From Candidatus Omnitrophota bacterium (lineage in GTDB: Bacteria > Omnitrophota > Gorgyraeia > 2-02-FULL-51-18), in assembly GCA_016197155.1 (NCBI GenBank), contig JACPWF010000024.1, positions 17,432 to 81,431 of the forward strand: a DNA stretch of 64,000 nucleotides, given 5' to 3'. The translations under genes and the position numbers were made by a program. The notes under the pieces are model-generated. The model was given only the letters and a program-made list of their open reading frames with translations. It ran no database searches and was not told where the DNA came from. Of this stretch, positions 1 through 64,000 are shown piece by piece (positions within the stretch are counted from its first letter, which is position 1; every line of letters begins with the position of its first letter).

Positions 1-295
1 GAATGTCAATTTTAATGGAAAAGTGGAAATGGTTTTTTGATTTTTTTCTGACTTCTGATTTCTGACGGCTGATTTCTGTCTTTTTCCCCGTCAAAGCAGA
101 CACTTCCCGCGCCAAGCCCAAAATGCTGAGACAGTCAGGTCGATTCGTCGTCACCTCGATCTCGAGAACGGCGTCCCGGCCTTTTCTCTCAATCCGCTCG
201 ACCGCCGTGCCGGACATCGTGAGAAGTTCGGCCAGTTTTTCCGGCGACACGCTCACGTCGATGTAATCTTTCAGCCAGGAAAGGGGAAGTTTCAT
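1..295 (-). CDS. pheT: phenylalanine--tRNA ligase beta subunit, N-terminal fragment running off the window edge
   Basis: Minus-strand ATG at 295-293 gives MKLPLSWLKDYIDVSVSPEKLAELL...NRPDCLSILGLAREV, a typical PheT N-terminus. It lies directly downstream of the pheS stop at 297-299. Confidence 0.8.
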   Translation of the reverse strand, partial: MKLPLSWLKDYIDVSVSPEKLAELLTMSGTAVERIERKGRDAVLEIEVTTNRPDCLSILGLAREVSALTGKKTEISRQKSEVRKKSKNHFHFSIKIDI

Positions 296-296
296 T

Positions 297-1271
297 TTAA
301 AATTGTTTCAAAAACCGGATGTCGTTTTCAAAAAATAAACGGATGTCCTCGACGCCGTATTTCAGCATCGCGATCCGTTCCACCCCCATGCCGAACGCAA
401 AACCGGTGTATTTTTCGGGGTCGATCTTGACGCCGCGCAAAACATTCGGGTGCACCATGCCCGCCCCTAAAATCTCAAGCCAGCCGCGTTTTTCAGAATA
501 AATATCGATTTCCGCGCTCGGCTCCGTGAAAGGGAAAAAATGCGGCCGGAAACGCAGTTTGGTTTTCGCTCCAAAAAATTCCTTCGCAAACGCCAAGAGA
601 ACCCCTTTTAAATCCGAAAAACGCACGCCCTCATCGACCATCAGGCCTTCAATTTGATGAAACATGAAAGAATGCGTCGCGTCCGTCGCGTCCGGACGGA
701 AAACTTTTCCCGGGGCGATGATTTTGAGCGGCGGACGCGCTTTTTCCATGACGCGGATCTGAACGGTGGAGGTCTGGCTCCTGAGAAGCTTTCCGTTTTC
801 CAGATAAAAAGTGTCAAAACTGTCGCGGGAGGGATGATGGAGCGGAATATTGAGCGCCTCGAAATTGGTGTGTTCGGTCTCGACCTCCGGGCCGTCCACC
901 ACGGAGAACCCGAGCCGCTCGAAAATCCGCGTGATGTCCAAGATCACCCGCGTCAGCGGATGGACCCGTCCCGGCTCAAAAAAAGTGCCGGGCATCGTCG
1001 TGTCGATGGCCTTGGCCGCGGACACGGCGCCGAGAAAGGAAGCCTCCTTCTCTTTAAAGACGTCTTCCAGGACCCGCTTCACGCGGTTCAGTTCGCGGCC
1101 CGCTTCGGGTTTCTCCGAAGCCGGCACCTCACCCATGCGCGCGGCTAAGGAAGCAAAAAGCCCCTTACGGCCGAGATACTTGATCCTCAGTTCCTGAAGG
1201 ATCCCGGCATCCGCCGCCTGCGAAAGCTCGGCCTTCGCGTCCGTCTCGAGTTTTCTAAGGTCTTCTACCAT
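297..1271 (-). CDS. pheS: phenylalanine--tRNA ligase alpha subunit
   Basis: 324-aa ORF. Class II aaRS motifs (FRPHFFPFTEPS, GAGMVHPNVL, GFAFGMGVERIAML). Operon context thrS-infC-rpmI-rplT-pheS-pheT. Confidence 0.95.
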   Translation of the reverse strand: MVEDLRKLETDAKAELSQAADAGILQELRIKYLGRKGLFASLAARMGEVPASEKPEAGRELNRVKRVLEDVFKEKEASFLGAVSAAKAIDTTMPGTFFEPGRVHPLTRVILDITRIFERLGFSVVDGPEVETEHTNFEALNIPLHHPSRDSFDTFYLENGKLLRSQTSTVQIRVMEKARPPLKIIAPGKVFRPDATDATHSFMFHQIEGLMVDEGVRFSDLKGVLLAFAKEFFGAKTKLRFRPHFFPFTEPSAEIDIYSEKRGWLEILGAGMVHPNVLRGVKIDPEKYTGFAFGMGVERIAMLKYGVEDIRLFFENDIRFLKQF

Positions 1272-1618
1272 TAACCTTTCGCGATCTGAACCAGATCCGA
1301 AAAAATCTTCTTATCGTGGTGGGCGAGATCCGCGAGAATCTTGCGGTCAAGCTCGATCTTCGCCTTTTTCAAACCGCCGATGAAACGGCTGTAGGAGAGG
1401 CCGTTGGCCTCCGCGCCCGCGGCGATGCGCGTGATCCAGATTTTCCGGATCACCGACTTCGAATCCCGCCGGTCGCGCGTGGCGAACATGAGCGCGCGCT
1501 GGACGGTCTCGCGCGCGGTCCGGTAAAGCCGGTGCCGTCCGCCGACAAACCCCTTGGCGCGCTTTAAAAACTTGCGTCTCCGCCTCCGTCCGGCGGGTAC
1601 TGTTGCTGCTCTAGGCAT
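1271..1618 (-). CDS. rplT: 50S ribosomal protein L20
   Basis: 115-aa ORF MPRAATVPAGRRRRRKFLKRAKGFVGGRHRLYRTARETVQRAL. Basic protein, classic L20 N-terminus. Confidence 0.95.
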   Translation of the reverse strand: MPRAATVPAGRRRRRKFLKRAKGFVGGRHRLYRTARETVQRALMFATRDRRDSKSVIRKIWITRIAAGAEANGLSYSRFIGGLKKAKIELDRKILADLAHHDKKIFSDLVQIAKG

Positions 1619-1808
1619 AGGGCAAAAGTCTCCTTATCTGATTTTGAAACGCGCCTGTGACGAGATTACTCCCGCGCAAATGCCGCTTGTGTTTCGACGA
1701 TTTGTGCTCCAGGAGATGCCGCTTGCCGGCGCGCATTTTTTTGAATTTTCCGCTTTTGGTGGCGCGGAACCGTTTTTGAACGGATTTATTGGTTTTGAGT
1801 TTAGCCAT
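1611..1808 (-). CDS. rpmI: 50S ribosomal protein L35
   Basis: 65-aa ORF MAKLKTNKSVQKRFRATKSGKFKKMRAGKRHLL. Between infC and rplT. Confidence 0.9.
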   Translation of the reverse strand: MAKLKTNKSVQKRFRATKSGKFKKMRAGKRHLLEHKSSKHKRHLRGSNLVTGAFQNQIRRLLPYA

Positions 1809-1899
1809 TGACTCTCCTTAGATAGATACTAACCTGATCCTTCGACGCGGCGTGCAAAAGCACGCCTTGCTCAGGATGAACTTTTCAAATATGAAAAGT

Positions 1900-2415
1900 T
1901 CACTTAGGCATGATGATCATCGTGATCATCCGGCCTTCCATGTACGGCGCCTTCTCGACTTCCCCGAGGGGGGCGATGTCCTGCGCCAGGCGTTCCAGGA
2001 CCTTCCGGCCGGCGCTGACATAATTCATCTCCCGCCCGCGAAAAACCATCGTGATCTTCGCCTTGTCCCCGTGTTTCAAAAACCGCTCCAGGTTGTGCAG
2101 TTTCACCTGGTAATCGTTTTTTTCAATGAAGGGATGAAACTTGATTTCCTTTAAATGAACGACCTTCTGCTTCTTCCGGGCTTCTTTTTCTTTCTTGGTC
2201 TGGTCATACTTGAACTTGCTGAAATCGATGATCCGGCAGACCGGAGGCGAGGCCTGACCCGCCACTTCCACCAAATCCAGCTCCGCTTCCTTGGACATCC
2301 GCAGAGCCTGCTCAATGCCGACCACCCCCGCCTGATTTCCGTCCTGGTCGATCAGCCTGACTTGAGAAGCGCGAATCGCCTCGTTGATCCGAGTTGTGAT
2401 TTTTGGAATCTTCAA
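1900..2415 (-). CDS. infC: translation initiation factor IF-3
   Basis: 171-aa ORF with IF3 N and C domains (VRLIDQDGNQAGVV..., KEIKFHPFIEKNDYQVKL). The start codon at 2415 reads TTG. IF3 genes typically use an unusual start. Confidence 0.9.
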   Translation of the reverse strand: MKIPKITTRINEAIRASQVRLIDQDGNQAGVVGIEQALRMSKEAELDLVEVAGQASPPVCRIIDFSKFKYDQTKKEKEARKKQKVVHLKEIKFHPFIEKNDYQVKLHNLERFLKHGDKAKITMVFRGREMNYVSAGRKVLERLAQDIAPLGEVEKAPYMEGRMITMIIMPK

Positions 2416-2445
2416 TGCCTCCTTTGTGAGCGATTGTCTCGCCGG

Positions 2446-4185
2446 TTACCGTTTGTGAACGCCCTCAGCCGCCGTTTTCAAAAAATCAGCCAGCGTTTTT
2501 TGTCCCTGGTCCCCCGCCTCGCGGGACCGGATGGACACTTTTTCCGCCTTCACCTCTTTGTCTCCTAAAATGAACATGGCCGGGATCTTTTCGTTCTGCG
2601 CCCTCCGGATCCGCGCCCCGAGCGTGTCGGTGGCCGGCTGAAGCTCGGCGCGCAGTCCGGCGTCTTCTATTTCTTTCTGAATTTTTTTGGCGTACGCCTC
2701 GTGCGCCTCCGCGACGGGAATGAGGCTCACCTGAACGGGCGACAGCCAAAACGGCAGGGCCCCCGCGTAATGCTCGAGGAGTGTCCCCATGAAACGCTCG
2801 ACACTTCCCAGGATCGCGCGGTGAATCATGACCGGCCGGTGCCTTTGCCCGTCGGCCCCCGTGTATTCCAGATCAAAGCGCTCCGGCAGGGCGAAATCGC
2901 ACTGGATCGTGCTGCATTGCCACGATCGCCCGAGCGCGTCTTTAATTTTCACATCGATCTTCGGGCCGTAAAAAGCGCCTTCTCCCTCGCAAATTTTGTA
3001 TTCCACTTTTTTCGTTTTCAAAGCCCCCTCAAGCGCCGCCGTCGCGCGCGCCCAGTCCTCCCCGGTCCCGATCGAATCCTTCGGCCGCGTGCTGATCTCG
3101 ATTTCCCTTTCGTGAAACCCAAACGCGTCGAGCACGTGAAAAATAAAATCGACGACCGACCCGATTTCTTTTTCGAGGGATTCCGGCGTCGAAAAAATGT
3201 GCGCGTCGTCCTGCGTGAAATTCCGCACGCGCAAAAGGCCGTGCAGAACCCCGGATTTTTCATTGCGGCAGACGTTGCCCATTTCAAAAAAACGGAGCGG
3301 CAGGTCGCGGTAACTCCGCACCCTGGTTTTGTAAATGAGCATGTGCCCCGGGCAATTCATGGGCTTGATCGCGTATTCTTTTTCGTCCTCGGTCTTGAAG
3401 ACGAACATGTTTTCTTTGTAATAGGAATAATGGCCCGAGCGCACCCACACGTCGCTTTTCAAAATCTGCGGGCCGATCACAAACTGATACCCGCGCTTCA
3501 GGTGCTCTTCCTTGACGAACTGCTCGATCAAATGCCGGAGAAGGGCGCCTTTCGGATGATAAAAAATGAGCCCCTGCCCGCCCTCTTCCTGGATCGAAAA
3601 GAAATCGAGTTCTTTTCCGATTTTCCGGTGGTCGCGTTTCTTGGCCTCTTCGCGCACCCGCACGTACTCGTCCAATTCCTTTTTCGAGCCAAAGGCCGTT
3701 CCGTAAATTCTCTGCAGAACGGGATTGGTTTCGATGCCCTTCCAGTAAGCGCCCGCGAGGCTCGTCAATTTAAAGGCCTTGATCGCCCCCGTCGAATGTG
3801 CGTGCGGGTACTTGCAGAGGTCCGTGAAATCCCCGTCCACCACGACGGAAAGCGCCTCGCGCCCTCCGAGCGCGTCCACGGTTTCCACCTTAAACGTCTC
3901 GTTTTTTTCCTCAAAAATCCGCCGCGCCTCGGCCGCCGACACCATTTTTTTCTCGAAAATATAATCGGCCTTCACGATTTTTTCCATTTCATTTTCAATG
4001 CGTTTCAAATCCTCTTCGCCGAGCGGCGCCTCCAGCGCGATGTCGTAATAAAACCCCTCCTCGACCGGCGGCCCGAATCCGAGCCTGGCCCGGGGATAAA
4101 GGCGTTTCACCGCCTGCGCCAGCACATGCGCGCAGGAGTGGCGGATCTTGTCAAGATCGGTGTATTGTTCGGCGGTTTTTGTCAT
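2446..4185 (-). CDS. thrS: threonine--tRNA ligase (lacks the N-terminal TGS domain; begins at the editing domain)
   Basis: 579-aa ORF. Editing-domain motif RHSCAHVLAQAV, class II catalytic core (MNCPGHMLIY, FRVRNFTQDDAHIF), C-terminal anticodon-binding domain. Confidence 0.95.
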   Translation of the reverse strand: MTKTAEQYTDLDKIRHSCAHVLAQAVKRLYPRARLGFGPPVEEGFYYDIALEAPLGEEDLKRIENEMEKIVKADYIFEKKMVSAAEARRIFEEKNETFKVETVDALGGREALSVVVDGDFTDLCKYPHAHSTGAIKAFKLTSLAGAYWKGIETNPVLQRIYGTAFGSKKELDEYVRVREEAKKRDHRKIGKELDFFSIQEEGGQGLIFYHPKGALLRHLIEQFVKEEHLKRGYQFVIGPQILKSDVWVRSGHYSYYKENMFVFKTEDEKEYAIKPMNCPGHMLIYKTRVRSYRDLPLRFFEMGNVCRNEKSGVLHGLLRVRNFTQDDAHIFSTPESLEKEIGSVVDFIFHVLDAFGFHEREIEISTRPKDSIGTGEDWARATAALEGALKTKKVEYKICEGEGAFYGPKIDVKIKDALGRSWQCSTIQCDFALPERFDLEYTGADGQRHRPVMIHRAILGSVERFMGTLLEHYAGALPFWLSPVQVSLIPVAEAHEAYAKKIQKEIEDAGLRAELQPATDTLGARIRRAQNEKIPAMFILGDKEVKAEKVSIRSREAGDQGQKTLADFLKTAAEGVHKR

Positions 4186-4198
4186 TTCAATTCTTTCC

Positions 4199-4320
4199 TC
4201 CCCTTACCAAGGGGAGGTGGTCGCCACAGGCGACCAGAGGGGCAGACGCTTTGCCATCATTCGTCAGCCCATTCACCTCCCCGGTCGCCGCGGCGACCAC
4301 CCCTCCTTAAATAAGGAGGG
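4199..4320. repeat. cluster of GC-rich hairpins in the thrS 5' leader
   Basis: Seen directly: ccccttaccaaggggagg, ggtcgccacaggcgacc, ggtcgccgcggcgacc and cctccttaaataaggagg within 120 nt. The ggtcgccNNNggcgacc hairpin type recurs at 4819-4835. Confidence 0.5.
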
Positions 4321-4328
4321 GAAGATTG

Positions 4329-4406
4329 GGCAATACAGGACTCGCCCGCCAGAGGCGGGTCCGCCTTCGGCGGAAACCTTGTGACCTTTTCCATGTCAAG
4401 GAAACG
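4329..4406 (-). pseudogene. partial duplicate of tRNA-Val (anticodon arm, T arm and 3' acceptor strand) with a ~30-nt double-hairpin insertion in the T-loop
   Basis: gggcaatacaggactcg (17/17) and ttgtgaccttttccatgtcaaggaaacg (27/28) match the tRNA-Val at 4508-4580. They are split by cccgccagaggcgggtccgccttcggcggaaacc. No 5' acceptor or D-arm partner follows. Confidence 0.55.
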
Positions 4407-4507
4407 TCCGCCATCAAAGCGCCGGCGGACGCCCGCCAAAGTTCCAGTGGCGGGCGCTCCAACCCACTGCTTGTCATCCTTCAATCACTATACATCATAA
4501 TTTAAAT

Positions 4508-4580
4508 GGGCAATACAGGACTCGAACCTGTGACCTTTTCCATGTCAAGGAAACGCTCTAACCAACTGAGCTAATTGCCC
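4508..4580 (-). tRNA. tRNA-Val (anticodon GAC)
   Basis: Minus strand reads GGGCAAT TA GCTCAGTTGGTTAGAGC G TTTCC TTGACAT GGAAA AGGTC ACAGG TTCGAGT CCTGT ATTGCCC. Canonical cloverleaf. Confidence 0.9.
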
Positions 4581-4603
4581 GAATCGCTCCCAAAATCAAA
4601 TCC

Positions 4604-4689
4604 CGGTGCCGAGGGTGGGAGTTGCACCCACACGACCCGAAGATCAACGGATTTTAAGTCCGTAGCGTCTGCTGTTCCGCCACCTCGGC
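4604..4689 (-). tRNA. tRNA-Leu (anticodon TAA), long variable arm
   Basis: Minus strand reads GCCGAGG TGGCGGAAC... ACGGA CTTAAAA TCCGT TGATCTTCGGGTCGTGT GGGTG CAACTCC CACCC..CCTCGGC A. Acceptor stem is complementary. Confidence 0.8.
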
Positions 4690-4697
4690 TGAAATCG

Positions 4698-4768
4698 AGG
4701 CGCGAACCGGAGTCGCACCGGTGTACGCGGTTTTGCAGACCGCTGCCTCACTGCTCGGCCATCGCGCC
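4698..4768 (-). tRNA. tRNA-Cys (anticodon GCA), discriminator U73
   Basis: Minus strand reads GGCGCGA TG GCCGAGCAGTGAGGC A GCGGT CTGCAAA ACCGC GTAC ACCGG TGCGACT CCGGT TCGCGCC T. Perfect 7-bp acceptor stem and close match to E. coli tRNA-Cys. The T-loop reads TGCGACT (G at position 55), which is unusual. Confidence 0.75.
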
Positions 4769-4804
4769 AAAATCGACTTCCTCTTCCAAATCCTTCTGCG
4801 CTAT

Positions 4805-4865
4805 CTCGTGGTGAGCAAGGTCGCCGTAGGCGACCGCGTCGAACCACTGCTCGGCCATCGCGCCA
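4805..4865 (-). repeat. copy A of the tRNA-associated GC-hairpin element, plus a duplicated 5' 20 nt of tRNA-Cys
   Basis: Minus strand reads GGCGCGATGGCCGAGCAGTG (identical to tRNA-Cys nt 1-20), then GTGGTTCGACGCG-GGTCGCCTACGGCGACC-TTGCTCACCACGAG. The termini match the copies at 21433-21487 and 34553-34604. Confidence 0.6.
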
Positions 4866-4909
4866 ATCCTTCATTCATTTTCGAAAATTCAAAATCGAAG
4901 GCCAGTAAT

Positions 4910-5551
4910 CTAGCAGAAACGATTTTCCGAGTCAATTTGACCCGTTTTTTCGGTCTGACGGACCAAAAAATCCGCCAAACGCGCCTTCGAAAGAAGGCCG
5001 AGGTCCCGCCTTCTGCCCGCTTGATTCAAGACGATAAAATGAACTTTTTTTTCGCCGAACGGCCTTTCTTTTTTCGTCACTTTCTGCAGCACCAAAAGTT
5101 CCAGCGATTTTGATCTCAATTTTTTAAGGCCGTTCGCCAATAGTCTCCCGGACTCCAGCGCAAACCCCACAAAAATCTGATTTTTCTTCTTTGTTTTCGC
5201 CAAATCCGCCAAAATGTCCGGATTTTTCACGAACCGCACGCCCAAAAGCGTTTCTTTTTTGATCTTGGCCGGCGCAACCTTCGCGGGCCTCACGTCGCAC
5301 ACCGCCGCCGCCATGACAAGCACCTCGTGGCGCGCGATGAGCCTCTTCAGTTTTTCCCCGAGTTCGCGCGCGGTCTCCGCGTCCGCGGGACATTCGAGGG
5401 CCGTCACCGCGTGCCCCCTTTTTTTGGCCGCCGCCACCAGGGCCCGCCCCATTTCACCCGTCGAATAATTGGACAAAAAGCGCACCGGGTCCAAGGGCTC
5501 CCGCGTCGGGCCAAAGGCGATGAGAAAGCGGAGCTTGCGACGGGAAAGCAT
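4910..5551 (-). CDS. coaB: phosphopantothenate--cysteine ligase (CoaB domain, encoded separately)
   Basis: 213 aa. DPVRFLSNYSTGEMG motif, typical of the CoaB half of CoaBC. Confidence 0.85.
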   Translation of the reverse strand: MLSRRKLRFLIAFGPTREPLDPVRFLSNYSTGEMGRALVAAAKKRGHAVTALECPADAETARELGEKLKRLIARHEVLVMAAAVCDVRPAKVAPAKIKKETLLGVRFVKNPDILADLAKTKKKNQIFVGFALESGRLLANGLKKLRSKSLELLVLQKVTKKERPFGEKKVHFIVLNQAGRRRDLGLLSKARLADFLVRQTEKTGQIDSENRFC

Positions 5552-5562
5552 TCGGGAAAAAT

Positions 5563-6117
5563 CTACAAGGCCAAAGCGGCGCGAACGGCCTTGAGGATCG
5601 CCGGATTCTCGGCCAGATGCCCCATGCCTTCGTCCGAACAGACAAGATGTCCGTGAATAGGCGGCACCACTTTCGCGCCATTGGCCTCGAGGCGTTTCAA
5701 ATTTTCCTGCGTAAATTTATGGTTGTACATCTTCTCGTTCATCGCCGGCGCGATGACCAGCGGCGCGGTGCTGGCGAGCGCCGCGCAGGTCAGGACGTCG
5801 TCCGCCAGGCCGTGCGCGAGCTTGGCGATCACGTCCGCGGTGGCCGGCGCGATGAGGATCAGGTCCGATTGTTTGGCCAGTTCAATGTGAACCGGCCTCG
5901 GCCGCCCCGCCAGCGAGAAAAAATCCTCGATCACCTCTTGGCCGGCGAAACTTTGAAGCGAAAGCGGCGTCACAAAGTGACGCGCGTCGCGCGTCATCAC
6001 CGGCGTCACCGAAAAACCCTCTTTTCGTAAAAGGGTGATGAGGTCAAACGCCAGATACGCCGCGATGGACGCGCTCACCCCGAGCAAAATGTTTTTCGTC
6101 CCTTTTTCCGGCTTCAT
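5563..6117 (-). CDS. coaC: phosphopantothenoylcysteine decarboxylase (CoaC flavoprotein)
   Basis: The ORF frame extends to 6486, but the conserved protein begins at MKPEKGTKNILLGVSASIAAY (ATG at 6117, overlapping the gmk stop). Flavoprotein motifs APAMNEKMYNH and PATADVIAKLAHGLADD. Confidence 0.8.
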   Translation of the reverse strand: MKPEKGTKNILLGVSASIAAYLAFDLITLLRKEGFSVTPVMTRDARHFVTPLSLQSFAGQEVIEDFFSLAGRPRPVHIELAKQSDLILIAPATADVIAKLAHGLADDVLTCAALASTAPLVIAPAMNEKMYNHKFTQENLKRLEANGAKVVPPIHGHLVCSDEGMGHLAENPAILKAVRAALAL

Positions 6118-6704
6118 CCCGAACTCTCCGCGCGGATGATCGCCCTCAGGATCTCGCGCGCCTTGTGAATGTCGCGGTTCACGATCCGGTAGTCGCACAG
6201 GTACCGGCCGTTCGTCATCGCGTTCAGCTCGCGCAGTTCGCGCGTGGCCACGCGCAGGCGTTTTTGAATTTCTTTCTTCGATTCGGTGCCGCGCTTTTCG
6301 AGGCGTTTTTTGAGTTCCGTCTTCGACGGCGGCGACAAAAACACAAAAACCGCGTTCGGCCGCACCCGCTTCACCGTTTTGGCGCCCTGCACGTCGATCA
6401 AAAGCAGGACATTCCGCCGCCGCTTCAAGTGCTCTTCGACTTCCTTCCGCGGCGTGCCGTAGGAATGGCCGAACACGTTCGCCCATTCGAGGAAACCGTT
6501 TCTCCGCCGGATCGCGGAAAATTCCTGCTTGGTGACGAAATAATAATCGGCGCCGTTCTGTTCGCTCGCGCGCGGCGGGCGCGTCGTGTAGGAAATGGAG
6601 GGCACGAGGTTCTTGTCGTCCTTCAAAAGCTCGCGCGCCAGCGTCGTTTTTCCGGTCCCGGACGACGCCGAAATGACAAACAGCCTGCCCTTACTCAAGC
6701 CCAT
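6114..6704 (-). CDS. gmk: guanylate kinase
   Basis: 196 aa. P-loop GRLFVISASSGTGKTTLARELL and YTTRPPRASEQNGADYYFV. Confidence 0.95.
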   Translation of the reverse strand: MGLSKGRLFVISASSGTGKTTLARELLKDDKNLVPSISYTTRPPRASEQNGADYYFVTKQEFSAIRRRNGFLEWANVFGHSYGTPRKEVEEHLKRRRNVLLLIDVQGAKTVKRVRPNAVFVFLSPPSKTELKKRLEKRGTESKKEIQKRLRVATRELRELNAMTNGRYLCDYRIVNRDIHKAREILRAIIRAESSG

Positions 6705-7195
6705 ATTTTCTTTTTGTGGGAAACAGTCGTTTGTTTGGTGGGATACAACTGATCGAAGACGATCTCCTCCGGCTCAAACCACAGCTTGATCTCGCGCTCG
6801 GCGTCCCCGGTGTTGCCGGAGGCGTGAATCACGTTTTCATAAACGCCCTTGGTCGTGATGCGGCCGAACGAGCCGCGGATCGTGCCGGGCTCGGCCTCTT
6901 CGGGATTGGTGGCGCCGCAGATTTTACGGATTTTTTTGATCGCGTCCTCGCCGTAATAAACAATCGCCATCACGCGCTTGGTGTGATAATCGCCCATGAG
7001 ATATTTCACGATCTCCTCAAAAAAAGGCTTGTCCTTCATGTGGATGTAGTGCTCCTCGGCGAGCGCGCGCGGAACCGCCTTGATCTTCGCGCCGATGAGG
7101 ACGAGTCTGGTCTCGGACAGGCGCGTCAACACATTGCCCGTCAGCGACTTCTGAAGGCCGTCGGGCTTAATGATAACGAGTGTGGGTTCTTCCAT
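6695..7195 (-). CDS. ndk: nucleoside diphosphate kinase
   Basis: 166 aa. EEPTLVIIKPDG, NVIHASGNTGDAEREIKLWF (catalytic His region). Confidence 0.9.
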   Translation of the reverse strand: MEEPTLVIIKPDGLQKSLTGNVLTRLSETRLVLIGAKIKAVPRALAEEHYIHMKDKPFFEEIVKYLMGDYHTKRVMAIVYYGEDAIKKIRKICGATNPEEAEPGTIRGSFGRITTKGVYENVIHASGNTGDAEREIKLWFEPEEIVFDQLYPTKQTTVSHKKKIWA

Positions 7196-7238
7196 TGGCT
7201 GTTTAGTCTAAAAAATATTCGTAAACCTGTCAACGCAA

Positions 7239-8081
7239 TTAAGCCGCTCCGAGGATTCTCAAAAGCCGCCCCAAATCCTCCGCCGAATAATATTCAATGT
7301 CGATCCGTCCCCTCTTCTTTCCCGCGTGGATCCGCACCCGCGTGCCCAGGTGATGCTGGAGCCTCTCTTCCACATTTCTCAGATGAGGATCGGTCTGGGC
7401 CCATAGCTTGGCCGAACGTTTTCTCGCGCGGTGCGCGGTCAGGACCTCGGTCTGCCTCACCGAAAGGCCTTTTTTCACGATCCGCTGACAAAAACTCACC
7501 TGCGTTTTTTCATCCGACAGGGACAGGAGCGCCCGCGCGTGTCCGAACGTGATCAGATTTTGAGACAGGTAATCCTGCACCTTGTCCGGTAAGTTCAGAA
7601 GCCGCAATAGGTTAGAAACCGAAGACTTGTCCTTTCCCACCCGGCTGGCAATGGAATCCTGAGTGAGTCCAAATTCCTGGGCCAGACGTTGATAGGCGCG
7701 CGCCTCCTCAATGGAGTTCAATTCTTCGCGCTGGATATTTTCAATGATCGACATCTCCAAAAGCTCCGAATCCGCCACGCGCCGGATGATCGCCGGAATT
7801 TCGTCGAAGCCCAGGTGTTTCACCGCGCGCAGTCGCCTCTCACCGGCAATCAATTCATAACTATCTGCCCCTTTTGACCTTACAAGTATCGGTTGGATCA
7901 CTCCCTTTTCTTTAATGGACCGCGAAAGCCCCTCGATTTTTTCTTTCGAAAAATTCATCCGCGGCTGGAGAGGGCTTGGATGCACTTGAGAGACTTTCAG
8001 CATCTGCACTCTTTCCTTAAATCCCTGAGTGTCCTGCGGGATCAAAACGTCCAAGCCGCGTCCCAGAACTTTTCTTTCCAT
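7239..8081 (-). CDS. parB: chromosome partitioning protein ParB
   Basis: 280 aa. ParB box GVIQPILVR, ELIAGERRLRAVKHLG, HTH region. Confidence 0.95.
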   Translation of the reverse strand: MERKVLGRGLDVLIPQDTQGFKERVQMLKVSQVHPSPLQPRMNFSKEKIEGLSRSIKEKGVIQPILVRSKGADSYELIAGERRLRAVKHLGFDEIPAIIRRVADSELLEMSIIENIQREELNSIEEARAYQRLAQEFGLTQDSIASRVGKDKSSVSNLLRLLNLPDKVQDYLSQNLITFGHARALLSLSDEKTQVSFCQRIVKKGLSVRQTEVLTAHRARKRSAKLWAQTDPHLRNVEERLQHHLGTRVRIHAGKKRGRIDIEYYSAEDLGRLLRILGAA

Positions 8082-8102
8082 TTTATCTCCTATTTTAGCC
8101 CG

Positions 8103-8924
8103 TCATCCTGAGGCCGCCGAAGGTGACCGAAGGATCCCATCGTGTATCAGATTCTTCGTCGCTTCGCTCCTCAGAATGACCTCTCGAGTAAACTCCCTGT
8201 ACTTTCTGGCCCCCTCCGAATCCTTATCGTAGAGGTAAATCGGCTTTCCAAATCCCGGCGCCTCGCTCAGGCGAATATTCCGGGGGATCACGGTGTTGTA
8301 AACTTTTTTTCCAAAATGCTTTTTCACCTCGCCAATCACCTCCTGGGTCAGGTTTGTGCGAAAATCCGCCATGGTCATCACGATGCCTTCGATTTCGAGG
8401 TTAAAATTCAAATTTTCCTTCACAAGGTCAATCGTTTTAACCAATTGGCTCAAACCCTCCAGAGCATAGTATTCGCATTGAATGGGAATCAAAACCGAAT
8501 GGGCGCCGGTGAGCGCGTTGATCGTGAGGAGTCCCAGAGACGGCGGGCAGTCGACGATGACGAAATCGAAGGACGGATCGATCTGGCCGAGGAATTTTTT
8601 GAGTTTTCCCTCTCGGCCCAGTTCGCTCACGAGCTCCACCTCCGCGCCGGAAAGATTTTCATTGGCGGCGACCATCGAGAGATTGGGAATGACGGTGGAA
8701 ACGATGAGTTCCGGCGAAGGGGAATTTTCGAGAAGCGCGTGGTAGGTGGATTTTTCGACTTTTCGTTTGTCAATCCCCATGCCGCTGGTGGCATTGCCCT
8801 GGGGATCCAAATCGACGAGCAAAACTTTTTTTCCTTCGAGAGCCAAACCCGCCGCCAGAGAAATCGCGGTGCTCGTTTTCCCGACTCCTCCTTTTTGATT
8901 GCAGATGGCAATTATTTTGGGCAT
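8103..8924 (-). CDS. parA: chromosome partitioning ATPase ParA/Soj
   Basis: 273 aa. Deviant Walker A KGGVGKTSTAISLAAGLA. The last ~12 codons run into the palindromic repeat at 8104-8139. Confidence 0.95.
   Translation of the reverse strand: MPKIIAICNQKGGVGKTSTAISLAAGLALEGKKVLLVDLDPQGNATSGMGIDKRKVEKSTYHALLENSPSPELIVSTVIPNLSMVAANENLSGAEVELVSELGREGKLKKFLGQIDPSFDFVIVDCPPSLGLLTINALTGAHSVLIPIQCEYYALEGLSQLVKTIDLVKENLNFNLEIEGIVMTMADFRTNLTQEVIGEVKKHFGKKVYNTVIPRNIRLSEAPGFGKPIYLYDKDSEGARKYREFTREVILRSEATKNLIHDGILRSPSAASG
8104..8139. repeat. palindromic repeat GTCATCCTGAGG...CGAAGGATC (copy 1)
   Basis: gtcatcctgaggccgccgaaggtgaccgaaggatcc. Shares both termini with 9045-9081. Confidence 0.5.
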
Positions 8925-9044
8925 CTTGAAGAGATAATATTCGAAGACAATCGGCGTGTCAATGAAAAACTACTGTTTCCACGTGGAAACTGACCGCGCG
9001 TCGGACTTACGGAGCGATTCGCGACGTCAAGTCCGCCACGCGCG

Positions 9045-9081
9045 GTCATCCTGAGGAGGCGCGACCTAGCGCCGACGAAGG
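9045..9081. repeat. palindromic repeat GTCATCCTGAGG...CGAAGGATC (copy 2), immediately 3' of mnmG
   Basis: gtcatcctgaggaggcgcgacctagcgccgacgaaggatc. Hairpin-forming and terminator-like in position. Confidence 0.5.
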
Positions 9082-9082
9082 A

Positions 9083-10903
9083 TCAGTCCACCCTTTTCAA
9101 CTTTTCAATATGGATCGCCAGCACCGAAATATCACAGGGCGTGATTCCCGAAATCCGAGCGGCCTGTCCCAGAGAGGCCGGTTTCGTTCTCTCAAATTTC
9201 TCTTTAGCCTCCCGGCTCATTCCTTTAATTTCACTAAAATTCACAAAATCAGGAATCTTTTTCTCTTCGTACTGCTTCAGCCGGTTCACGAGAGTCTCTT
9301 CTCTTTGAATGTAGCCCGCGTACTTGATCTCGATTTCGACCTGCCTTTCAATTTCTTCATCCTCAATGCCCTCATTTAGGATCCCCAAAACGTCTTTCAG
9401 GCGAATTTCAGACCGCCTAAGGTATTGATCCATAGGCACTTGATTGTATCGGCTTTTACGGATTTTCTCGACCCATTCCTGTATCCTTTTTTGTTTGGCC
9501 GAAAACCGATTAAACTGCTCTTTCGAGATCAGTCCCAGTTCATGGCCATACCCTAGGAGTCTTTTGTCCGCATTGTCCTGTCTCAAAAGTAAACGGTGCT
9601 CGGCCCGCGAAGTAAACATTCTGTAAGGCTCTTCTGTACCATTGGTTACGAGATCATCAATCAGCACGCCAATGTAGGCCTCGGCGCGCCCCAAAATAAA
9701 TGGTTTTTTGTTTCTCATTTTCAGAACCGCGTTGATCCCGGCCATGAGCCCCTGACAGGCGGCCTCTTCGTAGCCGGAGGTGCCGTTGATTTGGCCGGCC
9801 AGATACAGATTTTCTATTTTTTTTGTCTCGAGCGTGTGCTTCACCTGTGTCGGTGGACAAAAATCGTACTCAATCGCGTATCCAAATCTCATAAGTTCAG
9901 TATTTTCAAGTCCTTCAATACTTCTTATAAGTTTTATTTGAAGATCCTGTGGAAAACTTGTTGAAAACCCGTTTATATAAATTTCCTGAGTCAAACGTCC
10001 CTCGGGCTCGAGAAAAAGTTGGTGGCGTTCCTTATCCGCGAAGCGGTAAACCTTGTCTTCGATCGAAGGACAGTAGCGCGGCCCGCGGCTTTGAATTTTT
10101 CCGGAGTAAAGAGGGGAACGGTGAATATTTTCCTTGATGAGCGCGTGAGTTTTTTCGTTTGTATAAGTGAGGTGGCAGGGAAGTTGGTCTTGCGTGATTT
10201 TTTCCGTGTGAAAACTAAAAGGCGTCGGGCTTTCGTCGCCGTGTTGGGCTTCGAGTTTTGAAAAATCGATCGAGCGGGCGTTGAGGCGCGGCGGGGTGCC
10301 GGTTTTGAGGCGCTTGATTTCAAATCCGAGGCCCGCCAGACACCCCGATAGGCCCAGAGAGGGCTTGTCGCCCGCGCGGCCGCCGCCGAACGTCACGTCC
10401 CCGATGTGGATGAGGCCGTTTAAGAAAGTGCCGGTGGTCACGATCACCGCGTTCGCGGCATAAAACGTCTGGATCGTGGTCACGACGCCCTTGACGGCGT
10501 TTCCGTCGGTCAAAATTTCCTTCACCTCGCCCTGCTTCAGATCCAAATTTGCCTGCGACTCCAAAATATTTTTCATCGTCATCGCGTAGAGTTTTTTGTC
10601 GCACTGCGCGCGAGGCGCCCACACCGCGGGGCCCTTGCTCGTGTTTAGCATGCGGAATTGGATGCCGGTTTGGTCGGTGACGCGCGCCATTTCGCCGCCG
10701 AGCGCGTCGATCTCGCGCACGATGTGGCCCTTGGCGATGCCGCCGACGGCGGGATTGCAGGACATCTGCGCCACGGAGTCGATATTCATGGTGAGCATCA
10801 AGGTTTTCGCGCCCATTCGCGCGGCGGCAAGCGACGCCTCACAGCCGGCGTGTCCGGCGCCGATCACGATGACGTCGTATTTTTTTTCGGAGATCCCGTT
10901 CAC
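9083..10903 (-). CDS. mnmG: tRNA uridine 5-carboxymethylaminomethyl modification enzyme MnmG (GidA)
   Basis: The ORF frame extends to 11305, but conservation starts at VNGISEKKYDVIVIGAGHAGCEA (FAD-binding GxGxxG). A GTG at 10903 overlaps the yidC stop (GTGA). Length ~607 aa, typical for MnmG. Confidence 0.9.
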   Translation of the reverse strand: MNGISEKKYDVIVIGAGHAGCEASLAAARMGAKTLMLTMNIDSVAQMSCNPAVGGIAKGHIVREIDALGGEMARVTDQTGIQFRMLNTSKGPAVWAPRAQCDKKLYAMTMKNILESQANLDLKQGEVKEILTDGNAVKGVVTTIQTFYAANAVIVTTGTFLNGLIHIGDVTFGGGRAGDKPSLGLSGCLAGLGFEIKRLKTGTPPRLNARSIDFSKLEAQHGDESPTPFSFHTEKITQDQLPCHLTYTNEKTHALIKENIHRSPLYSGKIQSRGPRYCPSIEDKVYRFADKERHQLFLEPEGRLTQEIYINGFSTSFPQDLQIKLIRSIEGLENTELMRFGYAIEYDFCPPTQVKHTLETKKIENLYLAGQINGTSGYEEAACQGLMAGINAVLKMRNKKPFILGRAEAYIGVLIDDLVTNGTEEPYRMFTSRAEHRLLLRQDNADKRLLGYGHELGLISKEQFNRFSAKQKRIQEWVEKIRKSRYNQVPMDQYLRRSEIRLKDVLGILNEGIEDEEIERQVEIEIKYAGYIQREETLVNRLKQYEEKKIPDFVNFSEIKGMSREAKEKFERTKPASLGQAARISGITPCDISVLAIHIEKLKRVD

Positions 10904-12543
10904 GAAACGAGGGTCATGTTTTTCAGGCGCAGTTGATAAAACGTCATGAGGAGCGTGTTGGTGAGCCAGTAAAGCACCAGTCCCGACGGCATGGAATAAA
11001 AAATAAATCCGAAAAGGACCGGCATCATCACCGCCATCATTTTTTGCTGGGATTCCGTCGCGGGGTCCTGGCCTTCGAGTTTGATTTGGGTGAATTTTTG
11101 CTGAAGGGCCATCGCCGCCGCCATGAGGAGCGGCAAGATGTGAACGCTGTTGCCCAGAAAGGGGAGGGAGAGTCCCAACGGCACGCTGTCGGGCGAGGAA
11201 AGGTCCCGGATCCAGAGCAGTTTGGAATTGATCAAAATCACGGACTTCGAAAGGGCCACGTAAAGCGCGATGAAAACCGGCATCTGGATCAGCATCGGCA
11301 GGCAACCGCCGAAGGGATTGACCTTGTGCTTCTTGTAAAGCTCCATCGTCTCGCGGTTCAGCTTCTCCGGATTTTTCTTGTGCTGTTCGCGCAGGCGCGT
11401 CATCTGCGGCTGAACCAACTGCATCCGTTTCATCGACAGGTAACTCACGCGCGTGAACGGAAAGAGGAGGAGGTTGATGAGCACCGTGAGGGCGATGATG
11501 GACAGGCCGTAATTCTTAAAAATTTTATGCAAAAGTTCGAGCCCTCCCACCAGTATTTTCCCGATGGCGTCCAGTTTTCCGAAGTTCACGAGCGGCCCCA
11601 GGCCGATCGGATCCAGCTCCTGAAGCTCATTGGGTCCGATGTAAATTTGAAACTCGTGCTCCGCGGACGAACGGGCGAGCACGGAAATTTTTTCGGAAAC
11701 CAGAGAAGTCTTTGAGCGGTGGCCGCCCAGGCCCTGCACGAGGCCCGTGAACCCGCCGCCCGAGAGCGGCTTCACGAGGATGGAAAAATGCCTGTCTTTC
11801 ACGGCGACCCACTCGGGCGGCACGAGGCTCGAAACGCTTTTTCCGAGCTTGGTCTCCTTCACGTGACGGATCTCGGGGCGGCCGCCGGCGTTCGAGTAAA
11901 AATTGGACTCGAGGTACTGGCTGTCAATCGAGTGGCGCGGGGGAATGTCCGGGCCGACCACGAGGGCATACCGAAACTCGATCGCTTCGGAGGAATTATT
12001 TTGAAAACTCAGGCGCAGTTTGCCGTCGTAGCGCGCGGCGCCGAACGTGAGCGTTTTTTTGATTTTCAGCTTGCCGCCTAAAACGGTTTCCGCGAGAATA
12101 TTTTCCGGATCCGCCGCCCGGACCTCATAATCGCCGGCGGCCTCGGCCGGAAGACCGGCATTATTTTCTAAAATCTCCGCCGCGAACGGGGCCTGTCCCG
12201 AATCCTCGAGTGAAACGAGGCGGAGCGGCCTCTGTGTTTCCGAATCGGCGAATTTTTTGAAAGCAATTTCGCGCAAGACCCCGCCTTTTTTGTTGAACAC
12301 CAGGCGCAGGTTTTCATTTTCAAAAAGAATATCCCCGGCCGGCGACAGCTCGGCGGCGGACGCGGAGACAGCGGCGGAATGGGGCAGGGCCGGACTCGCC
12401 GGCGAAGCCGGTTTTATGAAACCGGCCTTGGGCGCGGACGCCGCGGGGCCTTTATAATCCGGATAAATTTTCTGCAAAATAACCGGATAAAATCCCAACA
12501 TTAAAAACGAAAGGGTCAGCGCCAGAAGCGTTCTTTTTTCCAT
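10900..12543 (-). CDS. yidC: membrane protein insertase YidC
   Basis: 547 aa. N-terminal TM segment, periplasmic domain, conserved C-terminal TM core (FGGCLPMLIQMPVFIALY). Confidence 0.95.
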   Translation of the reverse strand: MEKRTLLALTLSFLMLGFYPVILQKIYPDYKGPAASAPKAGFIKPASPASPALPHSAAVSASAAELSPAGDILFENENLRLVFNKKGGVLREIAFKKFADSETQRPLRLVSLEDSGQAPFAAEILENNAGLPAEAAGDYEVRAADPENILAETVLGGKLKIKKTLTFGAARYDGKLRLSFQNNSSEAIEFRYALVVGPDIPPRHSIDSQYLESNFYSNAGGRPEIRHVKETKLGKSVSSLVPPEWVAVKDRHFSILVKPLSGGGFTGLVQGLGGHRSKTSLVSEKISVLARSSAEHEFQIYIGPNELQELDPIGLGPLVNFGKLDAIGKILVGGLELLHKIFKNYGLSIIALTVLINLLLFPFTRVSYLSMKRMQLVQPQMTRLREQHKKNPEKLNRETMELYKKHKVNPFGGCLPMLIQMPVFIALYVALSKSVILINSKLLWIRDLSSPDSVPLGLSLPFLGNSVHILPLLMAAAMALQQKFTQIKLEGQDPATESQQKMMAVMMPVLFGFIFYSMPSGLVLYWLTNTLLMTFYQLRLKNMTLVS

Positions 12544-12764
12544 TAATCCTCGATGCCGGGAAGCGGGTCATCGCCCCCGGCGCAAAACGGGTGACAGCGG
12601 GACAATCGCGAAAGCGTCAAAGAAAAGGCCCTGAAATAACCAAAGCGATCAAAGGCCTGGGCGGCGTAGCGCGAACAGCTCGGGTGAAACCGGCAGGCCG
12701 CTCCCTGAACGGTTCCAAAAAAAAGGGAGACAAAACGGATGAGGGTGACGGTGATTTTTTTCAT
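12543..12764 (-). CDS. yidD: membrane protein insertion efficiency factor YidD
   Basis: 73 aa. CRFHPSCSRYAAQAFDRFG motif. Confidence 0.9.
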   Translation of the reverse strand: MKKITVTLIRFVSLFFGTVQGAACRFHPSCSRYAAQAFDRFGYFRAFSLTLSRLSRCHPFCAGGDDPLPGIED

Positions 12765-13046
12765 TCAAAGCGCCTTTAAAAGAGCCCCCAGGGCGCGCCG
12801 CGCCGTTTCCAAATCCACTTTTTCGGGCCGGTTTTTCACCTGAAAAAGATAAACCCCGTTTCCGCCCGGCGGCAGGCCCTCGGCGCGGATGGCCTCGCGG
12901 AGCACTCTCCGGATCCGGTTCCGCGCGGTGGCCAAGGGCACAACTTTTCGGGGAATGGAGATCAGAAAAGGTTTTCGAGAGCGCTTTACGCCGGCCGCGT
13001 CGCGGTCCAATAATTTAAGCGCCAGCCAAAACTCTTGGGGAACCAT
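12765..13046 (-). CDS. rnpA: ribonuclease P protein component
   Basis: Conserved part MVPQEFWLALK...ARNRIRRVLREAIR. The ORF frame extends upstream through rpmH. ATG at 13046 chosen. Confidence 0.8.
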   Translation of the reverse strand: MVPQEFWLALKLLDRDAAGVKRSRKPFLISIPRKVVPLATARNRIRRVLREAIRAEGLPPGGNGVYLFQVKNRPEKVDLETARRALGALLKAL

Positions 13047-13051
13047 TGCGG

Positions 13052-13189
13052 CTAGACCGTGAGGACATGCCGCCCTTTTTGCCGGCGGCGGCGCAGGACC
13101 GCGCGGCCGTCTTTGGTTTGCATGCGCTTGCGAAAACCGTGCGTGCGTTTTCGTTTGATATTGGATTTGTTGGTCAGCGTTTTTTTCAT
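13052..13189 (-). CDS. rpmH: 50S ribosomal protein L34
   Basis: Not in the ORF track because it is under 60 aa. Minus-strand ATG at 13189 gives [45 protein letters not shown]. Confidence 0.9.
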
Positions 13190-13223
13190 AAATTTCCCCG
13201 TGAGTTGAGGGATTATAACACAA

Positions 13224-13472
13224 TCTGCTACCTAGTCAAGCAATCCTGATGCGCAGTTTAGAAAATAGTAGTTGAAATATCGAAAGGGAGTTGTTATAAT
13301 CACGCTCGACTTTTTGGTTTTCCGGTTAAAAGTGGCGCTGTGGATAAATTGTTGATAAGTTTACAAAATCCCTTTCTGAATTTTTGCTTGAATAATATTT
13401 TCTTAATCTATTATAAATAAACAACTTATATTAAAAAATAATTCAATAAATTAAGCCTCTCTAGAAAAACCT
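13224..13472. promoter_or_regulatory. oriC left part: AT-rich unwinding region with DnaA boxes
   Basis: TGTGGATAA at 13339-13347 and 13472-13480 (the latter overlaps the dnaA GTG start). Long AT-rich tract at 13380-13460. Confidence 0.7.
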
Positions 13473-14846
13473 GTGGATAAAAATAGATTGAATTCGCCGG
13501 ACGGGATTTGGGTGAAGGCGATGGATGGCCTTCAAAAAGAGCTGAGTTCCCAAGTCTGCGAGCGTTGGCTAAAGCCGATCCGCCCCCTCTCCCTCGGAGA
13601 AGGGGAGCTCACTCTCGGGGTCCCCGACGAGTTCTTCAAAAACTGGATCATTGACCATTACGGGCCCATTATTTCCCTATCGATTAAGGAAATAGTTAAT
13701 AATCAAAATTTTAAGGTTGGATTTGAGCTGTATAATGAGCAAAATCAATTAGATATAGCTATTACCGATTCGGCCAATCAAGACACAAAACCGGCCCATA
13801 TTCCGACAATCCCCCAAGGTTTTCAAGAGTTTACATTCAATAACCGGTACACCTTCGAAAGTTTCGTAGTCGGCCCCTCAAACCGCTTCGCCCATGCCGC
13901 CTCCATGGCCGTCGCCCAAACACCGGCCAAGGCCTACAACCCCCTTTTCATTTACGGCCCTGTCGGTTTGGGAAAGACTCACCTGATGCAAGCCATTGGG
14001 CAGTCAATACTTACAAAATACCCCTCCACGAAAGTCCTCTACATCACCAGCGAAAAATTCACCAATCAACTCATCAACGCGATCAAAACCGGCACGACGA
14101 TCCGGTTCCGGGAAAAATACAGAAACGTTGACTGCCTTTTGATCGACGACATTCATTTCATCGCCGGGAAAGAATCGACGATGCAGGAATTTTTTCACAC
14201 GTTCAACACGCTCTACGACGCCCACAAGCAGATCGTCGTCTCGAGCGACAAGCCGCCGAAGGACATTTCCAATCTGGAGGAGCGGCTTGTCTCGCGCTTT
14301 GAGTGGGGCCTGGTCACGGACATCCAACCGCCCGATTTTGAGACGCGCACGGCCATTTTGAGAAAAAAAGCGGACCGGGAAAACCTTCATATCCCCGATT
14401 CCGTGACGTTTTTCATTGCGGATAAAATAAAATCCAATATCCGCGAACTGGAGGGCGCGCTCATCCGCGTGGTCGCCTATTCCAAGCTCGTCGGAAAAGA
14501 AGTGGACGAAACGGTCGCGCAGGAAGTCTTAAAAGATTTGATCGTGGCCGATCAAAAGAAGATTACGATTGACCTTATTCAAAGGAGAGTGGCAGAATAT
14601 TTTGAGATACGCCCGTCGGACATGACGGCCAAGCGAAGGTCCCGAAATGTCGTTTATCCCAGGCACATTGCCATGTACCTTTCCCGGGAAATGACCAGCC
14701 TTTCCCTTCCGGAGATTGGGGAGCAATTCGGCGGCAGGGACCACACCACCATTTTGCACGCTTATGAAAAAATAAGAAAGGACGTCAAAAAAGACCAAAA
14801 GGTGAAATGGCTTGTGGATAAGTTGATGACTGAGGTTAAAAAATAA
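13473..14846 (+). CDS. dnaA: chromosomal replication initiator DnaA
   Basis: 457 aa. AAA+ Walker A GPVGLGKTHL, box VII, C-terminal DNA-binding helix. GTG start. Confidence 0.95.
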   Translation: MDKNRLNSPDGIWVKAMDGLQKELSSQVCERWLKPIRPLSLGEGELTLGVPDEFFKNWIIDHYGPIISLSIKEIVNNQNFKVGFELYNEQNQLDIAITDSANQDTKPAHIPTIPQGFQEFTFNNRYTFESFVVGPSNRFAHAASMAVAQTPAKAYNPLFIYGPVGLGKTHLMQAIGQSILTKYPSTKVLYITSEKFTNQLINAIKTGTTIRFREKYRNVDCLLIDDIHFIAGKESTMQEFFHTFNTLYDAHKQIVVSSDKPPKDISNLEERLVSRFEWGLVTDIQPPDFETRTAILRKKADRENLHIPDSVTFFIADKIKSNIRELEGALIRVVAYSKLVGKEVDETVAQEVLKDLIVADQKKITIDLIQRRVAEYFEIRPSDMTAKRRSRNVVYPRHIAMYLSREMTSLSLPEIGEQFGGRDHTTILHAYEKIRKDVKKDQKVKWLVDKLMTEVKK

Positions 14847-15004
14847 AGGGGTTGTGGATAACCCGGTAGTTATCCACAAGGTAAGGTTGGGGTAAGTTGT
14901 TTTAAAAATTAATTTTGGGGACTATTCAGATTATCAACAGGCCCTACTACTAATACGGTTTTATTTAGAGTAATTAAAATAATAAAAGCAGAGCGGGGGG
15001 TGCC
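14847..15004. promoter_or_regulatory. oriC right part: DnaA boxes between dnaA and dnaN
   Basis: TGTGGATAA at 14853-14861 and inverted TTATCCACA at 14870-14878. Weaker agattatcaaca. AT-rich. Confidence 0.65.
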
Positions 15005-16104
15005 ATGAAAATAAGCGTGTCGAAGGAAAATTTGTTAAGGGGAATTCAGGCCGTGCAGAATGCCGTCAGCACCAAAAGCACCCTTCCCATCCTTTCCCAT
15101 ATTCTTTTGGAGGCGAAGAAAAATGAAATCCGTTTAACCGCGACAGACTTGGAGATTGGTGTTTCCATTAAAATTGACGGGGAGGTCGCCGAGGAAGGGG
15201 CCATCACCGTTCCCGCGAGAAAGTTCAGCGAGATCATTAAGGAACTTCATCCGCAAAAACCCATCCATATTTCCGTGAAGAAAGGGCAATCCATCCAGAT
15301 TGATTCAGATAAGAGCTATTTTCGCTTGATGGGCCTTTTGAGGGATGATTTTCCGCAGCTCCCCGATTTTTCATCCAAAGGATCGGACATGGTAAAAATT
15401 CCTCAAAAAACATTAAAGGAGATGATTCAACTCACCTCTTTCGCGATGAGCCACGACGAAACGCGGTATGTTTTAAACGGGATTCTTTTCAGTTTTAAGG
15501 ATAAAATTTTAAAACTGGTCGCGACGGACGGGCGAAGGCTGGCGATCATCGAAAAGACGATCGAAGAACTCGGCCATTTTAAAAAAGAGGTGATTTTGCC
15601 GATGAAAACCACCCAGGAACTGTCGCGAAATTTAACGGACGAGGGAGAGGTGTTTTTTTCCTTTAAGGAAAATCAGGCCCAGATCGGTTTGGGACCGATC
15701 CACATCACGTCGCGTTTGATCGAGGGGGAATATCCGAACTACGAGCAGGTGGTTCCGAAGAAAACAAAGGAGGAACTGCGGATCAACACCCAGGAATTTC
15801 TGCAGGCGGCGCGGCGCGCGAGTATTTTGACGAGTCAGGACTCGCAGTCGGTTAAAATTAATTTTATCAAAGACCGGATGATCATCACCAAAAACACGCC
15901 GGAGGTGGGAGAGGCCCGAGAGGAAGTGGAAGTGGATTATAAGGGCGGGGAGTTTGTGATCGGGTTTAATCCGGCGTTTTTGATCGATGTGTTGAAAAAT
16001 ATTGAGGAAGAAAATATTCATTTGGGCCTCACCGACCCCGAGAAGCCCGCGGTGATCCGTAGCGGAAAAGACTATACCTACATCGTTCTCCCCATGCAGG
16101 TGAC

Positions 16105-16108
<4 letters not shown>
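15005..16108 (+). CDS. dnaN: DNA polymerase III beta sliding clamp
   Basis: 367 aa, three-domain clamp. MKISVSKENLLRGIQAVQNAVSTKSTLPILSHILLEA. Confidence 0.95.
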
Positions 16109-18866
<2,758 letters not shown>

Positions 18867-18892
18867 GGAATTTGGATATTTAAGGAATAAAG

Positions 18893-21358
<2,466 letters not shown>

Positions 21359-21373
<15 letters not shown>

Positions 21374-21433
21374 CCTGGCTTAGGACATCACCCTTTCACG
21401 GTGATGACACGGGTTCAAATCCCGTTGGGGTCG
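21359..21433 (+). tRNA. tRNA-Glu (anticodon TTC)
   Basis: GACCCCA TC GTCTAGCCTGGCTTAGGAC A TCACC CTTTCAC GGTGA TGAC ACGGG TTCAAAT CCCGT TGGGGTC G. Nearly collinear with E. coli tRNA-Glu. Overlaps the last codons of gyrA. Confidence 0.85.
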
Positions 21434-21484
21434 TGGATTCGACGCGCCGTGAGGAAAAGTATTTCCTCACGGCTTGCTCACCAC
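21428..21484 (+). repeat. 57-bp direct repeat, copy B (left boundary of the nitrate/Moco block); begins in the tRNA-Glu 3' end
   Basis: gggtcgtggattcgacgcgccgtgaggaaaAGTAtttcctcacggcttgctcaccac. Identical to 34548-34604 except that the 4-nt hairpin loop is reverse-complemented. Confidence 0.8.
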
Positions 21485-21620
21485 GAGCCTAGTCGAATCC
21501 ATAGCCGACTTTCAACAAAATTTTAAAATGATTTTCGTTTTTAACTTCCGATTCACATCTCCGTAACATTCACCCGTATCATGACCATCCTGCGAGCAAA
21601 AAACCATAAAGGCGCGGAAG

Positions 21621-22310
21621 ATGAGGGAAAAACGGCACTTGGAAGTCTTGTACCAAATAAGCCGCGCCCTCGTGGGAAAGCAGGATTTGGACGCTATCCT
21701 TCAGCAGGTCGTCACGATGACGGCGGAGCTGGTAGGTTCTAAAATTTGTTCTTTGATTTTGTTGGACTTGGGCAGAGATGAGCTGGCCATAAAAGCAACC
21801 CAGAGTCTCAGTCTTTCCTACAAGGAAAAACCGAACATTCCGGTGAGCCGCAGTGTCAGCGGAATGGTGATCAGGAAAAAGCAGGCCATTCAAGTGGGAG
21901 ATGTCACGAAGGATCCGCTGTACGGCTATCCCGAGATCGCCAAGCAGGAAGGTTTAAAGTCGCTTTTGTGTGTGCCGCTGGTGCTCTCGGGCAAGGTGAT
22001 AGGCGTTCTGAATTGTTACACGGAAGAGGAAAAAGTTTTCACAAACGAGGAAATACAGCTTGTTCAAATGGTGGCCAATCAGGCGGCCATCGTCATTGAA
22101 CACGTCCGGGTTGTTTCCGAAGAGGCGCGGGCCAAACTCGCCCTCGAGACGAAAAAAGCCGTGGATGCCGCTAAACGCGTTTTGATGAAGAAACGCAAAA
22201 TAAGCGAAGAAGAGGCCCATCGGTTCATTCAGCGGGCCAGCATGGAGAAAAATAAGCCGCAAAAGGAAATTGCCGAAGCTGTTCTCATGGCAGTGGAACT
22301 AGAAAAGTAG
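21621..22310 (+). CDS. GAF-ANTAR RNA-binding antitermination regulator (NasT/AmiR-like)
   Basis: 229 aa. N-terminal GAF (LGRDELAIKATQSL...GVLNCYTEEE). C-terminal ANTAR with coiled-coil (ALETKKAVDAAKRVLMKKRKISEEEAHRFIQRASMEKNKPQKEIAEAV). Confidence 0.8.
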   Translation: MREKRHLEVLYQISRALVGKQDLDAILQQVVTMTAELVGSKICSLILLDLGRDELAIKATQSLSLSYKEKPNIPVSRSVSGMVIRKKQAIQVGDVTKDPLYGYPEIAKQEGLKSLLCVPLVLSGKVIGVLNCYTEEEKVFTNEEIQLVQMVANQAAIVIEHVRVVSEEARAKLALETKKAVDAAKRVLMKKRKISEEEAHRFIQRASMEKNKPQKEIAEAVLMAVELEK

Positions 22311-22327
22311 CCGAAAAAGTTTTATTT

Positions 22328-22371
22328 AAGGATAAAGACGTCCTTATTTTGGAGGGAGTCAATGGCGACTC
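22328..22371 (+). promoter_or_regulatory. candidate ANTAR dual-hairpin RNA target in the nirB leader
   Basis: AAGGAU-AAAGAC-GUCCUU and GAGUC-AAUGGC-GACUC. Two stems with hexaloops carrying A at position 1 and G at position 4, 10-nt linker. U-run at ~22388. Confidence 0.55.
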
Positions 22372-22407
22372 CGATCAAGATAAGGACTTTTTATTTCTGA
22401 GGGTTTT

Positions 22408-24855
22408 ATGAAGCCAAGGCGTCTCGTAGTGATCGGAAACGGCATGGCAGGCATGGCCTGCCTGGATGAGATTCTAAAAAGAAAGCCGAATTTTGAGATC
22501 ACGGTTTTCAGCGAGGAACCTTATTTCAACTACAATCGCATTTTATTGTCCGCCGTGTTGGCCGGTGAGAAAACGGCCGACGAGATTTACATCAACACCG
22601 AAGAGTGGTACCGCCAGAACCGGATCACGCTCCATTTGGGCGAAAAGGTTGTCGAAGTGGACTCGAAAAACAAAACCATTCTTACGGAGAAAGGCTATTC
22701 CTTCGACTACGACACCCTCCTTTTGGCCACAGGCAGTCATCCCTTTATTCCGCCCATCGAAGGCACGAGCAGAAAAGGCGTTTACGTTTTCAGAAATCTG
22801 AAGGATACGGGCCGTATTTTAGAGCACTGCAAATCCGCTCGAAAAGCGGTCGTGATCGGCGGCGGACTCTTGGGCCTTGAGGCGGCGCGTGGGCTACTCA
22901 ATCGCGGACTCGAGGTGACTGTGGTTCACCTCATGGACCGTTTGATGGATGTTCAACTCGACGCCGTTGGCGGACAATTCTTGAGACGGGAGATCGAGAA
23001 ACTTGGCATCGAGGTCCTGCTCAATAAGAATACCGAAAAACTCACGGGCGGCGAAAGTGTCGAGGGGGTGCTTTTTAAAGACGGCTCAATGATTCCCGCG
23101 GACATGGTCGTGATGGCCTGCGGGATACGGCCGAATGTCGAACTGGCCAGGCAAGCGGGTCTGAAAGTGAATCGCGGGATTGTCGTCAATGACAGGATGG
23201 GGACAAGCGATCCGAGTATCTTTGCGGTGGGCGAATGCGTGGAACATCGCGAGAAGGTTTACGGTCTTGTGGCGCCGCTCTATGACCAGGGAAAAATTTT
23301 AGCGGCCACGATGACCGGCGAAAGAGGGCCGGTTTATGAGGGATCGACATTGGCAACCAAGCTCAAAGTGATGGGCATAGAGCTTTTTTCGGCCGGTGAT
23401 TTCAAGGGGGATGAACCCGACAAAGAAGTGGTCGCCTACCAGGACCATGCGTTTGGCGTCTATAAGAAGATTGTGGTTCATCAAGAGCGCGTGGTAGGCG
23501 CGATCTTGATAGGGGACGCTTCGGACGCCAACCGTTTTCTCGAAATGATGCGAAAAAAAGAACCCGTCGGAGATAAACGGCATCATTTGCTTTTTGATGC
23601 GCCACTTGCATCGCCCGGTTCAACGACCGACGTCATGTCCCGTCCCGACGGAGACACGATTTGTGGCTGTATCGGCGTGACCAAAGGCCAGATCGTCACC
23701 GCGATCCGCGAAAACAATCTCAAGACCGTTTCGGCGGTAAAAGCTTGCACGAAAGCTTCCTCGGGATGCGGCACTTGCGCGGGACTTGTGCAGGAAATGG
23801 TAAAGGCCGTGGCCGGCTCAACATTCGAAGAAGAAAAAAAAGAAGTTTTGTGCGCGTGCGTGCCTTTTCCGAAAGAACAACTGCGGACGATGATTAAAAC
23901 TCAAAATCTTAAGTCCGTGCAGGATGTTCTCGATATCTATGGCAACGGCATGGGGTGCTACTTTTGTAAACCGGCCTTGAGCTTCATCGTGGACGAGGTG
24001 CATCTGGGTGAACATAAAGAAGACCGCTCGGCGCGATTTATCAACGACCGCGTCCATGCCAATATTCAAAAAGACGGGACGTTTTCCGTCGTGCCCAGGA
24101 TGCGCGGGGGCGTGACGAATCCCAAAGAGCTTCGTAAAATTGCGGATGTCGCGGAAAAGTACAAAGTGCCGATGGTAAAGGTTACCGGAAGCCAGCGCCT
24201 CGATCTTTTGGGGGTAAAGAAAGAAGACTTGCCGAAAATATGGGCGGAGCTTGGAATGACGTCCGGTTATGCTTACGCAAAAGCGGTGCGAATGGTGAAG
24301 TCCTGCGTCGGAACCGATTTTTGCCGTTATGGCACGCAGAATTCCATTGCGACGGGAATTAAATTAGAAGAATTGCTCGAAGGGCTTTACACCCCGGCAA
24401 AAGTCAAAATGGGCGTCGTGGGCTGTCCGCGCAATTGCGCCGAGGCGACCGTCAAAGATATCGGGCTTGTCGGCATCGAAGGCGGCTGGCAGGTGGTGAT
24501 CGGCGGCGCCGCGGGGAAGAGTGTGCGTGCGGCGGATATTCTTTGCACGGTGAAAACGACCGAGGAAGCGCTGGAAGCGGCTTTGCTTTTTTTCCAATAT
24601 TACCGGGAGAACGGAGAGTATCTGGAGCGCACTTATGATTTCGTGCCGAGAGTCGGTCTCGAAAAAATCCGCCGCGAGACGGTGCTGGCTTCCGAAGAAA
24701 AGAAAACAGCGCTTTTGGGTCATCTGGAGAAAGCGAAAGCAAAAGCGGTGAATCCGTGGGCGGTGGAATCGGAGAAACCGGCGCATCCTTATCAATTTCA
24801 GGATTTTGTTTTGCCGAAAGACACACAAGCGCTTGTGTTTCAAGAGAGCCTGTGA
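22408..24855 (+). CDS. nirB: assimilatory nitrite reductase [NAD(P)H] large subunit
   Basis: 815 aa. FAD/NAD Rossmann folds (RLVVIGNGMAG, KAVVIGGGLLGLE), BFD-like 2Fe-2S, sirohaem/4Fe-4S nitrite-sulfite reductase domain. Confidence 0.9.
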   Translation: MKPRRLVVIGNGMAGMACLDEILKRKPNFEITVFSEEPYFNYNRILLSAVLAGEKTADEIYINTEEWYRQNRITLHLGEKVVEVDSKNKTILTEKGYSFDYDTLLLATGSHPFIPPIEGTSRKGVYVFRNLKDTGRILEHCKSARKAVVIGGGLLGLEAARGLLNRGLEVTVVHLMDRLMDVQLDAVGGQFLRREIEKLGIEVLLNKNTEKLTGGESVEGVLFKDGSMIPADMVVMACGIRPNVELARQAGLKVNRGIVVNDRMGTSDPSIFAVGECVEHREKVYGLVAPLYDQGKILAATMTGERGPVYEGSTLATKLKVMGIELFSAGDFKGDEPDKEVVAYQDHAFGVYKKIVVHQERVVGAILIGDASDANRFLEMMRKKEPVGDKRHHLLFDAPLASPGSTTDVMSRPDGDTICGCIGVTKGQIVTAIRENNLKTVSAVKACTKASSGCGTCAGLVQEMVKAVAGSTFEEEKKEVLCACVPFPKEQLRTMIKTQNLKSVQDVLDIYGNGMGCYFCKPALSFIVDEVHLGEHKEDRSARFINDRVHANIQKDGTFSVVPRMRGGVTNPKELRKIADVAEKYKVPMVKVTGSQRLDLLGVKKEDLPKIWAELGMTSGYAYAKAVRMVKSCVGTDFCRYGTQNSIATGIKLEELLEGLYTPAKVKMGVVGCPRNCAEATVKDIGLVGIEGGWQVVIGGAAGKSVRAADILCTVKTTEEALEAALLFFQYYRENGEYLERTYDFVPRVGLEKIRRETVLASEEKKTALLGHLEKAKAKAVNPWAVESEKPAHPYQFQDFVLPKDTQALVFQESL

Positions 24856-25175
24856 TGACCGTCCAGTGGTTTCCGGTCGCGGAGCTCGGCGCCATCCCGA
24901 AAAATGAGGGCCGGAAAGTTTCGTTTGGCGAAATAGAAATTGCCTTGTTCAATTTGGGCGAGGAATACCGCGCTGTGGATAACCGCTGTCCACACAAGCA
25001 GGGACCATTGGCGGATGGGATCGTGTCGGGAAAGTCGGTTTTTTGCCCGTTACACAGTTTGAATGTCAGCCTGGAGAATGGCTGCGCGATTCGCGGCGCG
25101 GGATGCGTGAAGGTTTATCCGGCGAAAGTAATGGGCGCGAGGGTTTGCGTTGCTTTTTATGAAGGGAAACAATGA
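24855..25175 (+). CDS. nirD: nitrite reductase small subunit (Rieske-like)
   Basis: Conserved part starts MTVQWFPVAELGAIPKNEGRKV. CPHKQGPL...CPLH Rieske motif. ATG overlaps the nirB stop. Confidence 0.85.
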   Translation: MTVQWFPVAELGAIPKNEGRKVSFGEIEIALFNLGEEYRAVDNRCPHKQGPLADGIVSGKSVFCPLHSLNVSLENGCAIRGAGCVKVYPAKVMGARVCVAFYEGKQ

Positions 25176-25525
25176 AAGAGATCGTGGCGATTATTCGTCC
25201 TCAAAGGGATCGGGCGACAAAAGAAGAGCTTGTGAAAATCGGTTGTTTGACTTGCACGACGTTTCGTGTTTACGGGCGAGGCAAACAGCGGGGGCTCACG
25301 TATAAGTCGGCTTTGGGAAACGGCTCAGCGCCGGTCGGCATGAAGTACCTGCCGAAGAAAATGGTTTACCTCATGGTGAATGACCAGCAAGTGAAACCGA
25401 TTGTTCAGGCGATTTTACGCGCCAATCAAACCAGTCAATACGGGGACGGAAAGATCTTCGTGACCGATTCGAAGGAAGTGGTGAGAATCCGTACGGGAGA
25501 AAGAGGAGAGGTGGCGATTCGATGA
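25172..25525 (+). CDS. PII (GlnB/NifI-like) nitrogen regulatory protein
   Basis: 117 aa. MKEIVAIIRPQRDRATKEEL...GDGKIFVTDSKEVVRIRTGE. Confidence 0.8.
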   Translation: MKEIVAIIRPQRDRATKEELVKIGCLTCTTFRVYGRGKQRGLTYKSALGNGSAPVGMKYLPKKMVYLMVNDQQVKPIVQAILRANQTSQYGDGKIFVTDSKEVVRIRTGERGEVAIR

Positions 25526-25839
25526 AGATGATCAAGGCCGTGATACGGCCCGAAAGAGAATCAGAGGTTCTGAGCGGACTTGAGAAAGAAGGGTTTTATT
25601 CGCTCACAAAGTGGGACGTCTTGGGACGTGGTCGTCAAAAAGGTGTCCAGGTCGGCAAGACGACCTACGATGAACTGGCAAAACTATTGCTCATGGTCGT
25701 CGTAGAAGACGTTGACTTAAAAAGAGCCATTGAAACGATCGAGACTCATGCGCGAACCGGTAATTTCGGAGACGGAAAGATTTTTGTTTCAGACGTGAAA
25801 GAGGCGTACACCATCCGCACCGGCAAAAGCCGGTTGTGA
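25522..25839 (+). CDS. PII (GlnB/NifI-like) nitrogen regulatory protein, second paralog
   Basis: 105 aa. MKMIKAVIRPERESEVLSGLEKEGF...GDGKIFVSDVKEAYTIRTGK. Confidence 0.8.
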   Translation: MKMIKAVIRPERESEVLSGLEKEGFYSLTKWDVLGRGRQKGVQVGKTTYDELAKLLLMVVVEDVDLKRAIETIETHARTGNFGDGKIFVSDVKEAYTIRTGKSRL

Positions 25840-25868
25840 TTTTACATTCATAAGAAAGGAATTTACGA

Positions 25869-27104
25869 ATGAGGATCAAGGATTTCGTAAAAAGCGGCCA
25901 TCCCCCCACGCTTTTTTCAGCTTTTTTGTATTTTGACATCAGTTTTATGGTTTGGGTACTGATCGGCGTCCTGGGAGTTTACATCGCCAAGGATTTTGGC
26001 TTGAGCGCGACGCAAAAAGGTTTCATGGCGGCAATCCCGCTTCTGGGCGGGGCGCTCGTGCGTATTCCCCTGGGCCTTCTCGTCGATCACATCGGACCCA
26101 AAAAAACAGGGATGATCGCTCAAGCCGCCGTGATCCTGCCGCTTTTGGGAATTTGGCTTTTTTCGCCGGCGCTTGACGCCGTGCTCGCATTCGGTCTTCT
26201 TTTGGGGATCGCCGGAGGAAGCTTCGCCGTGGCACTGCCTCTGGCGAGCCGTTGGTACCCGCCGAAACACCAAGGCATGGCGCTCGGAATCGCTGGAGCG
26301 GGGAATAGCGGCACGGTTTTGGCGAGTCTTTTTGCGCCGCGTTTGGCTGAAGTCTTTGGCTGGAGAAACGTCTTTGGCCTTGCGCTTCTTCCGGTCGCGG
26401 CCGCCTTTGTCATTTATTTGGTCCTGGCCAAGGAAAGTCCGCAGCAGCCTCAGCCGAAAAGGCTCGGAGAGTATCTCTCCGTTTTTAAAGAAACCGATAC
26501 GTTCTGGTTCTGCTTTTTTTACAGCATCACTTTCGGCGGCTTCGTCGGCTTGGCCAGTTTCCTGGGAATTTTCTTTCACGATCAATACGGACTGACCAAA
26601 ATAAATGCCGGCTATCTGACGGCATGTTGCGTTGCGGCCGGGAGTTTTGTCCGGCCCGTCGGCGGGTATCTCGCCGATCGCTTTGGCGGCATCCGGATGC
26701 TTTCGGTTCTGTTTGGTTTGATTGCGTTCTTCATGATGGGAGTGGGTTCTTTGCCGACGGTTTTGACGGCAACCGTTCTTATGTTTTGCGGCATGGCGTG
26801 CTTGGGCATGGGCAATGGCGCGGTATTTCAGCTTGTGCCTTTACGATTTCAAAAGGAGATCGGGGTCATGACGGGCATCGTGGGCGCGGCGGGCGGCTTG
26901 GGCGGTTTTTTCTTCCCCACGCTTTTAGGTTATTTCAAGGATAGGGCCGGATCTTATGGCGTGGGCTTTAGGGTGTTTGCGGTGGCAAGCTTTGCGGCGC
27001 TTGTGATTTTAAGGGTTGTCCAACGCGGGTGGACTTTTTCACGGATCGTGAAAGAGATTCCGGTACTTGAGGCACACATGGTGGTTCAGTCTATCGAAGA
27101 TTAG
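25869..27104 (+). CDS. narK: MFS nitrate/nitrite transporter (NarK/NasA family)
   Basis: 411 aa, 12 TM. Nitrate-transporter signature GGALVRIPLGLLVDHIGPKK and GMACLGMGNGAVFQLVP. Confidence 0.85.
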   Translation: MRIKDFVKSGHPPTLFSAFLYFDISFMVWVLIGVLGVYIAKDFGLSATQKGFMAAIPLLGGALVRIPLGLLVDHIGPKKTGMIAQAAVILPLLGIWLFSPALDAVLAFGLLLGIAGGSFAVALPLASRWYPPKHQGMALGIAGAGNSGTVLASLFAPRLAEVFGWRNVFGLALLPVAAAFVIYLVLAKESPQQPQPKRLGEYLSVFKETDTFWFCFFYSITFGGFVGLASFLGIFFHDQYGLTKINAGYLTACCVAAGSFVRPVGGYLADRFGGIRMLSVLFGLIAFFMMGVGSLPTVLTATVLMFCGMACLGMGNGAVFQLVPLRFQKEIGVMTGIVGAAGGLGGFFFPTLLGYFKDRAGSYGVGFRVFAVASFAALVILRVVQRGWTFSRIVKEIPVLEAHMVVQSIED

Positions 27105-27108
27105 AATG

Positions 27109-29310
27109 AACTGGAAAAATTTTGTCGAGATGATGGTCGTTTACGAAGAGGGCGAAGAAACCCTCTGGGAAACGAGCTCTATTCCGGATAAGGAACTTCG
27201 CTGGGGAAAATCCGTGTGCCCTTATTGCGGCGTAGGCTGCGGGGTTCTGGTGGGGGAGAAGGAAGGCAAGATCCATAAAGTTCGCGGGAATCCGGAACAC
27301 CCCGCCAATCGGGGCCTTCTTTGCGCGAAAGGAGGCACGCTTCCCCTCATGCTGGATACGCCCGACCGTCTCAGTTTCCCCTCCCTTCGTGAAAAGGCTT
27401 CTTCGGAATTTGAGCGTGCCAACTGGGAAAAAACGCTGGGATTCATCGCCGAGAAGACCAAGGCCGTATTGAAAAACGACGGGCCCGAGGCATTTGCTTT
27501 TTATATTTCGGGCCAGCTTCTCACCGAAGATTATTACGTCGTGAATAAACTCGCGAAGGGCTTCCTTGGCACGAACAACGTGGATTCAAACTCCCGCCTT
27601 TGCATGGCCAGCGCCGTCGCCGGTTATATGACCTCACTCGGCGCGGATGGTCCGCCGACCTGTTATGACGATATTGAAGAGTCGAATTGTTTTTTCCTGA
27701 TCGGCACCAACACCGCGGCCTGCCATCCCGTCACCTTTCAGCGCATTAAAAACAGAAAGGCTTCGAACCCGAAAGAGATAAAGGTGATCGTCGCAGATCC
27801 CAGAAGAACTCGCACGGCGGAAATGGCCGATCTTCATCTTCCCTTAAAACCGGGCACGGACGTGGCGCTTTTGAACGCGATGCTTCACGTGATTGAAAAA
27901 GAAGGCTACCTGGATCAGGCATTTATCCGGAATCATACAGCGGACTGGGAAAAGTTGAAAAATATTCTTCCGCTTTATTCTCCGGAAAAAGCCGCTGAAA
28001 TTTGTGGCATCGAAGCCTCACTCATCCGGGAAGCGGCGCTTCTTTTTGCGAAGGCCTCTTCGGCCCTGAGTTTTTGGAGCATGGGCCTGAATCAAAGTTC
28101 CAGCGGCGTTGCCAAGAATAACGCGGTGATCAACCTGCATCTGGCCACGGGAAAAATAGGAAAGCCGGGGTCAGGCCCTTTTTCGCTCACCGGTCAGCCG
28201 AACGCGATGGGTGGAAGAGAAACCGGCGGCCTGGCGCATCTTTTGCCGGGGCATCGTCTCATCGGGAACGAACGACACCGCGCCGAGATGGAGCAGTTTT
28301 GGAATGTGGCTGAAGGTCGGATTTCACCCACGCCCGGCCTCACTGCGATCGAGCTCTTCCGCGCGGTCGAGGCGGGAAAAGTGAAAATCATTTGGATTGT
28401 CGCGACCAATCCCCTCGCTTCGATTCCGAATCTCAATTTTGTGAAGGCGGCCCTGGCCAAAGCGGAGCTTGTCATCTGCCAAGACGTCTATCATCCCACC
28501 GAGACAACGCACATGGCGCATGTGCTTCTCCCGGCCGCGCAATGGTCGGAGCGGGACGGCACGGTGACCAACTCCGAGCGGCGGGTCTCTTATTTGGAAA
28601 AAATCAGAGAACCGCCCGGGGAAGCAAAGCCCGACTGGCAGATTTTCTGCGAATTTGCGCGCCGAATGGGTTTCGAAAAAGAATTTTCATTTGAAAGCGC
28701 CGAAGACATCTACGAGGAATACAAAAAAACCACGCGGGGAACCGGCGTCGATATCGGCGGCGTATCGTACGCGCGGCTCAAAAAGGAATTCATTCAATGG
28801 CCTTGTCCGGATGAACATGCGGGATCCACCCCTCGGCTTTACACGGATTTTCGTTTTCCGACTTCGGATGGAAGAGCAAGGTTTCAGGCGCGCGAGTACG
28901 CGCCGCCTGCGGAGCCGACGGATGAGGCCTATCCTTTCATTCTCACCACCGGCCGCGTTCGTGACCAGTGGCACACAATGACACGCACGGGAAAAATCGA
29001 CTCGCTTCTCAAAGCCGAACCTTATGCCTTCCTCGAGCTTCATCGGGACGATGCCGAAAAGCTTGGAATTGGAGAAAACGAGATGGTGGAGGTGCACACG
29101 CGTCGCGGCTTTGCCAAGGCGCCGGCCCATCTTTCGGAAAACATTCGGCCCGGCACGTGCTTCATGCCTTTTCACTGGGGGTCGTTGTGGGGCGAGGCGG
29201 ATATAAACGCGGCGACGGTGGATGCGTTTGATCCCATTTCGAAACAGCCGGAGCTCAAATTTTGTGCGGCACGATTAACGAGGCTCGAACCGGTGAAAGC
29301 GGAAACGTAA
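27109..29310 (+). CDS. nasA: assimilatory nitrate reductase catalytic subunit (molybdopterin oxidoreductase)
   Basis: N-terminal 4Fe-4S motif CPYCGVGCG, MGD-binding domains. The ORF frame opens at 27067, but ATG 27109 follows the narK stop. Confidence 0.85.
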   Translation, partial: NWKNFVEMMVVYEEGEETLWETSSIPDKELRWGKSVCPYCGVGCGVLVGEKEGKIHKVRGNPEHPANRGLLCAKGGTLPLMLDTPDRLSFPSLREKASSEFERANWEKTLGFIAEKTKAVLKNDGPEAFAFYISGQLLTEDYYVVNKLAKGFLGTNNVDSNSRLCMASAVAGYMTSLGADGPPTCYDDIEESNCFFLIGTNTAACHPVTFQRIKNRKASNPKEIKVIVADPRRTRTAEMADLHLPLKPGTDVALLNAMLHVIEKEGYLDQAFIRNHTADWEKLKNILPLYSPEKAAEICGIEASLIREAALLFAKASSALSFWSMGLNQSSSGVAKNNAVINLHLATGKIGKPGSGPFSLTGQPNAMGGRETGGLAHLLPGHRLIGNERHRAEMEQFWNVAEGRISPTPGLTAIELFRAVEAGKVKIIWIVATNPLASIPNLNFVKAALAKAELVICQDVYHPTETTHMAHVLLPAAQWSERDGTVTNSERRVSYLEKIREPPGEAKPDWQIFCEFARRMGFEKEFSFESAEDIYEEYKKTTRGTGVDIGGVSYARLKKEFIQWPCPDEHAGSTPRLYTDFRFPTSDGRARFQAREYAPPAEPTDEAYPFILTTGRVRDQWHTMTRTGKIDSLLKAEPYAFLELHRDDAEKLGIGENEMVEVHTRRGFAKAPAHLSENIRPGTCFMPFHWGSLWGEADINAATVDAFDPISKQPELKFCAARLTRLEPVKAET

Positions 29311-30291
29311 ATGAAAGATAAATACGGGCGTGAACTGACCTATTTGCGGGTGTCGCTGATCGACCGTTGCAATCTCCGCTGTTTTTACTGCATGCCTCAT
29401 GGCCTCCTCAGTCCTTTTCGTGAGGACGAATTATTGACTAGGGATGAAACAGCCGAAATTATTTCCATTTTCGCGGAATTGGGAATATCCAAAGTGCGTC
29501 TGACGGGCGGCGAGCCGCTTTTGAAAAAAGGCGTTCCGGAGCTTATTCGCCGGATCAAAAAATTCTCCGGCATCCGCGAAGTCGTGATGACGACCAATGG
29601 CGTGCTCTTAAAGCCGTTTGCGGAAGATCTGAAAGCGGCGGGGCTGGATCGCATCAACGTGAGCCTGGACACGTTGAACAGGGAAAATTTTAAGCGCATC
29701 ACCGGCATGGATAAGTTGGAGGATGTCTTGGGCGGCATGGAAGCCGCGGCGCGGGCCGGAATCGGACCCATCAAAATCAATGCGGTTTTGATGAAAGGGT
29801 ATAACGACGAGGAAGTCATGGATCTTGTCCGATTCGCCATTGCGGGGTCTTTTCAAATTCGTTTCATCGAATGGATGCCGACGGCCGGCGCGATCCATTC
29901 GGTGAGAGAAAACCGTTTCCTGAGCTCGGAGTTCGCAAAAAAAATTGTCGAAGAAAAATACACTTTAATTCCGGATGATTCCAATCCTCATGCGCCGGCG
30001 AGAAGTTTTTATATCGAAGGCACAAAGTCAAGCGTGGGGTTCATCAGCCCGCTCTCCAACGCTTTTTGCGCGATGTGCAACCGTCTGCGCCTGAAAGCCA
30101 ACGGCATGATGAAAACCTGTTTGCACGGCAAGGAGGATCTGGACATCCAATCGCTTTTGCGAAAAGGCTGTTCGCGGGAGGAAATCAAAGAAAAGATCGT
30201 GTCGGCGGTATGGGATCGTCCCGAAGAGCATTTTCTGAATAATCAAGCCGTGCCTCATCGCGATTTTGTGATGACAGCGGTGGGAGGGTAA
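29311..30291 (+). CDS. moaA: GTP 3',8-cyclase MoaA (radical SAM)
   Basis: 326 aa. CNLRCFYCMP radical-SAM cluster motif, C-terminal auxiliary cluster CAMCNRLRL. Confidence 0.9.
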   Translation: MKDKYGRELTYLRVSLIDRCNLRCFYCMPHGLLSPFREDELLTRDETAEIISIFAELGISKVRLTGGEPLLKKGVPELIRRIKKFSGIREVVMTTNGVLLKPFAEDLKAAGLDRINVSLDTLNRENFKRITGMDKLEDVLGGMEAAARAGIGPIKINAVLMKGYNDEEVMDLVRFAIAGSFQIRFIEWMPTAGAIHSVRENRFLSSEFAKKIVEEKYTLIPDDSNPHAPARSFYIEGTKSSVGFISPLSNAFCAMCNRLRLKANGMMKTCLHGKEDLDIQSLLRKGCSREEIKEKIVSAVWDRPEEHFLNNQAVPHRDFVMTAVGG

Positions 30292-31200
30292 ATGAGATCC
30301 ATCACAAGGAAAACCGAAACCTTGCGTCAAGCCACTGCCGAGAGCCGGTTGCGGGCTAAGCCGGAAACGTTAAAGCGGCTCTTGAATAATGACGTGCCCA
30401 AGAAAGACATTTTGGCGATTGCCAGAGCGGCCGGCGTGATGGCCGCGAAAAAGACGCCGGATCTTTTGCCCTATTGCCATCCGATAGCGATTGATGGGGT
30501 GGAGCTTGAGTTTGATGTCCAAGAAACCGGCATTCTTATTCACGCGACCGTCGAGGCCGTCGCCAAAACGGGCGTTGAAATGGAAGCCTTGACCGCGGCC
30601 AGTGTGGCGGCTCTCACGATTTACGACATGCTGAAGCCCATCGACGAATCGATCGAAATCCTGAGCACAAAGCTCCTTAAAAAAACGGGTGGTAAAAGCA
30701 GTTTCAAAGAGAAAATTCCCTTGGGATTTAAGGCTGCCGTCATTGTTACCTCGGACAGCACGTCTAAAGGGATGCGTTCCGATAAATCAGGCAGACTCAT
30801 CGAAGAAAAACTTAGGTTTTTTGGAGTGGATTCAGCGTATGAAGTAATTCCGGACGACAAAGATTTAATTTCCGCCACACTTCAAAAATATTGCGAAAAC
30901 GGAACAAATCTCATCGTGACAACCGGAGGAACGGGTTTGGGACCGCGCGATGTGACCGTCGAGGCCACGGAGAAGGTGATCGATCGCGAGATTCCCGGCG
31001 TCATGGAATCGGCGCGGTGTTACGGCCAGCGGAGAACTCCGTATGCGATGCTTTCGAGGGGGCTTGCGGGGCAGAAAGGAAAAACGCTTATTGTGAATCT
31101 TCCGGGTTCTTCGAAAGGAGCGGAAGAATCACTGGATGCGCTTTTCCCGTCGCTTTTCCACGCGTATAAAATGATGCGAGGTCTCGGACATGATGCTTGA
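30292..31200 (+). CDS. moaC: MoaC-MoaB/MogA fusion (cyclic pyranopterin monophosphate synthase plus molybdopterin adenylyltransferase-like domain)
   Basis: N-terminal MoaC (HATVEAVAKTGVEMEALTAASVAALTIYDM). C-terminal MogA/MoaB (IVTTGGTGLGPRDVT). Confidence 0.85.
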   Translation: MRSITRKTETLRQATAESRLRAKPETLKRLLNNDVPKKDILAIARAAGVMAAKKTPDLLPYCHPIAIDGVELEFDVQETGILIHATVEAVAKTGVEMEALTAASVAALTIYDMLKPIDESIEILSTKLLKKTGGKSSFKEKIPLGFKAAVIVTSDSTSKGMRSDKSGRLIEEKLRFFGVDSAYEVIPDDKDLISATLQKYCENGTNLIVTTGGTGLGPRDVTVEATEKVIDREIPGVMESARCYGQRRTPYAMLSRGLAGQKGKTLIVNLPGSSKGAEESLDALFPSLFHAYKMMRGLGHDA

Positions 31201-31945
31201 TTTGCCGTTTTGGCTACCGCTGGCTTTTTTCTTTGTCGCGATGATTTATTCCATGGTCGGTTTTGCCGGCGGTTCCTCTTACCTGGCCCTTCTCGTTTTG
31301 GCGGGACTTCCTTATAAACAGGTGCCGCCCGTGGCGCTTCTTTGCAACCTCATTGTTTCCGCTTCGGCGTTTTGGCATTTTTATAAAGGCGGACATTTTG
31401 ATTTAAAGAAAGCGCTACCTTTTATTGTGTTTTCGATTCCGCTGGCCTTTTTGGGTGGGAAAATGGCGATAAGCAAGGAACTTTTTCATCTCTTCCTTGG
31501 TTTCTCCCTGTTTGTGGCAGGGGCAAGGATGCTCCTGCCGGATAAAAATTTTATGGAAACGCGCCCTGTTTCCTCAAAGAAAATGTGGCTTGTCGGAATG
31601 CCTCTCGGTGCGGCCCTGGGTTTTCTCTCGGGGCTCGTGGGGATCGGAGGGGGTATTTTTTTAAGTCCTTTCCTACTTTTGATGAGATGGATGGATGCCA
31701 AACAAACGGCCGCGGCCGCGAGTTTTTTTATTTTGGTGAATTCTCTTTCCGGCCTTTTGGGTCAAATGCATAAAGGAGCGGCGGCGCCGGGCGAACCCTT
31801 CCTATTTCTTGGCCTCGCGGTGCTCCTGGGCGGTCAATTCGGCGCGAGGATTGGCGCCTACCGTTTACCCCGTCCGGGGGTGCAAAGAATCACGGGACTT
31901 CTCATTTTGTACGTTTCATTCAGTCTCTTGGGCAAGGTTTTTTAA
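31190..31945 (+). CDS. TauE/SafE family sulfite/anion exporter-like permease
   Basis: 251 aa, ~8 TM. Repeated GxGGG motifs (GFAGGSSYLALLV, GIGGGIFLSPFLLL). Confidence 0.7.
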   Translation: MMLDLPFWLPLAFFFVAMIYSMVGFAGGSSYLALLVLAGLPYKQVPPVALLCNLIVSASAFWHFYKGGHFDLKKALPFIVFSIPLAFLGGKMAISKELFHLFLGFSLFVAGARMLLPDKNFMETRPVSSKKMWLVGMPLGAALGFLSGLVGIGGGIFLSPFLLLMRWMDAKQTAAAASFFILVNSLSGLLGQMHKGAAAPGEPFLFLGLAVLLGGQFGARIGAYRLPRPGVQRITGLLILYVSFSLLGKVF

Positions 31946-31946
31946 A

Positions 31947-33173
31947 ATGATCTCTTGCGAACAAGCTCTGAAACTCATCGAAGAAAATAATCCCTCTCCA
32001 AAAGAGGAGGAGGCATGGATTTCCGCGGCGCTGGGTCTTGTGTGCGCCGAAGACGTGAGAGCCCCCTTGGACCTGCCTTTGTACGACAATTCGGCAATGG
32101 ACGGATTCGTGTTGCGATCCGAAGATACCCGGACGGCGACAGCCGAAAAACCGGTTTTGTTGAGCATTCGAGGCGTTGTCAAAGCAGGGGATGATGGAAG
32201 GGTTCGTCTGGATGAGGGGAAAACTTACCGGATCATGACAGGCGCTCCGATCATTAAAGGAGGCGATGCGGTTCTCGAAAAAGAAAAGGCGTTTATTCAG
32301 GACAATTGTCTGGTGATGACTGCGCCGGCCCAAAAGGGAAGGAACATCCGATACCAGGCCGAAGAAGTAAAAAAATCCGAGTTGGCATTGCCCAAAGGCT
32401 CAGTGATCACTCCCGGCACCATCGGTTTTCTGGCGACGATGGGAATGAATAGAGTCACGGTTTATAAAAAACCCGCCATCTCTTTAATCACCACGGGCAG
32501 TGAGCTCACGGCTCCCGGCGGTTTATTGAGACCCGGAAAGATTTATGATTCGAACACCGCCATGATCCAGGCGGCCCTCGAGGAAATGAGAATTCGTCCT
32601 TTCTTTGTCCGGCGCTTTCATGATGTGCCGAAAACCATTCAAAAAGTGATGCGTTTTGCGTTGAAAGAAAGCGACATCGTGATTCTCATGGGGGGAGTCT
32701 CGGTCGGGGATTACGATTTTGTCAAAGGGTTGCTTGAAGAAGAAGGCGTGAAAACCATTTTCTGGAAGGTCAGTCAAAAGCCGGGGAAACCTTTGTATTT
32801 TGGCCGGAAAGAAAATCGTCTCGTTTTCGGTTTTCCGGGCAACCCTGCGAGCGTTTTCACCTGTTTCTACGAGTATGTTTACCCGGCGATCCGGCGCTTC
32901 ATGGGGTATCAAAATCCTTGTCTTTTTTCATCAAGGCTTAAACTCAAAGGATCTCTTAAGCCGGACCCTGAAAAAGTTTTATTCATTAAAAGTAAAATCG
33001 AAAACGGAGAAGACAAAGGAGTGCTCCCGCTGAGGCACCAGAAATCCCACATGATCTCTTCTTTATGCCAAGCGGACAGTTTCGTGGTGGTGCAGAATTC
33101 CGAAACCGTTCTTGAGGAAGGCGAAAAAGTTCTTGTCCACGCCCTTCCTTTTGCTTCGGAGGGCGTTTTGTGA
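31947..33173 (+). CDS. moeA: molybdopterin molybdenumtransferase MoeA
   Basis: Conserved start MISCEQALKLIEEN. ATG 31947 follows the tauE stop; the ORF frame opens at 31809. MoeA domains (LPLYDNSAMDGF, ILMGGVSVGDYD). Confidence 0.85.
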   Translation: MISCEQALKLIEENNPSPKEEEAWISAALGLVCAEDVRAPLDLPLYDNSAMDGFVLRSEDTRTATAEKPVLLSIRGVVKAGDDGRVRLDEGKTYRIMTGAPIIKGGDAVLEKEKAFIQDNCLVMTAPAQKGRNIRYQAEEVKKSELALPKGSVITPGTIGFLATMGMNRVTVYKKPAISLITTGSELTAPGGLLRPGKIYDSNTAMIQAALEEMRIRPFFVRRFHDVPKTIQKVMRFALKESDIVILMGGVSVGDYDFVKGLLEEEGVKTIFWKVSQKPGKPLYFGRKENRLVFGFPGNPASVFTCFYEYVYPAIRRFMGYQNPCLFSSRLKLKGSLKPDPEKVLFIKSKIENGEDKGVLPLRHQKSHMISSLCQADSFVVVQNSETVLEEGEKVLVHALPFASEGVL

Positions 33174-33222
33174 CCCTTCGACAAGCTCAGGGTCATGGTG
33201 AGCGAGCGAAACGAGCCGAACC

Positions 33223-33465
33223 ATGAAAATAAAAATCCTTTTTTTTGCCGAGCTTAGGGAAATTTTTGGGGGATCTCGATTTATCGACGTGAGAGAAGAC
33301 TTAACAGTCGGAGAAGTCGTGGACCTCTTGGAGGATGAACTCAACCAGTCTTATTCCAAAAGAGATTCTCTAATCTACGCGGTCAACGAAAATTTTGAAA
33401 CAACAGATAAAAAGCTAAAAAACCTCGATGAATTGGCGCTCATGACGCCCATGTCAGGGGGCTGA
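33223..33465 (+). CDS. moaD: molybdopterin synthase sulfur carrier subunit MoaD
   Basis: 80 aa. Ubiquitin-like, ends ...LALMTPMSGG (Gly-Gly C-terminus). Confidence 0.85.
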   Translation: MKIKILFFAELREIFGGSRFIDVREDLTVGEVVDLLEDELNQSYSKRDSLIYAVNENFETTDKKLKNLDELALMTPMSGG

Positions 33466-33891
33466 TTGTATCTCACGGCTGAGACGATAAATCTCCAAAG
33501 GTTCTTTTCCGAAGAGGCCCCGCCATCCTGCGGCGCGGCGGTCTCTTTTGCCGGAATGGTTAGAAACCATGATCATGGCCGTGCCGTCAAGAGTCTTTAC
33601 TACGACTGTTACCGCTCGATGGCGGAAAAAATGATAAAGGCTCTCATTGAAGAGGCTGAAATCCGATGGCAGATTGGAAAGGTGCGGGTGTTGCACCGCA
33701 TCGGCCATCTCGAAATCGGAGAGGTCGCTGTCGCCATCTCGGTGAGTTCCGCTCATCGTGCGGAGGCGTTTGAGGCCTGTCGATTTATGATTGAAGGAAT
33801 CAAAAAGAATGTTCCGATTTGGAAAAAAGAGATCTTTGAAGATGGGATGAGCGAGTGGGTGTCGTGCAAACACGCGGAGGCGGCCTCTTGA
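33466..33891 (+). CDS. moaE: molybdopterin synthase catalytic subunit MoaE
   Basis: 141 aa, TTG start. VRNHDHGRAV...VLHRIGHLEIGEVAVAISVSSAHRAEAFEACRFMIEGIKKNVPIWKKE. Confidence 0.85.
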   Translation: MYLTAETINLQRFFSEEAPPSCGAAVSFAGMVRNHDHGRAVKSLYYDCYRSMAEKMIKALIEEAEIRWQIGKVRVLHRIGHLEIGEVAVAISVSSAHRAEAFEACRFMIEGIKKNVPIWKKEIFEDGMSEWVSCKHAEAAS

Positions 33892-34463
33892 TCCGTGGGC
33901 TTGTGTTGGCAGGGGGGAAGAGTTCGCGTTTTGGCTCAAACAAGGCCGTCGCGAGTTATCAAGGCGTTCGTCTGATCGAGCGTGCCGTTTCGCTTTTGAA
34001 TGAATTAGATCTCAAGCCAATTGTGGCGGTTCGGAAAGACATGGATTATCCATTTTTGAAATGTGTAGCGATCCATGACAAATTACCGGATCAGGGTCCT
34101 TTGGGCGGTATTTATACGGCGATGACTATGTTTAAGAAAACACCCTTTTTAGTATTGACCTGCGACATGCCCCGACTGACACCGTCGGCCTTAGCAGAGC
34201 TTTTAGCCCGGCACGAAACACATTCTCTCATCACCGCTTATTCAACCCGAGACGAGACGCCTCAACCTTTTCCGGCAGTTTATGAACCCGTGCTTCTGGG
34301 CGCTGTCCGCGAGAAGTTAAAATGTGGTAACCTATCCATGCATGACTTGTTCGATCGAACTCCCACCAAAAAACTTATTCCATGGAAAGGAGAAAGCAAT
34401 ATTTTTATCAATATTAATTCCACACAAGCCCTAAAAATCTTGGAAACTCTATCCTCTGATTAG
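33855..34463 (+). CDS. mobA: molybdenum cofactor guanylyltransferase MobA
   Basis: LVLAGGKSSRFGSNKA nucleotide-binding motif. True start is probably near 33885 (TTG/ATC region overlapping the moaE stop). Confidence 0.75.
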   Translation: MGVVQTRGGGLLIRGLVLAGGKSSRFGSNKAVASYQGVRLIERAVSLLNELDLKPIVAVRKDMDYPFLKCVAIHDKLPDQGPLGGIYTAMTMFKKTPFLVLTCDMPRLTPSALAELLARHETHSLITAYSTRDETPQPFPAVYEPVLLGAVREKLKCGNLSMHDLFDRTPTKKLIPWKGESNIFININSTQALKILETLSSD

Positions 34464-34547
34464 GATTTGAGGTTTCTCCTTCGTAAATTTTCCTTTTAAA
34501 ACGGCAGTATAGCCGCTATTCCGAAGGTTCTTTGTTTTATGCAAATA

Positions 34548-34604
34548 GGGTCGTGGATTCGACGCGCCGTGAGGAAATACTTTTCCTCACGGCTTGCTCA
34601 CCAC
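34548..34604 (+). repeat. 57-bp direct repeat, copy C (right boundary of the nitrate/Moco block)
   Basis: gggtcgtggattcgacgcgccgtgaggaaaTACTtttcctcacggcttgctcaccac. Preceded only by the last 6 nt of the tRNA-Glu sequence. Confidence 0.8.
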
Positions 34605-34625
34605 TAAGTGGCCCGCTCATCAGAG

Positions 34626-35168
34626 TCAGGGAGCCTTCTTTGAGACGTCTTTGGAAAGAAAAGCGCCAGCTTCCTTTGCGGACAAGGAATGGTTTTTTAC
34701 CGAATGTTCGGCGACCTGCACCGAGAGAGGCAGATCGGTCTTTTGTAAACGGACGATCTGATAGGGAGACGTAAATTCCTGCGTCGCAAGGCCGCCCCCT
34801 CCATTGGTTTCGAGAAAAACATAAAGCCAGCCAGCCCCTTCCTCGATTTTTTTCACTTGAATGGTATAACCCCCCGTCGATTGGACTCCCATAAGGCAAG
34901 CGATGACCATTTCTTTTTCGAAATCAATTTTTGGCAACGAGGGAGCCGGTTCGGGGAAAGTCTCAATTTTAATCCTTGACCAAAATTTTTCCCATGCGGC
35001 ATTCGCGCGAATCACAACCACCGTTTCCTTTCCCTCATAACCGCAGTTGTCACCCGAAATAACTTCTTGGTACGCGATGCCCCCGTATAAATCCGAGGCA
35101 AATACCGTGTTTTTCATCAATCCAAATAAAATAAAAAGAAATATGGGAAGAGCCGATTTTTTGTTCAT
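34626..35168 (-). CDS. secreted protein with PrcB_C-like domain
   Basis: Signal peptide MNKKSALPIFLFILFGLM. IACLMGVQSTGGYTIQVKKIEEG resembles the PrcB C-terminal domain. The ORF frame extends to 35228. Confidence 0.45.
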   Translation of the reverse strand: MNKKSALPIFLFILFGLMKNTVFASDLYGGIAYQEVISGDNCGYEGKETVVVIRANAAWEKFWSRIKIETFPEPAPSLPKIDFEKEMVIACLMGVQSTGGYTIQVKKIEEGAGWLYVFLETNGGGGLATQEFTSPYQIVRLQKTDLPLSVQVAEHSVKNHSLSAKEAGAFLSKDVSKKAP

Positions 35169-37060
35169 GAGCTGTCTGCTCTCCTGATGGGGAATCTCAA
35201 GATCTCTTCGTGTTTCAAATAAGAGCATGTGACCAAAAGCACCCAGCCCTCGTTTTCTCTGACGCCGGAGGCGGAGGGAAACGTCACCGATCCGCCTTCT
35301 CCGAAATGATAATGAGGCGGCTCCCCGTCTTTGAGAGGCTCAACCCATTCGCCTTTAGGGCTTAGCAATGTAACGGCTCTAATAAGTCCTTGTCCGTTTT
35401 TGCCTAGAATTTCCTTGGTGCTATTGGCCAGCATGCCGGCTCCAAAAAAAACGCCGCGCATGTCCCAATTCACCGAAGGATTGAGCCTGACCTCAAAGCC
35501 GCTTGGCGTGCTTTTATATTCCGGTTTCAGTCGAAGCCACCCGACAACAAAGTCTCCAAAATTATCCCCGTTCTTTCGGTCATGATGGTAAAAAAAGAAT
35601 TGTTTCGATAAAGCCGGACGTTCTTCGTTTCTGGTGTCCACGGACGCGATCAGCGCCGCACGCGCGGCCAAAAGCATAAGCCAGGGGGATTCGGAATTCA
35701 AACCCTTTTCTACCAAAGCTTGCGCGCGCTTTTGATCCGCGGCAAACGGCGCTTGAGCGGCCTTGGCCAGCGCTTCGTTATACAAAATGAGCGACCACGC
35801 ATTTTGATCGGGATCTTGCAGAAGAGAATTCCAGGTCTTTTCAAAGTGATCCATGAGAAGGCCTATTTTGAGCCTCGCCAACACAAGCGAGAACTGGGGC
35901 CGGAGAGAACGGTCCTCATTTTGATCCAAAAGCTGATAAAGTCCGATGATGGGCCTCAGTTGGCCCGCGTCCCAAAGCGCCAGGGCGGAAAAAGCCAGCG
36001 ACCGAGAGGTGTGTTGGGTTGTGGGCTGATTGTTGATGTTTTCAATGGCAGGAATGGCCCCTTCCGCCATCAGGTAACCAATGATCTTCGTGCGAGGGGA
36101 TTCATAGCCGGTTTTTACCGATTGATACAGATCGGCTAAATTTAAAACGGCGCCGGCCAAAATTTCCACGCTACGCTGATAAGCGCCCGAATCTTTCCCG
36201 GCGCTTGACCGTTCCAAAATATAATACATTTGAAGAACCGGCCATGCTTTTTCGGGGTTTAACGGAAAAAGCACCTGCAAAGCTCTCATTCGTACCTCCG
36301 GCGACCTATCCGCCAGCCCTTTTTCTATCAGTGGCATGGCCTCGCTTTCAAAAGACGCAGGAATTTTCCACAAAAGTTCCATGGCTTTTGCGCGAACCCA
36401 CCATTTTTCATGAGTGATGGCTTCACCTGCGAGGGCAATGCGTTCGGCCGGGTCGATTCGCCCGGTTTCTTGTGCCCAAACCAAGGCGGCGGCCAACCGC
36501 ACATCGAAGGATTGACGGCCCAATGCTTCGCGAAACGCGGCATAATTTTCCATGCCCATGAGACGATAAAGTCCCCGGAAAATTTCTATCCGGGTAAAAA
36601 GATTTAATGAGTCCCTATGGAGTAAATTTTTTAAGGTGTCTATGTCCGACTCGGTGGCCGTATCCACGAAAGTGCGCATCGTCGAATAAAAAACCGCGTA
36701 GTTTCTTTTGACCGGCGCGGTGGGTTCAAAAAGAGCCTCGACGGCCAGGCGGATCTTGGCCAGGCATTCTTTGACCGCCGGGTCATTTCTGTCGAGACGG
36801 CTTGAATCCAAGAGGCCGCAAACGCTCGAGGGGGTGAGTGTGTTGGTCCATGCGTAAGCATCCCCGTCAATAAGCTCCGCGGGAATGTCGGCAAGACCCC
36901 AAAAAAAAGGTTGCCACCGGTCGCGGGGCTTTAATCGAAGCGTGACGCCCTGGGTTTCTCCGGGAAAGACAAAGGCCTCGGTGGAATAAATCACGGGGGT
37001 TTCGGCTTGCAAAGGCGAAAGAATAAAAAACGAGATCAAGGTCAAAAAAACCGCTCTCAC
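35165..37060 (-). CDS. secreted HEAT/armadillo-repeat protein of unknown function
   Basis: 631 aa. Signal peptide MRAVFLTLISFFILSPLQA. Repeated alpha-helical HEAT-like units (EVRMRALQVLFPLNPEKAW). Confidence 0.45.
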   Translation of the reverse strand: MRAVFLTLISFFILSPLQAETPVIYSTEAFVFPGETQGVTLRLKPRDRWQPFFWGLADIPAELIDGDAYAWTNTLTPSSVCGLLDSSRLDRNDPAVKECLAKIRLAVEALFEPTAPVKRNYAVFYSTMRTFVDTATESDIDTLKNLLHRDSLNLFTRIEIFRGLYRLMGMENYAAFREALGRQSFDVRLAAALVWAQETGRIDPAERIALAGEAITHEKWWVRAKAMELLWKIPASFESEAMPLIEKGLADRSPEVRMRALQVLFPLNPEKAWPVLQMYYILERSSAGKDSGAYQRSVEILAGAVLNLADLYQSVKTGYESPRTKIIGYLMAEGAIPAIENINNQPTTQHTSRSLAFSALALWDAGQLRPIIGLYQLLDQNEDRSLRPQFSLVLARLKIGLLMDHFEKTWNSLLQDPDQNAWSLILYNEALAKAAQAPFAADQKRAQALVEKGLNSESPWLMLLAARAALIASVDTRNEERPALSKQFFFYHHDRKNGDNFGDFVVGWLRLKPEYKSTPSGFEVRLNPSVNWDMRGVFFGAGMLANSTKEILGKNGQGLIRAVTLLSPKGEWVEPLKDGEPPHYHFGEGGSVTFPSASGVRENEGWVLLVTCSYLKHEEILRFPIRRADSS

Positions 37061-38292
37061 TCTTTTTTATCCACCCATTTTTGCAACAATTTTTCCTGTT
37101 CTTCGGCGTCCAGTTTTTCCTGCTGTTCTTCGGAGGGCGCTCCGGCATATTCCCGCAAAGCGCTTCCTCCCTCTTTCCCTTCCCGAAGCCGGTCACGTTT
37201 TTCTCTTTCTTTCGCGGGAATCAAGCCCGGAGCCACTTTGTACGCTTGATCATAAAACCAGTCTCTTGCGCCGCCGGCTTTCTTTTTCGCTTCTTTCATA
37301 TCGAGGCCGGCATTTTTTGATATTTCGTAAGGAAGATTTTCGACATGCTCTGACAATCGGGCTTTATTTTCTTCGGTGGGGTTATCCATCGTTCGGTTGG
37401 CTTTATCCATGCCTTCGGCCGTGGCCTGGACCGCGCCCGCGGCGGGCTTCGCCAATACTCCCACGACGGGTCCGCCGCCATATTTGGCGGCCAGCTCCGC
37501 CGCCTTTGTCGCGCCAGACCTTTCATCCCGTATGGTCTCACCGAGGGACCTGGCGCCTTTCAGCGCGTCGGCTGTTTTTCCGGCGGCTTTACCGGTCATC
37601 CCAAATCCCCCGGCTTTGGCGCTCCATTTCACGCCTTTGGCTGTGTCATAAGCCTCCTTCAAAACGTCAATCTTCTTGTCTGCCTCCGGTTCACTTATTT
37701 GGGGTCCGGAATTTGTTTTGGTCTGAAATTCGGATGGCTCAGGAAGCGGTTCTTGGGTCTCGTGCGAAAGAGGCTTGCTGTCAAACTCAGGTTGCGGTTT
37801 AAAAACAACTCCGTCTGTGCCGTCGGAATAAAGCGCCTTGAGCGCCTCCGGAGGAAGATCCATCAGAGAAGTGGATTCAGGAAGCCCGGCTTTTCTCAAA
37901 GCCTCTTTTTCCTCGGGAAGATCCGCGGGAACGTGGCGTTTGCGGGGGACCTCGACCGGCGGGACCACCCGAGGCGGTGAAGCCGGAACGGCGATGTCGT
38001 TGTTCTTTTTTGCGCTTTTTGGCGGTTGGATGGCCGGAGGAGCCGGTTGGGTTGGTTTTCGATCCATATCGGCGCGGGCGCGCCTGACAAAATCCGAGAA
38101 TTTTTCGTCCGACGGTCCGTCAGGCAATTCCCCCGCTTTGGCACGATCTTCCGGGGGACCCTTAACCGCGTCTTCAAGATCGCCCAACGCCCCGATGACA
38201 CCGCCTCGATTTTTGCCGGGGGCCGGTTCATTCTCGGCATAACCCGGACTGACAAAAAAAACAAAGAAAAGAAAAATAAAAAATTTTTTCAT
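37057..38292 (-). CDS. secreted proline/lysine-rich low-complexity protein
   Basis: 411 aa. Signal peptide MKKFFIFLFFVFFVSPGYA, then Pro-rich linker and charged C-terminal half. Confidence 0.4.
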   Translation of the reverse strand: MKKFFIFLFFVFFVSPGYAENEPAPGKNRGGVIGALGDLEDAVKGPPEDRAKAGELPDGPSDEKFSDFVRRARADMDRKPTQPAPPAIQPPKSAKKNNDIAVPASPPRVVPPVEVPRKRHVPADLPEEKEALRKAGLPESTSLMDLPPEALKALYSDGTDGVVFKPQPEFDSKPLSHETQEPLPEPSEFQTKTNSGPQISEPEADKKIDVLKEAYDTAKGVKWSAKAGGFGMTGKAAGKTADALKGARSLGETIRDERSGATKAAELAAKYGGGPVVGVLAKPAAGAVQATAEGMDKANRTMDNPTEENKARLSEHVENLPYEISKNAGLDMKEAKKKAGGARDWFYDQAYKVAPGLIPAKEREKRDRLREGKEGGSALREYAGAPSEEQQEKLDAEEQEKLLQKWVDKKE

Positions 38293-38756
38293 TTCATTCT
38301 TTTTTCATCCGATTCTTTAAAAATAGCCATGAGCGACGCTGCGTCATTTTTAAGGTATTCGGCGCCGGCGGACATCGACTCTCGCAACCCTTTCTTAAAT
38401 TCGATGGCGCCCAGGCGATAAAGAAACACAAGGCCCGCCAAAAGAAAAAAAACGACGAGGCGGACCCTGAGGCTTTTGGCGGCAAAAAGCCATCCAAACA
38501 CAAATCCGGTCAAGGCCCAGAAACAAAAAATAAAGGGCCAATGGGGACTGCCTCCAAAAACTGACGGAGAAAGCCTAAGTCGCGCCAAAATGATTTCGGC
38601 CAACACCGATGGGGCGGCCGCAGAGGTAGCCAAGATAAATTCGGAAGTTCGTCCGATAGATCCGTTATTGGCCAGGGCGCTGACCATAAAGCCGGCCCCG
38701 GCAATTAACACGCCAACGATAATTCCTATTTTAATGGGGCGCATAAATTTTCTCAC
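38289..38756 (-). CDS. small integral membrane protein
   Basis: 155 aa, 4 predicted TM helices. Translationally coupled to the upstream gene. Confidence 0.4.
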   Translation of the reverse strand: MRKFMRPIKIGIIVGVLIAGAGFMVSALANNGSIGRTSEFILATSAAAPSVLAEIILARLRLSPSVFGGSPHWPFIFCFWALTGFVFGWLFAAKSLRVRLVVFFLLAGLVFLYRLGAIEFKKGLRESMSAGAEYLKNDAASLMAIFKESDEKRMK

Positions 38757-38970
38757 GGGTTCATGAATAGTATATCAAATTTTTAGTTATAAAAATAATA
38801 TAAGGGAGTAAATACCTTCGGGCCGGACTGCCGGTGAGGCTCGTCCATTCGGAAAACTTTAAGAATCAATCCTCCGCGCTCAAGCGCGAAACGAAAATCA
38901 AACGCCGGCCGCGCAGGAAGAAGCTGGTTTTAATAGCCGGCGGTCGCGTGGTAAAATACTCCCCGTAGCC

Positions 38971-39345
38971 ATGACAAAAATTCTTTATCTGGGAATCGGA
39001 AGTCTCGCGGGGGGCCTCGCGAGATATTTTCTGGCAGGAACCGTCCATAAAAGTTTTGGGACAGGCTTTCCTTATGGGACGCTGGCGGTGAATCTCCTGG
39101 GTTGTTTTGCGATCGGATTCCTCGGCGCGGTCGCGGAGGAGCGGTTTTTTCTGGGGCCGGAGGGAAAAATTCTTCTCATGACCGGTTTCTGCGGGGCGTT
39201 CACGACATTTTCCACTTTTATGTTTGAGACCGGGAATCTCATGAAAGACGGTGAGTTTAGCCGGGCCTTTTTGAATGTGGCGGCGAGCCTCGTGGCGGGG
39301 TTCGCCGTTTATCGTTTGGGTATTCTCCTGGGGCAGAGGATTTAA
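38971..39345 (+). CDS. crcB: fluoride ion channel CrcB/Fluc
   Basis: 124 aa, 4 TM. GTLAVNLLGCFAIGF and GFCGAFTTFSTF motifs. Confidence 0.9.
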   Translation: MTKILYLGIGSLAGGLARYFLAGTVHKSFGTGFPYGTLAVNLLGCFAIGFLGAVAEERFFLGPEGKILLMTGFCGAFTTFSTFMFETGNLMKDGEFSRAFLNVAASLVAGFAVYRLGILLGQRI

Positions 39346-39359
39346 CCGGAGGCTGGAAG

Positions 39360-39695
39360 ATGAAAATTCCGTCGGATGGGAAACTTTTAAGGATCTTCGT
39401 CGGCGAAACGGACAAGTGGCATGGGAAACCGCTTTACGAGGAGATCGTTCTCTTGGCGAGAAAGGAAGGCCTGGCGGGCGCCACCGCCATTAAAGGATTC
39501 ATGGGATTCGGGCGAAACAGCCGCATCCACACCGCGAAAATCCTGAGACTCTCGGAAGACCTTCCCGTTGTCGTTGAAATCGTGGACAGCGAGGAGAAAA
39601 TAAACCAGTTTCTTCCTCGTCTCGACGCGATGGTGAGGGAGGGCCTTGTGACACTGGAGAAGGCCAACGTGATTTTGTACCGGTCCGGAGACTAA
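39360..39695 (+). CDS. DUF190 (PII-like) protein commonly linked to crcB
   Basis: 111 aa. LLRIFVGETDKWHGKPLYEEIV...GATAIKGFMGFG. Confidence 0.6.
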   Translation: MKIPSDGKLLRIFVGETDKWHGKPLYEEIVLLARKEGLAGATAIKGFMGFGRNSRIHTAKILRLSEDLPVVVEIVDSEEKINQFLPRLDAMVREGLVTLEKANVILYRSGD

Positions 39696-39708
39696 CCTGG
39701 AGGGAGCC

Positions 39709-40137
39709 ATGTGCCAAGAAATCCTGTTCGGTGAGTCGGTGAAGGGAAAGGGAGGATTTGCGCTTTTCGGCCTGCGCGTGGTCGCGGGGCTGGCGTTTAT
39801 TCAGCACGGTTGGCCGCTGTTTCAGCACGCGTTCACGTGGATGGGGGCGAATTCACAGGTGCCCGGATTTTTACAGGCGCTGGCCGCATTTTCGGAATTC
39901 TGCGGGGGCATGGCGCTCGTCGCGGGGCTTTTGACGCGGCTGGCCGCGCTCGGCCTCTGGTGCGTCATGAGCTACGCGCTGTTTCTGGTTCACATTCCCC
40001 ACGGAGACCCTTTTGTTTCGCCGACAGGCGGGGCGTCGTATGAACTGGCCGCCGTTTACTGGGTGATCATGCTGGCCCTCATGCTGAGAGGCGGCGGACT
40101 TTTTTCACTCGACGGCCTTTTTTCCAAAAAACGCTAA
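39709..40137 (+). CDS. DoxX family membrane protein
   Basis: 142 aa, 4 TM. GLRVVAGLAFIQHGWPLF. Confidence 0.6.
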   Translation: MCQEILFGESVKGKGGFALFGLRVVAGLAFIQHGWPLFQHAFTWMGANSQVPGFLQALAAFSEFCGGMALVAGLLTRLAALGLWCVMSYALFLVHIPHGDPFVSPTGGASYELAAVYWVIMLALMLRGGGLFSLDGLFSKKR

Positions 40138-40153
40138 AGGACGGATCGAAAAG

Positions 40154-40750
40154 ATGTTTTACGAACCCTCAGAGTTTCCGTTCACAAAACGGCTTGAGGT
40201 CTCTTACGGCAAAATAAAAGAGGAAATGGAAAACCTCACGCTTGGGCGTTTCAAGCCCTGGTACGAAAAAGATCTCTACACGAATCTTTGGCTGGTGTAC
40301 GGGCTTTACGCGATGGGGAATAAATTGAAGGACAACTGCGCCCTCTGCCCCGAGACGGTGAAAATCCTCGAAGAGGTCCCGGATCTCACGACGGCGGGTT
40401 TTTCGGCGCTCCTGCCGGGCACGCACATCAAGCCGCACGAGGGATTCACGAAAATGGTCCTGCGCTGTCACCTCGGACTTTCGGTGCCCGAGCCTGGGAC
40501 CTGCGCGCTCAAAGTGAACGGCGTCGAGCGCTCCTGGCGGGAGGGCCGGTGCCTCATCTTTGACGACACGATGACCCACGAGGCCTGGAACAAGGGCGAA
40601 AAGCCGCGTATCGTTCTTCTCATTGATTTCAAAAATAAAAAAAGACCCCTGCCGCTTTCCAAAAAAATCGAGTTCTCGGTCGTCTCGCGCCTGGTCGGGG
40701 TTGTGTACCCGTTCCTGTACGGGACGAGGAAAGAGAAGACGTCAGTTTGA
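40154..40750 (+). CDS. aspartyl/asparaginyl beta-hydroxylase family 2OG-Fe(II) oxygenase
   Basis: 198 aa. LLPGTHIKPHEG...DDTMTHEAWN (His-x-Asp/His ... His arrangement). Confidence 0.55.
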   Translation: MFYEPSEFPFTKRLEVSYGKIKEEMENLTLGRFKPWYEKDLYTNLWLVYGLYAMGNKLKDNCALCPETVKILEEVPDLTTAGFSALLPGTHIKPHEGFTKMVLRCHLGLSVPEPGTCALKVNGVERSWREGRCLIFDDTMTHEAWNKGEKPRIVLLIDFKNKKRPLPLSKKIEFSVVSRLVGVVYPFLYGTRKEKTSV

Positions 40751-42202
40751 GCCCGCGCCGAGCGCTTCAAGCGCGCGGCGAAAAGAGGGGTTGTCCAGAG
40801 AAAGCGGCGGCAGGTAGAGTCCCAGCGGCTCGCGGACCCACCAGTCGCCGGTTTTCTTTTTCTCCCCGGCGGTCGTGAAGTGATAGCTGTAGAGCACCGC
40901 GCGGATGAAGTGGGGCGGGTGAGCGGGGAAGGGGTTTCGCGCGAGCTGTTTTAAAATTTCCCGGTCGTTTTGAAGCAGTTTGTTGACCAGATTTAAAATC
41001 CACGGGTGCTCGCGCCAATCCGTCATCGCCGCGAACCACATGAGCCAGTCGAGCCTCAGGTGGTAGGGCGCCACGATCGGCGGCCGGCGGCGGACGTCAC
41101 CGGGTTTGGCTTTGAATTCATATTCCTTCCATTTTGTCGAAGGTGAAACCTCCCAGTCGTCCGTTCCCTCCAGGATCACTTCCGTGCGAATCTTCGTGAC
41201 ACTGCCGAACGCGCCGTAGGCGTTGACGAGGTGTAGCGGCTCGAAGCTCGTGTTCATCATCTGCCTCGGTGAAAAAAGATTGAGCGCGGGATGGATGCTC
41301 AAATAAAGAACCAGCGCCGAAAACACCGCGAGGACCGCTTTTCTCGGTTTTGTCGGCGGCGCGGTGGCCGGAAAAGAAACGCGGAAGAATTTTTGAAAGA
41401 ACGCCTCATCGAAACAGGACAGCGCGATCACGATCGTGAGGTAATTGAGCCACGAGAGATTTCCGCTTAGGACGAGGCATCCCTGAAAAACGATCGTGAG
41501 GATTCCCGCCGCCCAGCCCACCGGACCCGGCACGAAGTAAAACCACGGCACAACCAACTCCACAAAATGCGTGTAGAGTGTTTGGAATTTCAAAAACCCG
41601 TGCGGCAGGTGGTGAAAAGACCAGCTGAGAGGATTCGGGATCGGCTGGGTTTCGTAATGGTAGAACATGCAGGTCAAGTCGCGCCAGCAGGCGTCGCCGC
41701 GCATCTTGATGAGGCCCGCGCCGAACATGAGGCGAAAAAGTTCCCAGCGCAAGAACCAAACCACGATTTTCGGCGGCTCGGTGTCCCTTGACCCCAGAAA
41801 AATCGCGAGGAACCCCGTCTCGAGCGTCATGGTTTCCCAGCCAAAGCTGTAGAACGTCTGTCCGATATTGACAACGGACAGATAAAAAACCCAGAGCAGT
41901 CCCCACACCGCCGCGGAAAAATAAATCCCGAAACGCTCCGAGACCCCGCTCATCGCGAGGAGGGACAGACCCACACCCGCCCACACAACCGCCCCGACAA
42001 AAGCGTCCGAGGCATTGAACCAAAAAATCGAAGGGCTGTCCCAAAAACGGATCTGCTTCAGGAAGAACGAGGCGGGCAGGAGGCCGTGCTCGCCGATGAG
42101 CGCGCGGAACTGCAGGGCCGTCGACACGAACGCGATGAGGTAGATGAACCCGAGCGCCCTTTGGAAACAAACGCGGAATCCCATGGCGCTATTATGAACC
42201 AT
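40742..42202 (-). CDS. lipase maturation factor (LMF1-like) family membrane protein
   Basis: 486 aa polytopic. FYHYETQPIPNPLSWSFHHLPHGFLKFQTLYTHFVELVVPWFYF conserved block. Confidence 0.6.
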   Translation of the reverse strand: MVHNSAMGFRVCFQRALGFIYLIAFVSTALQFRALIGEHGLLPASFFLKQIRFWDSPSIFWFNASDAFVGAVVWAGVGLSLLAMSGVSERFGIYFSAAVWGLLWVFYLSVVNIGQTFYSFGWETMTLETGFLAIFLGSRDTEPPKIVVWFLRWELFRLMFGAGLIKMRGDACWRDLTCMFYHYETQPIPNPLSWSFHHLPHGFLKFQTLYTHFVELVVPWFYFVPGPVGWAAGILTIVFQGCLVLSGNLSWLNYLTIVIALSCFDEAFFQKFFRVSFPATAPPTKPRKAVLAVFSALVLYLSIHPALNLFSPRQMMNTSFEPLHLVNAYGAFGSVTKIRTEVILEGTDDWEVSPSTKWKEYEFKAKPGDVRRRPPIVAPYHLRLDWLMWFAAMTDWREHPWILNLVNKLLQNDREILKQLARNPFPAHPPHFIRAVLYSYHFTTAGEKKKTGDWWVREPLGLYLPPLSLDNPSFRRALEALGAGSN

Positions 42203-42219
42203 TCCGCGTGAAAAGCAAA

Positions 42220-42700
42220 ATTAGAAATTTGGGAAAAAAAGCGGCCCTTAGCGTTTCCGCCGCCGTCTTATGAGGAAGAGGCTTTAATTTGTTAAAATTA
42301 ATACAAAAAATATCTAGAATATTGATAGAAATAATCCAATCAATAAAATATAAGAATTTTTGATAATAATTTGATAATCATACTACTTTGCAATAATGAT
42401 TAATATGGGTAATTTACTCCACTTTATAATATAAATTATAAATTTAATGGGAAAAATGTATTATAAATTGAATTTTAATTGATAATTATAGCCACTTTTA
42501 GAAATTTAATTTGTAATAAATGACCCTATTATTTGATGTGATAAAAAACTCCAGCCTGATGCCGGAGGAGGTATTTCGCGGGTTTATAACAGCGGGCGGG
42601 CCGGAAGGATCGATGAAAATATATTTGACAGTAATACTTATATATGGTACATTTTTATTGTCATATATAGAAGTAGAATAGTCATATACGAAAGGCAAAG
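42220..42700. other. AT-rich (~20-25% GC) non-coding island upstream of cysD
   Basis: Seen directly: 480 bp of A/T-rich sequence in a ~58% GC genome. No convincing ORF (the 66-aa 42498-42698 frame is low complexity). Confidence 0.6.
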
Positions 42701-43503
<803 letters not shown>

Positions 43504-43504
<1 letters not shown>

Positions 43505-44778
43505 TGGACGAGGCGCTGCGCATCGTATTCGTGGGCCATGTGGATCACGGCAAATCGACGCTGGTGGGACGGCTGTTGGCCGAAACCGACTCCCTCACGC
43601 CGCAGAAAATCCGCCAGGTGGAGGAGATCTGCAAGGAGCGCGGGATGAAATTCGAGTACGCGTTTTTGCTCGACGCGCTCGAAGAAGAACAGGACCAGGG
43701 CATCACCATAGACGTTTCCCAGGTTTATTTCAAATCCTCGAGGCGCGCTTACCGCATCATCGACGCGCCGGGCCACAAGGAATTCTTAAAGAACATGATC
43801 TCCGGCGCCTCGACGGCGGACGTGGCGATTCTTTTGATTGACGCGGAGGAAGGCCTGCGCGAGCAGTCCAAGCGTCACGCCACGCTCCTTTCTCTTTTGG
43901 GCGTCAAAACCATTCTCATCGTCATCAATAAAATGGATTTGGTCGATTACAAAAAAGAAGTTTTTGACGCCATCCGCGCGGAATACGAAAAACACCTGGC
44001 TTCTCTTAAAATCACCCCGCGCGCCTTCATTCCTCTGGCGGCCTATGACGGCGAAAATCTCGTCAAAAAAAGCCAAAAAATGCCCTGGTATGACGGCCCG
44101 TCGCTTTTGGAAACGCTGGATGGCCTGGAACCGCCCGCCTCGAGCGAAGACAAGCCTCTGCGTTTTCCCCTCCAGGATGTTTACAAGTTCGACAAGCGGA
44201 GAATTCTGGCCGGCCGGATCGAGTCCGGCCGTATCCATGCCGGCGATGAGCTTTTGTTTTTGCCCTCGGGGAAAACGGGCGTTGTCCAATCCATCGAAAA
44301 GTGGCGCCCGCCACAAACCAGCGGCGCCTGCCCGCCTTTGCGGGAAGCCGCCGCGGGCGAGTCTATCGGCATGGTTCTCGAAGACCAGATTTTTGTCGAG
44401 CGCGGAGAAGTGGCCTGCCTGCCGGCTACCGCCGCGCAGGTGGCGCGGTCGCTTTTTGTCCACATTTTCTGGATGGGCAACCTTCACCTGGAAAAGGGCG
44501 CCAAATGCGTTTTGAAATTGACCACGCAGGAAGTCGAGTGCGTGGTCGAGGCGATTTTAAAAGTCGTCAACTCCTCGACGCTGGATGAGATTTCCAAAAG
44601 CTCGCGCTCGGTGGCCAAAAACGAGGTGGCCGAGCTCATTTTGCTTGCCAAAAAACCCGTGGCGTTTGACCCCTTTGACGCGGTGACCGAAACGGGGCGC
44701 TTTGTGCTGGTGCATGACCGGCAGGTGCGCGGCGGCGGGATCATTTTAAAAAAAGCGGAGCCCTTTAGTGCGATTTGA
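43504..44778 (+). CDS. cysN: sulfate adenylyltransferase subunit 1 (GTPase)
   Basis: MDEALRIVFVGHVDHGKSTLVGRLL G1 motif, DAPGH, NKMD. ATG overlaps the cysD stop (TGATG). The 588-aa track ORF is an upstream frame extension. Confidence 0.9.
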
Positions 44779-45523
44779 CATTTTAAAATTAAACAAAGAA
44801 TTTGAAAAGGCCTCGGCGGTGGCGGTCCTTCAGTGGGCGCTTAAAAATTTTTATCCCAAGCTCGCGCTGGCCTCGTCCTTCGGAGCGGAGGACGTTGTCC
44901 TCATCGACATTCTCGTGAAGCTCGAGCCCGGGATACGCGTGTTCACGCTGGACACGGGAAGATTGAACGAAGAGACGTACGAGGTGATGGACCGCATCCG
45001 GGAGAAGTATAAAATTTCCGTCGAGTCCTATTTTCCGGATCGGAAAAAAGTGGAGGCCCTCGAACGGGCGAAGGGATTTTATTCTTTCCGCGAGTCCGTT
45101 CAAAATCGCAAAGAGTGCTGTGGGATCCGGAAGGTCGAGCCGCTCGGTCGCGCGCTCAAAGGTCTGGAGGCGTGGGTGACGGGCCTGCGCCGCGCGCAGT
45201 CGGTGACGCGCACGGGCATTGAAAAAATTGAAAAAGACGAGGCGCACGGCGGGATTTTAAAAATCAGTCCGCTGGCGGATTGGACGAACGACGACGTGTG
45301 GGCCTACATTAAAAAGAACGGCGTTCCGTACAACCGCCTGCACGACCAGGGGTATCCGTCGATCGGCTGTGCGCCGTGCACGCGCGCGGTGAAGCCCGGC
45401 GGGGACATCCGTTCCGGTCGCTGGTGGTGGGAAAATCCCGATCACAAGGAGTGCGGACTCCATGTAACAGACAGGAGTCAGGCATCAAGAGACAGGATTC
45501 AGGAAAAGAAAAACAATAAATGA
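44768..45523 (+). CDS. cysH: adenylylsulfate (APS)/PAPS reductase, Fe-S type
   Basis: 251 aa. SSFGAEDVVLIDIL, CGIRKVEPL, SIGCAPCT...KECGLH (two Cys pairs typical of APS reductases). Confidence 0.85.
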   Translation: MRFDILKLNKEFEKASAVAVLQWALKNFYPKLALASSFGAEDVVLIDILVKLEPGIRVFTLDTGRLNEETYEVMDRIREKYKISVESYFPDRKKVEALERAKGFYSFRESVQNRKECCGIRKVEPLGRALKGLEAWVTGLRRAQSVTRTGIEKIEKDEAHGGILKISPLADWTNDDVWAYIKKNGVPYNRLHDQGYPSIGCAPCTRAVKPGGDIRSGRWWWENPDHKECGLHVTDRSQASRDRIQEKKNNK

Positions 45524-46137
45524 GAGTGGTTTTAAGGAGAGTCCATAAGAGTTTTGAGCAAAAAGGCCAGAGAGTGCAGGTCCTCTCCGACGTGAATCTT
45601 GCCGTCGAGGAGGGGGAGTTCATCTGCGTGCTCGGGCCTTCGGGTTGCGGCAAATCGACGCTCATCTCGCTCATCGCGGGTCTGGAGTTTCCGGATTCGG
45701 GAGAGGTGTTCGTCGATTCCAAAATCGTCGAGGGGCCCTCAAGCGACCGCCTGGTGGTTTTTCAGGAGGCCGCGCTTTTTCCGTGGCTGTCGGTGCTCGG
45801 CAATGTGGAGTTTGGCCTGAAACTCGCGCGCGTGCCGGAAAAAGAGCGCCGGGAGCGGGCGCTTGAGGCGATTAAAATGGTGCACCTGGCGCGTTTCGTG
45901 AACGCCCATCCGCACGAGCTATCCGGCGGCATGAAACAGCGCGCCGCGCTCGCTCGCGCGCTCGTCCTGGATCCCAAAATTCTCCTCATGGACGAGCCGT
46001 TCGCCGCGCTCGACGCCCAGACGCGCAACCTCCTGCAGGTCGAGCTTCAGGAAATCTGGCAGAGGACCAAAAAGACGATTTTATTCGTCACGCACAACGT
46101 GCGCGAGGCGACGTTTCTGTCCGACCGCGTTTTGTAG
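45520..46137 (+). CDS. ABC transporter ATP-binding protein (NitT/TauT family), truncated by an in-frame TAG at 46135-46137
   Basis: Walker A GPSGCGKST, signature LSGGMKQRAALARAL, Walker B LLMDEP, H-loop VTHN. After the TAG the same frame continues through the family-typical ARPGTIKKEHPISIPRPRK to a TGA at 46357-46359. Confidence 0.8.
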   Translation: MRVVLRRVHKSFEQKGQRVQVLSDVNLAVEEGEFICVLGPSGCGKSTLISLIAGLEFPDSGEVFVDSKIVEGPSSDRLVVFQEAALFPWLSVLGNVEFGLKLARVPEKERRERALEAIKMVHLARFVNAHPHELSGGMKQRAALARALVLDPKILLMDEPFAALDAQTRNLLQVELQEIWQRTKKTILFVTHNVREATFLSDRVL

Positions 46138-46355
46138 ATCACCGCGCGGCCCGGCACGATCAAAAAAGAGCACCCGATTTCCATTCCGCGTCCGCGGAAA
46201 GAGCAGGACCCGAACCTTTTGGTCGTTCAAACCCGGATCATGAGTTCGCTGAAGGACGAGATCGAAAAAGTGGCGCGCGAGGAGCTCGACACGGATTACA
46301 AAGTTTCCAAGGAAGGCGTTTTGATCCCCGTTGACCGGAATGTGGGGAGCAACAT

Positions 46356-46760
46356 TTGACGATTAAAATCCACAAAGGCGTTTACGACCGGATGATTGCC
46401 CACGCCAAGTCCGGTTATCCGAACGAGGCGTGCGGGATCCTGGCCGGAAAGCCGAAAGGCCCGGCGGGCGTTTTTTATCCCATGCGCAACGCGGACGAAT
46501 CGCCGATCAGTTATTTCATGGACCCCAGGGAACAGCTGGGCGTTTTCAAAAAAATGAGAGAGGCCGGTCTCGAGATGAAGGGGATTTTTCATTCGCATGT
46601 GGCGAGTGCCGCCTATCCTTCGCAAAAAGACGTGCGGCTCGCGTTTTATCCGGAAGCGAGCGCGGTGATTGTGTCGTTGTCGGATTTGAAAAAGCCGGTC
46701 GTGTGTTCGTTTAAAATTGATCGGGAAACCGTGACGGAGGAGAAAATAGAAATTGTCTAG
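46356..46760 (+). CDS. JAMM/MPN+ metalloprotease (Mec+/CysO-hydrolase-like)
   Basis: 134 aa. NEACGIL plus HSHVASAAYPSQKD (JAMM motif E...HxH...S..D). TTG start overlapping the upstream frame. Confidence 0.8.
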   Translation: MTIKIHKGVYDRMIAHAKSGYPNEACGILAGKPKGPAGVFYPMRNADESPISYFMDPREQLGVFKKMREAGLEMKGIFHSHVASAAYPSQKDVRLAFYPEASAVIVSLSDLKKPVVCSFKIDRETVTEEKIEIV

Positions 46761-46986
46761 CGCCGATTCCGAAACCGTCCGGATCCTTTTGAACGGAAAA
46801 CCGCAGGCCGTCCGCGCGGGCCTGTCGGTCGCGGATCTTCTTTTAAAATGGAAGATCCGGCCGGAGCTCGTGACGGTCGAGCTGAACGGGACGATTTTGC
46901 AGAAGCTCGACTATGAAACGGCGGAATTGAGACAGGGCGACAAGGTGGAATTTGTTTTTTACATGGGAGGTGGCGCTTGGGCATAA
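46753..46986 (+). CDS. ThiS/MoaD-like sulfur carrier protein (CysO-like) with a C-terminal extension after Gly-Gly
   Basis: 77 aa ending ...VEFVFYMGGGAWA. Beta-grasp carrier. Confidence 0.75.
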   Translation: MSSADSETVRILLNGKPQAVRAGLSVADLLLKWKIRPELVTVELNGTILQKLDYETAELRQGDKVEFVFYMGGGAWA

Positions 46987-47906
46987 AGGCCGGCACGGAT
47001 GTTTTGGAGCTCATCGGCAACACGCCGATGGTGAGGCTGAGGAAGGTCGTCGGGAAAAATGACGCGGCGATCTTCGCGAAGCTGGAAATGTTCAATCCCG
47101 GCGGGAGCGTGAAGGACCGCATCGCGCTGAACATGGTCGAACAGGCCGAGAAAAAAGGAATTTTAAAACCGGGGTCCGTGATCGTCGAGCCCACGAGCGG
47201 CAACACGGGCATAGGCCTGGCGATCGTCGGGGCCGTGAAAGGCTACCGCGTGATTCTCACGATGCCCGAGGCGATGAGCCAGGAGCGGATTCAGATTTTG
47301 CAGAGTTTCGGCGCCGAGGTCGTGCTCACGTCGGCGCGCGACGGGATGGTGGGCGCGGTCGAAAAGGCGCGAGAGATCGTCGCCTCGACGAAGGACGCCT
47401 TTATGCCTCAACAGTTCATGAACCCGGACAACCCGGCGGCGCACCGCAAGACGACCGCGAGGGAGATTTTACGCGACACGGACGGCACGATCGACGCGTT
47501 CGTGGCCGGTGTCGGGACCGGCGGCACCATCACGGGCGTCGGAGAGGTTTTAAAGAAACACAATCCCAAAATCAGGATCGTCGCCGTCGAGCCGAAAAAT
47601 TCGAGCGTCCTCTCCGGCGGAAAGCCGGGGCCGCACATGATCCAGGGCATCGGCGCGGGATTTGTGCCGGACGTTTTGGACCGCGAGGTGATCGACGAGA
47701 TCCTCACGGTCGACGACCACGAGTCCTATCAAATGGCCAAGCGCCTCACGCGCGAGGAGGGCATTTTTGCGGGCCTCTCCTGCGGTGCCGCCTGCATCGG
47801 CGCTTTGAAAACGGCCAAGTCGCTCGGAAACGGAAAGACGGTCGTCGTGGTGTTTCCCGATTCGGGCGAGCGTTACCTGAGCGTCGAACCGTACTTCAAT
47901 ATTTGA
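46977..47906 (+). CDS. cysM: cysteine synthase (CysM/CysK family, PLP-dependent)
   Basis: 309 aa. Lys-PLP region KLEMFNPGGSVKDRIAL, GNTGIGLAIVGA, GTGGTITGVG. Confidence 0.85.
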   Translation: MGIKAGTDVLELIGNTPMVRLRKVVGKNDAAIFAKLEMFNPGGSVKDRIALNMVEQAEKKGILKPGSVIVEPTSGNTGIGLAIVGAVKGYRVILTMPEAMSQERIQILQSFGAEVVLTSARDGMVGAVEKAREIVASTKDAFMPQQFMNPDNPAAHRKTTAREILRDTDGTIDAFVAGVGTGGTITGVGEVLKKHNPKIRIVAVEPKNSSVLSGGKPGPHMIQGIGAGFVPDVLDREVIDEILTVDDHESYQMAKRLTREEGIFAGLSCGAACIGALKTAKSLGNGKTVVVVFPDSGERYLSVEPYFNI

Positions 47907-48694
47907 TCCGAGGCTCCATGAACGCCAAATCGCTGTCCGTTTATTTTTTGAAACAAATCCTTTTTTACGCCGCGCTGGTTTTGGCGTGGCAATTTTTATT
48001 TTCCCTCAAATTCTGGCCGCAGTATCTTTTTCCCTCGCCGGGGCAGGTGCTCGAGACGCTCGCCGAGGGCTTCCGCAACCGGACGTTTCTCGTCGGGATC
48101 GCCGTCAGTTTGAGGCGGTTATCCGCGGGGTATCTGATCTCGGTTTTTTTCGGCGCCGCGCTCGGCCTCTTGATCGGAAAATTCAAAATATTGGACGAGA
48201 CGCTCGGCGGATTTATTGTGGGATTGCAGACCCTGCCCAGCATCTGCTGGCTGCCGCTGGCGATCCTGTGGTTCGGGCTGAATGAGGCGGCGATCATTTT
48301 CGTCGTCGTGATGGGTTCGCTTTTGTCGATCACGATGGCGACGGACAGCGGCGTCAAAAACATCCAGCCGATCACCCTGCGCGCGGGACGCAACATGGGC
48401 GCCAGGGGCAAGGACCTGTTTCTTCAGGTGATCCTGCCCGCGGCGCTTCCGTCCATCGTGATGGGATTGAAACAGGGCTGGTCTTTCGCGTGGCGCTCGC
48501 TGATGGCTGGGGAAATCCTGTTTGTGAGCCTCGGGCTCGGGCATCTCCTCAACATGGGCCGGGAGCTGAACGACATGAGCCAGGTGATCGCGGTCATGAT
48601 CGTGATCGTGGCGATCGGCGTCATCGTGGACAACCTGATCTTTGGCTCGGTGGAGAAAAAGGTCAGGCAAGTATGGGGACTGGAAAGAAAGTGA
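47903..48694 (+). CDS. ABC transporter permease (NitT/TauT family)
   Basis: 263 aa, 6 TM. Permease with an EAA-like loop. Confidence 0.8.
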   Translation: MIRGSMNAKSLSVYFLKQILFYAALVLAWQFLFSLKFWPQYLFPSPGQVLETLAEGFRNRTFLVGIAVSLRRLSAGYLISVFFGAALGLLIGKFKILDETLGGFIVGLQTLPSICWLPLAILWFGLNEAAIIFVVVMGSLLSITMATDSGVKNIQPITLRAGRNMGARGKDLFLQVILPAALPSIVMGLKQGWSFAWRSLMAGEILFVSLGLGHLLNMGRELNDMSQVIAVMIVIVAIGVIVDNLIFGSVEKKVRQVWGLERK

Positions 48695-49689
48695 AAAAGT
48701 TTTTCGCGTTTTCGGGACTGCTTCTTTTTTTAAACACGGCGGCCCATCCCTTCACCGGAAATAAGGAAGCGCCGGCCGTGCGCGTGGGGCATTTTTCCAA
48801 TCTCACGCACGCGCAGGCGCTCGTCGGCCGCGCGAACGGCTGGTTTAACGAGAGGCTTTCTCCGGACGCGCCACCCGAGTGGAAAATTTTTAACGCGGGG
48901 CCTTCGGCGGCCGAGGCGATTTTTGCGGGGCAGGTCGACATCGCCTACATCGGCCCGAGCCCGGCGGTGAACGGTTTTATCAAATCAAACGGCGAGGCCC
49001 TGCGCATCGTCGCGGGCGCGGCCTCGGGGGGCGCGGCACTCGTCGTGCGCGAGGATGCGGGAATCAAAACCGTCGGGGACTTTCACGGCAAAAAAATCGC
49101 TTCCCCCCAGCTCGGGAACACGCAGGACGTGGCGATCCGCGCGTGGCTTTCGAAAAATAAATTCGCTTTGGCGGATCGGGGCGGCGACGTGCAGGTCCTG
49201 CCGGTTTCGAACGCGGACCAACAAACACTTTTCCTGAAAAAAGAGATCGACGGCGCCTGGACCGTCGAGCCGTGGGTGTCGCTTCTCATGGAGAAGGCGA
49301 ACGGGAAAATTTTCCTCGAAGAGTCCGGGCTTTGGCCCGGCGGGAAATACGCGACCACCGTCGTCGTGGTGAGGAAAAAATTTCTCGACGAGCGCCCGGC
49401 GCTCGTAAAAAAATTCCTGAAGGCCCACGCCGACCTGACGGATTGGATCCGCCGGAACCCCGTGGAGGCCAAAGGCCTTATGGCCGCGGAAATCGAAAGA
49501 GAAACGACAAAGGCCCTGCCCCCGGCTGTTCTGGACGAGGCCTTCAAGCGGATCGAATTTTTGACCGACCCGCTCGAGGCCTCCGTCAAAACCCAGGCCG
49601 ACGCCGCGTACGAGGCGGGGTTTTTGAAGAAAAAGCCCGACCTCGCGGGGCTCTTTGATTTAAAGATTTTGAAGGAACTTTCCGCTTGA
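48673..49689 (+). CDS. ABC transporter periplasmic substrate-binding protein (NMT1/TauA/SsuA-like)
   Basis: The track ORF opens at 48490 in the permease overlap. A signal-peptide start MGTGKKVKKFFAFSGLLLFLNTAA is at ATG 48673 (or GTG 48691). NMT1-like fold. Confidence 0.75.
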   Translation: MGTGKKVKKFFAFSGLLLFLNTAAHPFTGNKEAPAVRVGHFSNLTHAQALVGRANGWFNERLSPDAPPEWKIFNAGPSAAEAIFAGQVDIAYIGPSPAVNGFIKSNGEALRIVAGAASGGAALVVREDAGIKTVGDFHGKKIASPQLGNTQDVAIRAWLSKNKFALADRGGDVQVLPVSNADQQTLFLKKEIDGAWTVEPWVSLLMEKANGKIFLEESGLWPGGKYATTVVVVRKKFLDERPALVKKFLKAHADLTDWIRRNPVEAKGLMAAEIERETTKALPPAVLDEAFKRIEFLTDPLEASVKTQADAAYEAGFLKKKPDLAGLFDLKILKELSA

Positions 49690-49714
49690 CAACGTATAGT
49701 TTAGTATATACACT
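49686..49714 (+). promoter_or_regulatory. putative sigma70-like promoter and operator palindrome of the brnTA module
   Basis: TTGACA (49686-49691), 17-nt spacer, TACACT. The spacer contains the inverted repeat GTATAgtttagTATAC. Confidence 0.4.
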
Positions 49715-49723
49715 CTAATTGGG

Positions 49724-50026
49724 GTGCCGGTTATGGAATGGTTCAAAAATGCCTCGGAGTTCGAATGGGATCCGGGGAATAAGGATAAGAACTTTGCCAA
49801 GCACCGGGTCACCAATGAAGAGTGCGAAGAGGCGTTTTTCGATCCCCATAAACGTTTTCGGAGCGTGCCCTCGGAGTGGGGGGAGGAGAGGCATCTTCTG
49901 GTCGCCAAGACCAAGGCGGGGAGGTTATTGTTCATTGTTTTTACTTTGAGGCGTAGTAAAATACGCGTGATACCCGCCCGTGATTTAAACCGGCGCGAGA
50001 GGCATCTTTATGAAAAAGAATCTTAA
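49724..50026 (+). CDS. brnT: BrnT family ribonuclease toxin (DUF497)
   Basis: 100 aa. FEWDPGNKDKNFAKHRVTNEECEEAFFDP ... IRVIPARDLNRRERHLYE. Confidence 0.8.
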   Translation: MPVMEWFKNASEFEWDPGNKDKNFAKHRVTNEECEEAFFDPHKRFRSVPSEWGEERHLLVAKTKAGRLLFIVFTLRRSKIRVIPARDLNRRERHLYEKES

Positions 50027-50282
50027 ACTTCACAAATTTCACAATGAGGACGAAGAGAGAAAATTTTGGGCGACTCTCGATTTGGCGGATTATTTCGAAT
50101 CGAAAGATTTGGCGTCGGTTTCTTTTCCAAATCTCAAACCTTCCTCGCGATCGATTTCCATCCGGCTGTCCGAACCGATGCTGATTCGTTTAAAGGAACA
50201 GGCCAACGAGCTTCACATTCCTTACCAGTCGCTGATCAAACAGTACATCGCCAGAGGGATCCGTCAGCCTTATGCGGCCTAA
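50010..50282 (+). CDS. brnA: BrnA antitoxin (RHH-like)
   Basis: 90 aa. Overlaps brnT by 17 nt. C-terminal HIPYQSLIKQYIARGI. Confidence 0.7.
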   Translation: MKKNLKLHKFHNEDEERKFWATLDLADYFESKDLASVSFPNLKPSSRSISIRLSEPMLIRLKEQANELHIPYQSLIKQYIARGIRQPYAA

Positions 50283-50294
50283 CCGGGTGAATCC

Positions 50295-51557
50295 ATGAGT
50301 TACGTCAAAGGCCTCAAATGCCGCGAGTGCCACCGTCTCTATCCGACCGAGGCCGTGTACGTCTGCGAATTTTGCTTCGGGTCGCTGGAGGTGGATTATG
50401 ATTACGACAAGATTAAAAGCGTCCTGTCGCGGCGAAAAATCGAGGAAGGGCCCAAAAGCATCTGGCGCTACCGCGAGCTTTTGCCGATTGACGGACGGCC
50501 CACGGTCGGTTTCCACGCGGGTTTCACGCCGCTTTTTCGCGCCGACAATCTCGCGCGGGAGCTGGGGCATTCCGAGCTTTACGTGAAGGACGATTCGGTT
50601 TGCCATCCGACTCTTTCCTTTAAGGACCGCGTCGTGGCGGTGGCGCTCACGAAGGCCAAAGAGCTCGGGTTTAAAACCGTCGCGTGCGCCTCGACGGGGA
50701 ATCTCGCGGGATCCGTGAGCGCGCAGGCGGCCTGGGCGGGGCTCAACCGTTTTATTTTCATTCCGGCGGACCTCGAGCACGGCAAGGTCGTGGGCTCGCT
50801 CACGTACGCGCCGAATCTCGTCGCGGTGGAGGGAAATTATGACGAGGTGAACCGGCTCTGCGCGGAGATCGCCGCGCGCTACCGCTGGGCGTTTGTGAAT
50901 ATCAATATCCGTCCCTATTACGCCGAGGGTTCGAAGACCTACGGATTCGAAGTCGCCGAACAGCTCGGGTGGCGCACGCCGCGGCACCTGGTGGTGCCCG
51001 TGGCGAGCGGGTCGCTTTTGGTCAAAATTTGGAAGGCGTTCAATGAATTTAAAAAACTGGGCCTCATCGATTCGGTGGATTCCAAAATCCACGCCGCGCA
51101 GGCCGAGGGCTGTTCGCCCGTCGTCGCGGCCCTCCGCGAAAAGAGCGAAATCATTAAACCCGTGAAACCGAAAACCATCGCCAAGTCCCTGGCCATCGGC
51201 AATCCCGCAGACGGCATTTACGCGTGCGACGCCGTGAAGGAAAGCGGCGGCTCTGGCGGAGCCGTGACGGACGCGGAGATCGTCGAAGGCATCAAGCTCC
51301 TGGCGCGCACCGAGGGGATTTTCACGGAGACCGCGGGAGGCGTCACCGTCGCCGTGACGAAAAAATTAATTGAAAAAGGCGTCATTCCCAAAAACGAATC
51401 CTGCGTCATCTGCATCACCGGCAACGGCCTGAAAACCCAGGAGGCCGTCTCCGACCACATCGGCAAGCCCTATAAAATCAAACCCACTTTAGAATCTTTT
51501 GAAACGTCCCTGAGAAACGAATCGACAATCAAGGAGGAAGTATGGCAGTCAAGGTAA
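50295..51557 (+). CDS. thrC: threonine synthase family PLP enzyme with N-terminal zinc-ribbon (ThrC or MetM-like)
   Basis: 420 aa. [19 protein letters not shown] zinc ribbon. PLP lysine region [18 protein letters not shown]. Fold-type II. Confidence 0.8.
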
Positions 51558-52063
51558 GAATCCCCACTCCGCTTCAAAAACTCACGAATAACCAAAGCGA
51601 GGTCGCCTGCGAGGCGAAAAATATCGACGAGATGCTCGCCCAGCTCGAGAAAAAACACGCGGGGATCAAGGAACGCCTGTGCGACGAGGGCGGCAAGCTC
51701 CGGCGCTTCGTGAATATTTACGTGAACGAGGAGGACATCCGGTTTCTCGAGGGGCAGTCCACGGCGCTCAAAGACGGCGACGACGTCTCGATCATTCCCG
51801 CGATCGCCGGCGGCGCGCAGGGACTGGTGAAAAAAAGAGTGACGCTGGTTTTTCCTCAGGACCAGATCCGGGAACCCGCGGTTTTCACGATGGCCAAGCA
51901 ATTTGACATCCTGCCGAATATCCGTAAAGCCCGCGTCACCGAGAGCGTGGGGGAGATGATGCTCGAGCTCGAGGGCACGGAAAAAAATTTGGCCGAGGGG
52001 ATCAAGTACCTCGAATCGCGCGGGATCAAAGTGGAACCGGTGACGGGGGAGAGCGCTTTATAA
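51542..52063 (+). CDS. MoaD/ThiS-like sulfur carrier domain fused to a C-terminal NIL domain
   Basis: 173 aa. N-terminal ubiquitin-like part ends ...[11 protein letters not shown], then a NIL/ferredoxin-like domain ([33 protein letters not shown]...). Confidence 0.65.
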
Positions 52064-52083
52064 TTGAAATTTAAATTTTGTTT

Positions 52084-52102
52084 CGCCTTCACGGCGTTTT
52101 TT
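52084..52102 (+). terminator. weak rho-independent terminator-like hairpin after the MoaD-NIL gene
   Basis: CGCC-TTCAC-GGCG followed by TTTTTT. Confidence 0.3.
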
Positions 52103-52217
52103 GCGGGGTACTGCCTGACGGACCTGATCTTTCGGGCGAGAAAAATTCCTTACCCCTTTGAGGCGTTTGGGGTGTTGGCGGGACTGGGACTGGCGGCGTG
52201 GGCATATGGGTGGGCCA

Positions 52218-52409
52218 ATGAAAAATAAATTCGGATTTCTCCTTTTTTTTGTTTCCTTTATTCTTTTCGTCGCGCCGCTTCGCGCCGAGGAGGCGGGGCT
52301 CTCGTCCAAAATAGACGGGCTTGAGCGGAAACAGGAAGAAATTTTAAAAAAACTCGACGAGATCAAGGCCGAACTCGAAGTCGTCAAGGTCCGCGCCTCC
52401 CAGCGATGA
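52218..52409 (+). CDS. small secreted coiled-coil protein
   Basis: Signal peptide MKNKFGFLLFFVSFILFVAPLRA followed by a heptad-like segment. Its stop overlaps the Rrf2 start (ATGA). Confidence 0.4.
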   Translation: MKNKFGFLLFFVSFILFVAPLRAEEAGLSSKIDGLERKQEEILKKLDEIKAELEVVKVRASQR

Positions 52410-52858
52410 AATTTTCCACGCGCACGTTTTACGGTTTGAAGGCGATCCTCGTTTTGGCCAGCCGTTTTGGCGAAGGGTCGCTTTCGGTTTCGCAGATCGC
52501 CAGGAAAGAGGGGATCTCGGTGGCGTATCTCGAGCAGATTTTGAACGCGCTCAAGAAAAAAGGCTTCGTGAAGAGCGTGCGCGGGCCGCAGGGCGGCTAC
52601 ATTTTGTCGAAGAAGCCGTCGGAGATCACGCTGAAAGCGCTTTTTTACGCGCTCGAGAAGCCGGGTTTTCTCGAACCGAACGGGCGCGCGCCGGAGGCGG
52701 CCGGCCAGGACGACGTGGCCGCGGCGAACCTCATTTTTTGGGAAAAACTGCGCGGATCGATCGAGGAAACGCTCGAGGCGCTGAACCTGAAAGGCATTCT
52801 GGACGAGGCCCGCCGCCGGAAAACGAAAGTTTCTTCCCGGCACACCTTTAACATTTAG
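52406..52858 (+). CDS. Rrf2 family transcriptional regulator
   Basis: 150 aa. YGLKAILVLA...SVSQIARKEGISVAYLEQILNALKKKGFVKSVRGPQGGY. Winged HTH. Confidence 0.85.
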   Translation: MKFSTRTFYGLKAILVLASRFGEGSLSVSQIARKEGISVAYLEQILNALKKKGFVKSVRGPQGGYILSKKPSEITLKALFYALEKPGFLEPNGRAPEAAGQDDVAAANLIFWEKLRGSIEETLEALNLKGILDEARRRKTKVSSRHTFNI

Positions 52859-52865
52859 TTCACGC

Positions 52866-53417
52866 ATGCGCGCCAAGAAAATTTTAAGAAATAAAATGAC
52901 GCGGCGCCTGGCCGCTTTGGGCGGGCGCCTCCGCGAACAGAAAAGCCGCGCGATCGCCGAAAAACTTTTTGGGCTCGAGGTTTTCGGGTCCGCCCGGACG
53001 GTTTGCTTTTATGCGGCGACCCCCCGCGAGGTGGACACTCACCCCATGATTGACGCCGCGCTCGAGGCGGGAAAGGCCGTGCTCGTTCCGCTCTGCGATC
53101 CCAAAAAAGGGACGCTCGCTCTTTACCGGATCCAAAGCCGGAAGGATTTGAAAAAAGGGGCGTTCGGGATCTGGGAGCCGGATCCCGGAAAGGCCGCCCC
53201 CGCCGGCGCGGCCGAGGCGGACTGTGTCATCGTGCCCGGCGTGGCGTTCGACAAGGCGAAAAACCGCCTCGGCCGCGGGAAGGGTTATTACGACCGGTTT
53301 TTGAGCGGACTCGGCCCGAAAGTGGCGAAGATCGGCCTGGCATTCTCATTTCAAAAAGTTAAAAATGTGCCGAGGGCGGATCACGACGTGCCCCTGGACG
53401 AAATCATCACGGATTAA
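52866..53417 (+). CDS. 5-formyltetrahydrofolate cyclo-ligase
   Basis: 183 aa. VPGVAFDKAKNRLGRGKGYYDRFL signature. Confidence 0.85.
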   Translation: MRAKKILRNKMTRRLAALGGRLREQKSRAIAEKLFGLEVFGSARTVCFYAATPREVDTHPMIDAALEAGKAVLVPLCDPKKGTLALYRIQSRKDLKKGAFGIWEPDPGKAAPAGAAEADCVIVPGVAFDKAKNRLGRGKGYYDRFLSGLGPKVAKIGLAFSFQKVKNVPRADHDVPLDEIITD

Positions 53418-53419
53418 AA

Positions 53420-54985
53420 ATGGAAACCATCCTTATCTTTATTTTGTTGGGGATCCTGATCGCGATCGCGTTTTTCGCGGCGGGATATTTTATGCGAAAA
53501 ATTTTTGCCGAGCGCCTCATCCGTACCGCGGAGTCCAAGGCCCGCGAGATCCTCGTCACCGCCAAACGCGAATCGGAAGAGACTTTAAAAAACGCCGAGC
53601 GCCAGTCGCGGCAGAACACCGCGCGCGCCCAGACCGATTTTGAAAACCAGATCGCCCAACGGAAACGGGATCTGGAAAATCTGGAAAAAGTCCTGAGGCA
53701 CAACGAGGACAGCCTCGACAAGAAACTGGATCTCATTGAGAAAAAAGAAAGGGAAACGCTTTTCAAATTGCAGGAGGCCTCTCTCAAGGAAAAAGGCATC
53801 CTCGAAAAAGAAGAAAAACTCGACAAATTGATGAGCGAAGAGCGCCAGCACCTGCAGAAAATTTCCGGGCTCGACGCCGAGGAGGCCAGGCGCCGGCTTC
53901 TGCAGAGGGTCGAGATCGAAACGCGCAGTGACACCGGGCGCCTCATTCACGAAATTGAAAAAGAAGCGGAAGAGACCGCCGAGAAGAAGGCCAAGAAAAT
54001 CCTGAGTCTGGCCATGCAGCGCCTGGCGGGCGCCTACACGATCGAGTCCGCGTCGACGGTCGTGAACCTGCCGAACGACGAGATGAAGGGGCGGATCATC
54101 GGGAAGGACGGGCGGAACATCAAGACCTTTGAGACGCTGACGGGCGTCGACCTTTTGATCGACGACACGCCCGCGGTGATCACGCTCTCGGCGTTTGACG
54201 GCGTTCGCCGGCAGGTGGCCAAGCTCGCGCTTGAGGAATTGATGAAGGACGGCAGGATCCAGCCCGCGCGGATCGAAGAGGTCGTTCAAAAAACCAAACG
54301 GAATATGGAAAACGTTCTGAAAGAAGAAGGGGAAAAAGCGGTCCTCGAGACCAACCTCTCGAACGTGCACCCCGAGATCGTGAAACTTTTGGGAAAATTG
54401 CGTTACCGCACCAGCTACGGGCAGAACGTGCTTTTTCATTCCATCGAAGTGGCTCATCTCATGAACACGATCGCCGGTGAAATGGGCGTCGATCCGGTCG
54501 TGGCGCGCCGCGCGGGACTTTTGCACGATATCGGGAAAGCGGTGAGTCAGGATGTCGAGGGGCCGCATGCCCTGATCGGCGGGGAACTCGCGCGCCGTTA
54601 CGGCGAGCATCCGGACGTGATCCACGGCATCGAGGCGCATCATGAAGACATTGAAATGAAATCCGTCTGGCCGATGCTCGTGCAGGCCGCGGACGCCGTG
54701 AGCGCCGCGCGGCCCGGCGCCCGGCGCGAGAGCCTTGAAAATTACGTGAAGCGTTTGAAACAGCTTGAAGAAATCGCCGACGGCCACGCCGGCGTCGAAA
54801 AATCCTACGCGATCCAGGGCGGGCGCGAGGTGCGCGTCATGGTGAGGGCCGATCGCGTGCCGGAGGAGGCGATGCCGGCGCTCGCGCGCGAGATTTCCAA
54901 AAAAATCGAGAAAGACATGCAATTTCCGGGGCAGATCAAGGTGATTGTGATCCGCGAGACGCGCGTCGAGGACGCGGCGAAGTGA
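53420..54985 (+). CDS. rny: ribonuclease Y
   Basis: 521 aa. N-terminal TM, coiled-coil, KH domain (GRIIGKDGRNIKTFE), HD domain (HSIEVAHLM...HDIGK). Confidence 0.95.
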   Translation: METILIFILLGILIAIAFFAAGYFMRKIFAERLIRTAESKAREILVTAKRESEETLKNAERQSRQNTARAQTDFENQIAQRKRDLENLEKVLRHNEDSLDKKLDLIEKKERETLFKLQEASLKEKGILEKEEKLDKLMSEERQHLQKISGLDAEEARRRLLQRVEIETRSDTGRLIHEIEKEAEETAEKKAKKILSLAMQRLAGAYTIESASTVVNLPNDEMKGRIIGKDGRNIKTFETLTGVDLLIDDTPAVITLSAFDGVRRQVAKLALEELMKDGRIQPARIEEVVQKTKRNMENVLKEEGEKAVLETNLSNVHPEIVKLLGKLRYRTSYGQNVLFHSIEVAHLMNTIAGEMGVDPVVARRAGLLHDIGKAVSQDVEGPHALIGGELARRYGEHPDVIHGIEAHHEDIEMKSVWPMLVQAADAVSAARPGARRESLENYVKRLKQLEEIADGHAGVEKSYAIQGGREVRVMVRADRVPEEAMPALAREISKKIEKDMQFPGQIKVIVIRETRVEDAAK

Positions 54986-55773
54986 AAATTCTCATGATCG
55001 GCGACACGTACGGCGAGCCGGGGAGAAAGGCCGTTGAAATTTTTGTGGGCCGCATGAAAAAAAGCGGCGAGGCCGATTTTGTGGTGTGTAACGCGGAAAA
55101 TTCTGCCGAAGGATCCGGCATTACCGAGGGCATCGCCAGGGAACTTTTCCAAAACGGCTGTGACGTTCTCACCTGCGGGGACCACGTCTTTGACCGAAAA
55201 AGAGAGATAGAAAACTACATTCAAAAAGAGCCGCGTGTTTTGCGGCCCGCGAATTTTCCGAAGGGGGCCCCGGGCGCGGGTTCCTGCGTCGTCGAATCGA
55301 GGGGAACGAAGATCGGCGTCCTGCACGTCGCGGGGCAGGCGTTCATGCGTTATCACTTTGCCTCTCCTTTTCACACGGCGGATGAGGAAATTGAGAAGTT
55401 GAAAAAAGCCGGGGCTTCAGTGATTCTCGTCGACATGCATGCGGAAGCTACCAGCGAAAAGTCGGCGATTTCCTGGTACCTCGACGGACGTGTTGCGGCC
55501 GTAGTGGGAACGCACACGCACGTGCAGACGGCCGATGAACGCGTGTCGGAAAAGGGGACGGCCTGCATCACCGACCTCGGAATGACGGGGCCCTACGATT
55601 CGGTGATCGGCGCGGAGAAGGGGCCGATCATTCAGAGGTTTCTCACGCAGATCCACGCCAAAAAGGAAGTCGCCCAAAACGACGTGCGCTTCTCGGGCGC
55701 CCTCATCACGGTGGACGAACGCACGGGCCGCGCGACTGCGATCGAGCGGGTCCACAAAAAATTGACTCCGTAA
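54982..55773 (+). CDS. ymdB: YmdB-like TIGR00282 metallophosphoesterase
   Basis: 263 aa. MKILMIGDTYGEPGRKAV, GDHVFD, conserved partner of rny. Confidence 0.85.
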   Translation: MKILMIGDTYGEPGRKAVEIFVGRMKKSGEADFVVCNAENSAEGSGITEGIARELFQNGCDVLTCGDHVFDRKREIENYIQKEPRVLRPANFPKGAPGAGSCVVESRGTKIGVLHVAGQAFMRYHFASPFHTADEEIEKLKKAGASVILVDMHAEATSEKSAISWYLDGRVAAVVGTHTHVQTADERVSEKGTACITDLGMTGPYDSVIGAEKGPIIQRFLTQIHAKKEVAQNDVRFSGALITVDERTGRATAIERVHKKLTP

Positions 55774-56916
55774 ATGCCGATCCTCGTTGACCGCCAGATT
55801 TTCACCGTTTCGGATCTGACGCGCAACATCCGCTTTGTCCTCGAGGAAAATTTTTCCGGCGTGTGGGTCGAGGGCGAAGTCTCCAATTTCAAGCACCACA
55901 CCTCGGGCCACATGTATTTTTCCCTGAAGGACGAAGAATCGCAGGTCCAGTGCGTGATGTTCCGGCGCGAAAATCAGGCCGTGGGTTTTGAGGTCAAAGA
56001 AGGCCTGAAAATCCTCTGCCTCGGCCGTGTGAGCGTTTATCCCGTGCGCGGCCAGTACCAGCTTTACGTCGAGCGGATGGAGCCCAAGGGGATCGGCGCG
56101 CTTCAACTGCGTTTCGAGGAATTGAAGGAGAAATTAAAAAAAGAGGGCCTGTTCGACACGGCCCGCAAAAGGCCGATTCCCTTTTTGCCGAAAAAAATCG
56201 GAGTGGTCACCTCCGTCGACGGCGCGGCCCTTCGCGACATCCTGCACATTTTGGACAGGCGATTTCCGGAATCGCACGCGGTGATCTGTCCCGTGCCGGT
56301 GCAGGGCCCGGCGGCGGCGCCTTTCATTGCGGAGGCGATTTGTCATTTCAATGAATGGAACCAAACCGATGTCCTCCTCGTCACCCGCGGCGGCGGAAGC
56401 CTGGAAGATCTCTGGGCGTTCAACGAAGAAATCGTCGCCCGCGCGATTTTTGAATCAAGGATCCCCGTCATCTCCGCGGTGGGACACGAGGTCGACTACA
56501 CCATCGCGGATTTCGTCGCGGACCTGCGCGCGCCCACGCCTTCGGCCGCGGCGGAGATCGTGACCCCCGAGAAAGAGGAGATCCGTCTCAAAATTCAGGA
56601 CCTGAAAACGAGAGCCGCGCGCGCCATCGAGGGCCTTTTTGAAATTCTATTCCAACGGCTGGATGAACTGAAGAAAAATCTCGCCGGCCTCCTCGAAAAT
56701 TTTATTTTATTGAAAAAAGAAGGGGTCCGCGCGCTCATCGGCAAACTGGAAGCCCTCGGGCCGCTGGCCACGCTCGCGCGCGGCTTCAGTGTGACGTTAA
56801 AATTGCCAGGCGAAAAAGTGATGACGTCGTTCCGATCGGTGAAGCCGGGCGACCTGGTCAAGACGAGACTGAAAACCGGATTTTTCACAAGTCGGGTGAA
56901 GGAGGTGGGGGTATGA
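55774..56916 (+). CDS. xseA: exodeoxyribonuclease VII large subunit
   Basis: 380 aa. OB fold plus catalytic domain (GVVTSVDGAALRDIL, TRGGGSLEDLWAFNEE). Confidence 0.9.
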   Translation: MPILVDRQIFTVSDLTRNIRFVLEENFSGVWVEGEVSNFKHHTSGHMYFSLKDEESQVQCVMFRRENQAVGFEVKEGLKILCLGRVSVYPVRGQYQLYVERMEPKGIGALQLRFEELKEKLKKEGLFDTARKRPIPFLPKKIGVVTSVDGAALRDILHILDRRFPESHAVICPVPVQGPAAAPFIAEAICHFNEWNQTDVLLVTRGGGSLEDLWAFNEEIVARAIFESRIPVISAVGHEVDYTIADFVADLRAPTPSAAAEIVTPEKEEIRLKIQDLKTRAARAIEGLFEILFQRLDELKKNLAGLLENFILLKKEGVRALIGKLEALGPLATLARGFSVTLKLPGEKVMTSFRSVKPGDLVKTRLKTGFFTSRVKEVGV

Positions 56917-57158
56917 GTCAGGAGGGAAAGGAAATGGAATTTGAGGCCGCGCTCAAAAAACTGGAGGACATCGTCGGGCATTTGGAAACCGGCGACCTGT
57001 CTCTTGAGGCGGCGTTGAAACAGTACGAGGAAGGGGTGCGGATGGCTGACATCTGCTCCAAGCGTCTCTCCGAAGCGCAAAAGCGGGTGGAAATTTTAAT
57101 CAAAACCGGCGCGGGGAAATTCAAAACCGTTCCGTTCGAGCCCAAAAAGAAAAAGTGA
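56913..57158 (+). CDS. xseB: exodeoxyribonuclease VII small subunit
   Basis: 81 aa. FEAALKKLEDIVGHLETGDLSLEAALKQYEEG. Confidence 0.9.
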   Translation: MSQEGKEMEFEAALKKLEDIVGHLETGDLSLEAALKQYEEGVRMADICSKRLSEAQKRVEILIKTGAGKFKTVPFEPKKKK

Positions 57159-57988
57159 CGCTGGATTCTTATTTAAAAAAGCAAACCGAAAAAATAAACC
57201 GGGCGCTGGAGGGCTGTCTGCCGCCCGCGCGCGAGCGGCCCGCGAAACTGCACGAGGCGATGCGTGAGGCGGTGCTCTCGGGCGGAAAAAGGGTGCGCCC
57301 GATCCTCACACTCGCGGCTTGTGAGGCCGCGGGCGGAAAAGAGGAGGCCGCGCTTCCCGCGGCGTGCGCCATTGAACTGATCCACAATTATTCGCTCGTG
57401 CACGACGACCTGCCGGCCATGGACGATGATGACACGCGCCGTGGGCGGGCCGCTTGTCACGTGAAATTCGGCGAGGAAACGGCGATCCTCGCGGGGGACG
57501 CGCTCCTGACACTGGCGTTCAACGTTCTGTGTAGGGGCGACTCGTCGAGTCGCCCAAATGCCGGCCGGATTCTTAGAACCATTCACCTCATTTCCGAAGC
57601 GATCGGCACGCGCGGCATGGTGGGCGGCCAGGCGGTGGACCTCGAGTTTCAAAAAAAAGAAATGGATCTGCCCACGGCCGAATACATCAACACCCGCAAG
57701 TCCGGCGCGCTCATCGCCGTGTCCGCGCGCGTGGGGGCCCTGGTTGCCGGCGCCGCGAAAAAAGAGGAAGAGGCGCTTTACCGCTACGGAAAATTTCTCG
57801 GGCTCCTTTTCCAAATTGTGGATGACATTCTTGACTGCCAGGGGTATGCTAAAGTCATCGGTGTCTCCGAATCCAAAAAGGAGGCCCTGCTTCTTTCCCA
57901 GAGGGCCAAAAAAGAGATTAAAATTTTCGGCAAAAAAGGGACGACCTTAAACCAACTCGCCGATTTTGTTTTAAACCGAAAGGCTTGA
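57155..57988 (+). CDS. ispA: polyprenyl diphosphate synthase (farnesyl/geranylgeranyl-PP synthase)
   Basis: 277 aa. First DDxxD motif LVHDDLPAMDDDDTRRG and second FQIVDDILD. Confidence 0.9.
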   Translation: MTLDSYLKKQTEKINRALEGCLPPARERPAKLHEAMREAVLSGGKRVRPILTLAACEAAGGKEEAALPAACAIELIHNYSLVHDDLPAMDDDDTRRGRAACHVKFGEETAILAGDALLTLAFNVLCRGDSSSRPNAGRILRTIHLISEAIGTRGMVGGQAVDLEFQKKEMDLPTAEYINTRKSGALIAVSARVGALVAGAAKKEEEALYRYGKFLGLLFQIVDDILDCQGYAKVIGVSESKKEALLLSQRAKKEIKIFGKKGTTLNQLADFVLNRKA

Positions 57989-57989
57989 C

Positions 57990-59921
57990 GTGGGCGCTTT
58001 GCTCGATCAGATCCATTCACCCGAAGATTTAAAAAAATTAACGCACGCCGAGCTTCCCTTGCTCGCCGAGGAACTCCGCGCGTACATCCTTGAAGTCGTG
58101 TCCGCCAACGGCGGGCATCTGGGCGCGGCGCTGGGCGCGGTCGAGCTGACGCTGGCGCTTCACACCTGTTTCACCACACCCAAAGACACGATTGTCTGGG
58201 ACGTCGGGCATCAGGTTCACGCCCATAAAATCCTCACCGGCCGCAAAGAGGCGTTTAAAACTTTTCGCAAGGCGGGCGGCCTGAGCGGTTTCTCGAATAA
58301 GGACGAGAGCGTGCACGACCCCTTCACGACCGGCCACGGGGGCACGTCCATTTCCACCTCGCTCGGCATCGCCGTCGGTCAGCGGATGCAGTTTGGCACC
58401 GCGGGAAAAGTGATCGCGGTGATCGGGGACGCGTCGCTCGTGAGCGGAATGGCGTTCGAGGCCCTGAACCACGCGGGCCATTTGAAGGACGACCTCATCG
58501 TCGTTTTGAATGACAATGAAATGAGTATCTCCCCGACCGTGGGCGCTTTGAGCCGCTACCTGAATAAAATTATTTCCAACCCTTTTTACAACCACGTCCG
58601 CAAAGACATCGAAAGCCTCATCCGAAAAATCCCGCGCGTCGGCGAAGGCATGGTGAGGCAGGCCAAAAAAATCGACGAAGGCCTGAAAAATCTTTTTATC
58701 CCCGGACTTTTGTTTGAAGAACTGGGTTTCCGCTACTTTGGGCCGCTCGATGGACACAACATTCAGGAACTGGTTCAAATTTTGAAAAATATTTCCGCGA
58801 TCAAAGGCCCCGTTCTTTTGCATGTCATCACCCAAAAAGGCAAAGGCTACAAAATCGCCGAAGCCGACCCCGCGCGCTGGCACGCCTCGACCCCCTTCTG
58901 CGTCGACACGGGGGAAACCCAGAAACCGGCCAGGGCCGTCAGCACTTACACGCAGGTATTCGGCCAAACGGTTGTGGAGCTCGCCGCAAAGGACCCGCAG
59001 GTCGCGGCGATCACGGCGGCCATGTGCGACGGGACGGGCCTGGTGGAATTTTCCAAAAAATATCCGGAGCGTTTTTTCGACGTGGGGATCGCCGAGGAGC
59101 ACGGGGTCGCTTTCGCGGCGGGGCTGGCCAAGGCCGGCGCCAAACCCTTCGTCGCGATCTATTCCACGTTTCTCCAGCGCGCGCATGACCAGATCATCCA
59201 CGACGCGGCGCTGCAGGAATTGCCCGTCATTTTCTGCCTCGACCGCGCGGGGCTTGTCGGCGAGGACGGCCCGACGCATCACGGCGTGTTTGATATCGCT
59301 TATTTGAGGAAGGTGCCGGGGATGACGCTTTTGGCGCCGCGGGACGCGCGCGAATTCCGGATGATGCTCGCGTTTGCCGCGCGTCACAAAGGCGGGCCGA
59401 TCGCCGTGCGTTATCCGCGCGGGGCCGTCGCGGAGGAAAGCCAAAATCCTTTGTCTGCCATTTCGCCGCCGGCGATAGAGTTTGGAAAATCCGAATTATT
59501 AAAAGAAGGCAGGGACGCGCTGATCCTCGCGCTGGGCAGTATGGTCTATCCGGCCTACGAGGCCGCCGAGCTTTTGGAAAAGGAAAATATCCACGCCGCC
59601 GTTTTAAACGCGCGCTTTGCCAAGCCGCTCGACGAGGCAGAGATCCTGCGTCTGGCCAAAGAGGTCTCCCTGGTCGTGACGGTCGAAGAAGGAACGCTTT
59701 CGGGCGGATTCGGAAGTGCGGTGCTCGAGCGTTTTGGAATGGAGATCCCCCGGATCAAGATCCTCGGCATTCCCGACCGGTTCATCACGCACGGAAAACG
59801 CGAATCGCTTTTGGAGGGGTTGGGCCTGGATGCCGTGGGGATCCGCGACACGGTTTTAAAAACGCTAAATCTTCTTCGGCAGGACGAGATCGTCAACCGA
59901 GATTTTACGCCCGCTCTTTAA
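57990..59921 (+). CDS. dxs: 1-deoxy-D-xylulose-5-phosphate synthase
   Basis: 643 aa. TPP-binding GDASLVSGMAFEALNHAG, transketolase-like domains. Confidence 0.95.
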   Translation: MGALLDQIHSPEDLKKLTHAELPLLAEELRAYILEVVSANGGHLGAALGAVELTLALHTCFTTPKDTIVWDVGHQVHAHKILTGRKEAFKTFRKAGGLSGFSNKDESVHDPFTTGHGGTSISTSLGIAVGQRMQFGTAGKVIAVIGDASLVSGMAFEALNHAGHLKDDLIVVLNDNEMSISPTVGALSRYLNKIISNPFYNHVRKDIESLIRKIPRVGEGMVRQAKKIDEGLKNLFIPGLLFEELGFRYFGPLDGHNIQELVQILKNISAIKGPVLLHVITQKGKGYKIAEADPARWHASTPFCVDTGETQKPARAVSTYTQVFGQTVVELAAKDPQVAAITAAMCDGTGLVEFSKKYPERFFDVGIAEEHGVAFAAGLAKAGAKPFVAIYSTFLQRAHDQIIHDAALQELPVIFCLDRAGLVGEDGPTHHGVFDIAYLRKVPGMTLLAPRDAREFRMMLAFAARHKGGPIAVRYPRGAVAEESQNPLSAISPPAIEFGKSELLKEGRDALILALGSMVYPAYEAAELLEKENIHAAVLNARFAKPLDEAEILRLAKEVSLVVTVEEGTLSGGFGSAVLERFGMEIPRIKILGIPDRFITHGKRESLLEGLGLDAVGIRDTVLKTLNLLRQDEIVNRDFTPAL

Positions 59922-60848
59922 TTCCTGAACGTTGCACGCCGTCATCGCGTCGCGGACCTCGAGAGTGTTCAGGGTCGCGACTTCCTCGCCGTCTTTTTTC
60001 ACCACGTAGACGCCGTCCGGTTTCACATTGTCCGCTTTTCCGAGATTGATCACGACGAAACCGTGCTCTTGGTTCACCGCGAGCACGCGGCCGTCTTTTT
60101 TGGGAATCTTCCGGGTTTCCTCGAGGGGCTCTTTCGGGGTCTGAGTCCCGGCGGGCGCAGTGCCGGGACTTGAGCGGATCGTCCCCAAGTCCACCGTGCC
60201 CCATTCCTCCTCGATGCGCTTGCGCGCCTGGGCGACCGTTTCCTCGAGCGCGATTTTGGCGACGGTGATCTCCGTGATTTTGTCATTCACCGTTTTGTGA
60301 AGCCGGTCGAGCCTTTGCGAAAGGATTTTGTTTTGTTGAGAAAGTCTTTCAATCTCTTCATCCTTTTCCTTCAGGCGCGCGTCGGTATCCGCGGCGCCGG
60401 CGGAGACCGGCGGAACGGGAGAGACCGCGGGCGCGGGGGCAGCCGGCGCCGGCAGGTCTTTTTTCATTTTTTCGATTTCTTTATTTTTATGGATCAACAT
60501 CTCTTCGAGAGCGGTTTTTTCTTCGGTCACGGAGCTCAGTTGTTCCTGAACTTTTTTGATCTCGATCTGGAGGGACTCGTTTTCGTTTTTCAGGGATTCG
60601 AGTGAAAGGTGGAAGCCCGATTTGTCCTTCTCGATGGCCTCCAATTTTTCCGTGAGTTCTTTGTTTTCGTTCTCCAGGGACTTGAGAGAATCGGCGAGCT
60701 TTTGGGACTCATCGGAAAGGTCTTTCACTTTGACCTTCAGGGACGCGTTCTGAGAGGAAACCCCGATCAAAGAAAGGAGAAGCACCGCGAAGACGAGAAC
60801 GGATAAAAAAAAACGAGGCGACTTGAGAGACGACCAAAAATGGCCCAT
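59865..60848 (-). CDS. membrane-anchored coiled-coil protein of unknown function
   Basis: 327 aa. N-terminal TM (FFLSVLVFAVLLLSLIGV), long coiled coil, Pro/Ala linker, small C-terminal beta domain. Its 3' end overlaps the dxs 3' end by 57 nt. Confidence 0.45.
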   Translation of the reverse strand: MGHFWSSLKSPRFFLSVLVFAVLLLSLIGVSSQNASLKVKVKDLSDESQKLADSLKSLENENKELTEKLEAIEKDKSGFHLSLESLKNENESLQIEIKKVQEQLSSVTEEKTALEEMLIHKNKEIEKMKKDLPAPAAPAPAVSPVPPVSAGAADTDARLKEKDEEIERLSQQNKILSQRLDRLHKTVNDKITEITVAKIALEETVAQARKRIEEEWGTVDLGTIRSSPGTAPAGTQTPKEPLEETRKIPKKDGRVLAVNQEHGFVVINLGKADNVKPDGVYVVKKDGEEVATLNTLEVRDAMTACNVQELKSGRKISVDDLVLPKKI

Positions 60849-60906
60849 CGTGGGCTCATCCTAACAAAAGCCAAAACAGAAGTCAATTTGTGTTACAATT
60901 TTCCCG

Positions 60907-61635
60907 ATGAAGTTGACCTTTTTCGAGCATTTGGGCGAGCTGAGAAAGCGGATTCTCATTTCTCTTTTCGGGATCCTCGCGGCCGCGCTCGTCGCGTACG
61001 TCTATTCCGATCGTCTCCTGGCATTTGTCGTCTCTCCCCTGCGCGGCGCGGTGAAAGAGATCTATTTTTTTTCCCCGCCGGAAGCGTTTGTGATCAAGGT
61101 GAAGCTCGCGATTTTGGGCGGGGTCTTTCTCGCCCTGCCGCTTCTGGCTGTGCAGTTGTGGCTTTTTGTCTCGCCGGCGCTTTACGGAAGGGAAAGAAAA
61201 TTGATCCTGCCGCTTGCGGCAGTCACGTCCCTGCTTTTTCTTTCGGGGGCGGCGTTTTGTTTTTTTTTAGTGATGCCGGTGGCGCTCAAATTTCTTATCG
61301 GGATGCAAAGCGATTTTTTGAAGCCCATGATCTCGATGGGCGAGTACACGGGTTTTTTGTCGGGGATGGTGCTGGCGTTCGGGGTCACGTTCAACCTGCC
61401 GCTTTTTATCCTCGCGGCCGTTTTTTCGGGTTTTTTGAGCGCGCGGACCTTAAACCGGTACCAGCGCCACGCGATTGTCCTCATTTTCATCGCGGCGGCC
61501 GTCATGACCCCCGGTCCGGATGTGGCGAGCCAGCTTTTTCTGGCCGTTCCGCTGCTTTTACTTTTTGAACTCAGTGTCGGCGCCGCGATGGCGGTGGAAT
61601 ATTTTAAAAAAAGAAAAAAGGTTCCTGCCGGATGA
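60907..61635 (+). CDS. tatC: twin-arginine translocase subunit TatC
   Basis: 242 aa, 6 TM. FEHLGELRKRIL, typical TatC. Confidence 0.9.
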   Translation: MKLTFFEHLGELRKRILISLFGILAAALVAYVYSDRLLAFVVSPLRGAVKEIYFFSPPEAFVIKVKLAILGGVFLALPLLAVQLWLFVSPALYGRERKLILPLAAVTSLLFLSGAAFCFFLVMPVALKFLIGMQSDFLKPMISMGEYTGFLSGMVLAFGVTFNLPLFILAAVFSGFLSARTLNRYQRHAIVLIFIAAAVMTPGPDVASQLFLAVPLLLLFELSVGAAMAVEYFKKRKKVPAG

Positions 61636-62558
61636 GCCTGATCTTTATCCCCCTTTTATTTTTTTTCGCGGCGGCCGTTTTTTTCATCCACGAGGCGTGG
61701 AAATACACGCGCCTCATCGGCAATATTTTTTTGAGCCTCGTCTATTCTCCGGCGCTTGAGCCCTTCGGATCCTCGAGGGGAGAGCGGATCACGATTTTGG
61801 ATTCGAGCCAGAACGAAATCCCCGCGCTTCTGGTCGAGAAAAAAGATTCCGCGCGCCTGGTCATTTTTTGCCACGAGTCCGGGGCCACGAAGGACTCCTG
61901 GGAAAAATACGCCTCTTTTCTGCCCGATAAGGGGTATTCGATTTTGAGCGTCGGTTTCGAAAAAAAATCCCAAAACGGCTCTCCGAACACGCTCGCGCAA
62001 TGGCCGACCGAAGAAGATGTGGCCAATCTCGTCACCGTGATCCGCTGGGCGAAAAAGGCGTTCCGGCAGGGGACGCGGATTTTTCTTTTCGGCGTTTCGA
62101 ACGGCGCGGACATCGCCCTCGCGGCCTCGTCCCACGATCCGGCGGTGGCGGCGGTGATCGCGGACGGACTTTTTTCCATGAAGGAAATCCTGCGCGATTA
62201 CATCCGGCGCTGGGCGCCGATCCTCGTGCGGCCCAATTTTTTCGGCGAGAATTATCCGGACTGGGTCGTTGGGCTTTTCGCGGGACTTGGTTTCTGGCGC
62301 TGTCAGAGGCAGTCGGGGACCACGTTTGTGGATGTTGAGAAATTTTTAAAGAAGCCGCACGTCCCGCTTCTCATGGTGCACGGGGAAGAGGACGACTACG
62401 TGCCGCCCAGCCATCAGCGCTTTTTGGACCGGCTCTCCGGAAAAGAACGCGGCACGGAACATTTGACGGTGCCCCAGGCCGGGCACAATCAGGCCATCGT
62501 GCGCGGCCGCGAGGTCTACGAGGAAAAGATTGTGAAGTTTTTGGAGCGCCTCGCGTGA
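61632..62558 (+). CDS. membrane-anchored alpha/beta hydrolase
   Basis: 308 aa. N-terminal TM, nucleophile elbow GVSNGA, HGEEDDYVP acid/His region. Confidence 0.65.
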   Translation: MSLIFIPLLFFFAAAVFFIHEAWKYTRLIGNIFLSLVYSPALEPFGSSRGERITILDSSQNEIPALLVEKKDSARLVIFCHESGATKDSWEKYASFLPDKGYSILSVGFEKKSQNGSPNTLAQWPTEEDVANLVTVIRWAKKAFRQGTRIFLFGVSNGADIALAASSHDPAVAAVIADGLFSMKEILRDYIRRWAPILVRPNFFGENYPDWVVGLFAGLGFWRCQRQSGTTFVDVEKFLKKPHVPLLMVHGEEDDYVPPSHQRFLDRLSGKERGTEHLTVPQAGHNQAIVRGREVYEEKIVKFLERLA

Positions 62559-63370
62559 AGAAAAAGGCATTCGCCATCGTTTTTGCCTCCGCCGTCCTTC
62601 TGCCGGCAGGCGCCGGCCTCTGGTTTTTTGGGCGGAGCATCCCCTGGCAGTCGGCCCCGTTTCTGTCTCCGGCCCACACCCGCGCCGAATCGGCCGTCGG
62701 CGACCTTCGGCGGATGTTGAAAGAGGCGATCGGCCGCTACCGTTCGCTGGACGACTACACCGCGATTTTTTACAAGGAAGAAAGGTCCGGCGGGAAATGG
62801 GAGCCGGAGGAGGAAATTTATTTTAAATTTGAAAAGCCATTCAAAATTTACATGGAATGGCTGAACACCCGTAAAATTGGCGTTCAGGTTTTTTATGAAC
62901 GGGGTTTTCACGGCAATCAATTGGCCGTTCACCTGCCGGGGTTTTTGTTCCAATTGAAGCCGGTCCTATTTCTTGACCGGGACAGTCCCTGGGTCCGCGA
63001 GGGGAGCGCGGCCTACGACATTGAGGACGCCGGGATCGGGAAATTTTTATTGGACTTGACCCGCGCGGTCGGCCGAGGCGCGGCCAGGCGCAAACTTCTC
63101 GTCAAATATTTTGAGAAAGAAAAAGACGGCCAATCCGTCGACATCACGTTTCCTCATTCGTCTCCGAACGAGGGATTTTTCGCGTACCGGGTCATCGTTT
63201 TCTTTGACGATGAGACAAAACTGCCTCTGCGGATGGAGCTTTTTGACTGGCACAACGAACCCATGGGGGTCTACGGCTACAAAAATTTAAAATTAAACGC
63301 CGGCCCCGCCGATCCCGAATTTAAACGGCGCATCCACGGCCGTCTTTTCCGAATCTACGCTCACACTTGA
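62555..63370 (+). CDS. secreted hypothetical protein (DUF1571-like)
   Basis: 271 aa with signal peptide. YRSLDDYTAIFYKEER block. Confidence 0.35.
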   Translation: MKKKAFAIVFASAVLLPAGAGLWFFGRSIPWQSAPFLSPAHTRAESAVGDLRRMLKEAIGRYRSLDDYTAIFYKEERSGGKWEPEEEIYFKFEKPFKIYMEWLNTRKIGVQVFYERGFHGNQLAVHLPGFLFQLKPVLFLDRDSPWVREGSAAYDIEDAGIGKFLLDLTRAVGRGAARRKLLVKYFEKEKDGQSVDITFPHSSPNEGFFAYRVIVFFDDETKLPLRMELFDWHNEPMGVYGYKNLKLNAGPADPEFKRRIHGRLFRIYAHT

Positions 63371-63396
63371 AAACCGCCGAAGCCCGTGGTATCATT

Positions 63397-63420
63397 ATGT
63401 ACGTAATAACGTACGTAAAT
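63397..63420. promoter_or_regulatory. palindromic candidate operator upstream of the YefM/RelE module
   Basis: atgTACGTAataaCGTACGTAaat, 12 nt upstream of the antitoxin start. Confidence 0.35.
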
Positions 63421-63431
63421 CAGAAAGGGGT

Positions 63432-63692
63432 TTGGAAGTGACCACATTGACCGTGACGCAGGCAAGGCAGAATTTGTTTGACCTTCTAAAGAAGTCGGTG
63501 AAGGGCCATGTCCCCGTGAAAATCACTTCCAGAACGGGTGACGCGGTGCTGTTGTCGGAAGAGGATTACGAAGGTTTGATCGAGACCCTCGAACTTCTTT
63601 CGACGCCGGGCATGGCCAAGAGCCTACGCGAGGCAAGGGCGGATATCCGGGCGGGCAGGACCAAATCGATTCAGGAAGTCTTTGGGCGGTGA
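63432..63692 (+). CDS. Phd/YefM family antitoxin
   Basis: 86 aa. TVTQARQNLFDLLK...VLLSEEDYEGLIETLELL. TTG/GTG start. Confidence 0.8.
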   Translation: MEVTTLTVTQARQNLFDLLKKSVKGHVPVKITSRTGDAVLLSEEDYEGLIETLELLSTPGMAKSLREARADIRAGRTKSIQEVFGR

Positions 63693-63949
63693 ATCCGGCG
63701 CCGTATGAAATCCTCATTACGCGCCGCGCCGAGAAGGATATTGAGAAACTCTCCCCCCAATTAAAAGACAAGCTTTACGGTATTCTCACCGAGGTCATCG
63801 CGGTCAATCCCTTTGAGGGCAAAAAGCTGGTTGGCGACCTAGAGGGGTATTATTCCCACCGCTTAAACTATCAAGACCGTATCGTTTATTCCATCCATTC
63901 AAAAAGAAGAACCGTCTACATCGAGCGCGCTCGCACGCATTACGAATAA
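63689..63949 (+). CDS. RelE/ParE (YoeB/Txe-like) toxin
   Basis: 86 aa. Overlaps the antitoxin stop. KLVGDLEGYYSHRLNYQDRIVYSI. Confidence 0.75.
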   Translation: MNPAPYEILITRRAEKDIEKLSPQLKDKLYGILTEVIAVNPFEGKKLVGDLEGYYSHRLNYQDRIVYSIHSKRRTVYIERARTHYE

Positions 63950-64000
63950 GAATCCCCGCGCCAGACCGAGGGGCGGCCGAAGAGGACGCGGCCGAGGCAC

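Follow-up and report, generated by a model that had tools for sequence, protein, structure and literature searches.

A Partial tRNA-Val Copy Upstream of thrS in a Candidatus Omnitrophota Bacterium Carries One Copy of a Dispersed 30-bp Double-Hairpin Element

Introduction

Between a small tRNA gene array and thrS in a Candidatus Omnitrophota bacterium (GCA_016197155.1, JACPWF010000024.1:17432-81431; this whole stretch of 64,000 nucleotides is referred to as the window) lies a second, incomplete copy of the neighbouring tRNA-Val, interrupted by a pair of GC-rich hairpins. What such a sequence is, and whether its position upstream of a threonyl-tRNA synthetase gene has any meaning, are the questions raised by this locus. 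An earlier note on the same DNA had left several answers side by side, namely a decayed tandem tRNA, an att-like remnant, and a co-opted leader structure. The analysis described here identified the feature as a dead tRNA-Val fragment with one copy of a dispersed, polymorphic 30-bp element, referred to as the double-hairpin element (DH).

Structure of the Partial tRNA-Val Copy

Window positions 4327-4406, read on the minus strand, repeat the 3′ two-thirds of the neighbouring tRNA-Val(GAC) (Table 1). Direct-repeat comparison within the window revealed two blocks of complete identity, 18 of 18 nt between 4327-4344 and 4507-4524 and 27 of 27 nt between 4380-4406 and 4529-4555, which are separated by the four nucleotides AACC in the intact gene and by 35 nt in the copy. 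These 35 nt comprise AACC again, an additional T (4379/4380), and an insert of 30 nt at 4345-4374, which in tRNA numbering falls exactly between T55 and C56 of the T-loop. The second partial copy and its double-hairpin insertion were therefore correctly recognised in the earlier note, although the copy begins at 4327 and not at 4329. The complete identity to the intact gene could reflect either a recent origin or gene conversion.

The copy had also been described as lacking a 5′ half. The 5′ acceptor strand and D-stem are indeed missing or decayed, which disqualifies it as a functional tRNA, but the region upstream in the RNA sense is not empty: 4405-4456 holds an older long-loop double hairpin with stems of 8 and 9 bp, which replaces the pseudo-tRNA's D-arm in its 3′ portion, and 4457-4487 a decayed, D-arm-like stretch. 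The latter was judged by eye from weak direct repeats (D3 and D9) against 4829-4877, and its homology to a D-arm or to a leader stretch is only plausible. The junction GGCGGA|CGTTTCC (window 4407|4406) and the loop ..TTTGAT are common to the window and to a pseudo-tRNA-Val in the related contig L006 (531-566), and because this junction recurs there, part of the window's pseudo-tRNA is old. Neither ARAGORN nor Rfam RF00005, even at E ≤ 1, called a tRNA at 4327-4490.

Table 1. Features of the tRNA array, the partial tRNA-Val copy and the thrS upstream region, in window coordinates.
Feature	Position	Strand	Basis or remark
thrS, threonyl-tRNA synthetase, downstream of the tRNA array	2446..4185	-	Pfam tRNA_SAD, tRNA-synt_2b, HGTP_anticodon
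Inverted partner of 4283-4321 (CCTCCCCTT-nnn-AAGGGGAGG + TGGTCGCC..GGCGACCA)	4197..4236	.	hairpin search
Second-type double hairpin (GGTCGCC..GGCGACC + CCCCTCC..GGAGGGG)	4283..4321	.	hairpin search
tRNA-Val copy, C56 to A73: remaining T-loop, 3′ T-stem strand, 3′ acceptor strand, discriminator base	4327..4344	-	18/18 against 4507-4524
30-bp double-hairpin element (DH)	4345..4374	-	TCCGCC-GAA-GGCGGA CCCGCC-TCT-GGCGGG
tRNA-Val(GAC) copy, C25 to T55: anticodon arm, variable loop, 5′ T-stem strand, T54-T55	4375..4406	-	one base inserted at 4379/4380
Older long-loop double hairpin	4405..4456	+	TCCGCC-11 nt-GGCGGA, CG, CCCGCC-11 nt-GGCGGG on the + strand
Decayed 5′ part	4457..4487	-	D-arm-like (AGCAGTGGGTTGGAG), or like the stretch upstream of the tRNA-Cys fragment (GAAGGAT..)
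tRNA-Val(GAC), intact, source or partner of the copy	4507..4580	-	ARAGORN; Rfam tRNA model, 74.9 bits
tRNA-Leu(UAA), intact	4605..4689	-	ARAGORN, Rfam
tRNA-Cys(GCA), intact	4697..4768	-	ARAGORN, Rfam
Duplicated tRNA-Cys 5′ fragment (nt 1-20) + hairpin GGTCGCC-TAC-GGCGACC	4819..4866	-	D-loop break after CAGTG

The four additional GC hairpins noticed earlier are present as well; they lie at 4197-4321, where they make up two double hairpins (4197-4236 and 4283-4321), each with its hairpins abutting and the one inverted relative to the other; their arms are able to pair with one another into a 125-nt hairpin (z = -7.3). Only three abutting double hairpins were detected in the 64-kb window, all within 4197-4374, and none in shuffled sequence. 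At the other end of the array, the duplicated tRNA-Cys fragment is identical to the gene over 22 of 22 nt (4845-4866 against 4749-4770), and the same fragment followed by a hairpin was found in L004, adjoining a diverged GIY-YIG ORF. A genome-wide REP family of this organism as the source of the hairpins was ruled out by their restriction, within the 64-kb window, to 4197-4460 and 4819-4835. A 180-nt structured element like the inverted tRNA fragment of L001 and L007 was also sought and is absent from the window. Rfam searches at E ≤ 1 over window positions 3900-5200 and L007 positions 2300-3010 returned the three tRNAs and otherwise chance-level matches only.

tRNA Fragments in the Arrays of Omnitrophota Relatives

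The ThrRS of the window is 84-55% identical to proteins of Candidatus Omnitrophota metagenome-assembled genomes, mostly from groundwater, and the order Cys-Leu-Val-thrS is kept in about 20 of these relatives with spacers of 10 to 1600 nt. Exact-protein look-up of ThrRS returned a single 2.1-kb contig with 38 nt of upstream sequence, which is useless for strain-level comparison. Fragments of tRNA-Val and tRNA-Cys are numerous in the relatives. Those of tRNA-Val, which lie in the array spacers, are repeatedly broken at the same points, 17|18 (D-loop) and 55|56 (T-loop), and in most of them two abutting GC-rich hairpins occupy the exact 17|18 position, preceded by CAGTT and followed by GGTTAGAG (hairpin-bearing fragments in L001, L003, L006, L008, L010, and L032).

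These fragments support the view of the window's copy as a decayed tandem tRNA, i.e., a non-functional partial duplicate. The earlier note had named a normal second tRNA-Val in relatives as the finding that would reduce the feature to lineage-specific pseudogenisation; the closest relative, L001, does possess a second copy at the corresponding place, but this copy is itself disrupted by a double hairpin in the D-loop and lacks the 5′ acceptor strand.

A Dispersed Family of 30-bp Double-Hairpin Elements

The lead to a wider family came from the unrelated contig L040, in which a GIY-YIG homologue is preceded by a 5′ fragment of tRNA-Val(CAC) whose D-loop contains TCCGCCaaaGGCGGACCCGCCtcaGGCGGG, i.e., the insert of the window with other loop bases. 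Scanning of metagenomes with the pattern TCCGCC-N(3-6)-GGCGGA-CCCGCC-N(3-6)-GGCGGG yielded at least 126 copies on at least 120 contigs, nearly all of exactly 30 nt, where by a rough estimate fewer than one match is expected by chance; shuffled DH loci gave zero matches at up to 5 mismatches. A scan of 2.9 million viral contigs returned 1 match, and DH is therefore not mainly a phage element. The hosts include Omnitrophota, Patescibacteria, and Dehalococcoidia, hence at least three phyla.

The family consensus reads TCCGCC-NNA-GGCGGA-CCCGCC-TNN-GGCGGG, the first loop being NNA and the second TNN among the matches listed. The DH of the window fits the family pattern perfectly and is its sole match in the 64-kb window; as single-stranded DNA it is predicted to fold into two hairpins, each a 6-bp stem closed by a loop of 3 nt (-13.4 kcal/mol), a stability reached by 0 of 200 shuffles. 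Variants with compensatory stem changes (TCAGCC/GGCTGA, CCAGCC/GGCTGG, TCGGCC/GGCCGA) and a 42-nt long-loop form, found beside many GIY-YIG genes, also exist. Because perfect stems were the criterion by which the contigs (at least 120) were picked, the stems look conserved partly through ascertainment.

Wherever an empty site is known, insertion was precise and without target duplication, as in GGTT|CGAG (T-loop), CAGTT|GGTTAGAG (D-loop), and GGATTTT|AAGTCC (anticodon loop). The flanks are biased: among the matches listed, T occupies position -1 in 88 of 118 copies, where G does not occur at all, and position -2 in 85 of 118; A stands at +2 in 73 copies. DH is thus a dispersed, conserved multi-copy family with presence or absence at orthologous sites and in-frame tolerance, the hallmarks of a miniature palindromic mobile element, and the 30-nt insert of the window is a copy of this widespread mobile element. 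The family appears to be a variant, not described before, of miniature palindromic selfish elements; a literature search of incomplete coverage found no description of it, so that an earlier one may exist elsewhere.

Insertion into tRNA Loops and Other Hairpin Loops

Although tRNA genes make up 0.4% of the DH-bearing DNA examined, the flanks of 12 of 127 DH copies (about 9%, among the matches listed) match a tRNA, in nearly every case an intact gene close by. These copies sit in D-, T-, or anticodon loops and almost always in partial tRNA duplicates, as expected if a hit to the sole functional copy were lethal. The layout of the window recurs in L079, where an intact tRNA-Pro is followed after 22 nt by a 3′ partial copy with DH at T55|C56, and in L067, where the same holds for a partial 3′ copy of tRNA-Leu(GAG) with DH at 55|56. 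Insertions one base further along the T-loop were observed in L087 and L135, and insertions in the D-loop in L116, L148, and L111.

This preference is not confined to tRNA. Among the matches listed, DH shows an over-representation of about 20-fold in loops of tRNA type and at the apices of other hairpins, and 13% of DH sites form the apex of a perfect host stem of at least 7 bp, compared with 0.9% of random TT sites; a single REP-like family, with GTAG as its head, accounts for most of these host stems, so that they do not represent independent events.

A tRNA intron, either of group I or of the archaeal bulge-helix-bulge type, was considered and rejected. The 30 nt are too short for a group I intron, in silico removal of DH regained a full-length tRNA in 1 of 127 cases (tRNA-Leu(UAA) of L050) and not in the window, and the coding copies show a phase bias.

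Copies within Protein-Coding Genes

About half of the unique copies (63 of 119, among the matches listed) lie in stop-free spans of at least 600 nt. Likewise among the matches listed, 45 of the 64 copies in long ORFs are in phase 0, where they encode SAxGGPAxGG or, from the other strand, PAxGGSAxGG, overall (S/P)AxGG(P/S)AxGG. This reading-phase bias shows DH to be translated and not excised at the RNA level, and because its 30 bp amount to 10 codons of Gly, Ala, Ser, and Pro, it is tolerated in frame in housekeeping proteins. The genes concerned include GyrA, RecG, DnaJ, TrmD, PrmC, KsgA, ArgS, NadB-like, and GcvPA. Two RecG orthologues carry DH at the identical site, and alignment of a DH-carrying TrmD with PDB 5wyq places about 10 extra residues at the element.

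Comparison of filled and empty orthologues is most informative for two proteins. The GyrA of L070 has Kaiserbacteria and other Parcubacteria as its nearest named relatives; when its 120 closest homologues (80-86% identical) were compared, DH was present in 9, at two sites two codons apart, and missing from 111. For the GcvPA of L112, with Dehalococcoidia as the nearest named relatives, 3 homologues are filled and 110 empty, one of the empty orthologues being 92% identical to the filled query. DH is thus absent from orthologues 80-92% identical to filled genes, and the filled and empty GyrA and GcvPA genes represent an insertion polymorphism.

Association with Small GIY-YIG Genes

ORFs of about 83 residues that consist of a GIY-YIG catalytic domain only (Pfam PF01541, E = 1e-12 to 1e-14) occupy the array spacers of L001, L003, L010/L035, and L032, and a diverged one that of L004; L001 in addition carries a LAGLIDADG ORF in an array spacer. 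When 15 GIY-YIG cassettes were gathered by protein similarity, independently of the DH pattern, 11 of them (L001, L003, L010, L032, L038, L039, L040a, L163, L164, L165, and L166) had a DH inside a tRNA fragment that precedes the start codon by at most 30 nt or overlaps the ORF at its 3′ end. The remainder comprise three cassettes without DH (L040b, L167, and L168) and L004 with a single hairpin. The usual order in a cassette is a displaced tRNA 5′ piece with DH, the ORF, an intact tRNA, and a displaced tRNA 3′ piece; in L166, a single pseudo-tRNA-Ser holds two DHs, one in the D-loop and one in the T-loop. Five more contigs with a GIY-YIG ORF abutting a DH were found among the matches listed for the DH-selected contigs.

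The window itself has no GIY-YIG ORF at 4186-4910, and the sole trace of such a gene is a C-terminal remnant at 38807-38968, 34 kb away. The pairing of DH with GIY-YIG genes is perhaps indirect: the cassettes make expendable tRNA fragments, in which a DH with a preference of its own for tRNA loops could accumulate.

Origin of the Locus and Alternative Explanations

The probable origin of 4327-4487 is a dead partial tRNA-Val copy that arose from invasion and rearrangement of the array and then received a DH at T55|C56. Briefly, repeated invasion and rearrangement would have left tRNA fragments in the Cys-Leu-Val-thrS array; the invaders seen in relatives are small free-standing GIY-YIG genes and once a LAGLIDADG gene, which bring or adjoin an intact tRNA and leave displaced fragments behind. 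The 30-bp selfish DH was placed precisely into the window's fragment, without target duplication. The description of the fragment as a by-product of mobile-cassette traffic in the tRNA array is well supported by the relatives.

How DH itself moves is a matter of more tentative proposals. It may be a cis element of the GIY-YIG cassettes, a reading favoured by its regular pairing with their ORFs, with solitary copies as non-autonomous derivatives moved in trans, a possibility that we entertain with some reserve; the predicted nuclease might then cut hairpin loops that are T-rich and single-stranded, with repair or ligation by the host finishing the insertion. GIY-YIG enzymes are hydrolytic nucleases that are not known to transpose DNA, and precise 30-bp insertion without flanking homology is not predicted by homing, which argues against a GIY-YIG mobiliser. 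More doubtful still is the full picture in which DH and the nuclease of about 83 residues constitute a new kind of bacterial mobile DNA, whereby the putative nuclease would recognise or cut T-rich loops of folded hairpin DNA, especially the D- and T-loops of the tRNA elbow. Resident tRNA genes would be exchanged for those of complete cassettes, with fragments marked by hairpins as the residue, and solitary DH, moved in trans, would disperse in frame among essential genes in at least three phyla.

Alternatively, DH could be a transposon in its own right, non-autonomous and mobilised by a single-strand DNA HUH/Y1 transposase (IS200/IS605 TnpA or a REP-associated RAYT); its link with GIY-YIG genes would then come down to a common preference for tRNA genes and dispensable tRNA pieces. 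Insertion of IS200/IS605 elements takes place 3′ of a tetra- or pentanucleotide, duplicates nothing at the target, and involves recognition of subterminal hairpins. DH likewise shows no target duplication, lies 3′ of a short, specific T-rich motif in fixed orientation to it, and has hairpins at both ends, being composed of two terminal hairpins; the enrichment of its targets in hairpin loops, GTAG-type REP loops included, points to single-stranded folded DNA. We nevertheless consider this explanation unlikely. No transposase gene happened to be noticed beside a DH, IS200/IS605 hairpins are flanked by guide and cleavage sequences for which 30 bp offer no space, and the orientation of DH relative to gene direction, a weak proxy for replication direction, is unbiased (29 versus 35, among the matches listed). 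Moreover, DH is present right at the ORF in 11 of the 15 GIY-YIG cassettes that were gathered independently, a regularity for which chance seems an insufficient explanation.

For the tRNA-Val copy itself, the att-like remnant proposed earlier would be an attR-type scar of integrase-mediated integration into the 3′ part of tRNA-Val, the element having since been lost. A 3′ direct repeat downstream of an intact tRNA is indeed the geometry left by tRNA-targeting integrative elements, and the copy is such a direct repeat, downstream of the intact gene. However, the copies are only about 100 nt apart, with no integrase nearby and no island between or beside the repeats; the 5′ fragments, tandem fragments, and fragments 22 nt from an intact gene that occur elsewhere are not made by tyrosine integrases; and the mobile genes that adjoin the fragments in relatives are of homing-endonuclease type (GIY-YIG, LAGLIDADG). 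In a loose sense the proposal survives, in that mobile elements passing through a tRNA gene left the copy behind; an integrase scar is quite improbable, as neither an integrase nor an integrated element is present and the relatives carry GIY-YIG/LAGLIDADG cassettes instead.

Selection of fragment and hairpins as a cis-regulatory leader of thrS, acting as a tRNA mimic, an attenuator, or a Shine-Dalgarno-sequestering structure, is far less credible. The region is unusually structured (z = -7.3), the 9-bp hairpin of 4197-4236 includes in its 3′ arm (minus strand) GGAGG, the Shine-Dalgarno sequence of thrS, and no terminator-like site separates the tRNA array from thrS. Against these points, Rfam returned no T-box or other leader RNA family in the thrS leader at E ≤ 1, and the anticodon of the copy is GAC, specific for Val and not for Thr, so the judgement that the copy is not a simple ThrRS operator mimic holds. 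The comparison of thrS leaders among relatives, suggested in the earlier note, revealed no conservation of the upstream sequence even between relatives whose ThrRS are 75-84% identical; the leaders of about 20 syntenic relatives are unlike that of the window, and none of them keeps its hairpins or T-loop insert. The insert is, in addition, a mobile element that is present in coding genes too. The idea of a co-opted leader structure accordingly finds no support, and the element probably plays no regulatory role for thrS, adding at most stable structure to a putative read-through transcript.

An assembly artefact, in the form of a chimeric join of reads from repeated tRNA sequences, is barely conceivable: the region is repetitive and the shortness of many related contigs suggests assembler trouble, but the same architecture occurs in independent assemblies and at other tRNAs (L079, L067, L116, and L050), the older hairpin junction is also found in L006, and in-frame copies exist in conserved proteins of different projects.

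Comparison with Known Palindromic and Homing Elements

The Rickettsia palindromic elements (RPEs) measure roughly 100-150 bp and are restricted to Rickettsia. Like DH, they are small palindromic selfish repeats found in non-coding DNA, in frame in coding genes, and in RNA genes; in R. felis, 728 have been found, 85 of them inside ORFs and 3 in RNA genes (PMC1166351). DH differs from RPEs in its length of 30 bp, its two abutting 15-nt palindromes, its occurrence in at least three phyla, its preference for hairpin and tRNA loops, and its link with GIY-YIG genes, and the likeness is one of analogy, with no sequence similarity expected.

Another parallel is provided by the mitochondrial double-hairpin elements of Allomyces and the G+C clusters or repetitive hairpin elements of yeast, sponges, and Neurospora, which share with DH the adjacent GC-rich hairpin pair, presence or absence between close relatives, and, in Allomyces, the lack of flanking duplications. 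According to work of Paquin et al. from 1994 and 2000, the Allomyces elements reportedly border a mobile endonuclease ORF that brought a replacement atp6 piece. Double-hairpin elements without flanking duplications have been described in Allomyces mitochondria (PMC2800124), and GC-rich palindromes flanking tRNA genes in Neurospora mitochondrial DNA are named in the reference list of that paper. These elements are organellar, whereas the hosts of DH are bacteria, free-living or episymbiotic, and its sequence is different; nor are the mitochondrial elements known to enter many housekeeping genes in frame or to hit the loops of the tRNA elbow with precision, as DH does.

REP/REPIN-RAYT systems and IS200/IS605-derived palindromes resemble DH as short, hairpin-forming, non-autonomous sequences that cause no target duplication and probably move via single-stranded DNA. 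In contrast to REP/REPIN, DH has no GTAG head, its flanks being TT...(N)A, is about half intragenic and much shorter, and has so far been linked to no Y1 transposase; DH copies also sit inside the loops of GTAG-type REP hairpins. As for the cassettes, SegB of phage T4 is a GIY-YIG homing endonuclease encoded in a tRNA cluster that promotes inheritance of itself and of the flanking tRNA region (PMC2330249), which is reminiscent of the GIY-YIG gene among the tRNA genes of the array in relatives of the window. SegB, however, is a phage enzyme with a DNA-binding part, while the ORFs of the relatives are chromosomal, comprise about 83 residues with the catalytic domain only, are nucleases by prediction, and, unlike SegB, are accompanied by displaced tRNA fragments and double hairpins. 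Taken together, DH is set apart from all of these systems by its 30-bp size, its host range of at least three phyla, its preference for tRNA and hairpin loops, and its association with catalytic-domain-only GIY-YIG genes.

Conclusions

The feature in the window should be annotated as a pseudo-tRNA with a repeat element and not as a regulatory RNA. If confirmed, DH would be among the smallest mobile DNA elements known, a mere 10 codons that are tolerated in gyrase, RecG, DnaJ, TrmD, and other essential proteins and that are common to very distant uncultivated lineages (Omnitrophota, Patescibacteria, and Dehalococcoidia). It offers a concrete sequence tag for insertion polymorphisms in metagenomes and an explanation for broken assemblies and spurious "second tRNAs" near tRNA arrays. 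It also renders testable a mechanistic question, namely how a nuclease without a DNA-binding domain, or some other enzyme, puts a hairpin pair precisely into hairpin loops. For the biology of these lineages, the findings portray their tRNA genes as battlegrounds of GIY-YIG and LAGLIDADG cassettes that bring replacement tRNAs.

Structured Elements and Hairpins Around thrS

On several contigs, a structured element, roughly 100-180 nt long, occupies either the spacer between tRNA-Val and the threonyl-tRNA synthetase gene thrS or the position 3′ of a GIY-YIG nuclease cassette. The element begins with the 3′ end of the tRNA in reverse complement (TGGGCAATACAGGACTCGAA), ends with the 3′ fragment of the tRNA from T-loop position C56 onwards, and retains the conserved cores TGGCCGACCCGGAG and GGGCGCCGAGTCCT. 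Its inner hairpins covary and its fold gave a z of -7.8; a search of Rfam returned no match for it, and the element is not present in the window.

Immediately upstream of thrS, the window carries a hairpin of the form CCTCCCCTT-nGT-AAGGGGAGG that contains both anti-Shine-Dalgarno and Shine-Dalgarno sequences. On contig L109, the same hairpin lies 5′ of an unrelated gene, within a similar three-hairpin block. These hairpins may represent another mobile family, one that provides ribosome-binding sites. Elsewhere in the window, two perfect 22-nt palindromes that are mutual reverse complements lie 13 kb apart, the first of them directly after tRNA-Glu.

Features located in the window and on related or hairpin-bearing contigs
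Feature	Location	Strand	Remark
Structured element (tRNA-Val/thrS spacer or after a GIY-YIG cassette)	L007 2729-2905; L001 2797-2965; L033 2596-2760; L002 1-160
Structured element, short forms	L003 1339-1392; L010 about 805-835; L040 884-992
Hairpin CCTCCCCTT-nGT-AAGGGGAGG	window 4197-4217; L109 7106-7168; L110 2829; L151 2555
Palindromes GTGAGGAAAAGTATTTCCTCAC and GTGAGGAAATACTTTTCCTCAC	window 21449-21470 and 34569-34590
tRNA-Cys 5′ fragment, then GC hairpin	window 4819-4866; L004 2259-2316		nt 1-20, D-loop break after CAGTG
Double hairpin in anticodon loop of full-length tRNA-Leu(UAA)	L050 2425-2454		after nt 35 (ARAGORN count)
GIY-YIG gene remnant, C-terminal part (..LVHSENFKNQSSALKRETKIK..)	window 38807-38968	+	protein similarity
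LAGLIDADG-type ORF	L001 1340-2011		inserted between tRNA-Cys and tRNA-Leu
LAGLIDADG-type ORF	L039 646-1311		inserted directly upstream of tRNA-Leu(GAG)

Interrupted tRNAs and Host Repeats of the Double Hairpin

Fragmentation of tRNA genes extends to tRNA-Cys, of which a 5′ piece followed by a GC hairpin is found in the window and on the relative's contig L004, where it stands in place of the intact gene and is adjoined by a diverged GIY-YIG ORF. In the window, the sequence past this fragment resembles the usual upstream region of tRNA-Cys, inverted. The 30-bp mobile double hairpin (DH) also interrupts a full-length tRNA-Leu(UAA) on contig L050, next to a partial interrupted copy and an intact one, and its site there is at or beside the position of the group I intron in cyanobacterial tRNA-Leu(UAA).

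Outside tRNA genes, the DH resides in the apical loop of the repeat CGTAGGG-(N)CGGAGCT...AGCTCCG(N)CCC, which is a REP-like, GTAG-headed hairpin of GC-rich contigs (L047, L048, L062, L074, L075, L101, L113, L136, L138, and L153). A second recurrent host repeat places it between TTCGACA and AGCTCAGGGTGAGCGG (L051, L053, L054, L085, L092, and L156).

Homing Endonuclease Genes

Contigs encoding the GIY-YIG homologues P0002-P0041 are mostly only 0.5-1.3 kb long. This short length suggests assembly breaks at the cassettes, caused by the repetition of tRNA pieces and hairpins. In the relative L008, N runs (masked) at 1066-1090 and 1190-1204 fall within a hairpin-bearing tRNA-Val copy, whose structure is unreadable there.

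The window itself contains a GIY-YIG gene remnant, with a CrcB-like gene directly downstream, that shares 50% identity over 28 residues with the GIY-YIG protein of L032; the remnant may derive by decay from a member of the nuclease family accompanying the double hairpins. LAGLIDADG-type ORFs are likewise inserted beside tRNA genes on two contigs, and the same tRNA arrays are therefore a site of activity for homing endonucleases of a second class.

Follow-up and report, generated by a model that had tools for sequence, protein, structure and literature searches.

Three short GC-rich hairpins with common termini lie beside tRNA genes or tRNA fragments in the window (the whole stretch of 64,000 nucleotides analysed here, from a Candidatus Omnitrophota genome), the first of them (copy A) at 4805-4849, and the question they raise is what kind of element they are and why they adjoin tRNA sequence. 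An earlier note, made from the letters alone, had considered a miniature tRNA-targeting mobile element, recombination-site remnants and a structured RNA family. Its observation is partly confirmed and its interpretation partly supported: copies A, B and C all belong to one family of palindromic DNA repeats of about 50 bases, which looks like an undescribed REP/MITE-like element and not like a tRNA or tmRNA relic.

The pattern TTCGACGCG-N(10-40)-CTTGCTCACCAC has exactly three matches in the window and none in 100 shuffles, which bears out the three copies with common termini. The inventory of three was incomplete: a covariance model of the family added a unit at 1837-1877 (D), a mini-dimer at 33172-33224 (E) and one degenerate copy at 9045-9086 (F), for a window total of five to six monomer or mini-dimer copies (Table 1). 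Unit F, with its weak match, is probably a degenerate copy of the repeat, judging by its sequence.

Table 1. Repeat units and associated features in the window (x and x', complementary outer segments of a unit).
Feature	Position	Strand	Basis or remarks
Pattern match, copy A	4808-4843	-	pattern search
Pattern match, copy B	21438-21484	+	pattern search
Pattern match, copy C	34558-34604	+	pattern search
Unit A	4808-4847	-	best model match in the window, 56.9 bits, E 3.5e-14; pattern match
Unit A, x (GTGG)	4847-4844	-	outer stem
Unit A, x' (CCAC)	4811-4808	-	outer stem
Unit A, box A	4843-4835	-	TTCGACGCG
Unit A, box B	4819-4812	-	CTTGCTCA
Unit A, hairpin	4834-4820	-	GTCGCC-TAC-GGCGAC
Exact 22-nt copy of spacer and tRNA-Cys 5' end	4845-4866	-	identical to 4749-4770
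Unit B	21433-21484	+	model match, 47.2 bits; pattern match
Unit B, x (GTGG)	21433-21436	+	followed by a bulged A
Unit B, x' (CCAC)	21481-21484	+	outer stem
Unit B, box A	21438-21446	+	
Unit B, hairpin	21447-21472	+	
Unit B, box B	21473-21480	+	
Partial inverted copy of box A	21492-21500	+	GTCGAATCC; fold of 21358-21500
Unit C (34553-34604) with five upstream bases, GGGTC	34548-34604	+	model match, 44.6 bits
Unit D	1837-1877	+	model match, 50 bits, E 3.8e-12
Mini-dimer E	33172-33224		33192-33227 (-), 25.5 bits, E 4.8e-5; 33170-33196 (+), 13.1 bits
Unit F (probable)	9045-9086	-	GATCC-TTCG-TCG-hairpin-CTC-CTCA-GGATG; only 13 bits, E 0.21
Segment between B and C, 13.1 kb	21485-34547	+	Pfam scans, composition
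GIY-YIG nuclease pseudogene (predicted), 5'-truncated	38804-38968	+	tblastn, E 6.8e-5

A unit reads, in order, x, box A (TTCGACGCG), a variable hairpin, box B (CTTGCTCA) and x'. The segments x and x' are complementary and covary, forming an outer stem of 4-7 bp, to which the outer GTGG/CCAC belongs; the sequence of x varies (GTGG, ATCC, CCATGG, ACCC, GCCC). The two boxes are unpaired and hold 9 and 8 conserved nucleotides, 17 in all, identical in two phyla, and it is the stems that covary (alignment A1). The inner hairpin can be nearly any perfect palindrome: the hairpins are mostly perfect, unrelated to one another in sequence and different even at orthologous tRNAs (L009, L011, L035, L066), with stems of 4-17 bp that begin with a G-C pair (G16-C46, invariant in A1) and loops of 3-10 nt. 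Compensatory change, for which a test on an alignment of the copies had been proposed, is present in both x/x' and the hairpin (paired cells 77% vs 54% shuffled; covariation score 0.56 vs 0.20 shuffled, reached by none of 500 shuffles, with slid controls at 0.19 or below). The stems are almost purely Watson-Crick, with 442 Watson-Crick, 10 GU and 16 AC cells.

A species-genome scan yielded 46 loci with this unit architecture, nearly all in metagenome-assembled genomes (MAGs) of Planctomycetota or Omnitrophota. These loci, together with the hairpins of the window, which differ as had been described, uphold the reading of the copies as a family and not as one duplication. Most of the 46 loci are inverted dimers, 29 of them full inverted dimers in other genomes, and a dimer starts with TTCGACGCG and ends with CGCGTCGAA, i.e. 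it has terminal inverted repeats. Paralogous copies within one genome are represented by B and C here and by L013 and L039, which share one contig. The family has no match in Rfam 15, which at gathering thresholds gave only tRNAs in the window, and the full elements L063 and L027 matched nothing in Rfam at E<=10, ribozymes included. A description of the element was not found in the literature on GIY-YIG, tRNA, REP, YhbQ/COG2827, the box sequences or Omnitrophota repeats. A phage source was dropped, with the unit architecture present in only about three of 120 viral-contig motif matches.

The association of the three first copies with tRNA sequence holds in detail. The exact 22-nt duplicate that links copy A to the 5' part of tRNA-Cys ends within x of unit A, and the intact tRNA-Cys gene (4697-4768) lies 39 nt downstream of the unit. 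The tRNA-Glu gene (21359-21433) and unit B share one base, G21433, which is the discriminator of the former and the first base of the latter. Copy C is preceded, as is B, by GGGTC, which is identical to the tRNA-Glu 3' end. Downstream of unit B, GTCGAATCC pairs in the predicted fold with GGATTCGAC at 21435-21443 and resembles the '..GTCGAA-CCAYCC' remnant of long-loop dimers elsewhere (e.g. L061, L043), and because of this likeness unit B looks like a dimer truncated after its first unit. Separately, a stretch at about 21583-21627 (CCATCC-TGCGAGCAA...GCGCGGAAGATG) resembles the consensus by eye; since its score is under the model reporting limit, a decayed second unit of B is not claimed there. 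A promoter-like site was also seen at 4935-4907 on the minus strand.

The added copies stand in other surroundings. Unit D, of the sequence ATCC-TTCGACGCG-GCGTGCAAAAGCACGC-CTTGCTCA-GGAT, lies between infC (1900-2415, minus strand) and rpmI (1611-1808, minus strand), antisense to the operon and with no tRNA nearby. Mini-dimer E, which reads GACCC-TTCGAC-AAGCTCA-GGGTC on the plus strand followed by the inverted ATGG-TGAGCGAG-CGAAA-CGAGCCGAA-CCAT, fills the moeA-moaD spacer, and its x' is overlapped by the moaD start codon (ATG, 33223-33225). The supposed degenerate relatives at 4199-4500, in the thrS leader, do not belong to the family: they gave no family-model match even at E<=10 with filters off, CAGTGGGTTGGAGCG is there the D-arm of a pseudo-tRNA-Val, and the GGTCGCC-N-GGCGACC hairpins resemble copy A in its variable hairpin alone and lack the family boxes.

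Beyond the window, the link to tRNA genes that had been postulated proved position-specific, though not universal. Among 85 units of the 46 loci in other genomes, 16 begin at -2 to 0 from the 3' end of a tRNA gene on the same strand and none is reversed; 16 of the 42 tRNAs in those loci carry a unit at the 3' end. Every unit next to a tRNA has the strand of that tRNA and leads with box A, and x starts with the U after the discriminator base or includes an encoded CCA. About 80% of the units, and three of the six window copies, lie away from tRNAs. The order seen at copy A (tRNA 5' fragment, element, intact tRNA) recurs at L040, L046, L056 and L058, and partial tRNA duplications beside elements amount to five cases; at L072 a tRNA 3' remnant abuts a unit downstream of the intact tRNA. 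A target-site duplication of fixed length was not found: flanking repeats of at least 10 nt occur in only four of 31 dimers, and these and the one at copy A are 10-22 nt long and all tRNA 5' segments.

The only protein family linked to the repeat in 8-kb windows around the 46 loci is a GIY-YIG nuclease of about 92 amino acids, the largest ORF cluster, with a gene 3' of the dimer in 10 of the 46 loci, often within 7-40 nt; integrase or transposase clusters, Y1/HUH (RAYT) included, were absent from this clustering. A conserved unit 3' of the GIY-YIG genes was absent except at L072 and, as a mini-unit, at L086. In a reciprocal test, with GIY-YIG homologue loci retrieved without use of the motif, all four homologues above 54% identity had tRNA sequence and/or unit boxes directly upstream, and neither of two homologues at 46-47% identity had them. 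Inverted units are found 7-40 nt upstream of start codons, namely those of GIY-YIG genes, rpmI and moaD. The window itself holds a predicted remnant of this nuclease family, the companion of the repeat elsewhere (38804-38968), with a stop codon upstream and only the C-terminal half left; it matches the GIY-YIG protein of L045 with 48% identity over 46 amino acids (residues 34-79, BLASTP E 5e-13) and positions 36-75 of Pfam PF01541 with 16.4 bits, under the cut-off of 22.6. The N-terminal GIY...YIG half with the catalytic Arg/Glu is not intact in the window, and intact genes stand by dimers elsewhere.

Copies B (21428-21484) and C (34548-34604) are recent paralogues, forming 57-nt direct repeats 13,120 bp apart; their one difference is a hairpin loop reverse-complemented as a block (AGTA vs TACT). 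The segment between them is a nitrate-assimilation/molybdenum-cofactor cluster with mini-dimer E inside; it encodes a GAF-ANTAR regulator, a NirB-like nitrite reductase, two P-II proteins, an MFS transporter, a molybdopterin nitrate reductase, MoaA, MoaC/MogA, TauE, MoeA, MoaD, MoaE and MobA, and all ORFs between B and C carry metabolic or regulatory Pfam domains. The B/C variant had no match in a metagenome scan for close relatives; PrcB, a neighbour of the cluster, had no homologue besides itself, and MobA turned up on a single Logan contig of identical sequence and nowhere else.

For B and C alone, a 57-nt direct repeat whose start falls within the final 6 nt of tRNA-Glu and which flanks a coherent metabolic module could be the core of attL and attR of a genomic island integrated at this tRNA, with copy A as an unrelated similarity, and the tRNA 3' remnants of the L072 type, abutting units downstream of the intact tRNA in other genomes, would fit such an origin. 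However, Pfam scans detected no integrase, recombinase or transposase between or beside the repeats, the G+C content of the segment is like that of its flanks, the repeat takes in no more than the final 5-6 nt of the tRNA, and unit E lies inside the segment. The same unit also stands at three to four further sites in the window and at 46 loci elsewhere without islands, and for this reason the B/C repeat is taken as a member of the family first. We consider integration at tRNA-Glu quite improbable, and a classical integrase island is out in view of the lacking integrase and compositional shift.

A more serious rival, though still an unlikely one, is a structured RNA that acts in cis as part of the tRNA or operon transcript, folded into x stem, conserved internal loop and hairpin (or, in dimers, alternatively into a cloverleaf-like four-way junction). 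It would govern how the 3' end is processed, how stable the transcript is or how the following gene is translated, with the x stem sequestering CCA or the Shine-Dalgarno-like GAAGGA. The fixed strand and box order at tRNAs agrees with this, as do the start of x at the U past the discriminator base or with an encoded CCA, the UUCGA in box A (the pentanucleotide of the tRNA T-loop), boxes invariant in two phyla with covarying stems, and inverted units 7-40 nt before the start codons of GIY-YIG genes, rpmI and moaD; the promoter-like site near copy A would place unit A in the leader of a tRNA operon. A strand-specific RNA is nevertheless disfavoured by the base pairs, with GU (10) not above AC (16), by perfect-palindrome hairpins that are unrelated even at orthologous tRNAs, by the absence of an Rfam match at E<=10, ribozymes included, and by orientation, which is unbiased away from tRNAs (non-tRNA monomers between co-directional genes are six sense and five antisense, a small sample with crude gene calls). 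As dimers carry the boxes on both strands, the box conservation is not strand-specific.

The copies could also be degenerate fragments of tRNA or tmRNA pseudogenes, as T-arm/acceptor relics or a permuted tRNA-like gene. GGTTCGA is T-arm-like, GCTCACCA is like an acceptor 3' end with A73-CCA, and GAGCAAG/CTTGCTC of the dimers could pair as a 7-bp acceptor-like stem; yet the units are not scored by ARAGORN or the Rfam tRNA and tmRNA models (RF00005/RF00023), the hairpin arms have no D- or T-loop consensus, and, x being variable in sequence, CCA is not constant. This origin is very improbable, and with ARAGORN and Rfam reporting only four true tRNAs and no tmRNA in the window, tRNA or tmRNA identity is excluded; the mimicry of the tmRNA 5' end that had been pointed out is superficial, the likeness residing in GGATTCGAC, which occurs in the B/C variant only; the family consensus is TGGTTCGAC. 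Least weight of all, close to none, is given to ordinary intrinsic terminators or chance GC hairpins. Intergenic GC-rich hairpins, with T runs after some copies elsewhere (L016, L031, L020), recall terminators, but the window units have no T tail and none was called terminator-like in a terminator scan; 17 conserved nucleotides outside the stems, with no chance matches expected, speak against both, and for the window copies this reading is refuted.

Several known systems resemble the repeat in part. The CGTC-tagged REPs (Di Nocera et al. 2013, PMC3733652) are short GC-rich stem-loops outside genes, with an unpaired tag (CGTC, TGTC or CCTC) at one end and a short CCA-like tail at the other. Most of them stand head to head in dimers, which can form two separate hairpins or a single large one; their stems are conserved over 8-9 bp, the first two pairs being A/T, their loops are 4-5 nt, a dedicated Y1 transposase is not known, and some related repeats (RPE) insert into RNA and protein genes. 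The present units are likewise small GC-rich stem-loops, mostly in inverted dimers, and may have a CGTC-type unpaired tag (...CG-CGTC-GAA, reverse strand): CGCGTCGAA has CGTC 2 nt from the hairpin, 8 conserved nucleotides stand between hairpin and CCA, and x' is often CCAC. They differ in having free stems, two conserved unpaired boxes (9 and 8 nt) and an extra outer stem, and the CGTC-tagged REPs were reported neither from Omnitrophota nor with a link to tRNA 3' ends or GIY-YIG genes.

With the REP/REPIN-RAYT system the family has in common dispersed intergenic palindromes, inverted dimers as the likely mobile form, monomer remnants and an associated nuclease gene flanked by repeats; its consensus lacks GTAG, its stem sequence is not conserved, its neighbour is a GIY-YIG nuclease instead of an HUH/Y1 transposase, and its placement is specific to tRNA gene ends. 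Bacterial MITEs (Correia/NEMIS, RPE, ERIC) are likewise non-coding, 50-150 bp long, inserted between or within transcription units with possible overlap of start codons, and have inverted termini, here TTCGACGCG...CGCGTCGAA in dimers. Unlike MITEs, the repeat lacks a target-site duplication of fixed length and a parent IS that encodes a DDE transposase, and it has modular internal hairpins that vary. Integron attC sites are comparable in structure-based recognition, in paired arms of free sequence around an unpaired centre, in a terminal hairpin of variable length and in a gene module between two directly oriented sites; however, the RYYYAAC/GTTRRRY core is missing (outer stems are GTGG/CCAC, ATCC/GGAT, CCATGG etc.), the conserved part is the unpaired region, and neither an IntI integrase nor a cassette array was seen among the ORFs scanned around the copies. 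The att sites in tRNA genes resemble B and C in direct repeats from a tRNA 3' end that flank a 13-kb accessory module with adjoining tRNA remnants, but at B and C the integrase is missing, the repeated part of the tRNA is 5-6 nt, the composition is not foreign and the repeat belongs to a dispersed family.

The Seg proteins of phage T4 are free-standing GIY-YIG homing endonucleases of more than 200 amino acids with DNA-binding domains, and SegB acts in the tRNA gene region. The intergenic position of the GIY-YIG gene beside tRNA genes and the presumed spread via break and repair are similar; the protein here is about 92 amino acids, consists of the catalytic domain alone, is chromosomal in PVC bacteria and is accompanied by a palindromic repeat that multiplies also without the gene. 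HDV-like 'theta' and other self-cleaving ribozymes sit after tRNAs, and they share with the units a structured element starting exactly at the tRNA 3' end, but the helix order of the units is stem, internal loop and hairpin and not a nested double pseudoknot; no Rfam 15 match to the units was obtained for HDV-like, hatchet, twister, pistol or hammerhead ribozymes.

Because the stems are Watson-Crick, orientation is unbiased away from tRNAs and the loop of B and C is inverted as one block, a DNA-level repeat is favoured. The miniature mobile element is still the best reading of the family: the hairpins are probably non-autonomous members of a REP/REPIN- or MITE-like family of short DNA palindromes, spread by the GIY-YIG nuclease, and as the full explanation we hold this at about even weight. 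The usual form elsewhere is an inverted dimer of two units, which typically adjoins the discriminator base of a tRNA gene on its 3' side and often precedes the GIY-YIG gene; the nuclease, or host recombination acting on palindromes, may break the DNA at junctions of tRNA tail and unit, and repair of the break from other copies would spread units and generate the adjoining partial tRNA duplications. The system in the window, with five to six copies and a truncated GIY-YIG pseudogene, would be decayed, and the B/C repeats may mark insertion of the cluster via recombination between units or render the cluster deletable. Active recombination between B and C would give a tRNA-Glu/unit/prcB junction (deletion) or a mobA/unit/GAGCCTAGTCGAATCC junction (circle). 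Against this reading, GIY-YIG genes stand at only about a fifth of the loci, domain-only GIY-YIG proteins are, to our knowledge, not known transposases, and the retention of 17 box nucleotides across two phyla is unusual for selfish repeats and could alternatively reflect a host function.

We propose only tentatively the wider possibility, rather doubtful at present, that a minimal GIY-YIG nuclease and its palindromic repeat form an undescribed bacterial mobile element of Planctomycetota and Omnitrophota that homes to the exact 3' boundaries of tRNA genes with many specificities, a GIY-YIG counterpart of REPIN-RAYT. If so, hundreds of non-autonomous units would be reshaping tRNA loci through partial duplications and pseudo-tRNAs, which would explain these features in the genomes concerned, and units would bracket and move metabolic clusters such as the nitrate-assimilation module. 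PVC-group bacteria would then hold a dispersed repeat system based on a nuclease superfamily new to REP-like elements, with an unusually precise insertion point, the base after the tRNA discriminator, and the domain-only GIY-YIG proteins, widespread and of unknown function, would have a testable model. The units will confuse the annotation of tRNAs, small RNAs and terminators in MAGs, where the covariance model can flag them, and recombination between units would offer a route for the gain and loss of modules of the nitrate-assimilation type in Omnitrophota.

The earlier note described three small hairpin repeats in the window (copies A, B and C) with common boxes, differing internal hairpins and adjoining tRNA sequence, and all of this is borne out. 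The pattern TTCGACGCG-N(10-40)-CTTGCTCACCAC has exactly three matches in the window and none in 100 dinucleotide-preserving shuffles of it, and the sequences confirm that the internal hairpins differ. Four tRNAs are predicted (Table). On the same strand, 5' of copy A, lies a 22-nt exact duplicate of the spacer and 5' end of tRNA-Cys (4845-4866 = 4749-4770); the discriminator base of tRNA-Glu is the first base of copy B; and the five bases directly 5' of copy C (GGGTC) are identical to those before copy B, so that B and C form a 57-nt direct repeat, 13,120 bp apart (repeat family D6). Their sole difference is the hairpin loop, which is reverse-complemented (AGTA versus TACT); judged from the sequences, this is a single inversion of the palindrome, not four point changes, and copies B and C are recent paralogues.

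Table. Repeat units, tRNA genes and GIY-YIG pseudogene in the window (R1, covariance model of the unit)
Feature	Position	Strand	Source	Remarks
Copy A	4808-4843	-	pattern search	R1, 56.9 bits
Copy B	21438-21484	+	pattern search	R1, 47.2 bits
Copy C	34558-34604	+	pattern search	R1, 44.6 bits
Full unit copy	1837-1877	+	R1	50 bits; between infC and rpmI, antisense to infC-rpmI operon
Mini-dimer	33172-33224		R1	25.5 and 13.1 bits; occupies moeA-moaD spacer, overlaps moaD start codon
Degenerate unit copy	9045-9086		R1	weak
tRNA-Val	4507-4580	-	ARAGORN, Rfam	
tRNA-Leu	4605-4689	-	ARAGORN, Rfam	
tRNA-Cys	4697-4768	-	ARAGORN, Rfam	
tRNA-Glu	21359-21433	+	ARAGORN, Rfam	
5'-truncated GIY-YIG pseudogene	38804-38968	+		between membrane-protein gene and CrcB-like gene

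Two further features were observed at these tRNA loci. The 3' end of gyrA (last five codons and stop) and the initial 15 nt of tRNA-Glu overlap (21359-21373), an uncommon arrangement that may reflect rearrangement at this locus. A sigma-70-like promoter match (4907-4935, minus strand; TTGACT-17-TAGATT with TG; consensus match only) lies upstream of the tRNA-Cys fragment, copy A and the tRNA-Cys, tRNA-Leu and tRNA-Val genes; if functional, it would place copy A within the leader of a tRNA operon transcript.

Searching the window with R1 without filters added the further copies listed in the Table and yielded no unit at 4199-4500, where degenerate relatives had been reported; this stretch is instead a pseudo-tRNA-Val followed by a structured thrS leader. 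The GGTCGCC-N-GGCGACC hairpins there have only the variable hairpin of copy A in common with it, and hairpin modules thus occur independently of the family boxes. The pseudo-tRNA-Val (4326-4470, minus strand), directly downstream of the real tRNA-Val, preserves the anticodon-arm region exactly over 27 nt (repeat family D20). Four small CCGCC-N-GGCGG hairpins break up its sequence, and two of these lie in the T-loop, following GGTT. A GC hairpin is inserted at the same T-loop position in a tRNA-Gln 3' remnant of another genome (locus L072), which suggests that very small hairpin insertions form a class of their own. The thrS leader (4196-4325, minus strand) is very stable (325-nt fold, z = -6.6), its hairpins (CCCCTCC/GGAGGGG, GGTCGCC-N-GGCGACC) are predicted to be able to sequester the Shine-Dalgarno region, and Rfam returned no T-box or other family match; it may be a regulatory leader.

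Scanning one genome per species with the window pattern returned 76 loci, 46 of them with unit architecture; the other 30, with neither hairpin nor outer pairing, were set aside as coding-sequence coincidences. As labelled in their records, the 46 loci comprise 21 from Planctomycetota, 20 from Omnitrophota and five others (Parachlamydiaceae, a "Nitrospirae" MAG, two contigs of a "Deltaproteobacteria" MAG, and one unclassified); among viral contigs the unit is rare (about 3 of 120 motif matches). The window is part of a Candidatus Omnitrophica MAG. From the 150 nt downstream of each pattern match, 29 complete elements were extracted. The basic unit is x - TTCGACGCG (box A) - hairpin - CTTGCTCA (box B) - x', with x and x' reverse complements of each other, and x/x' types include GTGG/CCAC, (CC)ATCC/GGAT(GG), CCATGG/CCATGG, ACCC/GGGT, GCCC/GGGC and GTGA/TCAC. 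The usual full element is an inverted dimer, with a second unit on the opposite strand and a common centre such as CCAC-CATCC, and is predicted to fold either as two separate units or as a four-way junction in which TTCGACGCG pairs with CGCGTCGAA and CTTGCTCA with TGAGCAAG. In the 49-sequence unit alignment, the structure is paired in 77% of cells versus 54% after shuffling, and the covariation score of 0.56 (0.20 when shuffled; slid controls at most 0.19) was reached by none of 500 shuffles; folding had been a selection criterion for the inner hairpins but not for the x stem. Two full elements had no Rfam match even at E<=10. Units at four loci (L035, L045, L066, L009) have related, bidirectional-terminator-like inner hairpins (AAAAACCTCTC...GAGAGGTTTTT), so hairpin 'cargo' occurs in subfamilies common to several genomes. 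The spacer between the dimer units of L079 (1354-1494) is crowded with partial boxes (three of GGTTCGA, three of TGAGC, two of GTCGAAG), which points to recurrent slippage or nesting of insertions inside elements.

The link to tRNAs is real, and is confined to about a fifth of units. Among 85 units (R1) and 42 tRNAs (ARAGORN) at the 46 loci, 16 units start at -2 to 0 from the 3' end of a same-strand tRNA, always with box A first, and no reverse-oriented unit abuts a tRNA 3' end; the tRNAs concerned are Gln (7), Leu (3), Glu (2), Met, Asp, Arg and Val. A genome-encoded CCA supplies the leading half of x (x = CCATCC or CCATGG); in its absence, x is (G)TGG and comes straight after the discriminator base. 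In five cases (copy A, L040, L046, L056, L058) a duplicate of the first 10-22+ nt of a tRNA comes first, then the element, and the same tRNA follows intact downstream. Units also abut 3' tRNA remnants: 22 nt of the tRNA-Gln 3' end in L072, 230 nt downstream of the intact gene; a tRNA-Leu 3' fragment in L078; TTGGGGTCG in L059; and GGGTCG at copy C. In L059 (5130-5225, minus strand), a locus without a tRNA, TTGGGGTCG, the sequence in which tRNA-Glu of the window ends, stands directly before the unit and recurs 25 nt after it, which resembles a duplication flanking an insertion.

Small ORFs starting MWY(L/V)YI...G..YTG follow dimers by 7-40 nt and encode GIY-YIG catalytic domains (Pfam PF01541). 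They form the largest cluster from ORF clustering across the 8-kb windows of the 46 loci (10 of 46), followed by Glu/Gln-tRNA synthetases, a cluster attributable to synteny with tRNA-Gln; no integrase or transposase cluster was obtained. In L072, dimers flank the GIY-YIG gene on both sides. Reciprocally, six GIY-YIG homologues picked independently of the DNA motif were scanned with R1 and ARAGORN. The order is tRNA-Leu, unit, inverted unit, GIY-YIG gene in P0022; tRNA-Leu 3' fragment, hairpin, inverted unit (34 bits), GIY-YIG gene in P0015; and tRNA-Leu, hairpin, short inverted unit, GIY-YIG gene in P0042. P0057 has a tRNA-Asn 105 nt upstream and box-like remnants on both sides of the gene, and the two most distant homologues (46-47% identity) had neither tRNA nor unit. 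Over 46 aa, the pseudogene in the window aligns at 48% identity with residues 34-79 of an intact homologue (BLASTP E 5e-13); its Pfam score of 16.4 bits is below the cut-off, and no repeat unit was detected beside it.

The main rival to a DNA-level element is a function in RNA, with the unit acting in tRNA or operon transcripts. Conservation of 17 box nucleotides across two phyla, the T-loop pentanucleotide UUCGA within box A and the single orientation of all tRNA-adjacent units speak for such a role. However, the eleven scored pairs comprise 442 Watson-Crick, 10 GU and 16 AC cells, so that neither strand is favoured; most inner hairpins are perfect palindromes that differ entirely in sequence, and this holds even for those following orthologous tRNAs in related genomes (L009, L011, L035, L066); the loop flip between B and C is a DNA-type event; monomers away from tRNAs, between co-directional genes, are sense in six and antisense in five cases (crude gene calls, small sample); and no unit in the window resembles an intrinsic terminator. 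Together these observations favour a DNA-level element.

No description of this repeat family was found in the literature searched. The nearest described class, as far as the account of Di Nocera et al. (PMC3733652) goes, is that of CGTC-tagged REPs, with an unpaired CGTC tag, a CCA tail and head-to-head dimers, and without a dedicated transposase; unlike the units here, they have conserved 8-9 bp stems and short loops, and they are not tied to tRNA ends or GIY-YIG genes in that account. The REP/REPIN-RAYT system has a common logic, but its GTAG tag and Y1 transposase are absent here, as are the fixed duplication of MITEs (which have inverted termini in common with the elements), the core sites of attC (which likewise puts structure over sequence) and the integrase of islands, whose att sites are direct repeats at tRNAs as in B/C. 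We class the family with REP/MITE-like repeats.

The 13.1-kb segment between B and C encodes a GAF-ANTAR regulator, NirB-type nitrite reductase, two P-II proteins, an MFS transporter, molybdopterin nitrate reductase, MoaA, MoaC/MogA, TauE, MoeA, MoaD, MoaE and MobA, and no integrase or transposase. Its G+C (0.49-0.57) matches the flanks, with gyrB and gyrA upstream and, downstream, a PrcB-family gene whose protein matched only itself in the protein database. This nitrate/molybdenum-cofactor cluster could have been inserted, or could be deletable, through recombination between units such as B and C. At 21583-21627 (plus strand), CCATCC-TGCGAGCAA...GCGCGGAAGATG resembles a decayed inverted unit, scores below the R1 reporting limit and overlaps the GAF-ANTAR start codon with its end; if real, it would make copy B a long-loop dimer.

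On the best reading, the copies belong to a REP/MITE-like family of palindromic repeats and are non-autonomous; the complete form of the family is read as an inverted dimer at a tRNA tail plus a minimal GIY-YIG nuclease gene. The proposed mechanism is breakage at tRNA-tail/unit junctions and repair templated by other copies, which would account for how units spread, for the partial tRNA duplications, and for the precise 5' and variable 3' boundaries of GIY-YIG cassettes. No fixed target-site duplication was found at the elements, and no relative of the source MAG, in which to look for polymorphic empty sites, was found. The hairpin family of the earlier note is real and broader than was seen there: a widespread, apparently undescribed family of repeats that has a GIY-YIG partner and shows a precise preference for tRNA tails.

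Follow-up and report, generated by a model that had tools for sequence, protein, structure and literature searches.

A nitrate-assimilation and molybdenum-cofactor gene block between two copies of a tRNA-Glu trailer in Candidatus Omnitrophota resembles the scar of a past insertion

Genes behind tRNA-Glu

The window, a 64-kb stretch of a Candidatus Omnitrophota metagenome-assembled genome that was analyzed as a whole, includes the replication-origin region (Table 1). The order gidA-yidC-dnaA-dnaN-gyrB-gyrA-tRNA-Glu is collinear over ~11.5 kb in ~11 Omnitrophota relatives, and this collinearity ends right after tRNA-Glu. The tRNA gene overlaps the final 15 nt of gyrA, the stop codon of which (21371-21373) lies inside it. 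There follows a block of 14 genes (~13 kb) for nitrate assimilation and molybdenum cofactor (Moco) that begins 6 nt inside the tRNA gene and has its first gene 187 nt past it. A preceding sequence-only reading had named 13 of these genes, all of which we confirmed, but had missed the fourteenth, which encodes the TauE/SafE-family membrane protein. It had also described the Moco set as complete, which is not strictly the case, since neither moeB nor a molybdate transporter was seen within the block. Similarity of the 84-nt spacer behind mobA to other sequence was not found.

Table 1. Features at the tRNA-Glu locus, with positions in the window
Feature	Positions	Strand	Basis
Origin backbone: mnmG/gidA, yidC, dnaA, dnaN, DciA-like orf99, gyrB, gyrA	9083-21373		Pfam/NCBIfam, collinearity
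tRNA-Glu(UUC)	21359-21433	+	ARAGORN; Rfam, 60 bits
Repeat copy 1: last 6 nt of tRNA-Glu (GGGTCG) plus 51 nt of trailer; loop AGTA	21428-21484	+	
Complete trailer element E: outer stem TGGATTCGAC/GTCGAATCCA around a 12-bp hairpin (21446-21473), plus a small second hairpin	21434-21500	+	Fold, homology, covariation
Segment TTTTTAACTTCCGATTCACATCTCCGTAACATTCACCCGTAT, shared by three genomes upstream of the regulator; left limit of block conservation	21536-21581	+	
GAF-ANTAR regulator	21621-22310	+	
nirB (22408-24855), nirD (about 24855-25175)	22408-25175	+	
Two P-II-family proteins	25172-25839	+	
narK-type nitrate/nitrite transporter (25869-27104), assimilatory nitrate reductase nasA (about 27133-29310)	25869-29310	+	
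moaA, moaC/moaB fusion, TauE/SafE-family membrane protein (31190-31945), moeA, moaD, moaE, mobA	29311-34463	+	
84-nt spacer, mobA stop to repeat copy 2	34464-34547	+	
Repeat copy 2: GGGTCG plus nt 1-51 of E; loop TACT; hairpin 34566-34593	34548-34604	+	
PrcB_C-domain protein, HEAT-repeat protein (631 aa), orf411, orf155	34626-38756	-	
5'-truncated small GIY-YIG gene remnant, C-terminal ~48 codons, just upstream of crcB	38805-38950	+	

Assimilatory nitrate/nitrite operons under ANTAR control are known as NasR/NasT-type systems. As in these systems, a regulator with an ANTAR RNA-binding output is encoded directly upstream of nirBD-narK-nasA; here, however, the sensor domain is GAF and not NIT or a receiver, and the cluster also includes two P-II paralogues and the Moco pathway.

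In GC content and codon usage the block is weakly atypical overall: its GC3 is 0.59, versus 0.69 outside, but its GC content of 0.516 is close to that of the left backbone (0.526). Its RSCU distance was the largest of any equal-sized gene run, marginally so, and its tetranucleotide distance was high and no outlier. Across the block copies that we found in different genomes, the GC content was 0.48-0.54, with host flanks ranging from 0.42 to 0.60. The right flank of the block has a low GC3 and almost no homologues and is, therefore, itself accessory DNA.

A repeat made of tRNA-Glu trailer

The block lies between two copies of a 57-nt direct repeat with a start-to-start spacing of 13,120 nt. The copies are identical at 53/57 positions, and the four differences are the hairpin loop, AGTA in one copy and TACT in the other, which are exact reverse complements. 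The direct repeat of the tRNA end with its reverse-complemented loop had been recognized, at the same coordinates, in the sequence-only reading; the perfect stem, given there as 11 bp, is 12 bp (GCCGTGAGGAAA/TTTCCTCACGGC). Searching the 64-kb window for the 57-mer returned these two matches alone, even with 3 mismatches allowed, and 0/100 shuffles gave any repeat match. An independent assembly, the Logan contigs of run SRR12113391, covers positions 21358-26794 and 33065-37884 and matched the window base for base at both junctions, including the loop orientation of each copy, and the repeats and the flip are therefore no assembly artefact.

The flip reduces the longest uninterrupted direct identity between the copies from 57 to 30 nt and is best explained by one template-switch event. 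Indeed, inversion of a hairpin loop by a single template-switch mutation is documented (Monttinen & Loytynoja, PNAS 2022, PMC8794818), and small hairpin-associated inversions occur in plastomes (e.g. PMC6824564). As in template-switch inversions, the loop is exactly reverse-complemented between perfect stem arms, its length is kept, and one event suffices; the copies here are paralogous and reside in one bacterial genome, whereas those cases concern orthologues compared between species.

Of the repeat's 57 nt, only the first 6 (GGGTCG, the end of the tRNA) are tRNA sequence, and the other 51 nt are trailer, so that calling the repeat a classical tRNA 3'-end footprint was an overstatement. At copy 1, element E forms a 67-nt composite hairpin (-40 kcal/mol, z = -7.4); copy 2 is devoid of the rightward extension, and its E ends abruptly at the junction with the prcB operon. 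The flanks of the repeats contain no duplicated bases and thus no target-site duplication, and a 10-bp outer inverted repeat is present in copy 1 only. The closest relative (L001) has an 18-nt fragment of tRNA-Glu, and the structured element that comes after it is a homologue of E with a hairpin that covaries throughout. The order there is the tRNA fragment, TGGATTCGAC, a different 12-bp hairpin, TCGCTCACCAC, and then GAGCCTAG...GTCGAACCATG running into the start of an intact GIY-YIG gene, which directly follows the element; the remnant of this gene in the window has the orientation expected from that order. Homology to the native L001 trailer also extends over the 18 nt that adjoin copy 1 on its right. 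Since copy 2 retains 6 nt and the L001 copy 18 nt of the tRNA 3' end, E appears to travel with the tRNA end, and partial tRNA-Glu 3' ends are found close to the tRNA-Glu gene in L001, L010 and L016. The 57-nt repeat thus most probably represents the native tRNA-Glu trailer and not a dispersed element, as judged from an E homology known from one other genome, L001.

An intrinsic (Rho-independent) terminator was considered and rejected: the sequence after the stem is CTTGCTCACC on the plus strand and GCGTCGAATC on the minus strand, neither of which is a U-tract, and the repeat hairpin was absent from the predictions of a terminator scan. The relatives do have canonical terminators, a hairpin plus a T-run, after tRNA-Glu. 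A tmRNA or another Rfam family was likewise rejected, since the tRNA alone passed (tmRNA_permuted reached 13 bits, against a gathering score of 47) and ARAGORN did not find a tmRNA.

The locus in relatives and the block at other loci

Where synteny breaks off behind tRNA-Glu, the downstream cargo differs in every relative: restriction-modification (R-M) and PIN genes in L001; PIN, VRR-NUC and SbtA in L004; KdpD, PLD, MarR and others elsewhere. In addition, 8/16 contigs end within 870 nt past gyrA/tRNA-Glu, versus 2.4 expected (P = 5e-6). From these comparisons, the position just past tRNA-Glu is a true hypervariable hotspot. The nitrate/Moco block was found at this locus in none of the relatives examined, all of which have other cargo there and a GyrA identity of at most 89%. 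A strain-level empty site was not found; the nearest GyrA among 5.8 billion proteins is 88-89% identical.

The identical 14-gene order was found at three unrelated loci in other Omnitrophota, once directly 3' of a tRNA-Lys. In L026/L072, homology to the block covers window positions 21614-34476 plus an upstream motif at 21562-21579, and the repeat copies in fact sit in the intergenic spaces at both block edges, as set independently by comparative genomics. Bracketing repeats were not found around the block copies in L026/L072 and L079. L079 has a 90-nt hairpin repeat of its own, twice within its block. The nearest NasA homologues are all from Omnitrophota, and therefore any transfer would have taken place within the phylum.

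No integrase or recombinase domain was found in the block, for which the sequence-only reading had said the same of an integrase, or in the open reading frames scanned across the 64-kb window, and each of the 14 block genes is assigned a metabolic or regulatory function. The same reading had offered two views of the block. A unit excisable by recombination between the repeats shows no sign of itself today: the k=31 Logan contigs are unbranched through both repeats, which is weak negative evidence, and no circular junction was seen in the contigs across both junctions. A degenerate island is a fair description, because the tRNA end is duplicated, an integrase is absent, relatives do not have the block at the locus, the locus is a hotspot, and intact units occur elsewhere.

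Origin of the arrangement

We lean towards a single-crossover insertion into an island hotspot seeded by the tRNA, of which the present arrangement would be a degenerate relic, now fixed and since shortened on its right side. A circular DNA with the nitrate/Moco cluster and its own copy of the site would have been inserted in a Campbell-type event, catalyzed by either a site-specific or a homologous enzyme. The ancestral order would have been gyrA-tRNA-Glu-E-GIY-YIG-crcB, and recombination within the 6 nt plus E would have converted it to tRNA-Glu-E-block-(6 nt)E-GIY-YIG. A 4.2-kb prcB/HEAT segment would then have displaced the 5' half of the GIY-YIG gene and, with it, the right-hand portion of the second E, trimming the repeat to 57 nt, and one hairpin loop would presumably have been inverted last, by a single template-switch or cruciform event. 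We propose that the block now behaves as a fixed chromosomal operon without a recombinase of its own. Since the flip leaves only 30 nt of direct identity, RecA-mediated loss should drop further. Against an insertion, the 6 duplicated tRNA nucleotides are fewer than in typical tRNA att sites, there is no recombinase, the L026/L072/L079 copies have no flanking repeats, and the GC content is like that of the backbone. Moreover, because the 18 nt beside copy 1 have a homologue in the native trailer of L001, a simple attL/attR pair would need a donor with a full E or a longer repeat that was truncated later.

The same junctions could have arisen by an in situ tandem duplication that began at the final 6 nt of tRNA-Glu and reached 84 nt beyond mobA, if deletion or replacement by the prcB segment then removed the second copy except for GGGTCG plus E(1-51). 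This would yield the exact novel joint of the 84-nt spacer with GGGTCG-E, would need no circular donor carrying E, and would agree with a complete native element in copy 1, a truncated copy 2 and the absence of a recombinase; the repeat would then be silent on how the block arrived. Yet we regard it as unlikely, as it requires a 13-kb duplication and then a near-total deletion ending inside E, nothing else is left of a second block copy, and both the different loci of the block elsewhere and the local hotspot are left unexplained. Quite unlikely, too, is a dispersed structured intergenic repeat (REP/MITE-like, or a terminator or insulator module) whose two copies came to stand at the ends of an operon by chance. 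The element is indeed a strong hairpin between transcription units, and L079 has its repeated hairpin, but there are two copies in 64 kb even with mismatches allowed, 91 related loci contained none except the tRNA-Glu-linked homologue of L001, and JGI metagenome and viral contigs yielded no match. Moreover, copy 2 and the L001 copy keep part of the tRNA 3' end, there is no target-site duplication, and a U-tract after the stem is absent from both strands.

A still-active non-autonomous integrative element, with its att site in the hairpin of the tRNA-Glu trailer and a recombinase supplied in trans by the genome or a helper, would be in keeping with a repeat free of mismatches except in the loop, suggesting that it formed or was homogenized recently, with the same block adjoining tRNA-Lys in another genome, with the repeated tRNA-Glu-end duplications at the hotspot and with a 12-4-12 palindrome that resembles a recombinase core site. 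We consider it very unlikely, however: in the one sample in which the genome is known to occur, the contigs cross the two junctions unbranched, the right copy is truncated and has no outer stem, no recombinase is encoded within 64 kb, and the flipped loop sets the two palindrome cores in inverted orientation, which would favor inversion over excision. The window belongs to a metagenome-assembled genome, and a chimeric join at a short repeat during assembly or binning could in principle mimic the arrangement. The probability of this is negligible, as independent Logan contigs cross both junctions with identical sequence and the copies cannot be collapsed or mis-joined at k=31, because the flip leaves no shared 31-mer.

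Islands linked to tRNA genes reportedly have att sites that duplicate the tRNA 3' end. The present locus shares with them cargo directly 3' of the tRNA, a direct duplication that takes in 6 nt of the tRNA 3' end, and partial tRNA copies nearby in related genomes; the relatives examined, which have other cargo at this site, do not have the block there. It differs from them in that there is no integrase, the duplication consists of 6 nt of tRNA and 51 nt of a structured trailer specific to the lineage, the right-hand copy is cut short, and an excised form or empty site was not seen in the Logan contigs or in relatives with at most 89% GyrA identity. The closest analogue comes from Prochlorococcus, with its tycheposons and tRNA-seeded additive islands: in one tycheposon, the nitrate-assimilation cluster forms a "plug-in cassette" (Hackl et al., bioRxiv 10.1101/2020.12.28.424599). 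In both cases, a variable island has a complete nitrate-assimilation cassette at the end nearest the tRNA, partial tRNAs and degenerate elements pile up beside the tRNA, and heterogeneity peaks next to it. Unlike the tycheposon, the Omnitrophota block and window encode neither a deep-branching tRNA-specific tyrosine recombinase nor a replication/packaging module, the att-like repeat is mostly trailer with a partial tRNA of 6 nt, and the host belongs to a different phylum. In a phylum that has been little studied, the nitrate block would be a genomic island of an ordinary kind and looks like the scar of a past insertion.

The 57-nt repeat and the tRNA-Glu trailer

The block is bracketed by a 57-nt direct repeat whose copies are equal at 53 of 57 positions. 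The other four make up the loop, AGTA in copy 1 but TACT in copy 2, which a perfect 12-bp stem closes into a hairpin (GCCGTGAGGAAA-loop-TTTCCTCACGGC). Taken whole, the 28-nt palindrome of one copy is thus the exact reverse complement of that of the other (an inverted pair, 100% complementary), and the loop flip creates a perfect 28-bp inverted repeat. After the flip, uninterrupted direct identity amounts to 30 + 23 nt, lengths near the minimum for RecA-dependent recombination. The bracketing and the flipped loop, both described in the sequence-only reading, were borne out in the sequence and in Logan, an independent assembly of run SRR12113391, which is possibly the same data as used to build the MAG; the stem, given there as 11 bp, is a perfect 12 bp. 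Indeed, Logan contigs spanning both junctions are identical base for base, loop orientations included, and are unbranched at the block and repeat junctions. Since, in addition, no 31-mer is common to both copies, the structure is not an assembly artefact, an explanation that is excluded for practical purposes by the reproduction of both junctions.

No third copy was found in the 64-kb window with up to 3 mismatches allowed, and shuffled sequences were also without a match. When the hairpin and the 57-mer were sought in the window, 91 fetched loci, JGI metagenome contigs and IMG/VR, only the two copies and one homologue in the locus of the closest relative (L001) were detected; as far as searched, the 57-mer is indeed not dispersed. 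Four viral matches to the 17-mer GGGGTCGTGGATTCGAC were due to chance, one lying within a tRNA-Ala T-arm and the rest in unrelated sequence.

The trailer of tRNA-Glu, here called element E, begins within copy 1 and extends past its right end as a 67-nt composite hairpin (-40.1 kcal/mol, z = -7.4): the 12-bp hairpin and another, smaller one lie inside an outer stem of 10 bp (TGGATTCGAC/GTCGAATCCA). The outer-stem partner is missing from copy 2. In L001, the tRNA strand reads, from 5' to 3', full tRNA-Glu, 165 nt, an 18-nt direct copy of the tRNA 3' end, TGGATTCGAC, a perfect 12-bp hairpin of wholly different sequence, TCGCTCACCAC and then GAGCCTAG...GTCGAACCATG, whose ATG is the start of a small GIY-YIG gene. 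This element folds to the same three-way architecture (-69.5 kcal/mol, z = -7.6), and the main hairpin covaries completely between the two species. The pattern GGATTCGAC-N20-50-CTCACCA was confined to the E sites of the window and L001 when the window and 91 loci were scanned. Because the L001 homologue has the same architecture and stands behind a tRNA-Glu 3'-end copy, the 57-nt repeat is, judged from sequence comparison, the native tRNA-Glu trailer, moving with the tRNA 3' end, and probably not a dispersed element of the REP or MITE type.

Element E matched no Rfam family. It is not a canonical terminator: behind its stem there is no U-tract, a point in which it differs from the canonical terminators that come after tRNA-Glu in other relatives. 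GGGG...TGGATTCGAC resembles a tmRNA 5' end, but ARAGORN found no tmRNA, Rfam scored far below threshold and there is no complementary 3' acceptor strand. The shape of the palindrome might also suggest an integron attC or dif-Xer site, which was set aside as unlikely: there is no IntI, the cargo consists of an operon of several genes that has a promoter region of its own, the location is origin-proximal rather than terminal and the arms are 12-4-12.

Positions of the features discussed, in window coordinates or in those of homologous loci from related genomes
Feature	Locus	Position	Strand	Remark
tRNA-Val	window	4507-4580
Partial tRNA-Val copy	window	4330-4506	-	downstream of tRNA-Val
Anticodon-arm copy of tRNA-Val	window	4380-4406		equals 4529-4555
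tRNA-Glu(UUC)	window	21359-21433		only last 6 nt inside repeat
gyrA/tRNA-Glu overlap	window	21359-21373
gyrA/tRNA-Glu overlap	L082	12458-12472		88%-identical relative
Repeat copy 1	window	21428-21484		last 6 nt of tRNA-Glu plus 51 nt of trailer
Composite hairpin	window	21434-21500
Repeat copy 2	window	34548-34604
Logan contig spans	window	21358-26794; 33065-37884
Conserved ~45-nt segment	window	21536-21581
Conserved ~45-nt segment	L026	1240-1285
Conserved ~45-nt segment	L079	about 1270-1310
TauE/SafE-family gene	window	31190-31945
Right-flank operon	window	34626-38756	-
GIY-YIG remnant	window	38805-38950	+	5'-truncated
Small GIY-YIG gene	L077	9752-9952
Small GIY-YIG gene	L001	17988-18263
tRNA-Glu and 3'-end copies	L001	18250-18636	-
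Interrupted gyrase genes (gyrA, gyrB)	L001	1458-5222; about 5300-9098
Inverted tRNA 3'-end copy and structured sequence	L010	11534-11700
Hairpin-rich repeat copies	L079	2036-2123; 13182-13280

The nitrate block and its copies in other Omnitrophota

Annotation with NCBIfam and Pfam confirmed a co-oriented, tightly packed block in the order GAF-ANTAR regulator, nirB, nirD, two P-II-family proteins, narK, nasA, moaA, a moaC/moaB fusion, a TauE/SafE-family membrane protein, moeA, moaD, moaE and mobA. All genes listed in the sequence-only reading are present, but "complete" was slightly generous for the cofactor set, because neither moeB nor a molybdate transporter was seen in the block. The TauE/SafE-family gene had been overlooked; it keeps its place between moaC/B and moeA in every examined block copy, and anion export and molybdate handling are possibilities for its role. 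The GAF-ANTAR gene is preceded by a conserved segment of ~45 nt (TTTTTAAC-TTCCGRTT-...-CGTAACATTCACC), which contains a dyad resembling TTAAC/GTTAA and probably serves the nitrate cluster as promoter or operator. The absence of an integrase, as claimed before, held for the block, and no recombinase or transposase was found among the ORFs scanned elsewhere in the 64-kb window.

The named nearest NasA homologues all belong to Omnitrophota, with graded identities of 81, 76, 72 and 70%. The 14-gene order is identical in L026/L072/L073 (NasA 81%), between pyrH-frr-tRNA-Lys and a methyltransferase-serS region; in L079-L081 (NasA 69%), between a giant protein and SNF2-dnaX; and in L076/L077 (NasA 72%, left end cut), with a desaturase, GIY-YIG and purU behind the block. 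In L028, L075 and L078, the block is present in rearranged form. No flanking genes are common to the window and any block-carrying genome, and the homology spans from the ~45-nt segment to the mobA stop. Across copies, block GC is 0.48-0.54, compared to 0.42-0.60 in the host flanks. Since identical order at unrelated loci goes together with the lack of common flanks and a steady GC against variable host flanks, the block appears from these comparisons to relocate, or to be exchanged, as one unit inside the phylum. It lies directly 3' of a tRNA gene in two cases, and no bracketing repeats were found around it in L026/L072, at tRNA-Lys, or in L079. Within the nitrate block of L079, the regulator-nirB and moeA-moaD spacers hold two copies (85-89% identical) of a hairpin-rich repeat of ~90 nt; thus, some Omnitrophota do carry dispersed intergenic hairpin repeats.

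Composition gives weak support for a foreign origin. The GC and codon skew that the sequence-only reading had proposed to compute was seen in GC3 (0.59, versus 0.69 outside the block) and in the RSCU distance, which is the largest among equal-sized gene runs by a narrow margin; overall GC is 0.516, versus 0.526 in the left backbone and 0.56 further right, and tetranucleotide distance lies at the upper end of the range without being an outlier. Such a weak contrast fits a donor within the same phylum.

The site downstream of gyrA and tRNA-Glu

GyrA relatives identify the organism as a Candidatus Omnitrophota MAG; the nearest are only 88-89% identical, and therefore no strain-level comparison is available. 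The left part of the window is the replication-origin region (pheS, infC, thrS, coaBC, ndk, parB, parA, mnmG, yidC, dnaA, dnaN, gyrB and gyrA), and the right part carries sulfate-assimilation and housekeeping genes. Some 11.5 kb from mnmG to tRNA-Glu are collinear with the window in ~11 relatives; downstream of tRNA-Glu, nothing is common to the window and the relatives and little is common among the relatives themselves. There, L001 carries a PIN toxin, BpuSI/Eco57I-type restriction-modification genes, a C5 methylase, an M78 peptidase and HTH pair and a small GIY-YIG gene; L004, another related locus, carries PIN, VRR-NUC and SbtA; and others carry KdpD, a PLD-family protein, DUF4325, MarR and others. 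Of 16 contigs, eight stop ≤870 nt past gyrA/tRNA-Glu, where uniform placement would give 2.4 (P about 5e-6), and L001, L010 and L016 have partial tRNA-Glu 3'-end copies close to the gene. The excess of contig ends, the cargo differences and the partial tRNA copies together demonstrate that the site after tRNA-Glu is a genuine tRNA-seeded hypervariable hotspot, which in turn accounts for the frequent contig breaks after gyrA in these genomes. No integrase was found in the ORFs scanned at this locus. The empty-site comparison proposed earlier gave a divided answer: no relative has the block there, but the nearest GyrA relatives have other cargo or contigs ending at the tRNA, so no empty site was obtained, and an exact-protein look-up of the prcB-like flank gene found no match.

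The right-flank operon consists of four genes (a PrcB_C-domain protein, a 631-aa HEAT-repeat protein, orf411 and orf155) of low GC3 (0.49-0.56) with almost no homologues; among 5.8 billion proteins searched, the HEAT protein had a single one (62% identity, on a 2.4-kb contig). This operon is near-orphan accessory DNA. The GIY-YIG remnant lies directly upstream of crcB. In three genomes (window, L077 and L001), a small GIY-YIG gene or a remnant was seen close to a boundary of the variable region or of the nitrate block.

Several further observations concern gyrase and tRNA genes. The gyrA frame runs 15 nt into tRNA-Glu, with its stop TAG inside the tRNA, and the same overlap occurs in L082. In some relatives (L001, P0158 and P0167), gyrA encodes a 1280-aa protein with intein and LAGLIDADG domains (PF14890, PF14528), and gyrB of L001 is split by an insert of ~1.3 kb; gyrA and gyrB of the window are uninterrupted. 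A second, interrupted partial tRNA-Val copy lies ~100 nt past the intact gene of the window, with a 27-nt exact anticodon-arm copy, a 36-nt GC-rich hairpin insert and the tRNA 3' end GAGTCCTGTATTGCCCA; its appearance is that of a further scar left in this genome by duplication of a tRNA end. In L001, tRNA-Glu is inverted relative to gyrA and 9.5 kb distant, and beside it lie the 18-nt direct 3'-end copy, a 17-nt inverted copy of a different allele (GCTGGGG, not GTTGGGG) and the E-like element running into the small GIY-YIG gene, suggesting that integration or inversion has taken place at this tRNA more than once. L010 has, past the tRNA-Glu terminator, an inverted 18-nt tRNA 3'-end copy followed by GC-rich structured sequence, and in L016 the tRNA 3' end is part of a palindrome of 82 nt.

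Probable history of the island and its meaning

In the most probable history, the ancestral order was gyrA-tRNA-Glu-E-GIY-YIG-crcB. A circular DNA with the block and a copy of the 6 nt plus E would have entered by a single crossover at the chromosomal site, duplicating the site on both sides of the block; the crossover could have been made by a site-specific recombinase, lost or acting in trans, or by homologous recombination. Later insertion of the prcB segment would have cost the second E its right part and the GIY-YIG gene its 5' half, thereby trimming the repeat to 57 nt, and one hairpin loop would then have been inverted. Loop inversion is a known result of a single template-switch mutation (PMC8794818), and in the literature it is common at plastid hairpins. 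An in situ tandem duplication followed by deletion would yield the same joint, but leaves the unit-like spread of the block and the hotspot unexplained. Both the tRNA nucleotides kept in the repeat and the lack of other copies in the sequences searched speak against a dispersed structured repeat. A still-active element mobilised in trans is an unlikely alternative; the unbranched Logan contigs agree with a unit that is probably stable. We consider it very improbable that the three-way junction of E is a hairpin-type attachment site at which a recombinase or structure-specific nuclease acting in trans, GIY-YIG being one candidate, shuttles integrase-less cassettes such as the block among Omnitrophota at tRNA trailers, with the flipped loop as a by-product of palindrome recombination.

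The block is best described as a degenerate metabolic island that sits at a tRNA hotspot and has no integrase, a kind of island hardly described in this phylum. The island proposed in the sequence-only reading is borne out in part. Its anatomy is that of tRNA-linked genomic islands, but it fits the classical definition only partly: an integrase is lacking, the repeat includes just 6 nt of tRNA and the relatives offered no empty site. Its likeness to the tRNA-seeded additive islands of Prochlorococcus is especially close. There, tycheposons carry a nitrate-assimilation cluster as a plug-in cassette, degenerate beside tRNA genes and leave partial tRNAs (bioRxiv 10.1101/2020.12.28.424599). Because the recombinase that defines tycheposons is missing from the window locus, the block is not a member of that family.

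The locus reveals no new mechanism. To our knowledge, the gain and loss of metabolic traits in Omnitrophota are little understood. These bacteria are uncultured and, according to one published account, many are thought to be ultra-small or host dependent (PMC10066038). In this phylum, a full nitrate-to-ammonium pathway, with its regulator and cofactor biosynthesis, appears to travel between genomic sites as a single 13-kb unit, and the position after gyrA-tRNA-Glu, by the replication origin, is a hotspot that collects defence and nutrient cargo. The tycheposon/island model is thus extended from Prochlorococcus to a very different lineage, which is of use in interpreting patchy nitrogen-metabolism calls in MAGs.

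What the first reader, a model, noticed from the sequence alone, without database searches (positions are those of the whole stretch)
45520..49689. Protein-thiocarboxylate cysteine module (JAMM protease, GG-AWA carrier, CysM) embedded in an ABC transporter next to cysDNH
Gene order is ABC ATPase, JAMM/MPN+ protease, ThiS-like carrier ending GG-AWA, CysM-like synthase, ABC permease, then binding protein. A carrier with residues after the Gly-Gly needs C-terminal trimming, which is the job of the adjacent JAMM enzyme (as in QbsD/QbsE and Mec+/CysO systems). Together with cysD, cysN and cysH directly upstream this looks like a CysO-dependent cysteine route. Nesting the biosynthetic genes inside a taurine/sulfonate-type ABC transporter operon is unusual. 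No E1 (ThiF/MoeB) and no sulfite reductase are present in the window.
Basis: partly seen in the sequence, partly recalled or inferred. Interest (0 to 1): 0.55.

Follow-up and report, generated by a model that had tools for sequence, protein, structure and literature searches.

The report
Two-carrier thiocarboxylate sulfur amino-acid operon
This is a conserved sulfur-assimilation operon of an uncultured Omnitrophota bacterium that most likely makes cysteine (and, just downstream, homocysteine) from sulfur carried on small ubiquitin-like proteins; it is a new variant of a known kind of pathway, not a new kind.

Summary
The labels need correcting.

- **Synthase:** it is CysK-type (58% identical to M. 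tuberculosis CysK1, 39% to CysM) and lacks the CysM Arg220 position.
- **77-aa carrier:** it is ThiS/HcyS-type, not CysO-type.
- **True CysO homologue:** it lies downstream at 51542-52063.

The best evidence that carrier and synthase work together is that ThiS is translationally fused to CysK in 16 of 84 related loci. Every unfused ThiS carries a variable tail after MGGG.

In outgroup lineages the same cluster also holds ThiF (E1) and a sulfite reductase with TusA. In this clade both are missing from the locus, and the E1 gene appears to have been lost from between CysO and NIL, which are now fused.

The interleaved ABC transporter is accessory: three relatives lack it. Here its ATPase carries an in-frame TAG.

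Verdict: new variant of a known kind, moderate interest.

The parts
42701..43504 (+). cysD, sulfate adenylyltransferase small subunit
   Evidence: NF003587 362 bits, above cutoff 195. PF01507.
43504..44778 (+). cysN, GTPase subunit of ATP sulfurylase, with no APS-kinase domain
   Evidence: TIGR02034 348 bits, above cutoff 336.
44768..45523 (+). cysH, thioredoxin-dependent APS reductase type (APS to sulfite)
   Evidence: TIGR02055 277 bits, above cutoff 235. CC...CxxC cysteines are visible in the translation.
45520..46359 (+). NitT/TauT-type ABC ATPase, interrupted by an in-frame TAG at 46135-46137
   Evidence: PF00005. The frame continues to a TGA at 46357-46359. Relatives have Glu at the TAG position and encode intact proteins of 279-295 aa. 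Identity to relatives is 76-84%.
46356..46760 (+). JAMM/MPN+ zinc metalloprotease (Mec/HcyD-like)
   Evidence: PF14464 1.1e-24. PDB 2kks 1.3e-30. Invariant E24 and H79-S-H81...S89..D92. Relatives are named 'CysO-cysteine peptidase' or 'M67 metallopeptidase'.
46753..46986 (+). ThiS/HcyS-type sulfur carrier pro-protein, ...YMGGG followed by the tail AWA
   Evidence: TIGR01683 62.7 bits, above cutoff 37.5. PDB 2k5p (Geobacter) 2.3e-11. Homologues carry variable tails or are fused to CysK.
46977..47906 (+). CysK-type PLP cysteine synthase, proposed acceptor enzyme for the ThiS thiocarboxylate
   Evidence: TIGR01139 cysK 450 bits, above cutoff 351. TIGR01138 cysM 314 bits, below cutoff 394. 58% identical to Mtb CysK1 and 39% to Mtb CysM. 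Fused to ThiS in 16 related loci.
47903..48694 (+). ABC permease (TauC/SsuC/NrtB-like)
   Evidence: PF00528. NCBIfam hits to SaoP, TauC, SsuC and NtrB are all below their cutoffs.
48670..49689 (+). Periplasmic binding protein, SsuA family, with a signal peptide
   Evidence: TIGR01728 217 bits, above cutoff 163.5. Distant PDB matches to TauA (6e-11) and SsuA.
49724..50282 (+). BrnT toxin and CopG/BrnA antitoxin pair, an insertion specific to this genome and not part of the pathway
   Evidence: PF04365 and PF12441. Absent at this position in all relatives.
50295..51557 (+). Threonine-synthase-like PLP enzyme with an N-terminal Zn ribbon; proposed MetM-like homocysteine synthase
   Evidence: TIGR00260 299 bits. 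PDB ThrC matches start only at residue 53-56. Always adjacent to the CysO-like carrier in 36 loci.
51542..52063 (+). CysO/MetO-like carrier (residues 1-91, ending AIAGG) fused to a NIL domain (residues 98-165)
   Evidence: PDB 3dwg_C (Mtb CysO) 2e-21, with the alignment ending exactly at GG91. PF02597 plus PF09383. In outgroups the carrier, ThiF and NIL are three separate genes in that order.
52406..52858 (+). Rrf2-family regulator, conserved at the end of the operon
   Evidence: PF02082 2.4e-27. Present at the same position in relatives.

Best explanation
The region 42701-52858 is one sulfur-assimilation operon with two protein-thiocarboxylate branches that share a single JAMM protease.

1. 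CysDN makes APS and CysH reduces it to sulfite. These are family assignments above curated cutoffs.
2. Sulfite is reduced to sulfide, and the two carriers are adenylated and thiocarboxylated, by a sulfite reductase and a ThiF/MoeB-type E1 encoded elsewhere in the genome. This step is inferred.
3. The JAMM enzyme cuts after the C-terminal Gly-Gly of each pro-carrier. It removes AWA from the ThiS-type carrier and the NIL domain from the CysO-type carrier. This is inferred from the intact JAMM motif, the universal tails and the fusions.
4. The CysK-type synthase adds the ThiS thiocarboxylate to its PLP-aminoacrylate, probably made from O-acetylserine. After an S-to-N acyl shift, the JAMM hydrolyses the ThiS-cysteine amide, releasing cysteine and recycling the carrier. 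This is inferred by analogy with Mec/CysO/CysM and HcyD/HcyS/MetY.
5. The threonine-synthase-like enzyme does the same with O-phosphohomoserine and the CysO-type thiocarboxylate to give homocysteine (MetM/MetO analogy).

The interleaved NitT/TauT-type ABC transporter supplies a sulfur source of unknown identity. It occupies the place held by a PiT-family permease in outgroup clusters, is dispensable, and in this assembly is knocked out or mis-sequenced.
For: - **Conserved operon.** It recurs in 22 distinct close loci from independent assemblies.
- **ThiS~CysK fusions.** They occur in 10 of 22 close and 6 of 62 distant loci. The distant ones include MAGs labelled WOR-1, Saganbacteria, Ratteibacteria and Actinomycetota. 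The junction is conserved: MGGG, 4-25 residues, then LxLIGNTP.
- **Tails.** Every unfused ThiS homologue has 1-30 variable residues after MGGG.
- **JAMM catalytic motif** is invariant.
- **Complete outgroup clusters.** They read cysH, PiT or Sat, JAMM, hemB, hemL, Sir-TusA, ThiS~CysK, ThrC-like, CysO-like, ThiF, NIL, so every component a thiocarboxylate pathway needs is present.
- **Closest solved relatives.** The window ThiS (Geobacter, 2k5p) and JAMM (2kks) match proteins whose source organisms, by my recollection of the PDB records, are species listed in Iyer et al.'s class 4e 'ThiS/MoaD-JAB-E1 sulfur metabolism operons'.
- **CysO-type domain** ends exactly at GG91 before NIL.
- **A shared E1 elsewhere is plausible.** The window has moaD and moaE but no moeB, and Mtb MoeZR serves both MoaD and CysO.
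- **Precedent for cleavage of carrier-enzyme fusions:** Mtb MoaX and HvJAMM1/SAMP1-MoaE (titles and abstracts).
Against: - The synthase is by sequence an ordinary CysK. Nothing in it was shown to favour a protein substrate over sulfide.
- No E1, sulfite reductase or TusA lies within 10 kb of the operon in any of the 22 close loci, and I could not show that these genomes encode them at all.
- No reference MetM, MetO or HcyS sequence was available for direct comparison.
- No biochemistry exists for any ThiS-CysK pair that I could find.
- cysE and thrB were not located.
Confidence: 0.62

Rival explanations
1. The synthase is a standard sulfide-dependent O-acetylserine sulfhydrylase. ThiS and JAMM sit in the operon only because they are co-regulated sulfur genes that serve another thiocarboxylate-dependent product.
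For: The sequence is fully CysK-like: it scores above the cysK cutoff, is 58% identical to Mtb CysK1, and has the canonical GPHMIQGIGAGF loop. No E1 is in the locus.
Against: - Recurrent in-frame ThiS~CysK fusions across several phyla argue for direct coupling.
- No other candidate acceptor enzyme lies next to ThiS.
- In outgroups ThiS~CysK follows Sir-TusA directly.
Confidence: 0.2
2. ThiS and JAMM form a ubiquitin-like conjugation and deconjugation switch (SAMP/HvJAMM1-like) that reversibly modifies and regulates CysK or other enzymes, rather than carrying sulfur.
For: The only NCBIfam hit of the JAMM is 'desampylase', at 72 bits and below the cutoff of 130. HvJAMM1/SAMP1 regulates MPT synthase in archaea. 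Covalent ThiS~CysK fusions exist.
Against: - No E2 or E3 and no E1 lies in the locus.
- The context is purely sulfur assimilation (cysDNH here, Sir-TusA in outgroups).
- The carrier family is that of the class 4e sulfur operons.
Confidence: 0.07
3. The 77-aa protein is the thiamine ThiS, and its position here is incidental.
For: It scores above the cutoff of the thiS equivalog model TIGR01683. Iyer et al. note occasional links between ThiS and cysteine synthase genes in thiamine contexts.
Against: - No thiG, thiF, thiH or thiC lies in the window.
- Thiamine and Moco operons never contain a JAB gene.
- The protein has a C-terminal tail and is fused to CysK in relatives.
Confidence: 0.03

Closest known systems
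Wolinella succinogenes HcyS-Ala / HcyD / HcyF / MetY / Sir pathway (Krishnamoorthy and Begley 2011; cited as ref 34 in PMC5764234; details from my own knowledge), which is Iyer et al. 2006 class 4e operons
   Same: - A ThiS-type carrier with residues after Gly-Gly.
- An adjacent JAMM that trims the carrier and later releases the amino acid.
- Sulfate-activation genes and a sulfur transporter in the same cluster.
- The closest solved relatives of the window ThiS and JAMM match proteins whose source organisms, by my recollection of the PDB records, are class 4e species.
   Different: - The PLP enzyme is a CysK-type cysteine synthase, not O-acetylhomoserine sulfhydrylase.
- E1, SirA/TusA and sulfite reductase are absent from the locus.
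- The transporter is NitT/TauT-type and interleaved with the biosynthetic genes.
- Carrier and synthase are often one polypeptide in relatives.
Mycobacterium tuberculosis Mec-CysO-CysM (with MoeZ)
   Same: The logic is the same: a carrier thiocarboxylate plus a PLP aminoacrylate gives a carrier-cysteine adduct, which a JAMM hydrolyses. The E1 is encoded elsewhere and may be shared with MoaD.
   Different: - The synthase is 39% identical to CysM against 58% to CysK1.
- It lacks the Arg220 position and keeps the loop that CysM has deleted.
- The carrier next to it is ThiS-type, not CysO-type.
- The window's true CysO homologue partners a ThrC-like enzyme instead.
Streptomyces albulus MetM/MetO/Mec/MoeZ homocysteine pathway (Hasebe et al. 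2024, as summarised in GapMind 2026)
   Same: This applies to the downstream pair at 50295-52063. It has a threonine-synthase homologue next to a CysO-like carrier that needs JAMM maturation.
   Different: - Here the carrier is fused to a NIL domain.
- NIL is a separate conserved gene after ThiF in outgroups.
- No SAM riboswitch was found.
- No direct sequence comparison with MetM or MetO was possible.
SsuABC/TauABC aliphatic sulfonate and taurine ABC importers
   Same: The binding protein passes the SsuA-family cutoff. The ATPase and permease resemble TauBC, SsuBC and NrtCD.
   Different: - No SsuD or TauD-type desulfonating enzyme is in the window.
- All equivalog models score below their cutoffs.
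- The genes are split around JAMM-ThiS-CysK.
- The ATPase has a premature stop here.

Membership tests
Mtb-type CysO/CysM/Mec cysteine pathway | The synthase is a CysM-type O-phosphoserine sulfhydrylase (Arg220, shortened loop) | tested here: not met
   The cysM models score below their cutoffs. Identity to verified Mtb CysM is 39%, with Gln aligned to Arg220 and a 7-residue loop retained. Identity to Mtb CysK1 is 58%. The role of Arg220 is from my own knowledge.
Mtb-type CysO/CysM/Mec cysteine pathway | The carrier next to the synthase is a CysO-type (MoaD-like) protein | tested here: not met
   The 77-aa protein hits only ThiS structures at E up to 1 and does not hit 3dwg_C. CysO similarity (2e-21) belongs to the 173-aa protein at 51542-52063.
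Mtb-type CysO/CysM/Mec cysteine pathway | A JAMM/MPN+ hydrolase with an intact metal site is adjacent | tested here: met
   PF14464 hit. E24 and the HSH-x7-S-xx-D motif are invariant across homologues.
Mtb-type CysO/CysM/Mec cysteine pathway | A MoeZ-type E1 (ThiF plus rhodanese) is present in the genome | not testable with these tools
   There is none in the 64-kb window. E1 searches found only outgroup clusters.
ThiS/JAB/E1 sulfur-metabolism operons (Iyer class 4e; HcyS system) | A ThiS-like carrier with residues after Gly-Gly, plus an adjacent JAB peptidase | tested here: met
   The carrier ends MGGG-AWA. All 23 unfused homologues have tails. The JAMM gene overlaps the ThiS start.
ThiS/JAB/E1 sulfur-metabolism operons (Iyer class 4e; HcyS system) | E1 without rhodanese, SirA/TusA and sulfite reductase are in the same neighbourhood | tested here: not met
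   They are absent from the window and from all 22 close loci. They are present in 44 (E1) and 34 (Sir/TusA) of 62 distant loci.
ThiS/JAB/E1 sulfur-metabolism operons (Iyer class 4e; HcyS system) | Sulfate activation and reduction genes and a sulfur transporter are in the operon | tested here: met
   cysD, cysN and cysH are directly upstream and an ABC transporter is interleaved.
ThiS/JAB/E1 sulfur-metabolism operons (Iyer class 4e; HcyS system) | The PLP partner is O-acetylhomoserine sulfhydrylase (MetY) | tested here: not met
   The partner is a fold-type II CysK (PF00291, TIGR01139), not a MetY-type enzyme.
CysK (O-acetylserine sulfhydrylase A) | Scores above the curated equivalog cutoff, with the PLP lysine, Asn loop and glycine loop present | tested here: met
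   TIGR01139 450.5 bits, above cutoff 351. SVKDR, TSGNTG and GVGTGGT are present and align with Mtb CysK1.
MetM/MetO homocysteine pathway | A ThrC homologue paired with a CysO-like carrier that has a C-terminal extension, with Mec and E1 | tested here: inconclusive
   The pairing, the extension (NIL) and the JAMM are present. No E1 is in the locus. No MetM or MetO reference sequence was obtainable. The description comes only.
SsuABC/TauABC sulfonate importers | An intact ATPase, permease and SsuA/TauA-type binding protein, plus a desulfonating oxygenase | tested here: inconclusive
   The binding protein passes TIGR01728. The ATPase has an in-frame TAG. The ATPase and permease equivalogs score below their cutoffs. 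No SsuD or TauD appeared among the ORFs of 170 aa or more that were scanned.
Thiamine ThiS | Encoded with thiF, thiG or thiH, ends at Gly-Gly, and has no JAB partner | tested here: not met
   No thi genes are in the window. A tail follows GG. A JAMM is adjacent. Relatives are fused to CysK. JAB genes are never found in thiamine operons.

The most novel reading that the evidence does not exclude
In this Omnitrophota clade both sulfur carriers are made as inactive pro-proteins, ThiS-tail or ThiS~CysK and CysO~NIL. JAMM cleavage would then be the control point of sulfur amino-acid synthesis. The NIL domain is the methionine-binding regulatory module of MetN (from my own knowledge) and is required with DUF39 for homocysteine synthesis. 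It could sense methionine or homocysteine and gate release of the homocysteine-branch carrier. More modestly, CysK-type enzymes, not only actinobacterial CysM, would be natural users of protein thiocarboxylates across several candidate phyla.
Probability: 0.15. Interest if true: 0.7.

Novelty: new variant of a known kind. Interest (0 to 1): 0.45.

Why it matters
Protein-thiocarboxylate cysteine synthesis is usually described as an actinobacterial speciality built on the CysM/O-phosphoserine enzyme.

These loci suggest that an ordinary-looking CysK has been coupled, and often physically fused, to a ThiS-type carrier in Omnitrophota and in MAGs labelled Saganbacteria/WOR-1, Ratteibacteria and other uncultured lineages. 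In those same loci a MetM/MetO-like homocysteine branch sits beside it and shares one protease.

Three consequences follow if this is right:
- Automated annotation of these genes as 'cysK', 'thiS', 'thrC' and 'moaD' would mis-state how such organisms assimilate sulfur.
- NIL would be added as a conserved component of the homocysteine branch.
- The fusions offer convenient substrates for testing JAMM processing.

It does not open a new kind of biology.

Tried and rejected
- **Exact look-ups of window proteins.** The window CysK and JAMM products found no contig on record.
- **Key papers not held.** Hasebe 2024 and Krishnamoorthy and Begley 2011 were unavailable. MetM/MetO and HcyS comparisons therefore rest on secondary citations and my own knowledge.
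- **Exhaustive HMMER search with the 77-aa carrier**. It gave 2070 hits, but 50% clustering hides the fusions (only one 378-aa hit), so it added little.
- **Hunt for the clade's E1.** An Omnitrophota ThiF was the query, with three context look-ups. All returned only 'complete' outgroup clusters. The E1 of the window clade was not located.
- **Rfam scan.** It found only tRNAs, with no SAM or other riboswitch.
- **SaoP/SaoA, the best NCBIfam labels for the transporter.** These belong to a selenoprotein-associated organometallic system and score below their cutoffs, so I rejected them as an assignment.
- **First E1 regex.** It missed ThiF proteins that read NNLHRQ, so I replaced it with BLAST using a Pfam-verified ThiF.
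- **NirB as the missing sulfite reductase.** It is a bona fide NirB (915 bits) inside a nitrate-assimilation cluster. I do not propose it as the sulfite reductase, though this is not excluded.
- **Structure prediction.** I did not run it, because a single-chain model could not test carrier docking.

Full report
**Source and layout**

The JAMM protein and the 173-aa carrier-NIL protein are each 100% identical to NCBI proteins from a 'Candidatus Omnitrophica bacterium' MAG, on a contig of 83,890 bp. The window also holds a replication-origin-type gene set, a nitrate-assimilation cluster and molybdenum-cofactor genes.

**What is at 45520-49689**

| Gene | Coordinates | Note |
|---|---|---|
| ABC ATPase | 45520-46359 | in-frame TAG |
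| JAMM | 46356-46760 | |
| ThiS-like carrier | 46753-46986 | 77 aa, ends ...YMGGGAWA |
| PLP cysteine synthase | 46977-47906 | |
| ABC permease | 47903-48694 | |
| SsuA-family binding protein | about 48670-49689 | |

- cysD, cysN and an APS-reductase-type cysH lie directly upstream (42701-45523).
- Successive genes overlap by 4-25 nt. JAMM, ThiS, CysK and the permease all start at TTG inside the preceding gene. This fits one translationally coupled operon.
- A good promoter-like site lies upstream of cysD at 42625-42653.

- Relatives have GAG (Glu) at that position and encode intact proteins of 279-295 aa.
- The ATPase is among the best conserved proteins of the operon, at 76-84% identity.
- The stop is therefore a recent mutation or an assembly error.

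**More than chance**

Look-ups with homologous JAMM proteins and a scan of species-representative genomes gave 84 distinct loci.

The 22 loci of the close clade (JAMM 60-78% identical) share this order wherever the contig is long enough:

cysD-cysN-cysH-[ATPase]-JAMM-ThiS-CysK-[permease-binding protein]-ThrC-like-carrier~NIL-Rrf2

Three of them (L007/L008, L017) lack all three transporter genes, while the rest of the operon is unchanged. The transporter is therefore a functional unit but an accessory one.

**What the parts are**

*The synthase is CysK-type.*
- It passes the cysK equivalog (450 bits, cutoff 351) and fails both cysM models.
- Its best solved relative is M. tuberculosis CysK1 (1.6e-109).
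- I checked my recalled Mtb CysM sequence against PDB 3dwg_A and it is identical.
- The window enzyme is 39% identical to CysM and 58% to CysK1.
- The window enzyme has Gln, in the canonical GPHMIQGIGAGF loop, where Mtb CysM has Arg220. By my own knowledge that residue binds the phosphate of O-phosphoserine. The window enzyme also keeps seven residues that CysM lacks.

*The 77-aa carrier is ThiS-type.*
- It scores above the TIGR01683 cutoff. Its solved relatives are ThiS proteins, the best being the Geobacter entry 2k5p.

*The JAMM is intact.*
- The E...HSH-x7-S-xx-D motif is intact.
- The JAMM is 1.3e-30 to PDB 2kks.
- By my recollection of the PDB records, 2k5p is from Geobacter metallireducens and 2kks from Desulfitobacterium hafniense.
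- Both species are listed in Iyer et al.'s class 4e. [quoted passage not shown] It includes the Wolinella HcyS system.

**Evidence that carrier and synthase work together**

- ThiS is fused in frame to CysK in 10 of the 22 close loci and in 6 distant ones.
- The distant fusions include MAGs labelled WOR-1, Saganbacteria, Ratteibacteria and Actinomycetota.
- The junction is always MGGG, then 4-25 variable residues, then the CysK N-terminus.
- Every unfused homologue has a tail of 1-30 unconserved residues after MGGG.
- A carrier that is always born blocked or fused, next to an intact JAMM, is what a processed sulfur carrier should look like.
- Cleavage of carrier-enzyme fusions has precedent in Mtb MoaX and in HvJAMM1 with SAMP1-MoaE.

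A ThrC-like enzyme with an extra N-terminal Zn ribbon lies at 50295-51557. It follows a BrnT/BrnA toxin-antitoxin pair that only this genome has at that spot.
- At 51542-52063 is a 173-aa protein. Its residues 2-91 match Mtb CysO (3dwg_C, 2e-21), and the alignment ends exactly at the carrier's Gly-Gly.
- A 6-residue linker and a NIL domain follow.
- This pair resembles the MetM/MetO route from O-phosphohomoserine to homocysteine, which also needs Mec and MoeZ.
- The window's real CysO homologue therefore belongs to a probable homocysteine branch, not the cysteine branch.

**Where E1 and sulfite reductase went**

- tblastn finds no ThiF, Sir, TusA, Sat or PiT in the window. None lies within 10 kb in any close locus.
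- Outgroup clusters (L031, L035, L042, L090, L093, L095, L096) read: cysH, PiT or Sat, JAMM, hemB, hemL, Sir-TusA, ThiS~CysK, ThrC-like, CysO-like (with a tail), ThiF, NIL of 79-84 aa.
- In the window clade the ThiF gene is gone from between CysO and NIL, and the two are fused.
- L058 looks like an intermediate: CysO and NIL are adjacent and unfused, with no ThiF.
- The window has moaD and moaE but no moeB, so an E1 must in any case be encoded elsewhere if the cofactor pathway works. A single E1 serving both MoaD and CysO is known in mycobacteria.
- I could not locate that E1.

**The transporter**

- The binding protein passes the SsuA-family cutoff and is distantly related to TauA and SsuA structures.
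- The ATPase and permease are NitT/TauT-like, with no equivalog above its cutoff.
- No desulfonating enzyme is nearby.
- In outgroups a PiT-family permease sits between cysH and JAMM, where the ATPase sits here.
- The simplest inference is uptake of the pathway's sulfur source. The substrate is unknown.

**Verdict**

It is also incomplete, because it misses the homocysteine branch. The system is a new variant of a known kind.

Noticed in passing
window 46135-46137: There is an in-frame TAG in the ABC ATPase gene where all relatives have Glu (GAG). The remaining 73 codons are intact and alignable. It is either a recent nonsense mutation or an assembly error.
   Followed up: partly
window 49724-50282: A BrnT toxin (PF04365) and a CopG/BrnA antitoxin (PF12441) are inserted between the binding-protein gene and the ThrC-like gene. 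A promoter-like site lies at 49686-49714. The pair is absent at this position in every related locus.
   Followed up: partly
window 51542-52063; L090 17154-18632; L058 12849-13436: Outgroups encode the CysO-like carrier, ThiF and a small NIL protein as three consecutive genes. The window clade has lost ThiF and fused the carrier to NIL. L058 has carrier and NIL adjacent but unfused.
   Followed up: yes
L093 10832-12304: In one Omnitrophota MAG the small NIL protein is followed by an HcyBio/DUF39 (PF01837) protein. This is the methanogen/Desulfovibrio-type homocysteine enzyme family that is known to need a NIL-ferredoxin partner. It links NIL to homocysteine synthesis in a second way.
   Followed up: no
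window 52406-52858: An Rrf2-family regulator is conserved at the 3' end of the operon in all relatives. It may be a CymR-like regulator of sulfur amino-acid genes (the analogy is from my own knowledge).
   Followed up: no
window 21621-34463: This is a nitrate-assimilation and Moco cluster. It holds a GAF-ANTAR regulator, NirB (TIGR02374, 915 bits), an MFS transporter, a molybdopterin oxidoreductase, moaA, moaC-mog, a TauE/SafE-family permease embedded among the Moco genes, moeA, moaD (ends GG, no tail), moaE and mobA. There is no moeB.
   Followed up: partly
window 40742-42202 (- strand); L004 1792-3264: A bacterial homologue of the eukaryotic lipase maturation factor (PF06762 and PF25179) lies just upstream of the operon. 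It is also found near the operon in a relative.
   Followed up: no
window 7239-21373: This is a replication-origin-type neighbourhood: parB, parA, mnmG, yidC, dnaA (13473-14846), dnaN, gyrB and gyrA. GC skew changes sign near 10 kb.
   Followed up: no
L058 10406-10648: In this Omnitrophica WOR_2 genome a possibly TusA-like 80-aa protein (judged by eye from a DVRDMTC motif, with no profile search run) sits between JAMM and CysK, where ThiS sits elsewhere. The ABC ATPase and permease are adjacent, upstream of JAMM.
   Followed up: no
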